This document shows positions 1 to 36,157 of a DNA stretch of 36,157 nucleotides, piece after piece (positions within the stretch are counted from its first letter, which is position 1; each line of letters opens with the position of its first letter). This DNA is from Nocardioidaceae bacterium (GTDB lineage: Bacteria > Actinomycetota > Actinomycetes > Propionibacteriales > Nocardioidaceae). The stretch is from contig DATFRX010000404.1 in NCBI GenBank assembly GCA_035262905.1, positions 1 to 36,157 on the forward strand, read 5' to 3'. The position numbers and the translations under genes are program-made. The notes beneath the pieces are model-generated. The model was not told the DNA's origin. It saw nothing but the letters and a program-made list of their open reading frames with translations, and did no database searches.

Positions 1-1
1 C

Positions 2-1963
2 CTGCCCGACGGGCGGGTGCTGAGCACGACCCGACAGGGCGTCGTATGGATGCACGACCCTGACTCCGGCCTCAACACCAAGGCCGCCACGATCCCCGTC
101 TACCAGCACGACGAGGAGGGTCTGCAGACCATCGCATTGGACCCGAACTTCGAACAGAACCACTGGGTCTACATGTACTACTCGCCGCAGCTGGACACGC
201 CCATCGACAACCCGGCGACTCCCGGGTTCAACGAGGGCGACGCCCCGTTCTACGGCACACCGGCCGATTTTGCCCCGTTCAAGGGCCTCATCCGGCTGTC
301 GAGATTCAAGTTCGCCGGCGACCGGATCAGGTTGAACAGCGAGCAGCAGATCATCGACGTACCGGTTGACCGCGGCATCTGCTGCCACGTGGGCGGTGAC
401 GTCGTGTTCGACTCCGACGGCAACCTGTACATGTCGACCGGCGACGACACGAACCCCTTCGAGTCGCAGGGATACACCCCGATCGACGAGCAGGAGACCC
501 GCAACCCGGCGTTCGACGCGCAGCGCTCTGCCGCCAACACCAACGACCTGCGCGGCAAGGTCCTGCGGATCAATCCCGCCAAGGGCGGCGGCTACACCAT
601 CCCCGACGGAAACCTGTTCGAGCCAGGCACTCCGAAGACCCGGCCCGAGATCTACGCGATGGGGTTCCGCAACCCGTTCCGCATCGAGATCGACCCCGTG
701 ACTGACGACGTCTACGTGGCCGACTACTCGCCGGACGCCGGCGAAGCGAACCCCGACCGCGGGCCCGCGGGTCACGGCAAGTGGACGATCCTGCGGGAGC
801 CGGGATACTACGGCTGGCCGTACTGCGCGACAGCGGAGTTGCCGTACGTCGACGGGCAGTTCGTGGCGGACGGGCCCGACGAGGGTTCCGACCCCGACTT
901 CGTCTCGAACGGCCAAGAGTTCAACTGCGACAACCCGGTGAACGAGTCGCCGCACAACACCGGCATGACTCAGCTCCCATCGGTGAGCCAGCCGGACATG
1001 TGGTACTCGTACAGCCAGTCCGCGGAGTTCCCGGAGCTCGGCACCGGCGGCATCGGCCCGATGGGCGGTCCGGCGTACGACTTCGACGACCGTGCAACCC
1101 GTGGCCCGAACGCGGTGGCGTGGCCGGAGTACTACGACGGCGTGCCGATCTTCTACGAGTGGACCCGTGACTACGCCAAGGCGTTCCACCTCAACGACGG
1201 AGGCGATCTCGACCGGATCGAGCCGCTGCTGTCGTCGTTCCGCCTCGCACACCCGATGGACATGGAGTTCGGCCCGGACGGCGCGCTCTACGTCCTCGAG
1301 TACGGCGGCGGGTTCTTCGTGGAGAACCACCCGGAGGCGCAGCTCGCTCGCATCGACTACATCGGCCCGGGCGGCAACCACGCGCCGGAGCCGAAGGTGT
1401 CGTCGGACGTCACCGAGGGCGGCCTGCCGTTGACGGTGTCGTTCTCCAGCGCCGGCACGACCGACGCCGATGGCGACAACGTGCGCTACGCGTGGGACTT
1501 CGACGCCAACGGAACCGTCGACTCCAAGCAGGCGAACCCGACGTTCACTTACAAGAAGCCGGGCATCTTCCGGGCCACGCTGAAGGTGACCGACCAGAGC
1601 GGTAAGTCGGCCACGGCCGAGGTCCAGATCACCGCGAGCGACAACGACGAGCCGGTCGTTGAGTTCGTCACGCCGACCGAGGGTCAGCCGTTCCACTTCG
1701 GGGACGCCGTCCCGTTCGAGGTGAACGTCACCGACGACGAAGCCGTTGACTGTTCGCGCGTGCAGGTCGACTACATCCTGGGCCACGCCGGCCACGGGCA
1801 TCCGATCACGACGCAGTTCGGCTGCACCGGCACGATCCAGACGTCGGCGGCCGGGCACTCGGGTGCGGATGACCTGACCGGGATCTTCACCGCGCGGTAC
1901 ACCGACTCCGGTGTGCCCGAGCTGACCGGTTCCGACGTGGTCGTACTGGAGCCGACCGGCTGA
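2..1963 (+). CDS. Exported PQQ-dependent (sGDH/glucose-sorbosone dehydrogenase type) beta-propeller protein with PKD domain and C-terminal His-cluster module; 5-prime end cut by the window edge (paralog 1 of 3)
   Basis: The listed ORF 17..1963 stays open back to position 2. There, LPDGRV aligns with LPDGRVIQTDRRGG of the 19001 paralog. Propeller motifs: CCHVGGDVVFDSDGNLYMSTGDD, NDLRGKVLRI, PDGNLF, PEIYAMGFRNPFR, YGWPYC. PKD-like segment: YAWDFDANGTVDS...ATLKVTDQSG. Confidence 0.85.
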   Translation: MPDGRVLSTTRQGVVWMHDPDSGLNTKAATIPVYQHDEEGLQTIALDPNFEQNHWVYMYYSPQLDTPIDNPATPGFNEGDAPFYGTPADFAPFKGLIRLSRFKFAGDRIRLNSEQQIIDVPVDRGICCHVGGDVVFDSDGNLYMSTGDDTNPFESQGYTPIDEQETRNPAFDAQRSAANTNDLRGKVLRINPAKGGGYTIPDGNLFEPGTPKTRPEIYAMGFRNPFRIEIDPVTDDVYVADYSPDAGEANPDRGPAGHGKWTILREPGYYGWPYCATAELPYVDGQFVADGPDEGSDPDFVSNGQEFNCDNPVNESPHNTGMTQLPSVSQPDMWYSYSQSAEFPELGTGGIGPMGGPAYDFDDRATRGPNAVAWPEYYDGVPIFYEWTRDYAKAFHLNDGGDLDRIEPLLSSFRLAHPMDMEFGPDGALYVLEYGGGFFVENHPEAQLARIDYIGPGGNHAPEPKVSSDVTEGGLPLTVSFSSAGTTDADGDNVRYAWDFDANGTVDSKQANPTFTYKKPGIFRATLKVTDQSGKSATAEVQITASDNDEPVVEFVTPTEGQPFHFGDAVPFEVNVTDDEAVDCSRVQVDYILGHAGHGHPITTQFGCTGTIQTSAAGHSGADDLTGIFTARYTDSGVPELTGSDVVVLEPTG

Positions 1964-2098
1964 CAAAGACCGGGGACCCGGGTGTCGGTACCCGAGAGCC
2001 GGCATCCGGGTTCCCATCCAACCGCCTCACCCGCGCGCACCACCGCACGGCGCGCGACTCGCAGATCAGTCATCACGATTCGAAAGGACAACCCGAAC

Positions 2099-3043
2099 AT
2101 GTGTTACGGATACGACGGAAAAGCGGCGCTCAAGGAGTCGCTCGCCCGGCGGGGCGTCGACCGCCGCAAGTTCCTTCGCGGGTCGCTGGTCGGGCTCGCC
2201 GGCGCCGGTCTGGCCGCGGCTGGCGTGGCCGGGTCGCCGGCATCGGCGGCGGCCGGCATGCGTCGGGTGCCGCGCGGACAGATCAGCATTCAGCTCTGGA
2301 CCGTGCGCAACGACCTGTTCGTCGATTACGACGCGACGCTCCGCTACATCGCCGGCTTCGGCTACTCGAAGGTGGAGCAGGCGCTCGGCTACTTCGGGCG
2401 CACGGCGGCGCAGCTGCGTGAGTTCCACGACAGCATCGGTATCCGGACGATGTCGAGTCACGACGGCATCGCCGGCTCCCAGGCCGACCTCGACGCGAAG
2501 ATCGAGAACGCGCTCACCCTCGGCCAGGCGTCGATCGTGGTGCCGTTCCTCAGCTCTCCGAACGAGGACGACTGGAAGATGTGGGCCGAGCAGATGAACA
2601 ACGAGGCGGTGGCGGCGCGGGCCGCGGGCCTGAAGTACGGCTACCACAACCACGCCCACGAGTTCAGCACCGACTTCGGCAACGGCCGCCGGCCGTGGGA
2701 CGTCCTCACCGAGGACCTCGACCCGCAGAACGTCCACCTGGAGATCGACATCTACTGGATCGTGACCGGCGGGATCCAAAGCGGTGACGGTGTCGACGAC
2801 CCGGAGGGCTTCGCGATCGAGCACATGCGGGACGCGCCGCAGCGGGTGCGGCAGTTCCACGTCAAGGACCGCAACCCCGCCAACGGCGACTTCGCCGACC
2901 CCGGCACCGGCCACATCGACTTCCCCAGGGTCTTCGCGGCCAACCCGGTCCAGCAGTACATCGTCGAGAACGACGAGCCCGACGTGACGCCGCGCCAGAC
3001 CGCAGGGGTGGGCTACAGCTACCTCCGCAACGTGCGGTTCTGA
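2099..3043 (+). CDS. Tat-exported sugar phosphate isomerase/epimerase (xylose-isomerase-like TIM barrel)
   Basis: ATG at 2099 follows GAAAGGA. Twin-arginine signal: RRKFLRGSLVGLAGAGLAAAGVAGSPASAAA. TIM-barrel-like motifs: GYSKVE, YHNHAHEF, LEIDIYW, FHVKD. The listed ORF start at 1982 is rejected as a GC-driven extension. Confidence 0.8.
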   Translation: MCYGYDGKAALKESLARRGVDRRKFLRGSLVGLAGAGLAAAGVAGSPASAAAGMRRVPRGQISIQLWTVRNDLFVDYDATLRYIAGFGYSKVEQALGYFGRTAAQLREFHDSIGIRTMSSHDGIAGSQADLDAKIENALTLGQASIVVPFLSSPNEDDWKMWAEQMNNEAVAARAAGLKYGYHNHAHEFSTDFGNGRRPWDVLTEDLDPQNVHLEIDIYWIVTGGIQSGDGVDDPEGFAIEHMRDAPQRVRQFHVKDRNPANGDFADPGTGHIDFPRVFAANPVQQYIVENDEPDVTPRQTAGVGYSYLRNVRF

Positions 3044-3063
3044 CCGACAACCGACAACAACCG

Positions 3064-3093
3064 GGGCCGCCCCGTCCCCCGCCGGGGCGGCCC
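3064..3093 (+). terminator. GC-rich hairpin terminator after the 2099-3043 gene
   Basis: GGGCCGCCCCG (3064-3074) pairs perfectly with CGGGGCGGCCC (3083-3093) around an 8 nt loop, 21 nt after the stop codon. There is no U-tract, which is common in actinobacteria. Confidence 0.6.
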
Positions 3094-3167
3094 AACGGGG
3101 GAGACCCAAGGAGCATCGCCGAGATGTCCCACCGTCGACCGGTCGTCCTGTTCGGACGGAGGCCCTC

Positions 3168-4679
3168 ATGCATCTGAACAAGCGTGTGACTCTTGCGGTG
3201 TTGCTGCCGCTCGCACTGGCAGCGCCGACGGTCGCGGTCGCGGCGCCGACCGAATCGGCCCCGACGGCGACCGCGACCTCGAGCGGCTCCGATCGGCAGG
3301 CGACCCTGCTCCGGTACGCCGAGGACACCTGGGCCTCGTTCGAGGCCATGACCGACGACGACAGCGGGCTGCCGGCCGATCGGCTCCATCTCGACGGCAC
3401 CCGCAGCATCCAGACGTCGACCACCAACATCGGCTCGTACCTGTGGAGCGCGGTGGTCGCCGAGGAGCTCGGCATCATCGGCCACGACGAGCTCATCGAC
3501 CGGCTCTCCACCACGCTGAGCACGATCGAGCGGATGGACCGGCACGAGGCGAGTGGGCAGTTCTTCAACTGGTACGACTATCGCACCGGCGAGAAGCTCA
3601 CGGTCTGGCCGCCGTCCGGGGCCCCGCTCGAGCCACAGCTGTCCTCGGTCGACAACGCCTGGCTCGCCACCGGTCTGCAGGTCGTCCGCGGCGCGGTGCC
3701 GGAGCTGGCCGACCGGGCGGGCGCGCTGTACGACGGGATGGACTTCGGCTTCTACTACGTGCCGGAGCGCAACCTCATCATGCGCGCCTACATACCGAGT
3801 ACGGGCGCGACGCCGTGCTGTTACGACACGCTCGGCGAGGTGCGGATGGCGAGCTGGATCGGCATCGGCAAGGGCGAGATCCCGCGCCGGCACTACTTCG
3901 GCCCGTGGCGTACCTTCCCGCCCTCATGCGACTTCTCCTGGACGTTCACCAGGCCGGTCGGCGAGTGGCGCAAGTACCTGGGCGTCGACGTGTTCGAGGG
4001 CGCCTACACCTATCGCGGCATGAAGATCGTGCCCAACTGGGGCGGCAGCATGTTCGAGGCCCTGATGGTGCCGTTGTTCGTGCCCGAGGAGGAGTGGGGA
4101 CGGCGCAGCTGGCGGATCAATCACCCGCTGTACGTCAAAGCCCAGATCGAGCACGGTCTCAACGAGGCGCAGTACGGTTACTGGGGCTTCTCGCCGGCCG
4201 ACGTGCCCGAGGGCGGCTATCGCACGTACGGCGTCTCCTGGCTCGGCATGGACCCCGACGGCTACCCGTCCAACAACGACGGCGTCGTGCCGCGACCCGG
4301 ATACGAAGGCTGTCCGGGACGCGAGCCGCAGCCACTGCCGAAGCCGGAGGACTACACCAACGGCGTCGTGACGCCACACGCGTCGTTCCTCGCGCTGCAC
4401 TACGCACCGGACGCGGCGATGGAGAACCTGGCCAATCTCGAGAACGACTTCGACATCTACACCGACTGGGGATTCCGTGACTCGGTCAACGTCGACACCG
4501 GCGTCGTCGCCCAGTGGTACCTCGCCCTGGACCAGGGCATGATCATGGCCGCCATCGGCAACGAGCTCGCCGACGACATGCTTCGCAAGGCCTTCGTGAC
4601 GCCCCAGTTCCTCGGGCGGCTGCGGCCCCTGATGGCCATGGAGGAGTTCGCCAACTTCGAGCCGGGCCGACGGCCGTGA
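3168..4679 (+). CDS. Secreted glucoamylase-family / DUF3131-like (alpha/alpha)6-barrel glycoside-hydrolase-like protein
   Basis: GGAGG lies 6 nt upstream of the ATG. Sec-type signal: MHLNKRVTLAVLLPLALAAPTVAVAAP. Motifs TTNIGSYLWS, FFNWYDYRTGEKL, SVDNAWLA, NWGGSMFEALMVPLF and WGFRDS are recalled from putative glucoamylase / beta-1,2-glucan-active families. The stop overlaps the next start (GTGA). Confidence 0.6.
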   Translation: MHLNKRVTLAVLLPLALAAPTVAVAAPTESAPTATATSSGSDRQATLLRYAEDTWASFEAMTDDDSGLPADRLHLDGTRSIQTSTTNIGSYLWSAVVAEELGIIGHDELIDRLSTTLSTIERMDRHEASGQFFNWYDYRTGEKLTVWPPSGAPLEPQLSSVDNAWLATGLQVVRGAVPELADRAGALYDGMDFGFYYVPERNLIMRAYIPSTGATPCCYDTLGEVRMASWIGIGKGEIPRRHYFGPWRTFPPSCDFSWTFTRPVGEWRKYLGVDVFEGAYTYRGMKIVPNWGGSMFEALMVPLFVPEEEWGRRSWRINHPLYVKAQIEHGLNEAQYGYWGFSPADVPEGGYRTYGVSWLGMDPDGYPSNNDGVVPRPGYEGCPGREPQPLPKPEDYTNGVVTPHASFLALHYAPDAAMENLANLENDFDIYTDWGFRDSVNVDTGVVAQWYLALDQGMIMAAIGNELADDMLRKAFVTPQFLGRLRPLMAMEEFANFEPGRRP

Positions 4680-5872
4680 CCGGCGCCGACAAGCCCGTTG
4701 CGGGTTCGAGCGAGTCTCGAACCGGAGTCTGGTTCGTCGGCGCCCGCGGATCGGTCGCCGCCACCGCCATCGCCGGCGCGCTGGCCGTTCGGTCCCGGTT
4801 GGCCGGCCAGGTCGGGCTGGTCAGCGAGCTGGAGCCGCTGGCCGTCGCCCGGCTGCCGGAGCTCGGCAGCTTCGTGTTCGGCGGTCACGAGGTGGCCGAC
4901 CTGTCGTTGCCGAAACGGGTCGAGGAGCTGGTCGCGGCGAAGGTCGTGCCGCACGAGATCTCGGCCGCGCTGACCGCGGAGCTGGCGTCGGTGGACAACG
5001 CCATCCGGCCGGGCATCCGGCGGGACGCGCGGCCCCAGCGAGAGTCGGCGGCTGCCCTCGAAGCCGATCTGCGCGCGTTCCGCGAGGAGCACGGGCTGGA
5101 GCGGGTCGTGGTGGTCGACGTGTCGAGCACCGAGCCGCCTCCGGTCGAGGCGCCGGAGCTCGAGTCGTTGGCCGCACTCGAGCGAGCCCTGGACGCCGGG
5201 GAGTCGCCGCTGCCGCCGAGCTCGCTCTATGCGTACGCGGCGTTCCGGGCCGGCTGTCCGGTAGTCGCGTTCACGCCGAGTCCCGGGCCGCGGCTGCCCG
5301 CGCTGGAGGAGCTGGCCGCCTCGGCCGGACTGCCGTGGGCGGGTTCGGACGGCAAGACCGGCGAGACGCTGGTCAAGACGGTGCTGGCACCGATGTTCGC
5401 GATGCGCGCGTTGCGGGTCCGTTCGTGGTCGTCGTACAACCTGCTCGGCGGTGGCGACGGTCGTACGCTGGCCGACCCGGCGAACGCCGCGAGCAAGACG
5501 GTGACCAAGGGCCAGAGTCTGGAGGCGATCCTCGGCCACCCGGTGGACGGGCCGCTGCACATCGACTACGTGGCCGATCTGGGCGACTGGAAGACCGCGT
5601 GGGACATGATCTCGTTCGAGGGCTTCCTCGGCACCCAGATGTCGTTGCAGTTCACCTGGACTGGCTGCGACTCGGCGCTGGCCGCTCCACTCGTGCTGGA
5701 CCTGGTCCGGCTGGTGGCGCGGGCGCATCAGGTCGGCGAGACCGGCCCGCTCGGGCCGCTGGGGTTCTTCTTCAAGAACCCGGCCGGCAGCGAGGTGCAT
5801 GCCCTCAGTGAGCAGTGGGCTGCGCTGCTGGACTGGTGTCAGCGACTGGGCGAGGCGGGCGACCGGACATGA
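4676..5872 (+). CDS. myo-inositol-1-phosphate (inositol-3-phosphate) synthase family protein, cluster-specific copy
   Basis: GTG at 4676 overlaps the upstream TGA. Rossmann-like N-terminus: VWFVGARGSVAATAIAG. Family motifs: SDGKTGETLVKTVLAPMF, SYNLLGGGDG, CDSALAAPLVLDLVRL. The listed start at 4514 is rejected because it overlaps the upstream gene. Confidence 0.8.
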   Translation: MTGADKPVAGSSESRTGVWFVGARGSVAATAIAGALAVRSRLAGQVGLVSELEPLAVARLPELGSFVFGGHEVADLSLPKRVEELVAAKVVPHEISAALTAELASVDNAIRPGIRRDARPQRESAAALEADLRAFREEHGLERVVVVDVSSTEPPPVEAPELESLAALERALDAGESPLPPSSLYAYAAFRAGCPVVAFTPSPGPRLPALEELAASAGLPWAGSDGKTGETLVKTVLAPMFAMRALRVRSWSSYNLLGGGDGRTLADPANAASKTVTKGQSLEAILGHPVDGPLHIDYVADLGDWKTAWDMISFEGFLGTQMSLQFTWTGCDSALAAPLVLDLVRLVARAHQVGETGPLGPLGFFFKNPAGSEVHALSEQWAALLDWCQRLGEAGDRT

Positions 5873-6753
5873 AGACCCGGGACCTGGTCGAGCTGGTCCG
5901 CCTGCCGGCGGCCTTGACCGTGCCCGGGGACTCACTGGCCGGTGCCGCTGCGGCGGGCTGGCCGTACGGGCGGCGCAGCTGGGCGCTGCCGGTGGCCTCT
6001 GCCTGCCTGTACTGGGCCGGGATGGCGCTCAACGACTACGCCGACCGGGACCTGGACCGTGTCGAGCGGCCGGAGCGGCCCATCCCGTCCGGCCGGGTCA
6101 GTCCGACCGAGGCGCTGGGAGTGGCCGCCGGGCTGACCGCGGCGGGCCTGCTGGTCGCCGGTCTCGTCGGCGGTCGACGAGGCCTGGGCGGCGCCGTCCG
6201 CGTGGCGGGAACGGCCTGGGCCTACGACCTGCTGGCCAAGCCCACCCCGGCCGGACCGGCGTGCATGGCGGCCGCCCGCGGTCTCGACGTACTGCTCGGC
6301 GCCGGAAGCCGTTGGCGCGAAGCCGCGCCCACCAGCGCCGCCGTCGCCGCCCACACGCTCGGAGTGACCGTGCTGAGCCGGGGCGAGGTGAACGGTGCGC
6401 GGCCGTCCGATGCCTACGCCGCGCTGATCGCGACGGCGACGGCAGCCTCGGCTGCTGCGCTCCCTGCTCGGCGACCGGACCGGCCGGCCCCGTCCTGGGG
6501 CGGCCGGGTAGCTCGATGGTCCGGCGCCGGCCTGGCTGCGGTGTACGCGACGGCGGTGGGCCGCAGTCAGCTGCGTGCGGCCGAGAAGCTGGACGCGGGC
6601 ACGGTGCGCAGCGCGACCGGGTCCGGGATCCGGGGCGTCATCCTGCTGCAGTCGGCGCTGGCCGCCCGATCCGGCTCGCCGGGTGTGGCCGGCGGTCTGC
6701 TGCTCGCCGGACCGGCGGCGCGGCTGGCATCCAAGGTGGTGTCGCCGACATGA
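5869..6753 (+). CDS. eboC: UbiA-family integral-membrane prenyltransferase (EboC-like / SCO3242-type)
   Basis: ATGA overlap with the upstream stop. First UbiA motif: ALNDYADRDLDRVERPERPIPSGRVS. The sequence is hydrophobic, Ala/Gly/Leu-rich and multi-span. It sits inside the ebo-type gene set. Confidence 0.75.
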   Translation: MKTRDLVELVRLPAALTVPGDSLAGAAAAGWPYGRRSWALPVASACLYWAGMALNDYADRDLDRVERPERPIPSGRVSPTEALGVAAGLTAAGLLVAGLVGGRRGLGGAVRVAGTAWAYDLLAKPTPAGPACMAAARGLDVLLGAGSRWREAAPTSAAVAAHTLGVTVLSRGEVNGARPSDAYAALIATATAASAAALPARRPDRPAPSWGGRVARWSGAGLAAVYATAVGRSQLRAAEKLDAGTVRSATGSGIRGVILLQSALAARSGSPGVAGGLLLAGPAARLASKVVSPT

Positions 6754-7616
6754 GCCTGCGCTTCGGCTACGGGACGAACGGCTTCGGCAGCCACCGCCTG
6801 GACGACGCCCTGGAGGTGATCGCCGGGCTCGGCTACGACGGCGTCGCGCTGACCGTCGATCAGCCGCACCTCGACCCGTTCGCGCCCGATCTGGCGGCCC
6901 GAACCGCCGCGGTCAGTCAGCGACTCGATCGGCTCGGTCTGGCCGTCGTGGTGGAGACCGGAGCGCGCTACGTCATGGACCCGTGGCACAAGCACGAGCC
7001 GACGCTGGTGTCGACCGACGGTTGGGAGCGGCGAGTGGACCTGCTGTGCCGAGCGGTACGCATCGCCTCCGATCTGGGGGCGGAGGCGGTGTCGTTCTGG
7101 TCCGGGATCCTGGACGAGGGCATCGGCGCCGACGACGGCTGGCAACGGCTGCTCGCCGGGGTGGAGACGGTGCTCGGCGAGGCGGAGCGGCACGACGTGG
7201 TGTGCGCGTTCGAACCCGAGCCGGGCATGTTCGTCGACACTGTCGCCGGGGTGCTGGAGCTGCGCCGTCGGCTCGGCTCGCCGGAGCGGCTGCGGGTGAC
7301 CCTGGACATCGGTCATTGCGTCTGCAACGAGCCGGGCACGGTCGCCGACTGCGTCCACCAGGCCGGTGCCCTGCTCGCCAACGTGCAGCTCGACGACATG
7401 GTCCCCGGCGTACACGAGCATCTCGAGTTCGGCGCCGGCGAAGTCGACCTGCCGAACGCGCTGGGTGCGCTGCTCGACGTCGGCTACTCGGGTCTGGCGG
7501 CCGTCGAGCTGCCACGACACGGACATGCCGCGCCAGTCGTCGCCGCCCGGTCTCTGGACACGCTGCGTACGGCACTCGCCCGGGCCCGGGGCGAGCGGGA
7601 AGCCGTCCGTACCTGA
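6750..7616 (+). CDS. Sugar phosphate isomerase/epimerase (xylose-isomerase-like TIM barrel), cytoplasmic
   Basis: ATGA overlap at 6750. Motifs: MSLRFGYGTNGF, GYDGVAL, FEPEPGMF, LDIGHC, HEHLEFGAGEVD. No signal peptide. Confidence 0.75.
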   Translation: MSLRFGYGTNGFGSHRLDDALEVIAGLGYDGVALTVDQPHLDPFAPDLAARTAAVSQRLDRLGLAVVVETGARYVMDPWHKHEPTLVSTDGWERRVDLLCRAVRIASDLGAEAVSFWSGILDEGIGADDGWQRLLAGVETVLGEAERHDVVCAFEPEPGMFVDTVAGVLELRRRLGSPERLRVTLDIGHCVCNEPGTVADCVHQAGALLANVQLDDMVPGVHEHLEFGAGEVDLPNALGALLDVGYSGLAAVELPRHGHAAPVVAARSLDTLRTALARARGEREAVRT

Positions 7617-7651
7617 GGACATCGATCGCCAGCCGAGGAGGCGCAGCGGAC

Positions 7652-8356
7652 ATGAGTACAACGTCGGATCACCTCACGCCGCACCTGGATGCCGACGCCC
7701 GACGCCGTCTGGAGGCGCTCGTACACGAGCTCGACGACGAGCCGGAGCGGATCTCGGTGCTGTTCCCGGCTGTGGGTCGGCGGGTGGCGCGCGGACCGTC
7801 CGACGCCGACGACCCGGACGGCGTCCGGCACCCACGACTCGAGGACGAGGCCCGGGTGGCGCTGCTGGCGACGCTGGCCGACGCCTGGCGGGACCGGCCG
7901 GAGCGGTTCGACCGTGAGATCGCCGAGCTCTACCGCTACGGCGACGCCGACGAGAAGCGCGGCGTGCTGCGGGCCCTGTCGGCGATCGACCCCGAGCCAG
8001 GCCCGGCCTCCCTGCCGCTGGTCGACGACGCACTGCGAACCAACGACGTGCGTCTGGTCGCCGCGGCGCTCGGGGCGTACGGAGCGCGACACCTCAGCGT
8101 CGAGGCCTGGCGCCAGGGCGTACTGAAGTGCCTGTTCGTGGGAGTCCCGCTCGATGCCGTCGCTCGCCTCGACGAGCGGGCCGACGCCGAGCTGGCTCGC
8201 ATGGTGGCCGACTACTGCCGCGAGCGCACCGCCGCCGGGCGATCGGTCCCGGCGGACGCGAGCCGGGTGCTCGAGCGGGTTCCTTGGAGCGCTGCGGATC
8301 GGCCGGAAGACGGCGGCAATCGGAGGACGGAGACCGAAGGACTGGAGGCCACCTGA
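7652..8356 (+). CDS. eboA: EboA-domain protein (function unknown)
   Basis: ATG at 7652 follows GAGGAGG. There is no recognisable catalytic motif. It is Ala/Arg/Asp-rich and predicted helical (VLFPAVGRRVARGP...). Its position directly upstream of the TatD-like gene matches ebo clusters. The assignment rests on context plus recalled family features. Confidence 0.55.
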   Translation: MSTTSDHLTPHLDADARRRLEALVHELDDEPERISVLFPAVGRRVARGPSDADDPDGVRHPRLEDEARVALLATLADAWRDRPERFDREIAELYRYGDADEKRGVLRALSAIDPEPGPASLPLVDDALRTNDVRLVAAALGAYGARHLSVEAWRQGVLKCLFVGVPLDAVARLDERADAELARMVADYCRERTAAGRSVPADASRVLERVPWSAADRPEDGGNRRTETEGLEAT

Positions 8357-9225
8357 TGCGCATCTTCGACCCGCACATCCACATGACGTCCCGCACCACC
8401 AACGACTACGAGGCGATGTACGCCGCCGGAGTCCGGGCGCTCGTCGAGCCGGCGTTCTGGCTGGGCCAGCCGCGCACCAGCATCGGCTCGTTCTGCGACT
8501 ACTTCGACGGTCTGGTCGGCTGGGAGCGGTTCCGGGCTGCCCAGTTCGGCATCCGGCACCACTGCACGATCGCGCTGAATCCGAAGGAGGCGAACGACCC
8601 GCAGTGCGCGGCGGTGCTCGACGTACTGCCGCGCTACCTGGCCAAGGACGGCGTCGTCGCGGTCGGGGAGGTCGGGTTCGACTCGATGACGGCCGAGGAG
8701 GAGAAGGCATTCGCGCATCAGCTCGAGTTGGCAGGCGAGCACGACCTGCCGGTGCTGGTGCACACGCCGCACCGGGACAAGGCCGCGGGAACCCGCCGGA
8801 CGCTGGAGCTGGTCGCGAGCTCCGGGTTGCCGCCGGAGCGGGTGCTGGTGGACCACCTCAACGAGCTGACCGTGCAGATGGTGGCCGAGTCCGGCTGCTG
8901 GATGGGGTTCTCGATCTATCCCGACACCAAGATGGACGAGCAGCGGATGGTCGGGATCCTGGCCGCGTACGGGCTGGACCGGATGATCGTCAACTCGGCG
9001 GCCGACTGGGGTCGCAGCGATCCGCTCAAGACGGCGAAGACCGGCTGGGCGATGCTCGACAACGGCTTCACCGACGACGACGTCGATCGCGTGCTGTGGC
9101 GAAACCCGGTGGAGTTCTACGCGCAGAGCGGACGGCTCCTGCTCGACGAGATCGAGGCCGAGCCCACGGCGACCTTCCAGGGCAACTCGGTGCTGCGCGG
9201 GCAGCGCCCGACCGAACAGGAGTGA
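8356..9225 (+). CDS. eboB: TatD-family metal-dependent hydrolase (EboB-like)
   Basis: TGATG overlap at 8356. Motifs: MRIFDPHIHM (metal-binding HxH), VAVGEVGFD, PVLVHTPH, MIVNSAADWG. Confidence 0.75.
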   Translation: MRIFDPHIHMTSRTTNDYEAMYAAGVRALVEPAFWLGQPRTSIGSFCDYFDGLVGWERFRAAQFGIRHHCTIALNPKEANDPQCAAVLDVLPRYLAKDGVVAVGEVGFDSMTAEEEKAFAHQLELAGEHDLPVLVHTPHRDKAAGTRRTLELVASSGLPPERVLVDHLNELTVQMVAESGCWMGFSIYPDTKMDEQRMVGILAAYGLDRMIVNSAADWGRSDPLKTAKTGWAMLDNGFTDDDVDRVLWRNPVEFYAQSGRLLLDEIEAEPTATFQGNSVLRGQRPTEQE

Positions 9226-9228
9226 GCC

Positions 9229-10395
9229 ATGCGGTTCCGGCACCCGGACGGCACGCTCGTCCATCTCGCGTACTGCACCAACGTCCACCCCACCGAGGAC
9301 TTCGAGGCGCTGCTCGACCAAGTGCGCCGCTACGGCGGTGGGGTGCGGGCCCGGCTCGGCGTCGACCGGCTGGGACTCGGTCTGTGGCTGCCGGCACCGG
9401 TTGCCGCGCATCTGGCCGACCACCCGGACGTCGAGCGGCTACGGGAAGCACTCGCGGACAGCGGACTCGAGGTGGTCACGCTCAACGCCTTCCCGTACGC
9501 CGGGTTCCACGATCCTGAGGTGAAGAAGGCCGTCTACCGGCCGGACTGGTGTGACTCGGCCCGGCTGGAGTACACGCTCAACTGCGCGGCTGTCCTGGCC
9601 AAGCTGCTGCCCGACGACGCGGCCCGCGGCAGCATCTCCACACTGCCGCTCGGCTGGCGCAGCCCGTGGTACGCCGACCGGCAGCATCAGGCCGAGGAGC
9701 ACCTGGCCAGGCTGGTGGAGGGCCTGGAGAAGCTGCAGGCCGAGACCGGCTGGGCGATCCGGGTCGGTCTCGAGCCGGAGCCCGGGTGTGCCGTGGAGAC
9801 CACCACCGATGCGGTGGAGCGGCTGGCCCAGGTGGACACCGACTGGATCGGCGTCTGTCTGGACACCTGCCATCTGGCGGTGGAGTTCGAGGACTCGGCG
9901 GCCGCCGTCGAGCGGTTGGCCTCGGCCGGCCTGCCCGTCGTGAAGGCGCAGGCGTCAGCGGCGCTGCAGGCGGCGACACCGGGCGAGGCAGCCACCCGGG
10001 AGGCGCTGGCCGACTACTCCGAGGACCGGTTCCTGCACCAGACCCGCGAGCACGCGGGCGGACGGACCATGGGCCGCGACGACCTGCCTGACGCGCTGGA
10101 CGGCCGGCGGGCGCTGCGTGGCCGCGGCCCCTGGCGGGTGCACTTCCACGTGCCGCTGCACGAACGGCCGGTTGAGCCGCTGGACGGCACCCATGACCAC
10201 CTGACGCAGACGCTGGCGGCCCTGCTTGGCGGGCCGACGGCGGTGACCGACCACATCGAGGTGGAGACGTACACCTGGTCGGTGCTGCCGGAGGCCCGGC
10301 GGCCGGACGGTCCGGACGGGCTGGTCGACGGCATCGCGGCCGAGCTGGGCTGGGCCCGCGACCGACTCGTCGAGCTCGGATTGGAGACGCTGTGA
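9229..10395 (+). CDS. eboE: EboE-like xylose-isomerase-fold TIM-barrel protein (metabolite traffic protein EboE family)
   Basis: ATG lies 3 nt after the upstream stop. The N-terminal LAYCTNVHPTEDFEAL and LEPEPGCAVE, CLDTCHLAVEFED, VHFHVPLH fit the about 390 aa EboE type. It is flanked by TatD-like and AP-family genes. Confidence 0.65.
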   Translation: MRFRHPDGTLVHLAYCTNVHPTEDFEALLDQVRRYGGGVRARLGVDRLGLGLWLPAPVAAHLADHPDVERLREALADSGLEVVTLNAFPYAGFHDPEVKKAVYRPDWCDSARLEYTLNCAAVLAKLLPDDAARGSISTLPLGWRSPWYADRQHQAEEHLARLVEGLEKLQAETGWAIRVGLEPEPGCAVETTTDAVERLAQVDTDWIGVCLDTCHLAVEFEDSAAAVERLASAGLPVVKAQASAALQAATPGEAATREALADYSEDRFLHQTREHAGGRTMGRDDLPDALDGRRALRGRGPWRVHFHVPLHERPVEPLDGTHDHLTQTLAALLGGPTAVTDHIEVETYTWSVLPEARRPDGPDGLVDGIAAELGWARDRLVELGLETL

Positions 10396-11783
10396 ACAAG
10401 CTGCTCGTCATCGACGTCGTGGGGCTCACCCCGCGGCTGCTGACCCACATGCCCCGGTTGAGTGCGCTGTCCGGCGACGGGTTCGACGCCGAGCTCGGCA
10501 CCGTGCTGCCAGCGGTCACATGCCCGGCCCAGTCGACCTTCCTGACCGGACTGACGCCGCAAGAGCACGGGATCGTCGGGAACGGCTGGTTCTTCCGCGA
10601 CCTGGGCGAGGTGTTGTTCTGGCGGCAGCACAACCGGCTCGTCGAGGGCGAGAAGGTCTGGGAGACCGCCCGCCGGACCTGGCCGGACTACCGGGTCGCC
10701 AACGTGTGCTGGTGGTACGCGATGGGATCCAGCACCGACACCACCATCACGCCGCGACCGGTCTACCACGCCGACGGACGCAAGTCGCCGGACTGCTGGA
10801 CCTGGCCGCCGTCGCTGCACGGCCGGCTGACCGGCCAGCTCGGCGCGTTCCCGCTGTTCAACTACTGGGGGCCGACGGCGTCGATCCAGAGCTCGAAATG
10901 GATCGTCGGAGCCACCCGGATGCTGCTGCCGGAGCACGATCTCACCCTGGCCTACATCCCGCATCTCGACTACGACCTGCAGCGCTATGGGCCGAAAAGT
11001 CAACAGGCCGTACAGGCCGCCCGTGACGTGGACGCCGCGCTGGCGCCGCTGCTGGACGACGCTCGCGACCAGGACGTCACGGTGGTGGTGCTCAGTGAGT
11101 ACGGCATCACCGATGTACGCCGTCCGGTGGACGTCAACCGGGCGCTGCGTCGAAACGGCCTGCTCCACGTACACACCAATGCCAGCGGCGAGCTGCTCGA
11201 CCCTTGGACGTCACGCGCGTTCGCCGTGGCCGACCATCAGCTGGCCCATGTGTACGTGCGGGATCCCGCCGACCTGGACCAGGTGCGGGAGCTGGTCGGT
11301 GCGCTGCCCGGCGTCGCAGAGGTGCTCGACGCGGACGGCAAGGCCGCGCATGGCCTCGACCACCCGCGGGCCGGCGAACTGGTCCTGGTGGCCGAGCCGG
11401 ACGCCTGGTTCACCTACTACTACTGGCTCGACGACGACCGCGCGCCGGACTTCGCCCGTGCGGTGGAGATCCACAAGAAGCCGGGCTACGACCCGGCCGA
11501 GCTGTTCCTCGACCCCGAGGACCGCTGGGTGAAGCTGCGGGCCGGAGCCGGGCTGGCCCGCAAGAAGCTCGGCTTCCGGTATGCGATGAACGTGGTCCCG
11601 CTGGACCCCGCGCCCGTGCGCGGCAGCCACGGCCGGCTGCCCGCCGACCCGGCGGACGGACCGATGCTGCTGTGCTCCGACCCGAGTGCCGCCCGGGAGC
11701 GGTTCGAGGCGACCGAGGTCCGCAACCTGCTGCTCCAGCTGGCCGGCGCACGGGTGGAAGCCGAGCGGCCGGTACCGGGATGA
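10392..11783 (+). CDS. eboF: Alkaline-phosphatase-superfamily nucleotide pyrophosphatase/phosphodiesterase (EboF-like)
   Basis: GTGA overlap at 10392. N-terminal LLVIDVVGLTPRLL and catalytic-Thr region LPAVTCPAQSTFLTGLTPQEHGIVGNGWF. Also YIPHLDY and SHGRLP. Confidence 0.75.
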   Translation: MNKLLVIDVVGLTPRLLTHMPRLSALSGDGFDAELGTVLPAVTCPAQSTFLTGLTPQEHGIVGNGWFFRDLGEVLFWRQHNRLVEGEKVWETARRTWPDYRVANVCWWYAMGSSTDTTITPRPVYHADGRKSPDCWTWPPSLHGRLTGQLGAFPLFNYWGPTASIQSSKWIVGATRMLLPEHDLTLAYIPHLDYDLQRYGPKSQQAVQAARDVDAALAPLLDDARDQDVTVVVLSEYGITDVRRPVDVNRALRRNGLLHVHTNASGELLDPWTSRAFAVADHQLAHVYVRDPADLDQVRELVGALPGVAEVLDADGKAAHGLDHPRAGELVLVAEPDAWFTYYYWLDDDRAPDFARAVEIHKKPGYDPAELFLDPEDRWVKLRAGAGLARKKLGFRYAMNVVPLDPAPVRGSHGRLPADPADGPMLLCSDPSAARERFEATEVRNLLLQLAGARVEAERPVPG

Positions 11784-12841
11784 CCAGAGCGGCGGCCGAG
11801 CCGGGGATCGCCAGGGACCCGGGCGACGGTCCGATCGTGGCCGGCCTCGCGGGGCGGCTGCTCGCGGAGACGCGCGAGCAGATCGAGCCCGCACTCCGGT
11901 CGGCAATCGACGGTCTGCCGCCCAGGGTGCGGTTGGCGGCCGGCTATCACGCCGGGCTGTGGGACGCCGAGGGCCGGCCCGCCGGCCACCCGGGCAAGGC
12001 GCTGCGGCCGGCGCTGGTGATGAGCTGCGGGCGCGCTGCCGCCGGTGACGACGTCGGAGCCTCGGAACGGCTGATCGCCGCGGCAGTGGCGGTCGAGCTC
12101 ATGCACGACTTCACGCTGCTGCACGACGACGTGATGGACGGTGACGCGGTACGCCGGCATCGGCCCGCGACCTGGGACGTGTTCGGCGTGGCGTACGCCG
12201 TCCTCACCGGCGACACCCTGCTGGCGCTGGCGCTGAACCAGCTGTCCCGGCTCGGTGCCGGCATCGAGACGCTGGCGGCCACGCTGCTCGAACTGTGCGT
12301 CGGCCAGGGCACCGATCTGGAGGTCCAGGGCCGATCCGACGACGCCGACCTGGATCGATGCCTGGCGCTGGCGGAGGCGAAGACCGGCGCTCTGCTGGGA
12401 TGTGCCTGTCAGCTGGGCGCGATGGTGGTGCGCCCGGGGGAGTGCGAGACGGCGCCGTACCGGGAGTTCGGCCGCCATCTCGGAGTGGCGTTCCAGCTCA
12501 CCGACGACCTGCTGGGCATCTGGGGCGACCCGGAGCTGACCGGCAAGCCGGTGCACGCCGACCTGGCAGCGCGAAAGCTGACCCTGCCGGTCACCGCGGC
12601 GTTGACCTCCGGGACCAGTGCGGGGGAGCGGCTGCGGGTGCTGTACGCCGACAGCAGGTCGAACGGAACCGCTCGGATGGCCGAGCTCGTCGAGCGGGCC
12701 GGTGGCCGGGCCTGGGCGCAGGCCGAGGCCGACCGGCGGGCCGGCCTGGCGCTGGAGGCACTGGAGGAGGCCGGGCCGGAGCCGGCCGCCGCGGCCGAGC
12801 TGCGGGCGCTGGTCGAGCTCGCACGTCGGCGGGACCTCTGA
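11780..12841 (+). CDS. Polyprenyl diphosphate synthase (trans-isoprenyl, short/medium chain; GGPP/FPP-synthase-like)
   Basis: ATGA overlap at 11780. First Asp-rich motif LLHDDVMDGDAVRRHRP, second Asp-rich motif FQLTDDLLGIWGD, and KPVHADLAARKLTLP. Confidence 0.85.
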   Translation: MTRAAAEPGIARDPGDGPIVAGLAGRLLAETREQIEPALRSAIDGLPPRVRLAAGYHAGLWDAEGRPAGHPGKALRPALVMSCGRAAAGDDVGASERLIAAAVAVELMHDFTLLHDDVMDGDAVRRHRPATWDVFGVAYAVLTGDTLLALALNQLSRLGAGIETLAATLLELCVGQGTDLEVQGRSDDADLDRCLALAEAKTGALLGCACQLGAMVVRPGECETAPYREFGRHLGVAFQLTDDLLGIWGDPELTGKPVHADLAARKLTLPVTAALTSGTSAGERLRVLYADSRSNGTARMAELVERAGGRAWAQAEADRRAGLALEALEEAGPEPAAAAELRALVELARRRDL

Positions 12842-12870
12842 CCCGAGGCTGATGGGGGGAGCAACCAGAG

Positions 12871-12937
12871 CTTTTAGAAATAAGTTACGAAAGTTCATCG
12901 TGAAATATTGAAAGTTTCAGTATTCACGCCGTAACTT
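12871..12937 (+). promoter_or_regulatory. AT-rich promoter/operator region, copy A
   Basis: Candidate -35 TTGAAA (12908-12913), an 18 nt spacer, then -10 TAACTT (12932-12937). The palindrome TGAAA-G-TTTCA (12909-12919) overlaps the -35. Upstream TTTTAGAAA / TTACGAAAGT boxes align with palindromes in copy B. This is a sharp AT-rich island in 70% GC DNA. Confidence 0.45.
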
Positions 12938-13106
12938 AAGGAAACCGCGAAACCACCGGAAGTGCTAGCGATGACATTATTTAGCTACTTTTCGGCAGAA
13001 CCAGGTCCGTCACAGCGGCATGACTCTCGGGTGGTCACCGCGATGCCGGCTCCTTTGGGATCCGCCCCTGCGCCTCGGGACGCAGCCCTTCTTGAGGAGG
13101 AGTCCG

Positions 13107-13181
13107 ATCCGGGCATCCCGGCCCGGTCGCTCACCGCAACCCTCACCCCGGCGGGCGCTTAGTGCTCGCTTCGGTCGCAGC
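13107..13181 (+). pseudogene. Decayed 5-prime remnant of a Tat-signal TIM-barrel gene (start codon position now ATC)
   Basis: AGGAGGAG-N4-ATC at 13095-13109 aligns with AGGAGGAG-N4-ATG of the 17607 gene. The translated remnant IRASRPGRSPQPSPRRALSARFGRS resembles MRASKSNPVRRALSRRRFLGTT. No barrel-coding sequence follows. Confidence 0.45.
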
Positions 13182-13212
13182 CGATTGCCCTCGTACGGCG
13201 GCCGAAGCGAGC
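13164..13212 (+). other. 15 bp stem hairpin in the 5-prime leader of the 13263 gene
   Basis: GCTCGCTTCGGTCGC (13164-13178) pairs with GCGGCCGAAGCGAGC (13198-13212), with one G-U pair and a 19 nt loop. It lies 50 nt upstream of the start codon and has no U-tract. Confidence 0.5.
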
Positions 13213-13262
13213 GGGGAACTCCCGCCATACCGCAACGACTCAGCGGTCGAGAAAGGAATCCC

Positions 13263-16200
13263 ATGTTCGAACGTACCAAGCCGCGTCCCCGAGGACGCGC
13301 GCCCTCGAGACCACGGCGCCAGGCGCTGGCCCTGGCGGCCGGCGCCGTGCTGGCGCTCGGCCTGACCACCATCCCGGCCCAGGGACAAGCACAGTCCCAA
13401 CCGGCCGCGGTGGCCGACGACGCCAGCGCGGTGAACGTGCTGGTCTTCCACGGCCCGGCCGAGGAGCAGGACGACCCGGTGCTGGACGCCGCAGCGGCGA
13501 TCGAGCAACTGGGCAGCAGCGGCGGATTCGACGTCGACGTCTCGACCGACCCGTCGGTGTTCAGCGCCGAGGGTCTGCGGCCGTACCGCGGTGTGGTGTT
13601 CCTGTCCGCCGTCGGAGCGGAGCTGAGCAACGACCAGGAGCGGGAGCTCGAGGACTACATCGAGGCCGGTGGCGGCTTCCTGGGCATCCACGACGCCGCC
13701 AGGGCGCAGGAGCGCTCGCAGTGGTTCGGTGGCCTGATCGGCGCGCGTCCGGTCGGCGCGCTGCCCGAGCCGGAGCCGGTCGTGTCGAGTGCGACCACCG
13801 CGAGTGGCGACAACCCGCCGAACGAGACCAGGTTCCAGCTGGTCGACGGCGACATCGGCACCAAGTGGCTGACCTTCAATCCCACCGGCTGGGTGGCCGT
13901 CCGGCTCCAGGAGGCGGCCGCGATCAACCAGTACGCGCTGACGTCGGCCAACGACTCCCCCGAGCGCGACCCGCGCAACTGGGCGCTGCAGGGGTCCAAC
14001 GACGGCTCGACCTGGACCGACCTGGACACCCGGAGCGGGGAGAGCTTCCCGAACCGGTTCCAGACCAAGGACTACTCGTTCGAGAACACCACGTCGTACG
14101 AGTGGTACCGGATCGACATCAGGGCGAACGCCGGCGGCCCGCTCACCCAGCTGGCCGAGCTCGAGCTCTTCGCCGGTGACGCGACGCCACCTGAGGACCC
14201 GCCGGTGCAGGAGGCGACGGTCAACTTCGTCGACCGGCAGCACCCGGCCAACGACGGGCTGCCGCTCACCGAGACCCGAGACGACCAGTGGCTGAACTGG
14301 GACACCAACCCGGTCGGCCAGGTCCACACCGTCGCGCAGGTGGACGAGTCGACCTACGACCCGGGTCGGGGCGCCAACGGTCCGTTCCATCCGATCTCGT
14401 GGTGCCGCGACTACGACGGCGGCCGGTCGTTCTACACCGGCATGGGAGCCACCGCCGACGGCTACGGCGACGGCGACTTCCAGGACCACTTGATGGGTGC
14501 CATCCAGTGGACGACCGGCATGGTCCGCGGCGACTGCCAGGCGACCATCGCGTCGAACTACCGGATCGAGCGACTCGTCACCCAGGGTCCGGCGCCGTTC
14601 GATCTCAACGACATCGGCGAGATCCACGGCCTGGACGTCGCGGCTGACGGCTCGGTGTTCTACATCGGCAAGTCGGCCTGCCCGTCCGGCCCGATCGCTT
14701 CGTGGGACAACCCGAACGTCGGCCTCGGCTGCGGCACCGTGCACCGGTGGGACCCCGACACCAAGCAGCCCAAGCTACTCGCGACGCTGCCGGCGTTCGG
14801 TAACCGCGGCAGTGGCGACGAGTCGGTCAAGGCCGAGGACGGCCTGGTCGGCATCGCGCTCGACCCGAAGTTCCTGCAGAACGGCTGGATCTACCTGTAC
14901 TGGATGCCGCAGGCGTCGGTCGACCGCACCCGGCACACCGGCGAGCGGACGATCTCGCGGTTCACCTACGACAAGCAGACCAACACGATCGACATGAACA
15001 GCCGGGTCGACCTGCTCAAGTGGGAGATCCAGGTGCACTTCTGCTGCCATGCCGGTGGCGGGATGGACTTCGACTCCGACGGCAACCTCTACATCGGTGT
15101 CGGCGACTCCAACTCGTCCGGCGGCTCCAACGGTTACTCGGGCAACAACTGGACCCAGGAGTTCGGTGGCTACTCCTACCAGGACGCCCGCCGTACGGCA
15201 GGCAACACCAACGACCTGGACGGCAAGATCCTGCGGATCCACCCCGAGCCCGACGGCACGTACACGATCCCGGACGGCAACCTGTTCCCCGAGTCGGAGG
15301 ACCCGGGCAACAAGACCCGGCCGGAGATCTATGTGATGGGCGTACGCAACATCTCGACGCTCTTCGTCGACCCGACGACCGACCTGCTCCACGCGGCCTG
15401 GGTCGGCCCGGACGCCGGCAGCCCGAGCCCGGAGCTGGGGCCGGCGAAGTACGAGACCGCCACCATCATCACGTCGGCCGGCAACCAGGGATGGCCCTAC
15501 TGCATGGGCAACGGCCAGCCGTACCGCGACCGGAGCAACGAGGACGCGAGCATCCTCACCGGCTGGTACGACTGCGACAATCTGCAGAACAACTCGCCAC
15601 GCAACACCGGCCTGGTGAACCTGCCGCCGGCGCGGGACAACATGATCTGGTACTCGCCGCAGGGTGGCGGACCGGTGTTCCCGGAGCGGTCCGACGGCAG
15701 TGGGATCCCGACGTACAACAACACGGAAACCACGTTCACCGAGCCGTACCTGCGGGGCGGCTGCCAGGCAATCATGACCGGCCCGGTCTATCACCAGTCG
15801 CTGATCACGCAGAAGAACAGTGACGTCGCGTGGCCGTCGTACTGGGAGGACAAGTGGTTCCTCGGTGACGAGTGCAACCCGAACAACCGGGTCGCGCTCA
15901 CCGTCGATCCCGACGGGATCGAGGACGCGCAGCCCCCGGTGTTCGCCGAGAGCCTGCGCGAGATCATCCCCGGCGGCGCTGCCAACCTGCAGAGCTGGAT
16001 GATGACCTCACGGTTCGGTCCGGACGGCGCCCTCTACATGGGCGACTACGGGGGCGGCTTCTTCAGCCTCAACCAGAACCAGAAGCTGATTCGGGTCGTC
16101 TACGACGGTGGTCCGCCGACTCCGGGTCCCACCGCGTCGTCGGTCGCCGTCAACAACACGCCGATGACGATCGCGTTCAGCGGCGAGAAGTCCGGCGGCG

Positions 16201-17261
16201 TCAGCTACCAGTGGGACTTCGGCGACGGCACCCATTCGTCGTCGGCCAACCCGCGGCACACCTATGTCGAGGGCGGCAGTCACACCGCAACGCTAACGGT
16301 GACCTACGCCGACGGTGAGAAGGCCAGCACGCAGGTCGAGGTCGACGTGAGCTGCGCCGAGCCCGACACCCGGGACACGGTCTGGTTCCGTGACACCGAC
16401 ACCGGCGTGACCAACCACTCGCTGGGCGGCGGCTGCACGATCAACGACCTGATCGACGACGAGCGCGACTACCCGGACCACGGTACGTTCGTCGACACCG
16501 TCGCCGGCCTGGCTGAGCGGATGGCCGACGCGGGTTTGATCAGCGGCTCCGAGGCCGGACGGCTGACCAGCGCTGCGGCGCGAACCGACATCGGCTCGCC
16601 GTCTGGTGCACCTGGCTACATTCCGTTGTTCGACGGAACAGCCGAGTCGCTGCAGGGCTGGTCGCAGGCTCCGGGCGGTGAGTTCGTGTTGCAGCCAGAC
16701 GGCACGATGCGCACCACCGGCGGTCTGGGCATGCTGTGGTACAAGGATGCGTCGTTCGCTGACTACTCGCTCAAGCTGGAGTTCCGGGACATCTCGCCGG
16801 GCAACGGGCGGGCCAACAGCGGCGTGTTCATCCGGTTCCCCGATCCGCGTCAACCGCTGGACGAGCGACCCGAATGCGGACGCATCGGCGCCGCCCGTAC
16901 TTCGCAGGCCTGGGTGGCCATCAACTGTGGCCACGAGATCCAGATCTACGACGGCGCCACCGGTGAACCGCGGAAGACGGGGTCGGTCTACCTGTTCAAG
17001 GAGAACAACCTCGAACAGGCCCGACCGACGCCGAAGGGTGTTTGGAACGACTACGAGATCCGCGTCGTCGGCCAGCACTTCACGATCATCCGCAACGGCG
17101 TGGTGATCAACGAGTTCGACAACACCCCCGGCCAGCAGCCGGACCGTGCCGGTGACCCGCCGACGGACCTGCGGCAGTTCACCGAGGGCTTCATCGGACT
17201 GCAGAACCACAGCAACGCCGATGTGGTCGAGTTCCGCAACGTACGGGTGCGCGAGCTCTAG
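13263..17261 (+). CDS. Exported multidomain protein: ThuA-like domain with nested F5/8-type-C (discoidin) insertion + PQQ/sGDH-type beta-propeller + PKD + helical linker + DUF1080 (3-keto-disaccharide hydrolase family) domain (paralog 2 of 3)
   Basis: ATG at 13263 follows GAGAAAGGA. Signal: RPRRQALALAAGAVLALGLTTIPAQG. ThuA-like: VLVFHGP...GGGFLGIHDAA ... HPISWCRDYDGGRSFYTGMG. Discoidin-like: GDIGTKWLTF...RNWALQGSNDGSTW. Propeller: CCHAGGGMDFDSDGNLYIGVGD, NDLDGKILRI, PEIYVMGVRN, QGWPYC. PKD: YQWDFGDGTHSS. DUF1080-like: FDGTAESLQGW...GFIGLQNHSNADVVEFRNVRV. Confidence 0.85.
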   Translation: MFERTKPRPRGRAPSRPRRQALALAAGAVLALGLTTIPAQGQAQSQPAAVADDASAVNVLVFHGPAEEQDDPVLDAAAAIEQLGSSGGFDVDVSTDPSVFSAEGLRPYRGVVFLSAVGAELSNDQERELEDYIEAGGGFLGIHDAARAQERSQWFGGLIGARPVGALPEPEPVVSSATTASGDNPPNETRFQLVDGDIGTKWLTFNPTGWVAVRLQEAAAINQYALTSANDSPERDPRNWALQGSNDGSTWTDLDTRSGESFPNRFQTKDYSFENTTSYEWYRIDIRANAGGPLTQLAELELFAGDATPPEDPPVQEATVNFVDRQHPANDGLPLTETRDDQWLNWDTNPVGQVHTVAQVDESTYDPGRGANGPFHPISWCRDYDGGRSFYTGMGATADGYGDGDFQDHLMGAIQWTTGMVRGDCQATIASNYRIERLVTQGPAPFDLNDIGEIHGLDVAADGSVFYIGKSACPSGPIASWDNPNVGLGCGTVHRWDPDTKQPKLLATLPAFGNRGSGDESVKAEDGLVGIALDPKFLQNGWIYLYWMPQASVDRTRHTGERTISRFTYDKQTNTIDMNSRVDLLKWEIQVHFCCHAGGGMDFDSDGNLYIGVGDSNSSGGSNGYSGNNWTQEFGGYSYQDARRTAGNTNDLDGKILRIHPEPDGTYTIPDGNLFPESEDPGNKTRPEIYVMGVRNISTLFVDPTTDLLHAAWVGPDAGSPSPELGPAKYETATIITSAGNQGWPYCMGNGQPYRDRSNEDASILTGWYDCDNLQNNSPRNTGLVNLPPARDNMIWYSPQGGGPVFPERSDGSGIPTYNNTETTFTEPYLRGGCQAIMTGPVYHQSLITQKNSDVAWPSYWEDKWFLGDECNPNNRVALTVDPDGIEDAQPPVFAESLREIIPGGAANLQSWMMTSRFGPDGALYMGDYGGGFFSLNQNQKLIRVVYDGGPPTPGPTASSVAVNNTPMTIAFSGEKSGGVSYQWDFGDGTHSSSANPRHTYVEGGSHTATLTVTYADGEKASTQVEVDVSCAEPDTRDTVWFRDTDTGVTNHSLGGGCTINDLIDDERDYPDHGTFVDTVAGLAERMADAGLISGSEAGRLTSAAARTDIGSPSGAPGYIPLFDGTAESLQGWSQAPGGEFVLQPDGTMRTTGGLGMLWYKDASFADYSLKLEFRDISPGNGRANSGVFIRFPDPRQPLDERPECGRIGAARTSQAWVAINCGHEIQIYDGATGEPRKTGSVYLFKENNLEQARPTPKGVWNDYEIRVVGQHFTIIRNGVVINEFDNTPGQQPDRAGDPPTDLRQFTEGFIGLQNHSNADVVEFRNVRVREL

Positions 17262-17270
17262 ATCCATCGT

Positions 17271-17309
17271 CCGGTCGGCGCGAACCGAGTCCCGGTTCGC
17301 GCCGACCGG
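17271..17309 (+). terminator. Strong hairpin terminator after the 13263-17261 gene
   Basis: CCGGTCGGCGCGAACCG (17271-17287) pairs perfectly with CGGTTCGCGCCGACCGG (17293-17309). This gives a 17 bp stem and a 5 nt loop, starting 10 nt after the TAG. Confidence 0.75.
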
Positions 17310-17375
17310 CGTTAGCGGTTGGCGGTCGTACTGTGCGACCGACCGGATGTGCGACCGAGCGGAGCCGGTCACTCC

Positions 17376-17442
17376 GTTTCGAAAATTACTTTCGAAAGTT
17401 CGTTCATGACTATTGCTACTAACTGTAATTAGCCCGTAACTT
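17376..17442 (+). promoter_or_regulatory. AT-rich promoter/operator region, copy B
   Basis: Candidate -35 TTGCTA (17413-17418), an 18 nt spacer, then -10 TAACTT (17437-17442). Perfect palindromes TTTCGAAA (17377-17384) and ACTTTCGAAAGT (17388-17399) lie about one helical turn apart upstream of the -35. Confidence 0.45.
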
Positions 17443-17606
17443 TAGGGGTCAGCACCACCGGAGGGGCTGGCTATGGCGATAGTTTCGTTACCTCTCGGAA
17501 AAACCTTCGTCCGCAAGGCGTGCCTACTCGGGCTCAGCGCGACGCCGGCTCTTCTCGCGTCCGCCCCCTGCGCCATTCGGCGCGGCCAGCTTCTAGGAGG
17601 AGCACG

Positions 17607-18905
17607 ATGCGTGCATCCAAATCCAACCCAGTCCGGAGGGCCCTGAGCCGTCGTCGCTTCCTCGGCACCACCGCCGGTCTCACCCTCGGTGCGGCTGCCG
17701 GAGGCATCGCCCCGCTCGCCGGAGCGGCCGCAGCGGCGCCGAGCGGTCGGCTGATCCCGGCCGGCAAGGTCGGGACCATCACCTTCACCCAGCGCGACGT
17801 CCCCGGCCGGCTCGCGATCTCGACCGGCAACCCGACCATGGGTTTCCTGGGCGGCGACAACTTCCCCCAGGACCCCACCGACCTCGGCCCGCTCGTCCCG
17901 CTGCCGGGCGGCTGGCGTGAGCTGTTCGAGTTCTTCGCCAACGTCGGCATCCATCAGGTGGAGTTCGCCGGCTACGGGCAGAACGCGAACAACCCGGGTG
18001 GTAACGCGGGCTATCCGAACGACGGCAACGCCGCCGGCCGGGCCGCCTACCTCGAATACGCCGGCCGGATCCGCGGCTTCCTCGACGAGTTTGGCCTCGA
18101 GGCGATCGGCAACCACGGGTTCATCCCCAACACCTGGTTCGGCCCGAACAGCGCGGGCGGCACCATGACAGCGGCCGACGAGCTGCGCCTGCGTACGGAG
18201 CTCGAGTTCGCGGCGATCCTCGGCACCCCGTTCATGGGAACCGGCAACGACCCGACCAGCGCCAACAACCGCAACATCGAGCCGTGGACGATCGCCTGCG
18301 AGAAGTGGACCGCGCTCAACCAGATCAGCGTCAACGAGTTCGGCATCCACATGTACACGCACAACCACTCGCCGGCGTACAACTTCCTCCAGGACGGGCC
18401 GATGGTGACCGTCACCGAGGACCGCGTGACCGGCGCTCCGATCGCGCCGACGCAGGTGCGCGCGGAGTCGGGCAAACGGCTGATGCAGCACTACCTCGAC
18501 AACACCGACCCGGGCCTGGTCCAGATCGAGATGGACATCTACTGGGCGCACGTGGCGCAGCACCAGTGGCGGTGGCGCTACGACGAGAACGGCGCCCGCG
18601 TCGAGGACATCTTCGACCCGCTGGCCACGGTGGCGCGGCAGACCCAGCGCTATCCGCTCTACCACGCCAAGGACGGCGACCGGACGCTCGATCCGCCCGG
18701 TGTCGGCAACGGCTACAACTTCGTGCCGTTCGGCGACGCGAGCAGTGACATCGACTTCGAGACGTTCTTCGCCGGACAGGGCGCGAAGGGTTACCACAAC
18801 CCGAACTACGAGCAGGACAACGCACCCGGCGGTACGGCCGACCCGGGCCGCTCGCTGCGGTTCACCGAGTTCAGCGCGTTCAACATGAACAACCTGCGCG
18901 GCTGA
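17607..18905 (+). CDS. Tat-exported sugar phosphate isomerase/epimerase (xylose-isomerase-like TIM barrel)
   Basis: ATG at 17607 lies 4 nt after AGGAGGAG. Twin-arginine signal: SRRRFLGTTAGLTLGAAAGGIAPLAGAAAAAP. Motifs: VEFAGYG, MYTHNHSPAYNF, IEMDIYW, LYHAKDG. Confidence 0.8.
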   Translation: MRASKSNPVRRALSRRRFLGTTAGLTLGAAAGGIAPLAGAAAAAPSGRLIPAGKVGTITFTQRDVPGRLAISTGNPTMGFLGGDNFPQDPTDLGPLVPLPGGWRELFEFFANVGIHQVEFAGYGQNANNPGGNAGYPNDGNAAGRAAYLEYAGRIRGFLDEFGLEAIGNHGFIPNTWFGPNSAGGTMTAADELRLRTELEFAAILGTPFMGTGNDPTSANNRNIEPWTIACEKWTALNQISVNEFGIHMYTHNHSPAYNFLQDGPMVTVTEDRVTGAPIAPTQVRAESGKRLMQHYLDNTDPGLVQIEMDIYWAHVAQHQWRWRYDENGARVEDIFDPLATVARQTQRYPLYHAKDGDRTLDPPGVGNGYNFVPFGDASSDIDFETFFAGQGAKGYHNPNYEQDNAPGGTADPGRSLRFTEFSAFNMNNLRG

Positions 18906-18923
18906 TCCCCTTCAGCAACGGCA

Positions 18924-18971
18924 ACGGCTCCGATCGCGATGTCGATTGGCCTCGAACGCGACCGGAGCCGT
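18924..18971 (+). other. Intercistronic hairpin (possible partial terminator or mRNA-stability element)
   Basis: ACGGCTCCGATCGCG (18924-18938) pairs with CGCGACCGGAGCCGT (18957-18971). There are 14 base pairs plus one mismatch and an 18 nt loop. Only about 30 nt containing an RBS separate it from the 19001 start. Confidence 0.45.
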
Positions 18972-19000
18972 GAGCAGGAACCCCTAGAAAGAGGACTCCT

Positions 19001-22000
19001 ATGAGACAACGTAGCAACCGGCTGCGCAGACGCCTGCAAGCCGCGGTCGCCGGGGTGGGTCTCGCCGCCGGTGGACTGGCGGCCGTGGCGCCGCTATCGA
19101 CGACGGCAGCGGCCGCACCCGACGACAACGAGGGCATGCAGTACCGCGTGCTCGTGTTCACCAAGTCCGCCGACGGACCCAGCCCTGCGACCGAAGCCGG
19201 TGTCGCGGCGATCCGCGCGCTCGGCCAGGAGCACCGGTTCACGGTGCAGGTCACCGACGACGCGAGGAAGTTCGACCAGGAGCACCTGAAGCAGTACCGG
19301 ACCGTGGTCTTCCTCAACACCGCTGGCGACGTGCTCACCGATGCCCAGCAGAACGCGTTCGAAGCGTACTTCGCCGACGGCGGCGGTTTCGTCGGCATCG
19401 GCTCGGCCGTCGAGCTCGAGCCCGACTGGCAGTTCTACACCGACCTGATCGGCACCCGCGCGACCAGCAAGACCGACGTCCAGCCGGGAACGATCAAGGT
19501 CGCCGACCGGGTCCACGACGCCTCCAAGGACCTGCCGGAGTACTGGACGCGCACCGACGCCTGGTACAACTTCGCCCGCAACGTACGCGGCGAGAGCCAC
19601 GTGCTCGCGACCGTCGTGGAGCACGTCGACGACCTCGGGTCGTTCGAGATCCAGCCCTGGGGCGGCCGGCTCGAGGGCATCGAGGGCGGCACGATGGGCG
19701 CCGACCACCCGGTGACCTGGTGCAAGGACTGGCGCGGCGGGCGTTCGTTCTACAGCTCGCTCGGCAACACGGCGGCGAGCTTCGGCGAGTCCGAGCTGCG
19801 CTCGCATCTGGCCGGCGCGATCGGCTGGGCCGCGGGCCAGGCCGACCCGGTCTTCAGTGACTGCGGCGCGACCGTGCTCGCCAACTACCAGCAGACCGCG
19901 GTCGCACTGCCGCCGAACATCAGTGAGCCGATCGGATTCGACACCCTCCCGGACGGGCGCGTCATCCAGACCGACCGCCGCGGCGGCGTCCGACTCCACA
20001 ACCCGGAGACGAACACCACCACCGTCCTCGCCCAGATCCCGGTGTACACCAACAGCGAGGACGGCATGTACGGCCCGGCGATCGACAACCACTTCGGGAC
20101 CAATCACTGGATCTACCTGTACTACGCACCGCCCACGGTGGAGGACGTCAAGCTCTCCACGGGCGAGGTCGTCACGCAGACCACACCGACGGCCAACGCG
20201 CCAACCACCGGTGCGAACCCGGCGGTGTGGGACCCCTGGGTCGGCTACTTCCAGCTGTCCCGGTTCAAGTTCGTCGATGCCACGGCATCTGATCCGGCCC
20301 ATCTCGACTTGGGGTCGGAGCAGCAGATCATGCGGGTGCCGGTCAACCGCGGGGCGTGCTGTCACGTCGCCGGTGACATCGACTTCGACACGCACAACAA
20401 CCTGTGGATGGTCACCGGAGACGACACGCCGGCCGGCGGTGGCAACTCCGGTGGGTTCAGCCCGCACAACGACATGATGACCGCCGACGGCCAGTTCAAC
20501 GCCCCGTTCGTCGACGCCCGGCGCTCGGCGATGAACACCAACGACCTGCGTGGCAAGGTGCTGCGGATCACGGTCGACGACGACATCGCGGCGGCGGACG
20601 AGAACGAGTTCGGCGGCGCGTACACGGTGCCGGACGGCAACCTGTTCCCGGTCGGTGCCGACAAGACCCGTCCGGAGATCTACGCGATGGGCTTCCGCAA
20701 CCCGTTCCGGATCCAGGTCGACAGCAACGACGTCGCCTACGTCACCGACTACTCGCCGGACTCGAACACGCCGCAGAACTTCCGCGGTCCGGCCGGAACC
20801 GGGCGAGTCGAGATCATCCGGGAGCCGGCCAACTACGGCTGGCCGCTGTGCTATCGGCAGGACCTGCCGTACTACCGCTGGAACTTCAACACGAGTCAGC
20901 CGCTCGACAACCCGGCGCAGACCTACGAGTGCGACAACCCCACGAAGGGACCCGACAACACGTCGCGATGGAACCTCGAAGGCGGTCCGACCGTGGAGCC
21001 GGGCCGGGTTCAGACACCACCCATCAAGAACCCGGATGTCTGGTACTCCTTCACACCGGAGAACCGGGCCGACAACCCGCTCGGCACGCCGTGCTTCGCC
21101 TACTACAACGGCTCCGGCACGACCCAGTGCCCGCGGCTGTTCCCGGAGCTCGGCACCGGTGGAGTCGGGCCGCACGGCGCCGACAAGTACGAGTACGACC
21201 CGGACAACCCCGATCCGACGAAGCTGCCGCCGTACTACGACGGCTCGGTCTTCTTCGGCGAGTTCACCCGCGACATGCTGCGGGAGATCCGGTTCGACTC
21301 GCAGGGCCGGGTGTTCAAGATCAACAACCTGCTGGACTGCGGCGGGCTGACACCCACTCGGGTCCCGCAGACCAACCGGCCGTTCGAGTGCGACAACCCG
21401 ATGGACCTGCAGTTCGACGGCAGCGGGCACTTCTACCTGCTGGCGTACGGCGACGGGTTCTTCAACATCAACAACGACGCCGGGCTGTACCGCTGGGACT
21501 ACGTCAAGGGCCAACGGGCGCCGATCCCGGTGCTGTCGGCCAATCCGACGAGTGGGTCGGCGCCGTTGACCGTGGAGTTCTCGAGCAACGGCTCGCGTGA
21601 CCCGGACCCGGCTGACTCGATCCGCTTCGAGTGGGACTTCAACGGTGACGGCACGATCGACTCGATCGACGCCGATCCGCAGTTCACGTACACGACGCCG
21701 GGCCAGTACACGGCGCGGCTGACCGTGTACGACTCGAGCGGCCAGTCGGCGTCGGCGAACACGACGATCACCGTCGGGAACACCGCACCGACCGTTTCGG
21801 TCGACACACCGGTCGAGGGCGGCCTGTTCGCCTTCGGTGAGTCGATCCCGTTCGAGGTGACCGTGACCGATCCCGAGGACGGCACGATCGACTGCGGCCG
21901 GGTCGAGGTGACCTTCGTCCTCGGCCACGACGAGCACGGCCATGCCGAGGCGACCGTCAGCGGCTGCGAAGGCGTGTTGCCGACGTACGCCGAGGACGTC

Positions 22001-22549
22001 TCGCACGGCGGCAACGTGTTCGGCGTCGTCAGCGCGTCGTACACCGACCTGGGCGGCTCGGCCGGCGTACCGGCACTCACCACGGTGGATCAGGTGAACG
22101 TCCGGCAGAAGCGCCAGGAGGTCGAGTTCGTGCGCGACGAGTCCGGGACGAACGTGGCCACGACCAACGATCCGGCCGGCGGCGGTCAGCACCGCGGCAG
22201 CCTCGGCAGCGGTGACTGGGTCGCGCTGAACGGCCCGTTCGACCTGGAGAACATCGACTCGCTCACCTTCCGGGTGGCCAGTACGTCGGGCGCGGTCCCG
22301 GCGGGCAACCCGATGGCGGCGGTCGAGGTCCGGCTGGACGCCGTGGACGGGCCGATCCTGACCACGGCGACCCTCACCTCCACCGGGAACACCGCGACCT
22401 GGCAGAGCCAGACCGTGCCGGTCACCGATCCCGGCGGATCGCACCGGATGTTCCTCGTGTTCCGTTCGGTGCCGGGCGGCCAGACCGGCGGCAACCTGTT
22501 CAACCTGAACTGGGCGGAGTTCGTCGGCGCGGGCGTGTCCCAGCCCTAG
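19001..22549 (+). CDS. Exported multidomain protein: ThuA-like domain + PQQ/sGDH-type beta-propeller + PKD + His-cluster module + C-terminal carbohydrate-binding (CBM6/35-like) module (paralog 3 of 3)
   Basis: ATG follows GAAAGAGGA. Signal: RLRRRLQAAVAGVGLAAGGLAAVAPLSTTAAAAP. ThuA-like: YRVLVFTKS...GGGFVGIGSA...HPVTWCKDWRGGRSFYSSLG. Propeller: CCHVAGDIDFDTHNNLWMVTGDD, NDLRGKVLRI, PEIYAMGFRNPFR, YGWPLC. PKD: FEWDFNGDGTIDS. C-terminal segment GDWVALNGPFDLENIDSLTFRVAS...GNLFNLNWAEF. Confidence 0.85.
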   Translation: MRQRSNRLRRRLQAAVAGVGLAAGGLAAVAPLSTTAAAAPDDNEGMQYRVLVFTKSADGPSPATEAGVAAIRALGQEHRFTVQVTDDARKFDQEHLKQYRTVVFLNTAGDVLTDAQQNAFEAYFADGGGFVGIGSAVELEPDWQFYTDLIGTRATSKTDVQPGTIKVADRVHDASKDLPEYWTRTDAWYNFARNVRGESHVLATVVEHVDDLGSFEIQPWGGRLEGIEGGTMGADHPVTWCKDWRGGRSFYSSLGNTAASFGESELRSHLAGAIGWAAGQADPVFSDCGATVLANYQQTAVALPPNISEPIGFDTLPDGRVIQTDRRGGVRLHNPETNTTTVLAQIPVYTNSEDGMYGPAIDNHFGTNHWIYLYYAPPTVEDVKLSTGEVVTQTTPTANAPTTGANPAVWDPWVGYFQLSRFKFVDATASDPAHLDLGSEQQIMRVPVNRGACCHVAGDIDFDTHNNLWMVTGDDTPAGGGNSGGFSPHNDMMTADGQFNAPFVDARRSAMNTNDLRGKVLRITVDDDIAAADENEFGGAYTVPDGNLFPVGADKTRPEIYAMGFRNPFRIQVDSNDVAYVTDYSPDSNTPQNFRGPAGTGRVEIIREPANYGWPLCYRQDLPYYRWNFNTSQPLDNPAQTYECDNPTKGPDNTSRWNLEGGPTVEPGRVQTPPIKNPDVWYSFTPENRADNPLGTPCFAYYNGSGTTQCPRLFPELGTGGVGPHGADKYEYDPDNPDPTKLPPYYDGSVFFGEFTRDMLREIRFDSQGRVFKINNLLDCGGLTPTRVPQTNRPFECDNPMDLQFDGSGHFYLLAYGDGFFNINNDAGLYRWDYVKGQRAPIPVLSANPTSGSAPLTVEFSSNGSRDPDPADSIRFEWDFNGDGTIDSIDADPQFTYTTPGQYTARLTVYDSSGQSASANTTITVGNTAPTVSVDTPVEGGLFAFGESIPFEVTVTDPEDGTIDCGRVEVTFVLGHDEHGHAEATVSGCEGVLPTYAEDVSHGGNVFGVVSASYTDLGGSAGVPALTTVDQVNVRQKRQEVEFVRDESGTNVATTNDPAGGGQHRGSLGSGDWVALNGPFDLENIDSLTFRVASTSGAVPAGNPMAAVEVRLDAVDGPILTTATLTSTGNTATWQSQTVPVTDPGGSHRMFLVFRSVPGGQTGGNLFNLNWAEFVGAGVSQP

Positions 22550-22559
22550 CCGTCCGCTC

Positions 22560-22612
22560 ACTCGGCGGGCGGGGTTCGAGGCGATCAGTTTCCGAACCCC
22601 GCCTCGCCGAGT
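22560..22612 (+). terminator. Hairpin terminator after the 19001-22549 gene
   Basis: ACTCGGCGGGCGGGGTTCG pairs with CGAACCCCGCC(T)CGCCGAGT. The stem is about 18 bp with one bulge and a 14 nt loop, and it starts 11 nt after the stop. Confidence 0.7.
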
Positions 22613-22684
22613 CGCCATCAGCTCACGAACTTCGGAGAGTGTCAGCCATGCTTCTGCAACAAATCTGCAAAAGATTGGCGCTAT

Positions 22685-22718
22685 CCCCTTGTCAAGGGGT
22701 CCGAACTGTCTCTAGTTT
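22685..22718 (+). promoter_or_regulatory. Candidate promoter with overlapping inverted repeat upstream of the ROK regulator
   Basis: TTGTCA (22689-22694), an 18 nt spacer, then TAGTTT (22713-22718). The perfect 7 bp inverted repeat CCCCTTG-T-CAAGGGG (22685-22699) covers the -35. Confidence 0.4.
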
Positions 22719-22801
22719 GTCGATCCAGTGAACGAACCTCGCGGATCGGCCGTGTGATGGCAATCCCGCCGTCATCAAGGCGCACGCGAGAGGAGCGCCG
22801 A

Positions 22802-24061
22802 GTGGTCACAGGAACGACGGCCAAGGCGGCTGGCCCACGCCAAGCCGCTCAGTTCGGTCGTCGCGGCGAGAACATGGCCATCCTTTTGGGGCTGCTTCGT
22901 ACCGAAGGTCCCTGGTCCCGGGCCCGCCTCGCCGAGATGTCCGGTCTCAGCCGGGCCACCGTCGCCTCCGTCGTCGATGACCTCGCCTCGCGGGGGCTCG
23001 TCGTGCTCGGCGACCGCCGCGCGGACGGGTCGCCCGGCCGGCCGGGTCAGTCCGTCGCGCTCGACGGCCGGGACCTGTGGGGCTTGGGGCTGCAGGTCGG
23101 TGCGCATCATGTCGCCGCCGTCGTCTTGGACCTGTCCGGGCGCACCGTGTTCGAGCAGCGCACGGCGGTCCCCGAGGGGGCCGACAACTGGCGCGGCGTC
23201 ATGGAGCACCTGGCCGGTCTGGTCGCCGCCGCGCGGGAGGCGGCGGACGAGCACGGCGCCCAGCTGCTGGAGTGCCAGATCGCCGTGCCCGGGCTGGTGG
23301 ACTCCGTGCACGGTGTGGTCGTCGCCGCACCCAACATCGGCTGGCAGACCCTGGCGGTCGCCGACGAGGTCAGCGCACATCTCAGCGATGCCCTGCCGAT
23401 CCGGGTCGCCAACGACGCCAACCTGACCGCCGTCGCCGAGCACGCCTACGGCACCGTCGCCGGCACGTCCGACATCGTCGTCCTCACCGGCGAGCTCGGT
23501 GTCGGGGCCGGACTCGTCGTTCAGAGCTGGCCGCTGACCGGAGCCGAGGGCTACGCCGGAGAGGTCGGGCACGTCCAGATCGACCCGGCCGGCCGCGACT
23601 GCGCCTGCGGCCGACGCGGTTGCTGGGAGACGATGGTCGGCTTCCGGGCGGTGCTGCACGCAGCCGCGGTGGGAGACGACCCGGTACGCGATCCGGCCGT
23701 CGACGTCGAGGTTCGGGTCAACGACATCGCCCGGCGCGCGGCCGACGGTGACACCCGTACGCTCAACGCCCTGCATGCGATCGGCGTCGATCTGGGTCGC
23801 GGTGCGGCCTGGCTGGTCAACGTGTTCAACCCAGGGGCTTTGGTGCTCGGCGGCTTCTTCGCGCCGCTCGCCCCCTATCTCATCGAGTCGATGCGGGCCG
23901 AGATGGCGCCCCGCATCCTGGCGGCCGGGCTCGGCGGCTGCCGCGTCGTGCAGTCCGCCCTCGGCTTCACGGCCGCTGCCCAGGGCGGTGCGCATGTCGC
24001 CCTGTCGTCCGTCTTCGCCGACCCCGCCGGGGTCCAGGTCTCCACTGGAGGTGCCCGATGA
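22802..24061 (+). CDS. ROK-family transcriptional regulator (winged-HTH + ROK sugar-sensing domain)
   Basis: wHTH: LLGLLRTEGPWSRARLAEMSGLSRATVASVVDDLASRGLV. ROK zinc motif: GHVQIDPAGRDCACGRRGCWE. The start is uncertain. GTG at 22802 lies 6 nt after GAGGAG and is preferred over 22754. Confidence 0.8.
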   Translation: MVTGTTAKAAGPRQAAQFGRRGENMAILLGLLRTEGPWSRARLAEMSGLSRATVASVVDDLASRGLVVLGDRRADGSPGRPGQSVALDGRDLWGLGLQVGAHHVAAVVLDLSGRTVFEQRTAVPEGADNWRGVMEHLAGLVAAAREAADEHGAQLLECQIAVPGLVDSVHGVVVAAPNIGWQTLAVADEVSAHLSDALPIRVANDANLTAVAEHAYGTVAGTSDIVVLTGELGVGAGLVVQSWPLTGAEGYAGEVGHVQIDPAGRDCACGRRGCWETMVGFRAVLHAAAVGDDPVRDPAVDVEVRVNDIARRAADGDTRTLNALHAIGVDLGRGAAWLVNVFNPGALVLGGFFAPLAPYLIESMRAEMAPRILAAGLGGCRVVQSALGFTAAAQGGAHVALSSVFADPAGVQVSTGGAR

Positions 24062-25563
24062 CCGACCCCATCCTGCGCATGACCGGGATCGTCAAGCAGT
24101 TCCCGGGCGTACGAGCGCTCGACGGGGTCGATCTGGATGTGCAGCCGGGCGAGGTGCACTGCCTGCTCGGCCAGAACGGTGCTGGCAAGTCGACCTTGAT
24201 CAAGGTGCTTGCCGGCGCGCACCAGCCGGACGAGGGCACCATCACCTGGCTGGGCGAACAGGTGCGGCTGTCCGACCCGACCGCGGCCAACCGCCGGGGG
24301 ATCGCGACCATCTACCAGGAGCTCGACCTGGTCGACGGACTGTCGGTCGCGGCCAACATCTTCCTCGGACACGAGCTGGCCCTCGCCGGGTTCGCCCGAC
24401 GCGGAGACATGCGCCGGGCGGCCAAGCAGCTGCTGGCCCGGCTGGGTCATCCCGAGTTGTCGCCGAGCCGAGAGGTCGGCCGGCTGTCCGCAGCGGGCAA
24501 GCAGATCGTCAGCATGGCGCGGGCGCTGTCGCACGACGCGCGGCTGATCATCATGGACGAGCCGTCGGCGGTGCTCGACAAGAACGAGGTGGAGCGGCTC
24601 TTCAAGGTCATCCGCGACCTGACCGGCGAGGGAGTCGCGGTCGTCTACATCTCTCACCGCCTCGAGGAGATCCGCGAGATCGGCGACCGGGTCACCGTGC
24701 TCAAGGACGGCCGAACTGTCGCCACCGGGCTCCCCGCCAAGACGACGCCCACCAACGAGGTGATCCGGCTGATGACCGGACGCACCATCGAGTACGTCAT
24801 CCCGGACCGTCGGGAGCAGCCGGCGCCGAGTGAGCCGGTGCTCTCGGTGCAGGGCCTGCGCCGTACTGGTGAGTTCGAGGACATCTCGTTCGAGGTGCGT
24901 GCGGGCGAGATCCTCGGACTGGCCGGGCTGGTCGGATCGGGCCGGTCGGAGATCCTCGAGACCGTCTACGGCGCCCGGCGGGCCCATGGCGGCCGGGTCG
25001 AGGTCGCCGGAAAACGCGTGCGCAACGGCTCGGTGTCGTCCGCCGTCGCCGCGGGACTGGGTCTGTGCCCCGAGGAGCGCAAGAGCCAGGCGCTGCTGCT
25101 CGGCGAGTCGGTCTCGGGCAACGTCACGCTCGCGTCCCTCCCCAGGTTCGCCAAAGCGTCGTTCCTCGACCGGTCCGCCGAGCGCGCGGCCGCCCGCGAG
25201 CAGATCAAGGCGCTCGACCTGCGCCCGCCGGATCCCGGACGCGAGGTCCGGCTGTTCTCCGGAGGCAACCAGCAGAAGGTGGTCCTCGCGCGCTGGCTGA
25301 CCGTGGGCTGCCGGGTGCTGCTCCTCGACGAACCGACCCGCGGCGTGGACGTCGGAGCGCGTACCGAGCTCTACAAGCTGATCCAACGCCTCGCGGACGA
25401 CGGCGTCGCCATCGTCCTGGTGTCCAGCGAGGTCCCCGAGGTCCTCGGTCTGTCCGACCGGGTGATCGTCCTCCGTGAAGGGCAGGTCATGCACGAAGGG
25501 CCGGCCGCCGACATCGACGAGCACCAGGTCCTCGACCTGGTCATGGAAGGGAGCGCCGCGTGA
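24058..25563 (+). CDS. CUT2-type sugar ABC transporter ATP-binding protein (two fused ABC domains; RbsA/XylG-like)
   Basis: ATGA overlap with the regulator stop. Walker A GQNGAGKST, signature LSAAGKQ, Walker B LIIMDEPS. The second domain has FSGGNQQK and LLLDEPTRGVD. Confidence 0.9.
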   Translation: MTDPILRMTGIVKQFPGVRALDGVDLDVQPGEVHCLLGQNGAGKSTLIKVLAGAHQPDEGTITWLGEQVRLSDPTAANRRGIATIYQELDLVDGLSVAANIFLGHELALAGFARRGDMRRAAKQLLARLGHPELSPSREVGRLSAAGKQIVSMARALSHDARLIIMDEPSAVLDKNEVERLFKVIRDLTGEGVAVVYISHRLEEIREIGDRVTVLKDGRTVATGLPAKTTPTNEVIRLMTGRTIEYVIPDRREQPAPSEPVLSVQGLRRTGEFEDISFEVRAGEILGLAGLVGSGRSEILETVYGARRAHGGRVEVAGKRVRNGSVSSAVAAGLGLCPEERKSQALLLGESVSGNVTLASLPRFAKASFLDRSAERAAAREQIKALDLRPPDPGREVRLFSGGNQQKVVLARWLTVGCRVLLLDEPTRGVDVGARTELYKLIQRLADDGVAIVLVSSEVPEVLGLSDRVIVLREGQVMHEGPAADIDEHQVLDLVMEGSAA

Positions 25564-26621
25564 GTGAGAAGACGACAGACGCGACGACCGACGCGACGCC
25601 GCCGGGCGAGCAGCAACGGGTCGAGGTCGTAGAGAAGGACACCACCGGATCTCGCGTGGCCAGCATCATGGCGTCGCCGGCCGGCCGCAACCTGGGCCTG
25701 GTCGTCGCGTTCGCCCTGTTGTGTGTGGTCGGGATCATCACGGCCGGCGATCTGTTCGCCGACGTCGACAACGTCGTCACGATCCTGCGGTTGGCCGCGG
25801 TCCTCGGCATCGTCAGCATCGGCATGACCTTCGTCATCATCGGCGGCGGCATCGATCTGTCGGTGGGTTCGATCGTCGCGCTCTCCACGGTCTGGGCGAC
25901 GACGGTGGCGACCCAGCAGATGGCCGCCGACTTCCACTGGATCGTCATCGTCTTCACGGCCATGGCCGTCGGAGCCGGTTGTGGACTGGTCAATGGTGTG
26001 CTCATCGCGTACGGACGGATCGCACCGTTCATCGCCACGCTGGCGATGTTCGCGGCCGCCCGTGGGCTCGCCGAGGTCATCTCGGACAAGCGCAACCAGC
26101 TCGTCGACGACCCGGGGTACGTCGACTTCTTCTCCCGTGAGCTGATCGGCGTGCCGGTGTTGGTCTACGTCTTCGCGCTGGTGGCCGCGATCGGCTGGGT
26201 GCTGCTCAACCGCACGACGTTCGGCCGGCGGACGATCGCGGTCGGCGGCAACGAGGAAGCCGCCCGGCTGGCCGGCATCAAGGTGCAACGGCACACCGTC
26301 TACCTCTACGTCCTGGTCGGTGTCGCGAGTGGAATCGCGGCCGCCATGCTCCTCGCGCGAACCGGAACGGGCACGGCTCAGCACGGCGTGCTGCTCGAGC
26401 TCGACTCGATCGCCGCGGTCGTCATCGGCGGCACGCTGCTGACCGGGGGCCGCGGCACGATCGTCGGGACCGTCCTCGGTGTCCTGATCTTCACCACGCT
26501 CACCAACATCTTCACCCTCAACAACATCGACACGTCCAACCAGAACGTCGCCAAGGGCGTGATTATCGTCGCCGCGGTGCTGCTGCAGCAGGCCGTGGCC
26601 AAACGCGCCGGCAGTACGTAG
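25560..26621 (+). CDS. CUT2-type sugar ABC transporter permease (RbsC/XylH-like)
   Basis: GTGA overlap. Multi-span hydrophobic protein with GGIDLSVGS, FGRRTIAVGGNEEAARLAGI and GGTLLTGGRGT motifs. The start could instead be the internal MASPAG. Confidence 0.85.
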   Translation: MSEKTTDATTDATPPGEQQRVEVVEKDTTGSRVASIMASPAGRNLGLVVAFALLCVVGIITAGDLFADVDNVVTILRLAAVLGIVSIGMTFVIIGGGIDLSVGSIVALSTVWATTVATQQMAADFHWIVIVFTAMAVGAGCGLVNGVLIAYGRIAPFIATLAMFAAARGLAEVISDKRNQLVDDPGYVDFFSRELIGVPVLVYVFALVAAIGWVLLNRTTFGRRTIAVGGNEEAARLAGIKVQRHTVYLYVLVGVASGIAAAMLLARTGTGTAQHGVLLELDSIAAVVIGGTLLTGGRGTIVGTVLGVLIFTTLTNIFTLNNIDTSNQNVAKGVIIVAAVLLQQAVAKRAGST

Positions 26622-26695
26622 CCGTCCGCATGTCCCCAAGCCCCCCGCTGTATGAGCTGGACCTGCCGGTCCGTCACTTCATCAAGGAGTAACCG

Positions 26696-27736
26696 ATGTC
26701 ACGCATCAGGAACAAGTCCCTCGTCCCCAAGCTCGCGGTCCTCGCGGCAGTCGGAGGTCTGCTCTTCGCCTGTACGAGCAACGACTCCGGTGACGAGGGG
26801 ACCACCGAGCAGAGCGCGGTCAGCGACAACGACGATCCAGGCAAGAAGGTCACCATCGGCTTCTCCGGCCCGGAGGCTGACCACGGCTGGCTGGCCGCGA
26901 TCAACGACTCGGCGATCGCCGAGGCCGAGGAGTACCCCGACATCGAGCTGAAGGTCGCCAACGGCACCAACGACCCGAACCAGCAGATCAGCCAGGTCGA
27001 GACCTTCATCAACGCGGGCGTCGACGCGATCGTCTTGCTGCCGACCGACGGCGACGCCCTGACCGATGTCGCGACCAAGGCGATGGACGCAGGCATCATC
27101 GTCGTCAACGTCGACCGGGAGTTCTCCAGCCCGTTCGCGGCCCGCACGACGATCCTCGGCGACAACTACGGGATGGGCGTGTCAGCCGGCACGTACGCCT
27201 GCTCGATCATCGAGGAGCAGAACATCTCGGATCCGGTGATCGCCGAGATCCAGGGCATCGCATCGCTGCCGCTCACCCAGGACCGCTCGCAGGGATTCGC
27301 CGACGCGCTCTCCAGCTGCGGCCAGGAGGTCGACAACCAGGTCTCGGCCGAGTTCACCGTCGAGAGCGGTGAGGAAGTGGCGTCCAACCTGCTCCAGGCC
27401 GCGCCCAAGATCGACATCATCTGGAACCACGACGACGACCAGGGTGTCGGCGTGAAGCAGGCCTTCGACAACGCCGACCGCGACGAGTTCGCCTTCATCG
27501 GCGGCGCCGGCTCCTGCCAGGCGATGGACCTGATCGAGAGCGGCGAGATGGAGGCCACGGTCCTCTACCCGCCGACGCAGGCTGCTGACGGCATCAAGCT
27601 GGCCCGGCTGCTCGCCCAGGACAAGGGTCTGTCCGACCTGGTGCAGGTCGAGGTGCCGACGCGCATCGTCCTCAACGCACCGGTGGTCACTGAGCAGAAC
27701 GTCGACCAGTACCGGCCTCTGTGCTTCGACTCCTGA
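26696..27736 (+). CDS. Sugar ABC transporter substrate-binding lipoprotein (periplasmic-binding-protein type I, RbsB/XylF-like)
   Basis: AAGGAG RBS. Lipobox-like signal LAVLAAVGGLLFAC followed by TSND. PBP motifs: VTIGFSGPEADHGW, VDAIVLLPTDG, VVNVDRE. Confidence 0.85.
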   Translation: MSRIRNKSLVPKLAVLAAVGGLLFACTSNDSGDEGTTEQSAVSDNDDPGKKVTIGFSGPEADHGWLAAINDSAIAEAEEYPDIELKVANGTNDPNQQISQVETFINAGVDAIVLLPTDGDALTDVATKAMDAGIIVVNVDREFSSPFAARTTILGDNYGMGVSAGTYACSIIEEQNISDPVIAEIQGIASLPLTQDRSQGFADALSSCGQEVDNQVSAEFTVESGEEVASNLLQAAPKIDIIWNHDDDQGVGVKQAFDNADRDEFAFIGGAGSCQAMDLIESGEMEATVLYPPTQAADGIKLARLLAQDKGLSDLVQVEVPTRIVLNAPVVTEQNVDQYRPLCFDS

Positions 27737-27743
27737 TCGGCTC

Positions 27744-27786
27744 GCGCCGCCCGGGTTGCCCGCGACTTGGCAACCCGGGCCGGCGC
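27744..27786 (+). terminator. Hairpin after the binding-protein gene (terminator or transcript-stabilising element)
   Basis: GCGCCG-CCCGGGTTGCC pairs with GGCAACCCGGG-(C)-CGGCGC. The core is 11 bp plus a 6 bp extension with one bulge, and the loop is 8 nt. It starts 8 nt after the TGA. Only 55 nt separate it from the next start. Confidence 0.6.
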
Positions 27787-27841
27787 GGCTCCGAGGGAGA
27801 CTGACGACAGCGCTGGACGGGGAAGACCGTGAGGGGAATCG

Positions 27842-29050
27842 ATGAGACAAGACAATAAGGAGACATTCGGGGTGGGGATGGTGGGCTACGCCTTCATGGG
27901 CGCGGCCCACTCCCACGCCTGGCGGTCGGCCGGCCGTTTCTTCCCGCTGCCGTTGGACATCGACATGGCCGTCGTGTGCGGTCGTCAGGAGTCCGGCGTC
28001 GCAGAGGCCCGGCACCGCCTCGGCTGGCGGGAGTACGAAACCGACTGGCACCGACTGCTCGACCGCGACGACGTGAATCTGGTCGACGTCTGTACGCCGG
28101 GCGACACCCATGCCGAGATCGCGATCGCCGCGCTCGAGGCAGGCAAGCACGTGCTCTGCGAGAAGCCGCTCGCCAACACGGTCGCCGAAGCCGAGGCGAT
28201 GGCGGCGGCAGCTGCGTCCGCGCGCGAGCGAGGGGTGCGCTCGATGGTCGGCTTCACCTATCGCCGGGTGCCAGCCATCGGCCTCGCCCGCCGGCTGGTG
28301 GCCGACGGCAGGATCGGCACGATCCGGCATGTCCGCGCGCAGTACCTCCAGGACTGGATCACCGACCCGGAGGCGCCGCTGAGCTGGCGGCTGCAGAAGG
28401 ACCGGGCCGGCAGCGGAGCCCTCGGCGACATCGGCGCGCACATCGTCGACCTGACGCAGTTCATTGCCGGCGAGCAGCTCACCGGTGTGTCGGCGATGCT
28501 CGAGACGTTCATCAAGGAGCGGCCGATCCCCACCGAGGCCAGCGGACTGTCCGGCGTCGCCGGCACCGAGCGCGGCGAGGTGACGGTCGACGACGCGGCC
28601 ATCTTCCTGGGCCGCTTCGACGGCGGCGCCCTTGCCACGTTCGAGGCCACTCGCTTCGCCGCCGGGCGCAAGAACTCGATCCGGATCGAGCTCAACGGTT
28701 CGCTCGGCAGTCTGGCCTTCGACTTCGAGGACATGAACGTCCTGAACTTCTACGACAACACCGAGAACTCGGCGACCGCCGGGTTCCGGCGCATCCTCGT
28801 GACCGAGCCGGTCCATCCGTACGTCGCGGCCTGGTGGCCGCCGGGCCATCTGCTCGGCTACGAGCACGCGTTCACGCACCAGGTGGTCGACCTGGTCAAC
28901 GCGCTCGCCGATGGAACCGACCCGGCGCCGTCGTTCGCCGACGGGCTGCAGGTGCAGCGGGTCCTGGCGGCGGTGGAGGCGAGTGCGGCCAAGGACAGTG
29001 TGTGGACGGAGGTCAACCACTCGACCGCTCCGTCCGGGACGACGGTGTAG
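27842..29050 (+). CDS. Gfo/Idh/MocA-family NAD(P)-dependent oxidoreductase
   Basis: N-terminal Rossmann fold FGVGMVGYAFMGAAHSHAW, the family motif VLCEKPLANT, and the C-terminal alpha/beta oligomerisation region. Confidence 0.85.
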   Translation: MRQDNKETFGVGMVGYAFMGAAHSHAWRSAGRFFPLPLDIDMAVVCGRQESGVAEARHRLGWREYETDWHRLLDRDDVNLVDVCTPGDTHAEIAIAALEAGKHVLCEKPLANTVAEAEAMAAAAASARERGVRSMVGFTYRRVPAIGLARRLVADGRIGTIRHVRAQYLQDWITDPEAPLSWRLQKDRAGSGALGDIGAHIVDLTQFIAGEQLTGVSAMLETFIKERPIPTEASGLSGVAGTERGEVTVDDAAIFLGRFDGGALATFEATRFAAGRKNSIRIELNGSLGSLAFDFEDMNVLNFYDNTENSATAGFRRILVTEPVHPYVAAWWPPGHLLGYEHAFTHQVVDLVNALADGTDPAPSFADGLQVQRVLAAVEASAAKDSVWTEVNHSTAPSGTTV

Positions 29051-29062
29051 GGAGACGAACCG

Positions 29063-30244
29063 ATGAGCGACTACACGCCGACACCGGCGGACCGGTTCAG
29101 CTTCGGCCTCTGGACGGTGGGCTGGCAGGCCCGCGATCCGTTCGGCGACGCCACCCGACCGCCGATGGACCCGGTCCATGCCGTGCAGCGCCTGGCCGAG
29201 CTCGGCGCCTACGGCGTGTCCTTCCACGACGACGACCTGCTGGCCGTCGAGCCCGACTCCGGCGAGGCCGCCCGGGATCGGGCGATCACGCGGTTCCGGA
29301 AGGCGCTCGACGAGACCGGGCTGATCGTGCCGATGGCGACGACGAACCTGTTCACGCATCCGGTCTTCAAGGACGGTGCATTCACCGCCAACGACCGTGG
29401 CGTACGCCGGCACGCGATCCGCAAGGCGCTCCGCAACATCGACCTGGCCGCCGAGCTCGGCGCCCGGACGTACGTCTGCTGGGGCGGCCGCGAGGGTGCG
29501 GAGTCGGGCGCTGCCAAGGACGTCCGGATCGCACTGGACCGCTACGCCGAGGCGATGAACATCCTGTGCGACTACGTCGTCGAGCGCGGCTACGATCTCC
29601 GGTTCGCCCTCGAGCCGAAGCCGAACGAGCCGCGCGGCGACATCCTGCTGCCGACCGTCGGGCACGGCCTCGCCTTCATCAACCGGCTGGAGCGGCCCGA
29701 GCTGGTCGGGCTCAATCCCGAGGTCGGGCACGAGGAGATGGCCGGGCTCAACTTCGCGCACGGCATCGCCCAGGCGCTATGGTCCGGCAAGCTCTTCCAC
29801 ATCGACCTCAACGGCCAGCACGGGCCGAAGTACGACCAGGACCTGCGATTCGGCTCCGGCGACGTCAAGGGCGCGTTCTTCCTCGTCGAGTTGCTCGAGA
29901 GCCAGGGACCGGACGGCGCGCCTGCCTACGACGGACCGCGCCACTTCGACTTCAAGCCGCCGCGTACCGAGGACGAGGCCGGTGTTTGGGAGTCGGCGGC
30001 CGGCTGCATGCGCAACTACCTGATCCTCAGGGAGCGAGTCGCCGCCTACAACGCCGACCCGGATGTCGCGGCCGCCCGCGAGGCGGCCGGCGTGCCGGAG
30101 CTCGCCACGCCGACGCTGGGACCCGACGAGCGCCTGGACGACCTCCGATCGGAGTCGTTCGACGTCGAGGCGGCGGCCGAGCGGGGCTGCGGCTACGAGC
30201 TGCTCGACCAACTGGCCATGGACCATCTGCTCGGCGTGCGATGA
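29063..30244 (+). CDS. xylA: Xylose isomerase, actinobacterial class I
   Basis: Near-collinear with recalled Actinoplanes/Streptomyces XylA: [98 protein letters not shown]. Confidence 0.95.
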
Positions 30245-30272
30245 CGCCGAATCCACGCGAAGGAGCGCTGCG

Positions 30273-31280
30273 ATGACCCGACCGATCACCCTGTTCACCG
30301 GCCAGTGGGCCGACCTGCCGTTCGAGGAGATGTGCCGGCTGGCGTCGGAGTGGGGCTATGACGGCCTGGAGATCGCCTGCTGGGGCGACCATCTCGACGT
30401 CTGGCAGGCCGCCGAGGACGACGGCTACGTCAAGGCGAAGCTGGACCTGCTCGAGCAGCACAACCTCAAGGTCTGGACGATCAGCAACCACCTCAAAGGC
30501 CAGGCGGTCTGCGACGACCCGATCGACGAGCGCCACCAGGCGATCCTGCCGGCCCGGATCTGGGGCGACGGCGATCCCGAGGGAGTGCGGCAGCGGGCCG
30601 CCGAGGAGATGAAGGTGACCGCCCGGGCCGCGAGCCGGCTCGGCGTCGACACCGTCGTCGGGTTCACCGGGTCGTCGATCTGGAAGTACGTCGCAATGTT
30701 CCCGCCGGTCTCACAGGACCAGGTGGACGCCGGCTACCAGGACTTCGCCGACCGGTGGAACCCGATCCTGGACGTGTACGACGACGAGGGAGTCCGCTTC
30801 GCGCACGAGGTACATCCGAGCGAGATCGCCTACGACTACTGGACCACGGCCCGTACGCTCGAGGCGATCGACCATCGGCCCGCGTTCGGGCTGAACTGGG
30901 ATCCCAGCCACTTCGTGTGGCAGGACCTGGACCCGGTCGGGTTCATCTGGGACTTCAAGGACCGGATCTACCACGTCGACTGCAAGGACACCAAGCGCCA
31001 GATCGGCAACGGGCGCAACGGCCGGCTCGGATCGCATCTGGCCTGGGCCGACCCGCGTCGGGGCTGGGACTTCGTGTCGACCGGCCACGGCGACGTCCCG
31101 TGGGAGGCGTCGTTCCGGATGCTCAACCACATCGGCTACCAGGGTCCGATCTCGGTCGAGTGGGAGGACGCCGGCATGGACCGGCTGCGCGGTGCGCCGG
31201 AGGCCCTGGAGTTCGTCCGATCGCTGGCCTTCGACGCTCCGGAGGCGGCCTTCGACGCCGCATTCAGCACCGACGGCTGA
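30273..31280 (+). CDS. Sugar phosphate isomerase/epimerase (xylose-isomerase-like TIM barrel), cytoplasmic
   Basis: ATG at 30273 follows AAGGAG. Motifs: [47 protein letters not shown]. No signal peptide. Confidence 0.8.
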
Positions 31281-31358
31281 GCCTGCGCGACGCCTCCGGC
31301 GTTTTGATCCGCGAATCAGTCGTGGATCAATCCGGGCATCCGGGGTTACCCTGCCGGA

Positions 31359-32927
31359 ATGACGCGCCGTGATGCATCGATTACCGACCGTTCGCTCGCG
31401 CCGCCCATTCGGGTTGCGCGAGCGAATGCTGTGCGGTCGACGCACCGGCCGAACGGGGAGTCGGCCACGCCGTTGACCGAGGTGAGCCAGGAGGACCGCC
31501 AAGCGGCGTTCCAACGCGGCTTCGAGCCATACGACGGCTTCGGCCCGCCCGACGGGACCATCGTCGTCTTCCCCTCGCTGAGCTTTCCCGAGAGCGAGCT
31601 CCGCAAGATCACCGGGGTGACCTACTACGAGCATCGCCTGCTGTGCCTGGTGCTGCTCCTCGCCGAGCCACATCGCCAACTGGTGTTCGTGACCGCGGCA
31701 GACATCGATCCGGATGTCATCGACTACTACCTCGGCTTCCTGCCCGATCCGGACGACGCCCGACGGCGGCTGCACATCGTGAGCCTGGGCGATCCGCGAT
31801 CCTGCGCGCTGAGCCAGAAGCTGATCGAGCACGACCGCCTGCTCGACGAGCTGCGCGACCTGGTCGGAGGCAGCACGGCGTACCTGATGCCGTTCAACGT
31901 GACCGACGCCGAGCTCGAGGTCGCCGAGCGGCTGGAGCTGCCGTTGTTCGGCCCGATGCCCGAACAGAGCTGGCACGGCACCAAGAGCGGCTCGCGGCAG
32001 ATCGCCACCCAGTCCGACGTACCCGTGCTCGAGGGGTACGAGAACGTGCGGTCGACCGCTGACGTCGACGTGGCGATCGGCAAGCTGCGCCAGCTGCCGC
32101 ATCCGCCGGACGGCGTGGTCGTCAAGCTCAACTACGGCTTCTCCGGCCAGGGCACGGCGATCGTCGACACCGCCGACTTCGAGCCGCCGACCCAGACCCG
32201 ACCGACCATCTTCTGCGGCGACGGCGAGTCCTGGGATTCGTACGGCTCGAAGATCCGGGGCGAGGGCGCCGTTGTGGAGCGGCTGCTCACCCACGAGCTG
32301 GTCGCCTCGCCAAGCGTCCAGATCCGGATCTTGCCCGACGGCACGCCGACCGTCATCTCCACCCACGACCAGGTGCTCGGCGGCGAGCTCAACCAGGTCT
32401 ACCTCGGCTGCCGGTTCCCAGCCTCGGAGCGCTACCGCAGCGAGATCACCGCCTGCGCGCAGCGGGTCGCGACCCGGCTGGCCGAGCGCGGGGTGATCGG
32501 CATGTTCGGCATGGACTTCCTGGTCCACCACAACGGCTCGGCCGACTCGCTGCAGGTCGCGATGGCCGAGATCAACCTGCGGCTGGGCGGCACCACGCAT
32601 CCGTACGTGATGGCGCAGCTGCTCACCCGGTCCACCTACGACCCGACCAGCGGGCAGCTGATCGACCCGTACGGCGACCCGGTCTGCTACGTCGCCTCCG
32701 ACAACATCAAGCAGCCCAACCTGATCGGCGTGCCCGCCCGTACCGTGCTGGACGCGCTCGACCGGGCCGGGCTGGCGTTCGACCCGGCGACCCGTACCGG
32801 CGCGACCGTGCATCTGCTCGGCGCCCTGACCGAACACGGCAAGATGGGCACGATGTGCATCGCCCGCGACGTCGACGAGGCGGCCGAGATGTACCGCGAG
32901 GTGACCCGGGTCCTCGAGGCGATGTAG
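31359..32927 (+). CDS. ATP-grasp-type carboxylate-amine/peptide ligase-like protein (PGM1-related)
   Basis: Coding-quality 522 aa ORF. Central region: GTKSGSRQI...GVVVKLNYGFSGQGTAIVD...GMFGMDFLV...AEINLRLGGTTHPY, typical of the ATP-grasp fold. The N-terminal FPSLSF...YYEHRLLCLVLLL segment is recalled from PGM1-like proteins. The start is uncertain. Confidence 0.5.
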   Translation: MTRRDASITDRSLAPPIRVARANAVRSTHRPNGESATPLTEVSQEDRQAAFQRGFEPYDGFGPPDGTIVVFPSLSFPESELRKITGVTYYEHRLLCLVLLLAEPHRQLVFVTAADIDPDVIDYYLGFLPDPDDARRRLHIVSLGDPRSCALSQKLIEHDRLLDELRDLVGGSTAYLMPFNVTDAELEVAERLELPLFGPMPEQSWHGTKSGSRQIATQSDVPVLEGYENVRSTADVDVAIGKLRQLPHPPDGVVVKLNYGFSGQGTAIVDTADFEPPTQTRPTIFCGDGESWDSYGSKIRGEGAVVERLLTHELVASPSVQIRILPDGTPTVISTHDQVLGGELNQVYLGCRFPASERYRSEITACAQRVATRLAERGVIGMFGMDFLVHHNGSADSLQVAMAEINLRLGGTTHPYVMAQLLTRSTYDPTSGQLIDPYGDPVCYVASDNIKQPNLIGVPARTVLDALDRAGLAFDPATRTGATVHLLGALTEHGKMGTMCIARDVDEAAEMYREVTRVLEAM

Positions 32928-33034
32928 CGGGCGTTGACGACCGTACGTCGGTGGTGCCGGCGGCGGGTACCGTGGCGGGCACCGCACGGGGCGAAATGCG
33001 ACAGCTGACCGGCTTCAACCGCTAGTCTCACGGC

Positions 33035-33898
33035 ATGTCGCGCCAGGTCGCCTTGGTCACCGACTCGACCGCCGCGCTGTCGGCCGAGTCCGTCGAGCGG
33101 CACGGAATCATCGTCGTGCCCTTACAGGTCGTGATCGGCGCCCGCAGTCTCGACGAAGGCACCGAGGCGACTCCGGAGACCGTCGCCCAGGCACTGCGGG
33201 ACTACAAGCCCGTCAGCACCTCCCGTCCCTCGCCGGAGGTGATGGCCCGGGTCTATCACGACGCGGCCCTGGACGGCGCGGACGCCATCGTCTCGGTCCA
33301 TCTGTCCGGCGAGGTGTCCGGCACCTACGAGTCGGCCCAGATCGCGGCGGCCCAGGTCGAGGTGCCGGTGTCCGCCGTCGACTCGCGCCAGGTCGGTATG
33401 GGCACCGGATTCGCCGTGTTGGCCGCAGCCGCCGCCATCGCACAGGGGTTGGATGCGAAGCAGGCGGCCGAGGCCGCATCGGCTCGGGCGGCTGCGACCC
33501 AGTGCTACTTCTACGTCGACACCCTGGAGTATCTCCGGCGAGGCGGCCGGATCGGCGCCGCCGCCGCGCTGCTCGGGTCGGCGCTTGCCGTGAAGCCGCT
33601 GCTGTCGATCCGGGACGGCCGGATCGGCCCGTTGGAGAAGGTACGCACCTCGTCACGCGCCCTGCTCCGCCTGGAGGAGTTGGCCGTCGCGGCCGCCCGT
33701 GACCTCGGCGGCCCGGTCGACATCGCCGTGCAGCACCTGGCCTCGCCCGACAAGGCCGCCACCATTGCGGAGCGGCTCGAGGGGCGGCTGGGGCTGGAGT
33801 CCGTGGTGCTGGGTGAGGTCGGGGCGGTCATCGGCGCTCATGTCGGGCCGGGGATGGTCGCGGTTGTGGTGGCGCCGGCGCTGTCCACAGCTTCCTGA
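33035..33898 (+). CDS. DegV-family fatty-acid-binding protein
   Basis: VALVTDSTAAL...VPLQVVIG...STSRPSP...SVHLSGEVSGTYESA...YFYVDTLEYLRRGGRIG...GAHVGPG are classic DegV motifs. Confidence 0.9.
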   Translation: MSRQVALVTDSTAALSAESVERHGIIVVPLQVVIGARSLDEGTEATPETVAQALRDYKPVSTSRPSPEVMARVYHDAALDGADAIVSVHLSGEVSGTYESAQIAAAQVEVPVSAVDSRQVGMGTGFAVLAAAAAIAQGLDAKQAAEAASARAAATQCYFYVDTLEYLRRGGRIGAAAALLGSALAVKPLLSIRDGRIGPLEKVRTSSRALLRLEELAVAAARDLGGPVDIAVQHLASPDKAATIAERLEGRLGLESVVLGEVGAVIGAHVGPGMVAVVVAPALSTAS

Positions 33899-33940
33899 TC
33901 GGCGGACCAGCGACCTGCCGTCGCGCCTACGGTCCCTCGC

Positions 33941-34963
33941 GTGTTGGGGAACTGGTCATTTCGAGGTAGGCGCCGGGTCGCGAGTCACGACGTCGCGCGG
34001 CAACGGCTGGCCCGGCTGGGTGCCGGTCCGGAGCCGGCTGGGTCGGGGACGGCTGAGCCGGAGGCGGAGGCTGCTGAGGCGGAGGCGGAGGCGGAGTCTG
34101 CGACAGAGCCGAAGACGCCTGAGCCGGAGCCGACGGAGCTGTTACGGCCCGCGGTCGGCCTACCGCCAGCCGTCGGCCCTGGCCGGCATGCCGCGCGCCC
34201 GCTAAGCCGTCGGGCCCGGATCTGCGGAGCGCTCTCGGATCGGCTGTCGCCGACGATGCGGAGCGCGATGGACGGGACCTTCTCGGGGCACCATCTCGGC
34301 GTCCTCGCCGTCGTGCTCGCCACCGGGATCGCGATCACCGCCTGGTGGGTGCTCTCCGGACGTCCTGAGCAGCAGTCGGTGCCGACCGTCTCCTTCGGCT
34401 CGGCGTCGGCTGCGCCGTCGGTGACATCGGAGACGCCGGCGCCGTCGGACACCCCGACCGACTCGGACAGCTCGGGATCGGTGTCGACCGCGTCTCCGAC
34501 CGCGTCGGTCACCGGGGCTACTGCCGTGGGCGAGGAACTGATCGTCGACGTGGCAGGCAAGGTGCGACGGCCTGGCATCGTGACGCTGCCGCCGGGCTCG
34601 CGGGTGTTCGATGCACTCAAAGCCGCCGGCGGCGCCCGGCCCGGCGTCGACCTGACCTCGCTCAACCTGGCCCGAGTGCTCGTCGACGGCGAGCAGTTGC
34701 TGGTCGGACTAACACCGGTGGTCGTGCCGCCGTCGCTTGGGTCCACAGCCAGCGCCGGCCCGTTGGCGACCGGAATGGTCAACCTCAACACCGCCGACCA
34801 GATGACCCTGGAGACTCTGCCCGGCGTCGGACCGGTGACAGCGCAGGCGATCTTGGACTGGCGGGCCGACAACGGCGCGTTCACCAGCGTCGACGAGTTG
34901 CTCGAGGTCGACGGCATCGGTGAGGTGACCCTGGACGAGTTGCGTGACCTGGTGACCGTGTGA
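33941..34963 (+). CDS. comEA: ComEA-family DNA-binding protein (membrane anchor + SLBB + helix-hairpin-helix)
   Basis: TM segment LGVLAVVLATGIAITAWWVL. SLBB-like: VDVAGKVRRPGIVTLPPGSRVFDALKAAGG. HhH: VNLNTADQMTLETLPGVGPVTAQAILDWR...VDGIGEVTL. The start is uncertain: GTG at 33941 or a downstream codon such as the ATG near 34258. Confidence 0.8.
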   Translation: MLGNWSFRGRRRVASHDVARQRLARLGAGPEPAGSGTAEPEAEAAEAEAEAESATEPKTPEPEPTELLRPAVGLPPAVGPGRHAARPLSRRARICGALSDRLSPTMRSAMDGTFSGHHLGVLAVVLATGIAITAWWVLSGRPEQQSVPTVSFGSASAAPSVTSETPAPSDTPTDSDSSGSVSTASPTASVTGATAVGEELIVDVAGKVRRPGIVTLPPGSRVFDALKAAGGARPGVDLTSLNLARVLVDGEQLLVGLTPVVVPPSLGSTASAGPLATGMVNLNTADQMTLETLPGVGPVTAQAILDWRADNGAFTSVDELLEVDGIGEVTLDELRDLVTV

Positions 34964-36157
34964 GGCCGGGCGCCACGGCATCGACGGTCTCGGCGGCACT
35001 GCGAGCTCGGGTCGCCGCGATTCGACGGGCGGGGGACCGCAGCGATCCGGCTGCAGTCGGGGACGCGGACCCGGCCACATCGGACCGCGCGGCGTCAGAC
35101 TCGGCTCGCACGGTCCCAGACGCTCGGCTCGCTGCTCCGGCGCTGGCCGCCTGGATCGCGGCCGCCGTGACCCTGGGGATGAGTCCGACCCGGGCGATGG
35201 CGGCGGGCGCGATCCTGCTTGTCGGCGGGCTCGTTGTGCTGCGGCGATACGGTCTGCGACTCGGCGCCATCACACTGGCGGCGGCCGCCGCGTGTCTCGC
35301 GGCCGGTCTGCGCCTGACGGCCGCCGATGCCGGACCGGTTCCGGAGCTTGCCGACGAGGGTGCCGTCGTCTACGCGACGCTGACGGTCACGTCCGATCCG
35401 GCAATCCGAGACGGACCCTACGGAGAGTTCGTCGTCGCCGAGGCGCGCATCACCGAGGTGACCGGGCGGGGCGTGACGACTGAGGTGCGTTCGCCGGTGC
35501 TGCTGTTCGGCGACGGCGAGTGGCGCGACGTACCTCTCGGCGCGTCAGTACGCGCGGTCGGTCGACTGGGCGCCTCTGACGACGCGCGTCACGCCGCTGT
35601 CTTCCTGCCGAGCCGAATCGTCGACATCGTCGGTGAGCCGGCCTGGTGGTGGCGGCTGTCCGAACGATTACGCGCCGGTGTCGCCGAAGGAGTTGCGCCG
35701 GCGCCACCGGACGAGCGGGCGCTCGTGCCCGCCCTGGTCGACGGCGACGACAGCGAGCTCGACCAGCAGCTTGCCGAGGACTTCCGGACGACCGGCCTGA
35801 CCCACCTGCTCGCCGTGTCCGGTACGAACCTGACCCTGGTGGTCGGCTTCCTGCTGCTGCTGGCGCGTTGGGCCGGAGTGCGCGGACGCTGGATGTACCT
35901 CGTCGGATCGATCGGCATCGGCGGCTTCGTCCTGCTGGCCCGCACCGAGCCGAGCGTGCTGCGCGCCGCCGTGATGGGCAGCGTCGCGCTGTTCGGGATG
36001 GGGTTCAACGGTCGGCAGCGAGGCACCCGAAGTCTTGGCGTCGCCGTGCTGGCGCTACTCCTGGTCGATCCGGGCCTCGCCGCCTCGGTCGGGTTCGCGC
36101 TGTCGGTGCTCGCAACCGCTGGCATCCTGCTGCTCGCGCCGGGCTTGCGGGACGCCA
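34960..36157 (+). CDS. comEC: ComEC/Rec2-family competence channel protein, 3-prime end cut by the window edge
   Basis: I translated this frame by hand because it is absent from the ORF track (no stop within the window). GTG at 34960 overlaps the comEA stop. Motifs: FRTTGLTHLLAVSGTNLTLVVGFLLLLARW...EPSVLRAAVMGSVALFG...GFALSVLATAGILL. Confidence 0.8.
   Translation, partial: MRPGATASTVSAALRARVAAIRRAGDRSDPAAVGDADPATSDRAASDSARTVPDARLAAPALAAWIAAAVTLGMSPTRAMAAGAILLVGGLVVLRRYGLRLGAITLAAAAACLAAGLRLTAADAGPVPELADEGAVVYATLTVTSDPAIRDGPYGEFVVAEARITEVTGRGVTTEVRSPVLLFGDGEWRDVPLGASVRAVGRLGASDDARHAAVFLPSRIVDIVGEPAWWWRLSERLRAGVAEGVAPAPPDERALVPALVDGDDSELDQQLAEDFRTTGLTHLLAVSGTNLTLVVGFLLLLARWAGVRGRWMYLVGSIGIGGFVLLARTEPSVLRAAVMGSVALFGMGFNGRQRGTRSLGVAVLALLLVDPGLAASVGFALSVLATAGILLLAPGLRDA

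Follow-up and report, generated by a model that had tools for sequence, protein, structure and literature searches.

An actinobacterial ebo/ino-type operon, probably for a prenylated hydroxyquinoline-carboxylate meroterpenoid, in an uncultured soil Nocardioidaceae bacterium

Nine closely packed plus-strand genes in a 36,157-nucleotide stretch of DNA from a Nocardioidaceae bacterium (GenBank assembly GCA_035262905.1, contig DATFRX010000404.1; the whole stretch is called the window) raise the question of which pathway they encode and what it makes. In the initial annotation they were read as a translationally coupled ebo-type operon. All nine open reading frames are intact, with GC3 of 0.86-0.94, and every junction was found as claimed there: GTGA at 4676/4679 (genes 1/2) and 10392/10395 (genes 7/8), ATGA at 5869/5872 (genes 2/3), 6750/6753 (genes 3/4) and 11780/11783 (genes 8/9), TGATG with a 1-nt overlap at 8356 (genes 5/6), and spacings of 35 nt between genes 4 and 5 (7617-7651) and 3 nt between genes 6 and 7 (9226-9228). 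Phytoactinopolyspora homologs align with gene 2 from residue 1, in support of its GTG start at 4676. The overlaps suggest translational coupling and probably a single transcription unit. Domain models bore out the assignments proposed for all nine genes (Table 1).

Table 1. Coordinates and assignments of features in the window.
Feature	Position	Strand	Assignment
GSDH-PKD, 3' part	1..1963	+	Candidate accessory gene; Pfam GSDH (93.4 bits) and PKD
uTIM	2099..3043 (alternative start 1982)	+	Xylose-isomerase-like TIM barrel; AP_endonuc_2 (49 bits)
Hairpin	3064..3093	+	Perfect 11-bp all-G/C stem, 8-nt loop
Gene 1	3168..4679	+	Glycoside-hydrolase-like protein, (alpha/alpha)6 type, secreted; relative of beta-1,2-glucan enzymes
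Gene 2	4676..5872	+	Archaeal-type myo-inositol-1-phosphate synthase (MIPS, 'Ino1')
Gene 3	5869..6753	+	Membrane UbiA-superfamily prenyltransferase, SCO3242 family
Gene 4	6750..7616	+	Xylose-isomerase-like TIM barrel; Pfam AP_endonuc_2 (120.6)
Gene 5	7652..8356	+	EboA-domain protein, small all-alpha HEAT-like solenoid
Gene 6	8356..9225	+	EboB, TatD-like metal-dependent hydrolase, amidohydrolase fold
Gene 7	9229..10395	+	EboE; NF035939 equivalog
Gene 8	10392..11783	+	EboF, nucleotide pyrophosphatase/phosphodiesterase, alkaline-phosphatase superfamily
Gene 9	11780..12841	+	Short-chain trans-isoprenyl diphosphate synthase; Pfam polyprenyl_synt (180.1)
AT-rich intergenic region	12842..13019	.	47% GC vs ~70% for the window
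GFO/IDH/MocA dehydrogenase	27842..29050	+	Resembles levoglucosan dehydrogenase and IolG; candidate distal partner
dTIMb	30273..31280	+	TIM barrel; AP_endonuc_2 (149.7), IolE model (38 bits)

The operon is an actinobacterial form of the widespread ebo cluster. Gene 7 exceeded the cutoff of the EboE equivalog model NF035939 (431.7 bits, cutoff 250) and gene 5 that of the EboA-domain model NF035938 (160.3 bits, cutoff 50), as the initial annotation had predicted. The proposed match to the ebo family holds to this extent, but the operon is not canonical. Like eboABCDEF of Bacteroidota, Cyanobacteria and eustigmatophyte plastids (Yurchenko 2016; Klicki 2018), it unites in a single operon an EboA-domain protein, a TatD-like EboB, a prenyltransferase of the UbiA type, the EboE equivalog and an EboF of the Phosphodiest type; unlike it, the cluster contains no DHQS-like EboD and has MIPS in its place, gene 5 falls below the EboA full-family model (66.5 vs cutoff 320), gene 3 matches the sister SCO3242-family model NF045897 (361.8 bits, cutoff 260) and falls below the EboC model NF035940 (115.6 bits, cutoff 250), and there are an extra TIM barrel and a different gene order. 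The EDB cluster of Pseudomonas fluorescens NZI7 (nematode repellence), set beside the window by description, is likewise an ebo-derived set with lineage-specific genes, but it keeps eboD, adds three other unknown genes and has a phenotype of indole-derived compounds.

Conservation was assessed in 80 actinobacterial loci, 62 of them full, including Saccharomonospora sp. CUA-673 (59-85% protein identity). A seven-gene core (MIPS, prenyltransferase, TIM barrel, EboA, TatD, EboE and phosphodiesterase) keeps its order across the 80 loci, and each core gene is present in 49-62 of the 62 full loci. Gene 1 lies outside this core. It matches Pfam Glycoamylase (58.6) and DUF3131 (31.1) and, in the PDB, the middle domain of cyclic beta-1,2-glucan synthase (1.2e-29) and GH144 endo-beta-1,2-glucanase (2e-8), and a signal peptide was read by eye from its N-terminus. 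No homolog was found in the 80 related loci even at an E of 1e-3, and metagenome contigs of the same species were the only ones to carry the gene. It is an insertion or passenger specific to the species rather than a conserved ebo member. By locus comparison both genes singled out earlier as additions, this one and the prenyl-donor synthase, are lineage-specific extras. The boundaries drawn at 3168 and 12841 need revision, since they take in gene 1, which is not conserved with the core, and leave out conserved partners.

Several genes of the window beyond these boundaries are found beside the core in other genomes too: one for a secreted GSDH-PKD protein, others for TIM barrels, a GFO dehydrogenase, a sugar ABC importer and ThuA-type proteins. 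The GSDH-PKD gene at the start of the window is predicted to encode a secreted PQQ-type glucose/sorbosone dehydrogenase-like beta-propeller plus a PKD domain; the full-length protein on a same-species contig (L086) has 711 aa and, by eye, a Sec signal peptide. In 16 of the 62 full loci a homolog (41-63% identity) precedes the ebo core, and in Pseudonocardiales it is contiguous with MIPS. uTIM, for which the gene call of 314 aa was taken from L086, is a candidate accessory (ino-type) gene. In 9 loci a homolog (49-62% identity) adjoins the core: in Pseudonocardiales it lies upstream, in Nocardioides and Jiangella it follows eboF. In 12 loci a homolog of the distal GFO dehydrogenase (63-74% identity) is found immediately upstream of the core. 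Homologs of dTIMb (62-86% identity), the start of which at 30273 is preceded by an AAGGAG ribosome-binding site, adjoin the core in 23/62 full loci; dTIMb, too, is a candidate distal partner and could be among the 'ino' isomerase/dehydratase genes.

Within the core, gene 2 (Pfam NAD_binding_5 149.3, Inos-1-P_synth 110.4) is closest in the PDB to A. fulgidus MIPS (1u1i, 1.3e-71; M. tuberculosis Ino1 only 1e-6), and D225, N255, L257, D261, K274, K278, K306, D332 and K367 are all identical in the alignment to 1u1i. It directly precedes the prenyltransferase in 49/62 full loci and is predicted to stand in for EboD, a DEI synthase using mannose-6-phosphate (February 2026 review), as the cyclitol-forming enzyme. 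The SCO3242 family is a sister of EboC, and gene 3 is the actinobacterial EboC counterpart. Its N55-D56-x-x-D59-x-x-x-D63 motif, Y48 and R137 show conservation of 95% or more among 59 homologs, and Tyr and Arg signature residues have been reported for EboC/UbiA-297; a second Asp-rich motif was not recognisable in gene 3. Gene 4, present in 61/62 full loci and specific to the actinobacterial cluster, is predicted to be of the sugar/cyclitol isomerase, epimerase or dehydratase type; TIM barrel-EboA fusions have been described in Actinobacteria (PMC5133447).

The AF2 model of gene 5 (pLDDT 92.7) had no significant structural neighbour in the PDB (best E 0.12). Gene 6 (Pfam TatD_DNase 53.7; N-terminal motif DPHIH) is best matched by A. 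fulgidus AF_1765 (1.7e-27) and occurs in 62/62 loci at 56-85% identity. For the gene 7 model (pLDDT 90.6) the nearest folds are AsbF 3-dehydroshikimate dehydratase, UlaE, IolI and IolE (E ~2e-7). Gene 8 (Pfam Phosphodiest 216.5; PDB NPP matches at 1.5e-8) is found in 60/62 loci. Gene 9, predicted to be an FPP or GGPP donor synthase, is a lineage-specific addition. It has DDVMD as its FARM, with F at -5 and without an insertion, shares the SARM DDLLG with S. coelicolor 3nf2, and resembles archaeal-type GGPP synthases in its chain-length region, e.g. P. horikoshii GGPPS 1wy0. Orthologs directly after eboF were found only in Phytoactinopolyspora (L006 and L007, 54-57% identity), and the same position in two further loci (L054 and L076) is taken by unrelated synthases (31-32% identity); prenyl synthases have been recruited independently beside eboF in three lineages.

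The cluster matches the 'Actinomycetota-type' ebo/ino cluster of a May 2026 preprint (10.64898/2026.05.21.724671), so the operon is real, yet falls in an already recognised kind of pathway. That study tied ebo genes to the drimane-quinoline meroterpenoids thallusin and saccharoquinoline via gene deletions, isotope feeding and EboC assays. The genes were present in 27/27 producers and 0/8 non-producers, and deletion of eboB, eboC, eboE or eboF in a planctomycete abolished thallusin. Aspartate was incorporated, the cyclitol being condensed with aspartate and aromatised to trihydroxyquinaldic acid before farnesylation, and EboC of Saccharomonospora sp. CNQ-490 farnesylated a 6,7,8-trihydroxyquinaldate ester. 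The Actinomycetota type has ino1-3 and no eboD, and one actinobacterial producer has this cluster type. UbiA-297/EboC also farnesylates 8-hydroxyquinaldic acid (PMC9235831), and saccharoquinoline and streptoquinolines were isolated from actinomycetes. A February 2026 review still termed the ebo product unknown, and the product link comes mainly from the one preprint; because the preprint ties ebo genes to these compounds, the initial description of product and enzymology as undefined is out of date.

As in the cluster of Saccharomonospora sp. CNQ-490, a thallusin and saccharoquinoline producer (Kallscheuer et al., bioRxiv 2026), eboD is absent and ino1 directly precedes the EboC-type prenyltransferase, followed by TIM, EboA, EboB, EboE and EboF; a congeneric Saccharomonospora locus (L010) has the same order and 59-85% protein identity. 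Unlike that type, the window has an additional polyprenyl synthase following eboF and, ahead of ino1, a gene for a secreted beta-1,2-glucanase-like protein; it has GSDH-PKD and uTIM in swapped order with a hairpin between them and the core, and carries GFO and dTIMb 15-17 kb off rather than contiguous. In Saccharomonospora a HAD hydrolase follows eboF.

We consider a prenylated hydroxyquinoline-carboxylate meroterpenoid, in the class of saccharoquinoline and thallusin, the probable product of this Actinomycetota-type ebo/ino operon. Judged by homology and catalytic residues, gene 2 would convert glucose-6-phosphate to myo-inositol phosphate, replacing EboD. Context and folds suggest that TIM-barrel isomerases/dehydratases could then form a deoxy-inosose-type intermediate, the candidates being gene 4, probably uTIM, distal dTIMb and the GFO dehydrogenase. 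EboB, EboE, EboF and the HEAT-like EboA, essentiality being known from another phylum only, would join this intermediate with L-aspartate and carry out dehydration and aromatisation to trihydroxyquinaldic acid. Gene 9 would supply FPP (or GGPP), and gene 3, by analogy with in vitro farnesylation by the Saccharomonospora orthologue, would attach the prenyl chain and possibly cyclise it. The conserved MIPS residues, the EboE fold nearest cyclitol/dehydroshikimate dehydratases and isomerases, and the prenyl synthases beside eboF in three lineages count for the quinoline product; the score of gene 3 below the EboC equivalog cutoff, its unrecognisable second Asp-rich motif and the chain-length region of gene 9, by which the chain could be C20 instead of C15, count against it. 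IolI, IolE and AsbF share the xylose-isomerase-like fold of the EboE model and the cluster TIM barrels, and the GFO dehydrogenase and dTIMb weakly match the myo-inositol catabolic enzymes IolG and IolE, but at scores far under the equivalog cutoffs (IolE 38 vs 290; IolG 113 vs 355), and the context in the window is biosynthetic, unlike the iol catabolic operon.

The same pathway logic could lead to another end product, which we regard as unlikely: GGPP from gene 9 would give a C20 (labdane-type) quinoline, or tailoring would be lineage-specific, with the secreted GSDH-PKD, ThuA-type and beta-1,2-glucanase-like proteins maturing the compound or acting with it extracellularly. A C20 rather than C15 chain is suggested by the GGPP-synthase-type region of gene 9, but the chain-length rule is a rule of thumb, no product is assigned here to 3nf2, the closest structure, and FPP was used in all assays to date. 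Tailoring genes do differ by lineage (P450, FAD oxidase, HAD, MBL), streptoquinolines demonstrate scaffold variation, and GSDH, ThuA, GFO and ABC genes are conserved neighbours; given the xylose isomerase and ROK regulator in the neighbourhood, however, the accessory genes may just as well belong to an unrelated neighbourhood of sugar catabolism.

The prenylated, phosphorylated cyclitol lipid favoured by the initial annotation, in which the UbiA enzyme would O-prenylate inositol phosphate to give a membrane 'metabolite traffic' carrier, is quite improbable. MIPS, the prenyltransferase, a phosphodiesterase and a prenyl synthase do stand together in the cluster, the next-best models for gene 3 after the EboC-type ones are archaeal GGGP/DGGGP-type transferases, the closest solved relatives of genes 2 and 6 are Archaeoglobus proteins, the NCBI family is named 'metabolite traffic protein', and the scytonemin precursor builds up in the cytoplasm of a Nostoc ebo mutant (PMC6282210). 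The lipid conflicts, however, with the published route, in which the cyclitol becomes trihydroxyquinaldic acid before farnesylation: EboC homologues, an actinobacterial one included, farnesylate hydroxyquinolines, aspartate labelling and gene deletions connect ebo to thallusin, of which Nostoc itself is a maker, and the scytonemin phenotype was judged indirect by the authors of 10.64898/2026.05.21.724671.

That genes 6 and 4 are YtkR4/YtkR5-type AP endonucleases/exonucleases giving self-resistance to a DNA-damaging natural product encoded elsewhere in the genome, a role proposed for YtkR4/YtkR5 homologues beside Phosphodiest, UbiA and MIPS in Streptomyces 'ebo-like' clusters (10.1101/2024.09.16.613364), is hardly credible: TatD-family and xylose-isomerase-like TIM-barrel proteins co-occur here as in the yatakemycin cluster, and the HEAT-like DNA glycosylases AlkC and AlkD2 are among the non-significant EboA fold matches, but those matches (E 0.8-1.5, TM ~0.3) reflect generic solenoid similarity, the window has no glycosylase and no genotoxin cluster, EboB is reported to be ~24% identical to YtkR4, eboB deletion abolishes thallusin synthesis, gene 6 is far below the cutoffs of nuclease TatD models, and conserved linkage with MIPS and a prenyltransferase fits biosynthesis.

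The edges of the operon carry the two elements that had been claimed, a GC-only hairpin upstream and an AT-rich island downstream. The hairpin starts 21 nt past the stop codon of uTIM. The window has no more perfect hairpins with stems of 10 bp or longer than shuffles do; all three present lie 10-21 nt behind plus-strand stop codons, a terminator-like placement, and the upstream one is a candidate terminator-like element of the preceding unit or a 5' boundary/attenuator of the ebo operon. The stretch from this hairpin to the ATG of gene 1 lacks both a TA dinucleotide and a -10-like hexamer, and inspection of the sequence ahead of gene 1 identified no promoter, a point that also counts against the quinoline-meroterpenoid operon. 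The AT-rich region marks the 3' boundary, as the predicted promoter/operator leader of the next gene and outside the ebo operon; it has paralogous copies at 17360-17519 (80% column identity) and, on L086, ahead of the GSDH gene.

Domain assignments were made with Pfam and NCBIfam models and are collected in the table below. The stretch 3168-12841, which contains nine intact + strand ORFs (GC3 0.86-0.94; window GC ~70%), is almost certainly an Actinomycetota-type ebo/ino operon. An ebo-type operon had been proposed in the initial annotation, and both the EboA-domain and EboE models, whose failure would have spoken against it, were matched well above their cutoffs. The match to the canonical cluster (eboABCDEF) stood for EboE, the EboA domain, and the TatD-like EboB and Phosphodiest-type EboF, which lie in one operon as in the canonical cluster and were assigned at family level. 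It did not extend to the full EboA_family model (NF035937; gene 5, 66.5 bits, cutoff 320), the prenyl_rel_EboC equivalog (NF035940; gene 3, 115.6 bits, cutoff 250) or the DHQS-like EboD (DEI synthase), with no DHQ_synthase-type domain in 26 ORFs scanned across the window. An "Actinomycetota-type" cluster has been described that is without eboD and contains ino1 (inositol-3-phosphate synthase) and the isomerase/dehydratase genes ino2 and ino3 (10.64898/2026.05.21.724671). The window shares with that cluster the absence of eboD and the clustering of ino1 with eboC, eboA, eboB, eboE and eboF. Candidates for ino2 and ino3 are gene 4 and two TIM-barrel genes outside the operon (uTIM and dTIMb), based on orthologues that flank the core elsewhere.

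Features of the operon and of its neighbourhood, with model scores or recurrence near ebo cores among the best 80 of at least 596 EboE-bearing loci
Feature	Coordinates	Strand	Assignment or recurrence
Gene 1 (GH-like)	3168-4679	+	Glycoamylase/DUF3131, 58.6 and 31.1 bits; Sec-type signal peptide (by eye)
Gene 2 (MIPS)	4676-5872	+	myo-inositol-phosphate synthase domains, 149.3 and 110.4 bits
Gene 3 (PT)	5869-6753	+	SCO3242_trans prenyltransferase NF045897, 361.8 bits (cutoff 260)
Gene 4 (TIM)	6750-7616	+	xylose-isomerase-like TIM barrel, 120.6 bits
Gene 5 (EboA)	7652-8356	+	EboA domain NF035938, 160.3 bits (cutoff 50)
Gene 6 (EboB/TatD)	8356-9225	+	TatD-like hydrolase, TatD_DNase 53.7 bits (cutoff 27)
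Gene 7 (EboE)	9229-10395	+	TIM_EboE equivalog NF035939, 431.7 bits (cutoff 250), full-length alignment
Gene 8 (EboF/PDE)	10392-11783	+	type I phosphodiesterase/nucleotide pyrophosphatase, Phosphodiest 216.5 bits (cutoff 23)
Gene 9 (polyprenyl synthase)	11780-12841	+	polyprenyl synthetase, 180.1 bits
Secreted GSDH-PKD gene	to 1963	+	homologues of 41-63% identity in 16 loci
uTIM	2099-3043	+	homologues of 49-62% identity in 9 loci
CUT2 ABC importer	24058-27736		homologues of 49-69% identity, upstream of GFO, in 5 loci
GFO dehydrogenase	27842-29050	+	homologues of 63-74% identity in 12 loci
dTIMb	30273-31280	+	homologues of 62-86% identity adjoin the core in 23/62 full-flank loci

Identical proteins were found on soil metagenome and MAG contigs only; among cultured bacteria, species of Phytoactinopolyspora (Jiangellales) come closest, with an EboE identity of 80%. 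A pattern scan of species-representative genomes yielded at least 600 stretches and at least 596 confirmed EboE relatives. The best 80 of the latter, nearly all with actinobacterial names, were taken as the synteny set and mapped by tblastn, and counts were made on the 62 loci in this set that have full flanks. The core order MIPS-PT-TIM-EboA-TatD-EboE-PDE was kept nearly everywhere in the best 80 of at least 596 loci, and EboE and TatD were present in all 62 full-flank loci among them, TIM in 61, PDE in 60, PT in 58, EboA in 57 and MIPS in 49. Homologues of gene 1 were found near none of the ebo cores (0/80 of the best loci among at least 596, even at E 1e-3), so gene 1, which was seen on same-species contigs only, is not to be counted in the conserved system. 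Within the same best 80 of at least 596 loci, a clear orthologue of gene 9 (54-57% identity) stands next after eboF in two Phytoactinopolyspora genomes only; in two other lineages that position is taken by unrelated prenyl synthases (31-32%). The prenyl synthase and the glycoside-hydrolase-like gene, both read initially as additions of the actinobacterial version, are thus extras by synteny, and gene 1 drops out as a conserved member. The comparison splits a strict seven-gene core from add-ons of particular lineages.

For comparison with a strain close to a known cluster, Saccharomonospora sp. CUA-673 (locus L010) was used, which is congeneric with the thallusin-cluster strain CNQ-490; the proteins of its core show 59-85% identity to their counterparts in the window and are encoded in the same order. 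The match to its prenyltransferase gene (L010 6717-7594) is split into two overlapping parts that lie in different frames, an apparent frameshift that is either an assembly error or a pseudogene. Two Streptomyces loci of ebo type (L020 and L023) are without an adjacent MIPS gene; tailoring or supply genes found at such loci instead are those for an FAD amine oxidase, an inositol monophosphatase, a metallo-beta-lactamase-fold protein and, past eboF, a cytochrome P450, which points to chemical diversification of the product.

The best solved relative of gene 2 is the MIPS of Archaeoglobus fulgidus (1u1i, 1.3e-71), M. tuberculosis Ino1 matching at 1e-6, and the mycothiol INO1 equivalog was not reached (34 versus a cutoff of 638). 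In the alignment with 1u1i, D225, N255, L257, D261, K274, K278, K306, D332 and K367 are identical (9/9). We take these to be the catalytic residues of the A. fulgidus enzyme, and because all are identical, gene 2 is probably an active cyclase on glucose-6-phosphate. By sequence, gene 2 is an archaeal-type MIPS, which would fill the cyclase role in place of EboD. The closest solved relative of EboB is also from A. fulgidus (AF_1765, 1.7e-27), neither of the two relatives being actinobacterial or enterobacterial, which hints at a common, non-housekeeping ancestry for MIPS and the TatD-like EboB.

Gene 3 retains NDxxDxxxD, and Y48 and R137 are invariant in an alignment of 59 homologues. A canonical second Asp-rich motif (DxxxD) is not evident in gene 3 and its 58 homologues, in which the corresponding region instead has conserved H162-T163 and S170-R171-x-E173 (SRxE). 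Y48 and R137 plausibly correspond to the UbiA-297 signature residues Tyr-56 and Arg-145, on the basis of a constant offset of 8 with no direct alignment. The Pfam UbiA match spans the first half of the protein only. Gene 9 has a FARM of DDVMD (FTLLH-DDVMD, insertion-free and carrying Phe at -5) and a SARM of DDLLG, both as in S. coelicolor 3nf2, and its chain-length region resembles that of P. horikoshii GGPP synthase. All equivalog cutoffs lie above its scores (best 384 versus 450; IdsB 281 versus 475). By its motifs, gene 9 is a short-chain trans-isoprenyl diphosphate synthase, with a product that may be C15 or C20. A literature search on the product of 3nf2, the closest solved prenyl synthase, found none.

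The AlphaFold model of EboA (gene 5; pLDDT 92.7) is a small all-alpha HEAT-like solenoid that had no significant neighbour among PDB folds, generic HEAT/ARM solenoids being the only matches (best E 0.12), which suggests a non-catalytic role for EboA, in scaffolding or binding. A likeness to AlkC/AlkD-type glycosylases, and hence to the yatakemycin YtkR2/4/5 trio, was considered and rejected, as the fold matches were non-significant. TIM-EboA fusions are reported from Actinobacteria (PMC5133447) and tie EboA to TIM barrels like that of gene 4. The model of EboE (gene 7; pLDDT 90.6) is a xylose-isomerase-like TIM barrel whose nearest folds are AsbF (3-dehydroshikimate dehydratase), UlaE, IolI and IolE; by sequence, EboE has no detectable PDB relative. 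The modelled fold would suit an enzyme that dehydrates, isomerises or aromatises a cyclitol ring.

A February 2026 review still termed the ebo end product unknown. A May 2026 preprint covering 35 strains reports ebo genes in 27/27 thallusin producers and in none of 8 non-producers (8/8 without), loss of thallusin upon single deletion of eboB, eboC, eboE or eboF in Stieleria maiorica, incorporation of L-aspartate into the quinoline part of thallusin, and farnesylation of a 6,7,8-trihydroxyquinaldic acid ester by EboC of Maribacter, Stieleria and Saccharomonospora sp. CNQ-490 (10.64898/2026.05.21.724671). UbiA-297/EboC also farnesylates 8-hydroxyquinaldic acid (PMC9235831). Saccharoquinoline has come from Saccharomonospora and one Streptomyces strain, and streptoquinolines from another Streptomyces. 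The product of the operon is probably a prenylated hydroxyquinoline carboxylate of the saccharoquinoline/thallusin class. In such a pathway, the gene 2 MIPS would catalyse the entry step, the TIM barrels would convert and aromatise the cyclitol, and the prenyl donor would come from gene 9.

The same pathway logic could lead to another, lineage-specific product, for example one with a C20 chain or different tailoring, an outcome we consider unlikely. Still less probable is the prenylated, phosphorylated cyclitol lipid or carrier proposed in the initial annotation, a reading that draws on the combined presence of MIPS, UbiA and PDE genes and on the scytonemin-export phenotype but is contradicted by the EboC substrate data and by the thallusin genetics. 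A nuclease resistance module like YtkR4/YtkR5, as proposed for Streptomyces ebo-like clusters, is very improbable because EboB/YtkR4 identity is low (~24%, a literature figure; 10.1101/2024.09.16.613364) and eboB is required for biosynthesis.

Several neighbours of the operon recur at ebo cores of various actinobacterial orders (loci L008-L016, L030, L048, L053, L054, L062-L064, L076 and L080-L085; table). The GSDH-PKD gene is contiguous with MIPS in Pseudonocardiales, and among the loci scanned, genes for ThuA or ThuA-3keto-disaccharide-hydrolase proteins lie immediately 5′ of MIPS in Nocardioides L012 and Streptomyces L082. Two giant proteins of the window (13020-17261 and 19001-22549) combine ThuA, GSDH and 3keto-disaccharide-hydrolase domains, and the neighbourhood further includes a xylose isomerase and ROK regulators. 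A fully contiguous form was found in Nocardioides L012 (ABC-permease-SBP-GFO-ThuA-MIPS-PT-TIM-EboA-TatD-EboE-PDE-TIMb-uTIM), and together with the recurrence of the neighbours it makes the window resemble a conserved super-locus in rearranged form. These genes may serve the supply or maturation of the ebo product, or may simply be a linked sugar-catabolism neighbourhood. The ebo literature consulted makes no mention of an association of GSDH-PKD, ThuA, GFO or the ABC importer with ebo cores; these neighbours could be a lead to the missing cyclitol-conversion and oxidative steps.

A joint reading, which we put forward as speculative and rather doubtful, would make the ebo core of Actinomycetota one module of a larger conserved super-locus, beside the CUT2 sugar/cyclitol importer, GFO, the extra TIM barrels and secreted ThuA/GSDH-PKD/3-keto-disaccharide-hydrolase-like proteins. 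Imported or oxidised cyclitols or sugars would feed the pathway, extracellular oxidation of saccharoquinoline to thallusin, or another maturation step, would fall to the secreted PQQ-type dehydrogenase-like proteins, and the GGPP-type synthase could add a C20 analogue here.

Three further ORFs were noted in this region. The ORF at 17520-18905 (461 aa) has no Pfam or NCBIfam match and is 27-41% identical to the gene immediately past eboF in Streptomyces-type loci, one of which (L056) was matched by Pfam as a xylose-isomerase-like TIM barrel. The xylose isomerase at 29063-30244, between GFO and dTIMb, is of Arthrobacter type (TIGR02631, 634.6 bits), and 31359-32927 encodes an ATP-grasp protein with a PGM1_C domain and a weak likeness to BesA ligase (152 bits versus a cutoff of 750).

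Long an orphan cluster, ebo is present in thousands of bacterial genomes and some algal plastids and is now tied to thallusin-type cross-kingdom signals. With curated NCBIfam models, thousands of genomes and a functional framework, published and preprinted, that covers the actinobacterial variant, the kind of system is already known; the locus adds a member with lineage-specific add-ons and carries that variant into an uncultured lineage of Jiangellales from soil. By itself it raises no new question; its value lies in the self-supplied prenyl donor and the conserved accessory neighbourhood, and a compact cluster with its own prenyl-diphosphate synthase is a convenient candidate for heterologous expression.

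Within the operon, genes overlap by 4 bases (GTGA/ATGA) at 4676, 5869, 6750, 10392 and 11780 and by 1 base (TGATG) between genes 5 and 6 at 8356, with gaps of 35 nt ahead of 7652 and 3 nt ahead of 9229. An ORF check of 3168-12841 confirmed each junction as first described, and the claimed upstream hairpin and downstream AT-rich island were likewise present. Alignments with Phytoactinopolyspora homologues start at residue 1 of gene 2, which supports its GTG start at 4676 and thus the overlap with gene 1. On sequence grounds, the overlaps would allow translational coupling and a single transcript for the nine genes.

The upstream hairpin (3064-3093) has a perfect 11-bp all-G/C stem and an 8-nt loop and starts 21 nt past the stop codon of the upstream gene. 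Two more perfect hairpins, at 17271-17309 (17-bp stem) and 27749-27780 (12-bp stem), lie ~10-13 nt past the + strand stop codons at 17261 and 27736, respectively, and look like terminators without T-tracts. Perfect hairpins of at least 10 bp were no commoner in the window than in shuffled sequence, and 3044-3167 folded no better than its shuffles (z = -1.0), so that the local hairpin and its placement are the notable features. All three such hairpins in the window (3/3) are placed 10-21 nt past + strand stop codons, which argues for a terminator-like or 3′-end function. A sigma-70 promoter scan of 1-14000 found no promoter, and from the hairpin to the ATG of gene 1, a stretch of 74 nt, there is no TA dinucleotide and no TAnnnT; read-through from the upstream unit is therefore possible. 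An Rfam scan of the whole window returned no riboswitch or RNA element.

The AT-rich island downstream of the operon (12842-13019) has a GC content of 47%. Paralogous AT-rich leader/operator regions of ~130 nt were found at 12860-13019 and 17360-17519 in the window and at 4209-4340 of L086, a same-species contig, placed upstream of the 13020 giant gene, the 17520 gene and a GSDH-PKD gene. They have in common the blocks CGAAAGTTC, TATTG, CGTAACTT, CCACCGGAGGGGCT and TCGGCAAAACC. A fuzzy search of 80 related loci gave one chance-like match to the motif, so that it is taken as species-specific; it had no Rfam match. Column identity between the two window copies is 80%, and the leaders, with ROK genes adjacent, suggest a common regulator.

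Follow-up and report, generated by a model that had tools for sequence, protein, structure and literature searches.

Which enzyme supplies the cyclitol in an ebo cluster that has no eboD? The question is raised by a window of 36,157 nucleotides, the whole stretch of DNA analysed here, from the MAG of an uncultured soil actinomycete (G000; 92.6% complete, 542 contigs). The EboA, EboB, EboC-like UbiA, EboE and EboF families of the window are common to the canonical eboABCDEF clusters of Bacteroidota, Cyanobacteriota and eustigmatophyte plastids and to the Pseudomonas EDB cluster, and in both arrangements the prenylated product presumably draws its C6 cyclitol from a sugar-phosphate cyclase. The first-pass annotation had placed a relative of myo-inositol-1-phosphate synthase (MIPS) in the cyclase slot, and had proposed that it is a second copy, dedicated to the cluster and apart from the housekeeping enzyme. 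The genes concerned, all on the + strand, are as follows.

1982..3043, +, TIM barrel of 353 aa with an Arg-rich N-terminus (PF01261; best PDB matches the sugar-phosphate-isomerase-type TIM barrels 8tcd/8tcs, 4e-20)
3168..4679, +, glucoamylase/DUF3131-like protein (PF10091, 8e-16; PF11329); its stop overlaps the MIPS start
4676..5872, +, predicted cluster-dedicated archaeal-type MIPS, 398 aa (PF07994, PF01658, 1u1i match, conserved catalytic residues)
5869..6753, +, UbiA-family prenyltransferase of the SCO3242 family, EboC-like (NF045897, 361 bits; cut-off 260)
6750..7616, +, xylose-isomerase-like TIM barrel (TIM288), 288 aa, putative cyclitol isomerase/dehydratase (PF01261, 1.2e-34)
7652..8356, +, EboA-domain protein (NF035938, 160 bits; cut-off 50)
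8356..9225, +, TatD-family hydrolase, EboB (PF01026, 5e-14; TIGR00010)
9229..10395, +, EboE TIM-barrel protein (NF035939, 431.7 bits; cut-off 250)
10392..11783, +, type I phosphodiesterase / nucleotide pyrophosphatase, EboF (PF01663, 1e-63)
11780..12841, +, polyprenyl diphosphate synthase (PF00348, 9e-53; IdsB-like, 281 bits, below cut-off)
27842..29050, +, GFO/IDH/MocA oxidoreductase (Pfam; levoglucosan-dehydrogenase-like, 366 bits, and IolG, 113 bits, both below cut-off)
30273..31280, +, TIM barrel of 335 aa with weak likeness to IolE, inosose dehydratase (PF01261, 8e-44; TIGR04379, 39 bits, below cut-off)

Gene content of the ebo operon

The operon runs in the order MIPS, UbiA, TIM288, EboA, EboB, EboE, EboF and polyprenyl synthase. 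The genes for EboA, EboB, EboC-like UbiA, EboE and EboF are clustered and contiguous from 5869 to 11783, the core gene content of the Actinomycetota type of cluster. Clusters of this type lack eboD and contain ino1, ino2 and ino3 (bioRxiv 10.64898/2026.05.21.724671, May 2026), and in the window the MIPS gene and the TIM-barrel gene for TIM288 adjoin the operon at 4676-5872 and 6750-7616. The gene at 4676-5872 is the ino1 of the cluster. The extra 288-aa barrel that the first-pass annotation had remarked upon is real, as its PF01261 match (1.2e-34) confirms, and it is probably one of the preprint's ino2/ino3.

A DHQS-like eboD is absent from the window. The sole PF01761 match in a genome-wide search is aroB, on contig C503 and adjoining the shikimate kinase gene aroK, and tblastn with aroB gave no match to the window or to any of 82 related loci; a hidden eboD was rejected on these grounds. 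Compared with the canonical clusters, a Rossmann-fold MIPS would hold the cyclase role in the window, with the phosphate retained and an extra TIM barrel joined to the pathway.

The MIPS gene and its product

The MIPS gene starts with a GTG within the GTGA that closes the preceding gene (3168..4679), and at its other end the TGA shares bases with the UbiA start codon, an ATG at 5869. Pfam gave no match for shadow ORFs of the opposite strand. Both MIPS domains (PF07994 and PF01658; EC 5.5.1.4) score above their gathering thresholds, and the family match extends over the full length: PF07994 covers residues 16-387 (2.4e-43, 149 bits, cut-off 25) and PF01658 residues 229-333 (6.1e-32, 110 bits, cut-off 27). 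With eboD absent, these matches uphold the placing of a MIPS-family protein in the cyclase slot. The three motifs on which that placing had drawn are present, GKTGETLVK at 226-234, NLLGGGDG at 255-262 and DSALAAPLVLDL at 332-343. The glycine-rich NAD-binding segment near the N-terminus, VWFVGARGSVA, aligns to VWLVGAYGIVS of 1u1i, and its G22, A23 and G25 are invariant (alignment A1).

The best solved relative is the MIPS of Archaeoglobus fulgidus (1u1i, 3qvs, 3qvt), which matches end to end over residues 18-391 (E 1.3e-71) and from residue 205 onward has catalytic-residue numbering identical to that of the window protein. In its own host this enzyme provides inositol for lipids and for di-inositol-phosphate osmolytes. 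Its D225, N255, D261, K274, K278, D304, K306, D332 and K367 we take to be the MIPS catalytic set, from mutagenesis and structure; the PDB mutant entries 3qvw and 3qvx (K278A, K367A) mark two of these columns in the structure alignment. The window MIPS has the catalytic residues at the same numbers. Among the 40 clade members compared (29 ebo-linked, 11 others), no substitution occurs at D225, N255, D261, K274, K278, K306, D332 or K367, and position 304 alternates between D and E. Missing catalytic Lys/Asp residues had been named beforehand as grounds for dropping the MIPS reading; in the alignment all of them are intact. The gene product is probably a functional, NAD-dependent MIPS of archaeal/general bacterial type that serves the ebo operon as a dedicated second copy in place of EboD, and, judged by its sequence, it would convert glucose-6-phosphate to an inositol phosphate.

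Another reading is that the MIPS fold has been retained with altered chemistry. Such a cyclase might take mannose-6-phosphate or another sugar phosphate, or might omit the last reduction and let the inosose phosphate go; in either case a keto-cyclitol would be reached more directly. The analogy is with Ari2, a MIPS orthologue whose product is a five-membered cyclitol phosphate. The ebo pathway elsewhere begins at an inosose and not at inositol, the window MIPS clade is distinct in the tree, and the PDB holds MIPS-fold enzymes with other products (6k96). The clade also has an invariant G259 inside an otherwise near-invariant G-N-x-D-G motif; this position is Asn in housekeeping Ino1 and in 85 of 90 other MIPS representatives, and A. 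fulgidus MIPS, whose gene lies outside an ebo context, has D259. However, every residue known to be required through the complete MIPS cycle is kept, and the co-conserved TIM barrels are expected if plain inositol phosphate needs further tailoring. Ari2 (6k96) likewise has the MIPS fold and was recruited into a natural-product cluster, but it matches the window protein weakly (E 3.4e-13 over residues 184-382), far less strongly than the true MIPS does, and the window protein has no sign of five-membered ring chemistry. G259 is not bound to the ebo context either, and was rejected as an ebo-specific specialisation: the sister protein P0008, from a capsule-export locus, has G259, and the Planctomycetes MIPS P0004, from an ebo-like locus, has Asn. 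We consider altered chemistry unlikely, both as a change of substrate or product and in its form modelled on Ari2. The narrower proposal that the G259-marked, ebo-linked clade is not a plain inositol-phosphate synthase, and releases a keto-cyclitol phosphate or takes another hexose phosphate, is still more doubtful; if true, the ebo cyclitol precursor could be reached directly by a second route, one that does not use a DHQS-like enzyme.

Separation from housekeeping Ino1

The housekeeping ino1 was not found in the MAG, where the ebo-linked gene is the only MIPS detectable. Taken at face value, this would make the window MIPS the housekeeping synthase for mycothiol and phosphatidylinositol, lying beside ebo genes by chance. 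The equivalog model for mycothiol-type Ino1 (TIGR03450) gives the window protein 34.1 bits against a cut-off of 638 bits, whereas the other MIPS of a congener, a true Ino1, scores 699.7 bits. Actinobacterial housekeeping Ino1 (TIGR03450; M. tuberculosis 1gr0) belongs to the same superfamily and its core Asp/Lys/Asn residues align with those of the window MIPS, but 1gr0 matches at only E 1.2e-6 and the window protein falls on a separate deep branch of the tree. Window MIPS and housekeeping Ino1 are about 4 substitutions per site apart, and the former lies within a 43-row actinomycete clade (SH-aLRT 98).

The congeners G001 and G002 each carry a TIGR03450-type Ino1 as well as an ebo-type MIPS. 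The position of ino1 in G001 maps exactly into an unassembled interval between the ends of contigs C261 and C222 of the MAG, and the absence of the housekeeping gene is an assembly gap. Across 41 related genomes, an ebo-type second MIPS occurs in 8 of the 10 that hold EboE, at 3.6-4.7 kb from the EboE gene, and in none of the 31 EboE-less genomes; housekeeping Ino1 is present with or without ebo genes. On these sequence comparisons the window MIPS is a paralogue distinct from housekeeping Ino1, and the opposite reading, very improbable, was rejected on the TIGR03450 scores, the two-copy congeners and the mapping of the contig gap. The scores, the two-copy congeners, the tree distance and the co-occurrence with EboE sustain the earlier proposal of a second, cluster-dedicated MIPS. 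Two observations had been set against that proposal in advance: the protein being the only MIPS in the genome, which was seen but is an artefact of assembly, and its grouping with housekeeping Ino1, which the deep separate branch contradicts.

Conservation in actinomycetes and lineage-specific additions

The order MIPS-UbiA-TIM288-EboA-EboB-EboE-EboF is found in about 70 of 82 actinomycete loci, from Nocardioidaceae, Jiangellaceae, Pseudonocardiaceae, Micromonosporaceae, Streptomyces, Streptosporangiaceae and Rubrobacter. UbiA follows MIPS in 70 of these 82 and TIM288 sits between UbiA and EboA in 70; EboB is present in 69 and EboF in 67. TIM288 and EboA share one open frame in three Streptomyces loci, and Yurchenko (2016) described actinobacterial EboA fused to a xylose-isomerase-like domain, with inositol and MIPS unmentioned. 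The same gene order without eboD is seen in Saccharomonospora sp. CNQ-490, at SCO3242-SCO3243 of S. coelicolor and on a Streptomyces sp. NBC_00028 plasmid (NZ_CP108294.1), where the RefSeq names are inositol-3-phosphate synthase, SCO3242-family prenyltransferase, sugar-phosphate-isomerase TIM barrel, EboA, TatD, EboE and phosphodiesterase. The window MIPS is 55-86% identical to the MIPS of such loci. The MIPS-headed, eboD-less layout is the normal Actinomycetota-type ebo arrangement, and it is not new, being contained in the May 2026 preprint (bioRxiv 10.64898/2026.05.21.724671) and in RefSeq annotation.

Compared with this arrangement, the window lineage has two extra genes, one for the glucoamylase/DUF3131 protein, coupled to MIPS, and one, at the 3' end, for a closely related polyprenyl synthase. 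The former is restricted to the four closest loci (L004-L006 and L085, the last overlapping L006 on the same contig of congener G001) and is a lineage-specific addition. A polyprenyl synthase is linked in 34 of the 82 loci, with identity of only 29-38% in most, and likely supplies the prenyl donor. In 20 of 82 loci a homologue of the 353-aa TIM barrel lies in the neighbourhood of the ebo genes; the barrel is possibly an accessory protein, or part of a neighbouring keto-sugar system.

The GFO dehydrogenase and the IolE-like barrel are not adjacent to the operon in the window but lie 15-18 kb away, with a ROK regulator, a sugar ABC transporter and xylA between. In many other actinomycetes, orthologues of the GFO/IDH/MocA gene are directly upstream of the ebo MIPS (39 of 82 loci linked; 72% identity to the gene adjoining MIPS in L026). 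Orthologues of the 335-aa barrel elsewhere flank the ebo cluster or MIPS paralogues (31 of 82 loci linked; 85% identity to the gene beside the MIPS paralogue in L036). The recurrent linkage of GFO/IDH/MocA, IolE-like TIM barrel, ThuA and GSDH genes to ebo clusters suggests that they are candidates for missing tailoring steps, while in the window itself the dehydrogenase and barrel could equally well form a sugar-catabolic operon.

Proposed pathway

The ebo genes have been tied to saccharoquinoline and thallusin, by a route that is itself a proposal (bioRxiv 10.64898/2026.05.21.724671). The EboC of Saccharomonospora farnesylates a 6,7,8-trihydroxyquinaldate ester in vitro and the same strain makes saccharoquinoline and thallusin; the preprint treats the actinomycete UbiA protein as EboC with the same in vitro activity. 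The papers on saccharoquinoline and streptoquinoline were without a gene cluster, and BE-40644 uses EEVS and not MIPS. The UbiA protein of the window scores 115 bits with the EboC equivalog NF035940, under the cut-off of 250, and the acceptor may therefore not be the one that the characterised EboC uses.

In a further reading, the inositol is not the precursor of the ring. UbiA would prenylate inositol phosphate, as acceptor or head group, to give a prenyl-inositol lipid, or the MIPS would serve a glycoconjugate handled by the glucoamylase-like protein. MIPS and UbiA are the tightest unit of the operon, with overlapping codons, UbiA falls outside the NCBI equivalog, and a secreted glycoside-hydrolase-like gene is coupled to MIPS in the window lineage. 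Yet in vitro the homologue from Saccharomonospora prenylates a hydroxyquinoline acid, and its strain makes both products; the glucoamylase-like gene is confined to the four closest loci; and EboA, EboB, EboE and EboF are all conserved alongside MIPS, as they are in ebo clusters based on a cyclitol. A non-ring purpose seems improbable to us.

In the preferred reading, a plain MIPS at the head of the ebo pathway, several further steps are required after inositol phosphate because the pathway needs a keto/deoxy-cyclitol. In the route that we infer, from the substrate and product of MIPS through every downstream ebo step, glucose-6-phosphate would be cyclised by MIPS to inositol-3-phosphate. After removal of the phosphate, oxidation, dehydration or isomerisation would fall to the co-conserved TIM-barrel enzymes (TIM288, perhaps joined by the GFO/IDH/MocA dehydrogenase and IolE-like barrel). 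This would form a keto/deoxy-cyclitol equivalent to the EboD product. The cyclitol and aspartate would then give a trihydroxyquinoline acid, and its prenylation by UbiA would lead to a meroterpenoid of the saccharoquinoline/thallusin type.

Few 'orphan' gene clusters of bacteria are as widespread as ebo, which has newly been tied to the algal morphogen thallusin. In actinomycetes the cyclitol precursor would be reached by a different enzyme fold, and the actinomycete clusters would therefore give independent access to the early part of the pathway, between inositol phosphate and the quinoline precursor. For the window, the value for annotation is that the gene at 4676-5872 would be named as a pathway-dedicated MIPS and not as the Ino1 of mycothiol and phosphatidylinositol synthesis.

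Operon structure and absence of eboD

The myo-inositol-1-phosphate synthase (MIPS) gene lies on contig C404 of a 4.15 Mb genome (542 contigs, 92.6% complete); the closest public relatives of the window are Nocardioidaceae MAGs, with which it shares 85-86% identity in MIPS. Its GTG start lies inside the GTGA that closes an upstream glucoamylase/DUF3131-like gene, and its 3' end is an ATGA which also starts the next gene. The translated ORF contains the motifs quoted for it in the first-pass annotation and matches both MIPS Pfam domains (PF07994, 2.4e-43; PF01658, 6.1e-32), and searching the opposite-strand ORFs gave no family match. The genes 3' of MIPS are nearly gapless, and the extra 288-aa TIM barrel noted previously is a xylose-isomerase-like barrel between the UbiA and EboA genes.

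The ebo operon in the window
4676-5872, forward strand: MIPS, 398 aa
directly 3' of MIPS: UbiA prenyltransferase, NCBI SCO3242 family (361 bits on the SCO3242 model, just 115 on the EboC model)
6750-7616, forward strand: 288-aa xylose-isomerase-like TIM barrel (TIM288), 3' of the UbiA gene
7652-8356: EboA-domain protein (NCBIfam)
8356-9225: EboB, TatD hydrolase (NCBIfam)
3' of EboB: EboE (432 bits)
3' of EboE: EboF-type phosphodiesterase
3' of EboF: polyprenyl diphosphate synthase

The glucoamylase/DUF3131-like gene (3168-4679) coupled to the MIPS start was found only in the four closest loci (L004-L006 and L085, of which L085 overlaps L006 on one contig of the congener G001), and appears to have been inserted at the operon head recently, in this lineage alone.

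According to the literature, a DHQS-like EboD is indeed part of canonical ebo clusters, and the proposal that a MIPS-family protein occupies its place was borne out. The genome's only PF01761 match is aroB (TIGR01357), beside shikimate kinase on another contig, and tblastn with aroB gave no match in the window or in any of 82 related loci, 80 of them from a scan for relatives of the window MIPS and two from related genomes.

A MIPS distinct from housekeeping Ino1

The best solved relative of the window MIPS is that of Archaeoglobus fulgidus (1u1i; E 1.3e-71, residues 18-391), compared with E 3.4e-13 for a five-membered-cyclitol synthase (6k96) and just E 1.2e-6 for Mycobacterium tuberculosis Ino1 (1gr0). 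Against the mycothiol-Ino1 equivalog TIGR03450 it scores 34 bits, far below the cut-off of 638. In a tree of 138 rows (IQ-TREE quick search, LG+G4), it falls inside a 43-row actinomycete clade (SH-aLRT 98), separate from housekeeping Ino1, which is set apart by two branches of 2.1 substitutions; its immediate sister comes from a capsule-export locus.

In the HMMER alignment, numbering is identical to that of A. fulgidus from residue 205 on, and the PDB mutants 3qvw (K278A) and 3qvx (K367A) directly mark two catalytic columns. Based on the A. fulgidus literature, we take the catalytic set to be D225, N255, D261, K274, K278, position 304, K306, D332 and K367. The catalytic Lys and Asp residues, whose loss would have counted against the first-pass reading, are retained: all the named residues are present in the window MIPS and invariant in 40 of 40 clade members examined, which have D or E at position 304. 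One difference alone is diagnostic of the clade, G259 (codon at 5450-5452), a Gly invariant in the same 40 actinomycete ebo-type members, reading GGGDG; Asn (GNxDG) occupies this position in 85 of 90 other MIPS representatives and in housekeeping Ino1. A Planctomycetes MAG (JACQXL010000134.1, 8001-14870 of locus L101) has the order MIPS-TatD-TIM barrel-UbiA-methyltransferase-unknown-phosphodiesterase, a MIPS-headed ebo-like cassette outside Actinomycetota; the MIPS of this locus falls in a different clade and has Asn259. The Gly259 marker tracks MIPS clade, not ebo context.

The MIPS had been proposed as a second copy, dedicated to the cluster; the alternative is a genome's only MIPS, of housekeeping type. 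The window gene is indeed the sole MIPS detected in its MAG (G000), but both the tree and TIGR03450 separate it from Ino1. The congeners G001 and G002 have two MIPS genes each, those of G001 being a TIGR03450 Ino1 (700 bits) and an orthologue of the window gene. When the 20 kb around the G001 ino1 (locus L090, G001:C19:24000-43900; ino1 at 9961-11031 of the locus) was mapped onto G000, the flanks stopped where contigs C261 and C222 end, and the ~4.4 kb lying between them, including the ino1 position, is unassembled. An assembly gap is therefore the best explanation for the apparent lack of Ino1 in G000.

Conservation of the MIPS-ebo cluster

The UbiA and TIM288 genes directly follow MIPS in 70 of the 82 loci, EboA, EboB and EboE are found in 69 and EboF in 67, always in the same order, with contig truncation accounting for about half of the loci that deviate. 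The conserved arrangement extends over at least seven actinomycete families and Rubrobacter. Among 41 related genomes, which are kin so that the counts are descriptive and not a statistical test, ten have EboE, eight of these with a second MIPS 3.6-4.7 kb from it and two with partial ebo remnants only; a second MIPS was found in none of the 31 genomes lacking EboE. The remnants (L096 and L097, from G026 and G030, which represent a genus in this order with 8-Mb genomes) lie within 10 kb: one genome has a fragment of EboB together with EboE and EboF, the other has only EboE, and neither has a MIPS, UbiA, TIM288 or EboA near EboE.

In a closed Nocardioidaceae genome (L099, G022:C1) the ebo-linked MIPS (~11614-12752) is split into two frames at ~12018, a frameshift or pseudogene, and the remainder of the cluster is intact. 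In three Streptomyces loci (L063, L066 and L077) a single open frame runs through TIM288 and EboA without an intervening stop, indicating fusion proteins. This is consistent with Yurchenko et al. (2016), who mention fusions of EboA with a xylose-isomerase-like domain in actinobacteria.

Extra paralogues of the ebo-type MIPS, away from the ebo genes, occur in Nocardioides (L036, L037, L054, L057, L081), where they adjoin an IolE-like TIM barrel (TIGR04379, 46 bits), and in Streptomyces (L047, L073, L072). EboE was present elsewhere in all five of the searched genomes with a MIPS homologue away from ebo. The EboE regions examined in two of them (L098, L100) each hold a complete MIPS-headed ebo cluster, and the unlinked copies in those two genomes are therefore extra paralogues.

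Flanking genes

Genes recurrently flanking the 82 loci encode a GFO/IDH/MocA oxidoreductase (39 loci), an IolE-like 335-aa TIM barrel (TIM335; 31), ThuA (30) and GSDH-PKD (28).

Candidate tailoring enzymes in the window
27842-29050: GFO/IDH/MocA dehydrogenase, levoglucosan-dehydrogenase-like, below cut-off
30273-31280, forward strand: IolE-like TIM335

In many other actinomycetes, orthologues of both are immediate neighbours of the ebo MIPS. In the window they belong to a region (22754-31280) with a ROK regulator, a sugar ABC transporter (ATPase, permease, binding protein) and a true xylose isomerase (xylA; TIGR02631, 635 bits), and because they stand behind these genes their role in the ebo pathway is uncertain. 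TIM335 is followed by an ATP-grasp protein (31359-32927), BesA-like at 152 bits, well below cut-off. Quinoprotein-like GSDH-PKD and ThuA genes border the ebo cluster both in the window (2-1963 and 13020-22549) and in 28-30 of the 82 loci from several families (L004-L008, L016, L020-L025, L043, L044 and others), so these neighbouring 'keto-sugar' genes may have a functional link to the ebo/inositol pathway and not form a separate system.

Known systems and predicted pathway

The MIPS/'transferase' pair is already annotated in S. coelicolor (SCO3243/SCO3242), and the whole MIPS-ebo gene set is already named on a Streptomyces plasmid in RefSeq. In Streptomyces sp. NBC_00028 (plasmid NZ_CP108294.1, locus L095) the ebo MIPS is immediately preceded by a 'ScyD/ScyE family protein' gene (6626-7825) and has a multicopper oxidase downstream of it, which recalls the scytonemin-ebo association of cyanobacteria.

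A May 2026 preprint (10.64898/2026.05.21.724671) describes an Actinomycetota-type ebo organisation with eboD absent and ino1, ino2 and ino3 flanking, and proposes a bypass from glucose-6-phosphate through inositol-3-phosphate to the EboD product, the part of the ino genes being a genomic inference. It also reports that Saccharomonospora EboC farnesylates a 6,7,8-trihydroxyquinaldate ester, and that the strain with the characterised EboC makes saccharoquinoline and thallusin.

The results show that the window gene encodes a MIPS with its catalytic residues intact, that it is coupled in translation to an eboD-less ebo operon, and that it is distinct from housekeeping Ino1. MIPS would cyclise glucose-6-phosphate to inositol-3-phosphate, which would be dephosphorylated, with EboB or EboF as candidates. 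Oxidation/dehydration by TIM288, and possibly by other recurrently linked enzymes, would precede condensation with aspartate-derived carbon, and prenylation by the UbiA enzyme, with a donor from the downstream polyprenyl diphosphate synthase, would complete the route.

The first-pass observation is thus confirmed and its interpretation supported. The idea of MIPS in place of EboD is right but not new, because the preprint had already published eboD-less, ino1-flanked ebo clusters as genomic inference.

What the first reader, a model, noticed from the sequence alone, without database searches (positions are those of the whole stretch)
13263..22549. Exported ThuA + PQQ-propeller + DUF1080 / Tat-TIM-barrel gene set: possible quinoprotein-driven keto-glycoside cleavage system
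The domains have established roles elsewhere. ThuA is associated with 3-keto-trehalose formation together with ThuB. DUF1080 is the Pfam 3-keto-disaccharide hydrolase family. Xylose-isomerase-like TIM barrels include lyases of C-glycoside and 3-keto-glycoside pathways. In known oxidation/elimination/hydration routes these partner with NAD-dependent Gfo/Idh/MocA or FAD oxidases. Here ThuA-like and DUF1080 modules are fused to an sGDH-type PQQ beta-propeller in signal-peptide-bearing proteins of 1182-1332 aa. The TIM barrels carry twin-arginine signals, implying folded and probably metal-loaded export. This suggests an extracytoplasmic version in which a quinoprotein does the oxidation. To my knowledge that arrangement is uncharacterised. 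Discoidin, PKD and CBM-like modules suggest polymeric or surface-bound glycan substrates.
Basis: inference. Interest (0 to 1): 0.75.

Follow-up and report, generated by a model that had tools for sequence, protein, structure and literature searches.

The report
Secreted quinoprotein-like keto-sugar glycan cleavage locus
A soil actinobacterium encodes giant secreted proteins that join a probable PQQ-type sugar-oxidising propeller to modules known to cut oxidised (3-keto) sugars, which suggests, but does not prove, a new way of breaking down glycans outside the cell.

Summary
Gene A (13263-17261) is ThuA (split by a discoidin insert) + GSDH propeller + PKD + DUF1080. Gene C (19001-22549) is ThuA + GSDH + PKD + Ig-like + CBM6. 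Gene B (17607-18905) is a Tat-exported, very divergent xylose-isomerase-like TIM barrel.

New evidence links the parts:
- B lies next to a C-type gene in 35 of 54 fully flanked genome loci from Actinomycetota and Chloroflexota.
- Other actinobacteria fuse the propeller to the TIM barrel or to DUF1080 in one polypeptide.
- B and a second Tat-TIM (T1, 2099-3043) keep all seven active-site residues of AL1, the solved 3-keto-beta-glucoside 1,2-lyase.
- Downstream lie a monosaccharide-type ABC importer, a levoglucosan-dehydrogenase-like Gfo/Idh/MocA enzyme and a homologue of 2-hydroxy-3-keto-glucal hydratase.

Every step of the known oxidise-eliminate-hydrate-reduce pathway is therefore present except an exported NAD or FAD oxidase. 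The propeller sits in that place.

The propeller keeps the sGDH catalytic His, the Arg/Asn dyad and the Gly-Pro calcium loop. It lacks two PQQ-carboxylate arginines. PQQ use and the carbon that is oxidised remain untested.

Verdict: a plausible, widespread, uncharacterised variant of a known pathway, supported only by genomic evidence.

The parts
13263..17261 (+). Gene A, 1332 aa secreted multidomain protein. Layout: signal peptide; ThuA N-half (~13404-13787); F5/8-type-C discoidin insert (13794-14159); ThuA C-half (14193-14513); sGDH-type propeller (~14586-16127); PKD (16140-16340); linker; DUF1080 (16614-17252).
   Evidence: Pfam. More than 100 full-length orthologs at 63-92% identity share the same seven-Pfam architecture across Actinomycetota.
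15042..15050 (+). Cys-Cys-His motif of the A propeller (residues 594-596). The His aligns with the catalytic base His144 of sGDH.
   Evidence: Profile alignment to 1c9u. All 120 A orthologs have CC-H. Coordinates.
16614..17252 (+). DUF1080 (3-keto-glycoside lyase/hydratase family) domain of A, with the motifs NSG (16815-16823), E-I-Q (16935-16946) and Q-N-H (17199-17210).
   Evidence: Pfam E 2e-36 over the full profile. A profile of this domain hits the DUF1080 structures 8tda, 8rr2 and 9fbe at E about 1e-14. Conserved residues compared with the BT2 list in 10.1101/2024.03.25.586180.
17607..18905 (+). Gene B, 432 aa, Tat-exported (RRRFL at 17649-17663) divergent xylose-isomerase-like TIM barrel. 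Predicted AL1-type keto-glycoside lyase. Motifs: HNH 18360-18368, EMDIYW 18528-18545, HAKD 18663-18674, YEQDN 18807-18821.
19001..22549 (+). Gene C, 1182 aa secreted protein. Layout: ThuA (19145-19831); sGDH-type propeller (19853-21505; CCH at 20357-20365, GFRN at 20690-20701, RGP at 20783-20791); PKD (21518-21775); His-rich Ig-like domain (21776-22120; GHDEHGH at 21923-21943); CBM6 (22130-22525).
2..1963 (+). Gene Z (5' end cut by the window edge): sGDH-type propeller + PKD + His-rich Ig-like domain. It is 42% identical to C.
   Evidence: Z is paired with T1 in 9 of 10 related metagenome loci.
2099..3043 (+). Gene T1, Tat-exported (RRKFL at 2162-2176) TIM barrel. It is a clear homologue of the Alistipes 3-keto-beta-glucopyranoside-1,2-lyase AL1.
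   Evidence: Pfam AP_endonuc_2. PDB 8tcd E 2e-20, with active-site residues aligned.
3168..4679 (+). Secreted Glycoamylase/DUF3131-family protein (by my recollection the family of GH144-type beta-1,2-glucanases). Possibly the conventional glycanase of the same locus.
   Evidence: Pfam. Follows T1 in the related loci L072-L078.
22754..27736 (+). ROK-family regulator (22754-24061) and a monosaccharide-type ABC importer: double ATPase (24058-25563), permease (25560-26621) and RbsB/YtfQ-like binding protein (26696-27736).
   Evidence: Found beside B, C-type or Z-T1 genes in many loci.
27842..29050 (+). Cytoplasmic Gfo/Idh/MocA oxidoreductase. Best NCBIfam match is levoglucosan (C3) dehydrogenase, below the family cut-off. 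Predicted 3-keto-sugar reductase/dehydrogenase.
   Evidence: 366 bits against a cut-off of 650.
29063..30244 (+). Bona fide actinobacterial xylose isomerase XylA.
   Evidence: NCBIfam TIGR02631, 635 bits against a cut-off of 447.
30276..31280 (+). Cytoplasmic TIM barrel. Close homologue (probable ortholog) of SCO6571 (PDB 2zds) and homologue of the A. tumefaciens 2-hydroxy-3-keto-glucal hydratase AtHYD.
   Evidence: PDB 2zds E 3.5e-175 and 8ro4 E 3e-38.

Best explanation
A, B and C, together with the Z-T1 pair upstream and the transporter/GFO/TIM3 genes downstream, form one glycan-utilisation system. It runs the known oxidise-eliminate-hydrate-reduce ('3-keto') route of glycoside cleavage, with the first steps outside the cell.

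**Proposed sequence of steps.**
1. CBM6, discoidin and PKD modules hold the secreted proteins on a polymeric or surface glycan.
2. The sGDH-type propeller oxidises a sugar hydroxyl to a ketone. It probably carries scavenged PQQ and Ca2+, like the secreted fungal AA12 enzymes. Position 3 is the most likely site.
3. The Tat-exported AL1-type TIM barrels (B, T1) cleave beta-linked keto-glycosides by 1,2-elimination. The DUF1080 domain of A cleaves alpha-linked ones and may also hydrate the glycal.
4. The keto-monosaccharide or glycal product enters through the CUT2-type ABC transporter.
5. In the cytoplasm it is hydrated by the AtHYD/SCO6571-like TIM3 and reduced by the LgdA-like Gfo/Idh/MocA enzyme to an ordinary sugar.

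**Shown:** domain identities, active-site conservation in B, T1 and DUF1080, conserved adjacency, and fusions.

**Inferred:** PQQ use, the carbon oxidised, the substrate, the electron acceptor and the role of ThuA. For the acceptor, a redox-neutral cycle like that of the NAD-bound AL3 is possible.
For: **1. All non-oxidase steps are present and exported appropriately.**
- T1 hits AL1 (8tcd) at E 2e-20. His103, His178, His180, Asp211, Trp214 and His237 are identical, with an E-x-D in place of the AL1 E-x-E that carries catalytic Glu272.
- B aligns to T1 over 289 columns (hhalign 96%). The same residues are invariant in 31 B orthologs.
- Foldseek places AL1 among the top three hits for B.
- The DUF1080 domain of A matches the whole Pfam profile and keeps the NSG, E-x-Q, Y and Q-x-H motifs.
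- TIM3 hits AtHYD at E 3e-38. GFO is levoglucosan-dehydrogenase-like.

**2. No exported Gfo/Idh/MocA or FAD oxidase is found in the window**.

**3. Gene linkage.**
- B is adjacent to a C-type gene, on the same strand, in 35 of 54 fully flanked loci (40 of 70 overall). Both gene orders occur. The loci span Actinomycetota and Chloroflexota.
- Z-T1 pairs occur in 9 of 10 metagenome loci. In L080 the pair sits directly before ROK-ABC-GFO.

**4. Rosetta-stone fusions, confirmed by Pfam.**
- GSDH-PKD-CBM6-TIM (P0263, Georgenia).
- GSDH-PKD-TIM-TIM-SLH (P0269, Litorihabitans).
- ThuA-GSDH-PKD-CBM6-DUF1349-TIM (P0280).
- ThuA-GSDH-DUF1080 (P0281), and similar architectures in P0284 and P0312.

**5. 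The propeller is a true sGDH relative.**
- The family profile hits 1c9u at E 5e-26 over nearly its full length.
- The equivalents of His144, Arg228/Asn229 and Gly247 are invariant, and that of Pro248 nearly invariant, in a 17-sequence alignment at 34-48% identity to C.
- The roles of these residues are taken from PMC6881810.

**6. Strong purifying selection.** A is 63-68% identical over 1332 aa across actinobacterial orders.
Against: - The PQQ-carboxylate ligands Arg406 and Arg408 of sGDH are replaced by a variable residue and Met. Gln231 is lost. Lys377 is Arg in C and Z but absent in A.
- As far as I know, and in the papers read (PMC6881810, PMC4133262), every characterised sGDH, Asd or AA12 enzyme oxidises the anomeric carbon, not C3.
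- By my recollection of published surveys, most actinobacteria lack pqq biosynthesis genes. This could not be checked here.
- No electron acceptor is evident. The His-rich Ig-like domain has no structural match to a redox protein.
- About a third of the B loci lack a nearby C-type gene.
- The cytoplasmic genes include a genuine xylose isomerase. Part of the locus may therefore be plain xylose catabolism.
- There are no biochemical data for any member.
Confidence: 0.5

Rival explanations
1. The propeller is a conventional C1 (anomeric) PQQ aldose or pyranose dehydrogenase, like sGDH, Asd or fungal AA12. It oxidises reducing ends, or the keto-sugar products released at the cell surface, or it supplies electrons to another enzyme. 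The TIM and DUF1080 lyases receive their keto-substrates from a different oxidase that has not been identified.
For: Closest solved relatives are sGDH and the Asd enzymes. The papers read describe C1 oxidation for this fold, and my recollection is that a keto-sugar (2-keto-glucose) is the best substrate of fungal AA12 CcPDH (PMC6881810; PMC4133262). The modular design with a CBM parallels CcPDH.
Against: It does not explain why the propeller is repeatedly fused to, or encoded beside, AL1-type and DUF1080 lyases. The window contains no alternative exported oxidase. The family was not matched to the AA12 structures at E<=0.01.
Confidence: 0.25
2. The propeller is not a redox enzyme. It would be a glycan-binding scaffold, like the cofactor-free Hedgehog-interacting protein propeller, or a lyase or lactonase. 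The oxidation would then be done elsewhere, or the TIM and DUF1080 modules would act on naturally occurring keto- or unsaturated sugars.
For: HHIP is also hit by the family profile (E 5e-15). Two PQQ-binding arginines are missing. ThuA has no known cofactor.
Against: The catalytic His, the Arg/Asn dyad and the Gly of the calcium loop are invariant across relatives that are only 34-48% identical to C, and the loop Pro is nearly so. A Cys-Cys pair next to the His is kept or lost as a unit. This conservation points to a pocket under catalytic selection rather than a scaffold.
Confidence: 0.15
3. The genes are neighbours only because they share regulation for plant-cell-wall sugar use, for example xylan and xylose. 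They have no common chemical pathway.
For: The downstream cluster holds a true XylA and a ribose/xylose-type ABC system under a ROK regulator. CBM6 modules often bind xylan. A is adjacent to B-C only in close relatives.
Against: Fusions into a single polypeptide in several genera and adjacency across two phyla in both gene orders go beyond co-regulation. All the enzymes belong to families of the same keto-sugar pathway.
Confidence: 0.1

Closest known systems
Bacteroides thetaiotaomicron BT2156-2160 and Alistipes AL1-AL5, the periplasmic 3-keto glycoside cleavage pathway (PMC8121099; bioRxiv 10.1101/2024.03.25.586180)
   Same: Exported TIM-barrel lyase (AL1, matching T1 and B). Exported DUF1080 lyase/hydratase (AL2, matching the C-terminus of A). 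The steps run outside the cytoplasm. A cytosolic Gfo/Idh/MocA partner is present.
   Different: In that system the oxidant is a Tat-exported Gfo/Idh/MocA enzyme with tightly bound NAD (AL3/BT2158). Here no such protein is present, and an sGDH-type propeller fused to ThuA and CBMs takes its place. Here the lyases use Tat, whereas AL1 has a secretion (non-Tat) signal peptide and AL2 a lipoprotein signal. The host is Gram-positive, so the enzymes are truly extracellular. CBM6, PKD and discoidin modules point to polymer substrates.
Soluble PQQ glucose/aldose dehydrogenases (A. calcoaceticus sGDH 1C9U/1CQ1; E. coli YliI/Asd 2G8S; P. aerophilum 3A9G)
   Same: Six-bladed GSDH fold. Catalytic His, Arg/Asn dyad and Gly-Pro calcium loop are conserved. 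The GKxLR and NYGWP motifs are shared.
   Different: The propeller here is about 550 aa with large insertions. A Cys-Cys pair precedes the His where sGDH has Asp143. Arg406 and Arg408 are absent. It is embedded in proteins of 1100-2300 aa. Substrate and regiochemistry are unknown.
Fungal AA12 PQQ pyranose dehydrogenases (CcPDH, TrAA12; PMC4133262, PMC6881810)
   Same: Secreted and modular. CcPDH has a CBM and an electron-transfer domain. The producing organism does not make the cofactor, so PQQ must be scavenged. Several bacterial PQQ ligands are not conserved, yet the enzyme is PQQ-dependent.
   Different: No cytochrome domain here. The window family is closer to sGDH and Asd than to AA12, because no AA12 structure was hit at E<=0.01. 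AA12 enzymes are not linked to lyases.
ThuAB of Sinorhizobium and Agrobacterium (3-keto-disaccharide formation), as cited in PMC8121099
   Same: A ThuA domain is associated with a sugar dehydrogenase and with 3-keto-sugar metabolism.
   Different: The partner here is a GSDH propeller fused in cis, not the NAD-dependent Gfo/Idh/MocA ThuB. The location is extracellular, whereas ThuAB acts after uptake by ThuEFGK (my recollection).
A. tumefaciens OGE / AtHYD / Gfo cluster and the levoglucosan LgdA-B1-B2-C pathway (PMC10628242, PMC7676230)
   Same: The cytoplasmic pair GFO + TIM3 matches the Gfo + AtHYD (8RO4) pair and the LgdA-type dehydrogenase.
   Different: Those pathways are entirely cytoplasmic and act on small glycosides or an anhydrosugar.

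Membership tests
sGDH/Asd-type PQQ-dependent six-bladed propeller dehydrogenase (Pfam GSDH PF07995) | Significant match to the family model and to solved members | tested here: met
   Pfam GSDH E 3e-21 (A), 3.5e-19 (C) and 6e-29 (Z). The family profile hits 1c9u at E 5e-26 over profile positions 4-422 of 443, and 2ism, 3a9g and 2g8s at E 1e-24 to 1e-29.
sGDH/Asd-type PQQ-dependent six-bladed propeller dehydrogenase (Pfam GSDH PF07995) | General-base His (sGDH His144) | tested here: met
   Invariant His in the 17-sequence alignment. It is His455 in C, His596 in A and residue 129 of the partial Z product.
sGDH/Asd-type PQQ-dependent six-bladed propeller dehydrogenase (Pfam GSDH PF07995) | Arg/Asn dyad at the PQQ quinone carbonyls (Arg228/Asn229), and the Gly-Pro calcium loop (Gly247/Pro248) | tested here: met
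   G-x-R-N is invariant. In (R/L)-G-P the Gly is invariant and the Pro nearly invariant. Both align to these sGDH positions. The roles of the residues are from PMC6881810.
sGDH/Asd-type PQQ-dependent six-bladed propeller dehydrogenase (Pfam GSDH PF07995) | Basic and polar ligands of the PQQ carboxylates (Gln231, Gln246, Lys377, Arg406, Arg408) | tested here: not met
   Arg406 aligns to a variable residue and Arg408 to Met. Gln231 aligns to Phe or Ser. Gln246 aligns to Arg in most family members (Leu in A). Lys377 aligns to Arg in 12 of 17 sequences but not in A. The list of sGDH ligands is from my recollection of Oubrie 1999, which was not held. AA12 enzymes also lack several of these residues yet use PQQ (PMC4133262).
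sGDH/Asd-type PQQ-dependent six-bladed propeller dehydrogenase (Pfam GSDH PF07995) | PQQ binding, PQQ-dependent activity, and a source of PQQ (pqqABCDE or uptake) | not testable with these tools
AL1/BT1-type 3-keto-beta-glycoside 1,2-lyase (xylose-isomerase-like TIM barrel) | Homology to the solved lyase | tested here: met
   T1: 8tcd E 2e-20 and 8tcs E 8e-20. B: only E 0.14 by sequence profile, but Foldseek gives 8tcd at E 7e-8, rank 3, and hhalign to T1 gives 96% probability, E 2e-9.
AL1/BT1-type 3-keto-beta-glycoside 1,2-lyase (xylose-isomerase-like TIM barrel) | Metal ligands His178, Asp211 and His237; substrate ligands His103, His180 and Trp214; catalytic Glu272 | tested here: met
   - T1 has SSH, HNH, EIDIYW, HVKD and VEND at the aligned positions.
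- B has H171, H253, H255, D311, W314, H354 and E403/D405. All are invariant in 31 orthologs and aligned through T1.
- The last position is E-x-D where AL1 has E-x-E, so which acid is the base is uncertain.
AL1/BT1-type 3-keto-beta-glycoside 1,2-lyase (xylose-isomerase-like TIM barrel) | Lyase activity on 3-keto-glycosides | not testable with these tools
DUF1080 / 3keto-disac_hyd (AL2/BT2157 3-keto-alpha-glucoside lyase and glycal hydratase) | Full-length match to the family model and to solved members | tested here: met
   Pfam PF06439 E 2e-36, profile positions 1-187 of 187. A profile of the domain hits 4jqt, 3imm, 8rr2, 8tda and 9fbe at E 5e-27 to 6e-14.
DUF1080 / 3keto-disac_hyd (AL2/BT2157 3-keto-alpha-glucoside lyase and glycal hydratase) | Conserved channel residues of BT2 (Glu103, Asn134, Glu164, Gln166, Tyr190, Lys245, Gln273, His275) | tested here: inconclusive
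   Motif-level matches in A: LKLEF, NSG, E-I-Q, SVY and Q-N-H. The 8tda alignment itself was not printed, and Lys245 could not be placed.
ThuA (PF06283) as part of a ThuAB-type 3-keto-disaccharide-forming dehydrogenase | ThuA domain present | tested here: met
   E 7e-53 (A) and 1e-58 (C). The only solved relative is the uncharacterised 4jqs.
ThuA (PF06283) as part of a ThuAB-type 3-keto-disaccharide-forming dehydrogenase | Paired with a ThuB-type Gfo/Idh/MocA dehydrogenase | tested here: not met
   There is no Gfo/Idh/MocA domain in A or C and none adjacent. The only one in the window (27842-29050) lies 5 kb downstream, is cytoplasmic and is LgdA-like.
CAZy AA12 (fungal PQQ pyranose dehydrogenase) | Sequence membership | tested here: not met
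   No AA12 structure (6JWF, 6I1T/6H7T) was among the PDB hits of the family profile at E<=0.01. The resemblance is functional and architectural only.

The most novel reading that the evidence does not exclude
Soil Actinomycetota and Chloroflexota secrete a previously unrecognised class of carbohydrate-active 'auxiliary' enzymes. In these, an sGDH-type quinoprotein propeller oxidises sugar residues within polymers or glycosides at a non-anomeric carbon. The propeller carries a vicinal disulfide next to its catalytic His and loads PQQ scavenged from neighbouring bacteria. Fused or co-encoded AL1-type and DUF1080 lyases can then cleave alpha- and beta-glycosidic bonds by elimination outside the cell. 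This would be a non-Koshland, quinoprotein-driven route of polysaccharide depolymerisation. ThuA would be its so far unexplained obligatory partner.
Probability: 0.35. Interest if true: 0.85.

Novelty: new variant of a known kind. Interest (0 to 1): 0.65.

Why it matters
- **A function for a very large family of unknowns.** The propeller subfamily has 709 clusters (50% identity) at E<=1e-30. Gene A alone has hundreds of relatives, and all 120 listed are full-length orthologs with the same architecture. Sources name the members seen here only by domain: 'ThuA domain-containing', 'PQQ-dependent sugar dehydrogenase', or the misnomer 'cytochrome C'.
- **Extension of a recently discovered pathway.** If the reading is right, the oxidative-elimination route of glycan breakdown extends from gut Bacteroidota to soil Gram-positive bacteria. 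It would also extend from small glycosides in the periplasm to polymeric substrates outside the cell.
- **New chemistry for a known enzyme type.** It would add a new reaction type to sGDH-type quinoproteins.
- **An ecological dependence.** Most actinobacteria probably do not make PQQ, so they would depend on PQQ released by other bacteria.
- **Potential tools.** It would provide broad-specificity tools for glycan deconstruction.
- **A handle on ThuA.** It offers a concrete experimental route to the long-unexplained ThuA domain.

Tried and rejected
- **Exact-sequence lookup of A:** found no contig.
- **Pfam and NCBIfam on B itself:** no hit. Orthologs, fold prediction and hhalign were needed instead.
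- **Literature searches:** those for ThuA with PQQ, glycoside, cytochrome c or ThuB were swamped by unrelated 'Thua' terms and gave nothing on ThuA biochemistry. A search by PDB codes failed. No paper was found that links a GSDH/PQQ propeller to 3-keto-glycoside lyases.
- **Oubrie 1999 papers on sGDH:** not held. Residue roles were taken from PMC6881810 and from my own recollection.
- **Promoter and terminator scan of 12700-23000:** uninformative.
- **His-rich Ig-like domain as an electron-transfer (cupredoxin- or cytochrome-like) module:** the confident AF2 model (pLDDT 87.6) matched only generic FN3/Ig/PKD sandwiches at E>0.01. I dropped that idea.
- **Defining Z as a ThuA protein:** related loci show that most Z-type genes lack ThuA.
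- **ebo gene cluster between T1 and A as part of the system:** it recurs nearby in related loci, but I found no mechanistic link. It is left as an aside.

Full report
**1. What is in the window**

The window is about 70% G+C, and nearly all credible genes lie on the + strand. Its first 7.7 kb are 99-100% identical at the protein level to the JGI metagenome contig Ga0126377_10008794 (L072). The nearest genome match for gene B is a Micromonosporaceae soil MAG, at 96% identity.

The finding's coordinates bracket three genes exactly.

- **A (13263-17261, 1332 aa).** Pfam gives ThuA (E 7e-53) in two stretches, split by an inserted F5/8-type-C discoidin domain. It also gives GSDH (E 3e-21), PKD (E 3e-14) and a full-length 3keto-disac_hyd/DUF1080 domain (E 2e-36).
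- **C (19001-22549, 1182 aa).** ThuA (E 1e-58), GSDH (E 3.5e-19), PKD and CBM6 (E 5e-17). The CBM6 assignment is confirmed against solved CBM6 modules.
- **B (true start 17607, 432 aa).** It has a textbook Tat motif, SRRRFLG, but no Pfam or NCBIfam hit of its own.

- Only A carries DUF1080.
- B needed further work before it could be called a TIM barrel.
It is T1 (2099-3043, RRKFL, AP_endonuc_2). T1 follows a third, 5'-truncated propeller gene Z (2-1963), which is 42% identical to C.

**2. B and T1 are AL1-type lyase-like TIM barrels**

- Many orthologs of B (56-96% identical) carry PF01261 and PF10518.
- A 31-sequence profile of B weakly hits the sugar-phosphate-isomerase TIM barrels 3obe, 3l23, 8tcs and 8tcd.
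- The AF2 model is mediocre (pLDDT 60, pTM 0.66). Even so, Foldseek returns only xylose-isomerase-like barrels. The top four hits include 8tcd, 'Alistipes 3-keto-beta-glucopyranoside-1,2-lyase AL1'.
- T1 matches AL1 directly by sequence (8tcd E 2e-20).
- hhalign of the B family against T1 gives 96% probability over 289 columns.

The AL1 paper lists the metal ligands His178, Asp211 and His237. It lists the substrate ligands His103, His180 and Trp214, and the catalytic Glu272. In the 8tcd chain these residues are numbered 23 lower.

- T1 shows SSH, HNH, E-I-D-I-Y-W, H-V-K-D and V-E-N-D at the aligned positions.
- B shows H171, H253, H255, D311, W314, H354 and E403-x-D405. All are invariant in its family.

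Both proteins therefore pass the active-site test for this lyase family. One caveat is that the last acid sits in an E-x-D motif rather than E-x-E.

**3. The DUF1080 domain of A**

[quoted passage not shown] They are not hydrolases.

The domain in A covers the entire Pfam profile. A profile built from it and its relatives hits the solved DUF1080 proteins, including 8tda, 8rr2 and 9fbe. The motifs corresponding to the BT2 channel residues are present: NSG, E-x-Q, Y and Q-x-H. Lys245 could not be placed, so I rate this test as inconclusive but favourable.

**4. The propeller**

*Breadth of the family.* A search of 1.84 billion cluster representatives with the C propeller found 709 clusters at E<=1e-30 and 3357 at E<=1e-3. 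Most are secreted proteins of 900-2300 aa.

*Relationship to solved enzymes.* A 17-sequence alignment (34-48% identical to C) used as a profile hits sGDH (1c9u) at E 5e-26 over almost its whole length. It also hits the aldose sugar dehydrogenases 2ism, 3a9g, 2g8s, 7cdy and 3das, and, more weakly, the cofactor-free HHIP.

*Mapping onto sGDH numbering.*

| sGDH residue | Equivalent in this family |
|---|---|
| His144 | invariant His of a C-C-H-x-G-G motif |
| Arg228/Asn229 | invariant G-x-R-N |
| Gly247/Pro248 | (R/L)-G-P (Gly invariant, Pro nearly so) |
| Lys377 | Arg in 12 of 17 sequences (not in A) |
| Gln231 | lost |
| Gln246 | Arg (Leu in A) |
| Arg406 | variable residue |
| Arg408 | Met |

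The first three features are those the AA12 literature singles out as mechanistically essential: the His base, the Arg/Asx dyad at the quinone carbonyls and the calcium loop (PMC6881810). The fungal enzymes lack several bacterial PQQ ligands and yet are PQQ-dependent (PMC4133262). Sequence therefore supports a functional quinoprotein-type pocket but cannot prove it.

*A family-specific Cys-Cys pair.* A Cys-Cys pair immediately precedes the catalytic His. Of 75 representatives in which the motif could be read, 65 have CC, 10 have neither Cys, and none has just one. All 120 A orthologs have CC. This all-or-none pattern suggests a vicinal disulfide. A disulfide above the cofactor is a hallmark of many PQQ enzymes (PMC13088180), but to my knowledge it is not described for the sGDH type.

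**5. Evidence that the parts work together**

*(a) Synteny.* The scan of one genome per species returned 71 B loci from Actinomycetota and Chloroflexota. The Actinomycetota include Streptomyces, Micromonospora, Dactylosporangium, Nocardioides, Jiangellaceae, Acidimicrobiia, Solirubrobacteraceae and Nitriliruptorales.

- tblastn with the window's domains shows a C-type gene (ThuA-GSDH-PKD-Ig-CBM6) directly beside B, on the same strand. This holds in 35 of 54 loci with full flanks, and in 40 of 70 overall.
- The order is C then B in 25 loci and B then C in 15.
- Several other loci place B next to the ROK/ABC/GFO/TIM3 cluster instead.
- Z-T1 pairs occur in 9 of 10 metagenome loci. These are close relatives, so they carry limited independent weight.
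- In L080 the Z-T1 pair directly precedes ROK-ABC-permease-SBP-GFO.

*(b) Fusions, confirmed by Pfam.*
- P0263: GSDH-PKD-CBM6-TIM.
- P0269: GSDH-PKD-TIM-TIM-SLH.
- P0280: ThuA-GSDH-PKD-CBM6-DUF1349-TIM.
- P0281: ThuA-GSDH-DUF1080.
- P0284 and P0312: DUF1080 at the same C-terminal position.

The named fusion proteins come from Georgenia and Litorihabitans. The TIM barrel and DUF1080 are thus interchangeable appendages of the propeller.

*(c) Pathway completeness.* Downstream of C lie the following genes:
- a ROK regulator;
- a CUT2-type monosaccharide ABC importer;
- a cytoplasmic Gfo/Idh/MocA enzyme whose best model is levoglucosan (C3) dehydrogenase, at 366 bits and below the cut-off;
- a true XylA;
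- TIM3, a close homologue (probable ortholog) of SCO6571 and a homologue of the 2-hydroxy-3-keto-glucal hydratase AtHYD (E 3e-38).

Every step of the known pathway is thus represented except an exported oxidase. No Tat-Gfo/Idh/MocA or FAD dehydrogenase is encoded in the window.

**6. Most likely mechanism**

I think the most likely mechanism is as follows.
1. Secreted, CBM-targeted propeller proteins oxidise a sugar hydroxyl of a glycan or glycoside.
2. B and T1 (for beta linkages) and the DUF1080 domain of A (for alpha linkages, plus hydration) cleave the activated bond by elimination.
3. The keto-monosaccharide or glycal is imported, hydrated by TIM3 and reduced by GFO.

Domain identities, active-site conservation, adjacency and fusions are shown. 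PQQ use, the carbon that is oxidised, the substrate, the electron acceptor and the role of ThuA are inferred.

Because the enzymes are extracellular, PQQ could be scavenged, as it is by fungal AA12 enzymes. Because the Bacteroides oxidase recycles its bound NAD by reducing the product, a comparable redox-neutral cycle is conceivable here. I give the specific model a probability of 0.5. The weaker statement, that these genes form one keto-sugar glycan-utilisation system, is more likely than that.

**7. Rival explanations**

- **Conventional C1 aldose or pyranose dehydrogenase (0.25).** This fits all known chemistry of the fold. It does not fit the repeated fusion to lyases.
- **Non-redox scaffold, lyase or lactonase (0.15).** The HHIP precedent and the missing arginines favour it. 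The invariant catalytic constellation argues against it.
- **Mere co-regulation with xylose catabolism (0.1).** The fusions argue against it.

**8. Comparison with what is known, and novelty**

The closest known system is the periplasmic BT2156-2160/AL1-5 pathway. An extracytoplasmic location is therefore not new. What would be new is the following set of features:
- the oxidising module: a ThuA-fused sGDH-type propeller in place of NAD-bound Gfo/Idh/MocA;
- the Gram-positive extracellular setting;
- Tat export of the lyases;
- the CBM-directed, probably polymeric, substrates.

In the held literature I found no paper linking GSDH/PQQ propellers or ThuA-GSDH proteins to 3-keto-glycoside lyases. 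A 2026 survey of six-bladed PQQ propellers does not mention ThuA in its main text. I classify the finding as a new variant of a known kind. It rests on genomic inference only.

**9. Things that led nowhere**

These are listed under 'tried and rejected'. The main gap is the PQQ question.

Noticed in passing
window 4700-12841: A complete ebo-type gene cluster lies between T1/GH144-like and gene A. It comprises a myo-inositol-phosphate-synthase-like gene, a SCO3242-family/EboC-like prenyltransferase (361 bits), a TIM barrel, an EboA-domain protein, a TatD-like hydrolase, EboE (432 bits, equivalog) and an EboF-like phosphodiesterase, followed by a polyprenyl synthase. ebo genes recur near the propeller and TIM genes in related loci (L005, L006, L030, L059, L072-L078, L081). 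I found no mechanistic link.
   Followed up: partly
window 20357-20365 (C), 15042-15050 (A), 380-388 (Z): A Cys-Cys pair sits directly before the catalytic His of the propeller. Among 75 family representatives, 65 have both cysteines, 10 have neither and none has one. This suggests a vicinal disulfide beside the cofactor pocket, a feature known from eight-bladed PQQ dehydrogenases but, to my knowledge, not from the sGDH type.
   Followed up: partly
window 21776-22120 (C) and 1634-1960 (Z): An Ig-like beta-sandwich lies between PKD and CBM6. It has nearly invariant TDPEDG, two Cys and an L-G-H-D-x-H-G-H histidine cluster. Pfam gave no hit on it in C or Z, although some homologues carry PF17957. 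The AF2 model is confident (pLDDT 87.6) but has no significant PDB match. A metal site is possible. It is present in 56 of 150 family representatives.
   Followed up: partly
P0263, P0269, P0280, P0298 (Georgenia and Litorihabitans; source of P0298 not looked up): Single polypeptides fuse the GSDH propeller with one or two AL1-like TIM barrels. P0269 also carries SLH cell-wall anchoring repeats. P0298 is seen by sequence only. These are natural fusion constructs and would be good candidates for biochemistry.
   Followed up: yes
window 3168-4679: A secreted Glycoamylase/DUF3131-family protein (the family of GH144 beta-1,2-glucanases, by my recollection) sits directly after T1 and is conserved there in related contigs. 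It hints that beta-1,2-glucan or a related glucan could be the substrate of the Z-T1 module.
   Followed up: no
window 29063-30244: A genuine xylose isomerase (TIGR02631, 635 bits) is inserted between the LgdA-like oxidoreductase and the AtHYD-like TIM barrel. It is present at this position in only a few related loci (L009, L061, L068).
   Followed up: partly
window 13794-14159: In A the discoidin (F5/8 type C) domain is inserted inside the ThuA fold rather than appended to it. This insertion is conserved in all 120 listed orthologs.
   Followed up: partly
window 31359-32927: An ATP-grasp protein with a PGM1 C-terminal domain, followed by DegV (33035-33898) and a ComEA-like protein (33941-34963). 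They appear unrelated to the sugar locus.
   Followed up: no
one search hit list: Several UniRef and NCBI entries name orthologs of A 'cytochrome C', although the Pfam lists for those entries show no cytochrome or heme domain. My guess is that the name was carried over from distant homologues that do carry a cytochrome c domain.
   Followed up: no
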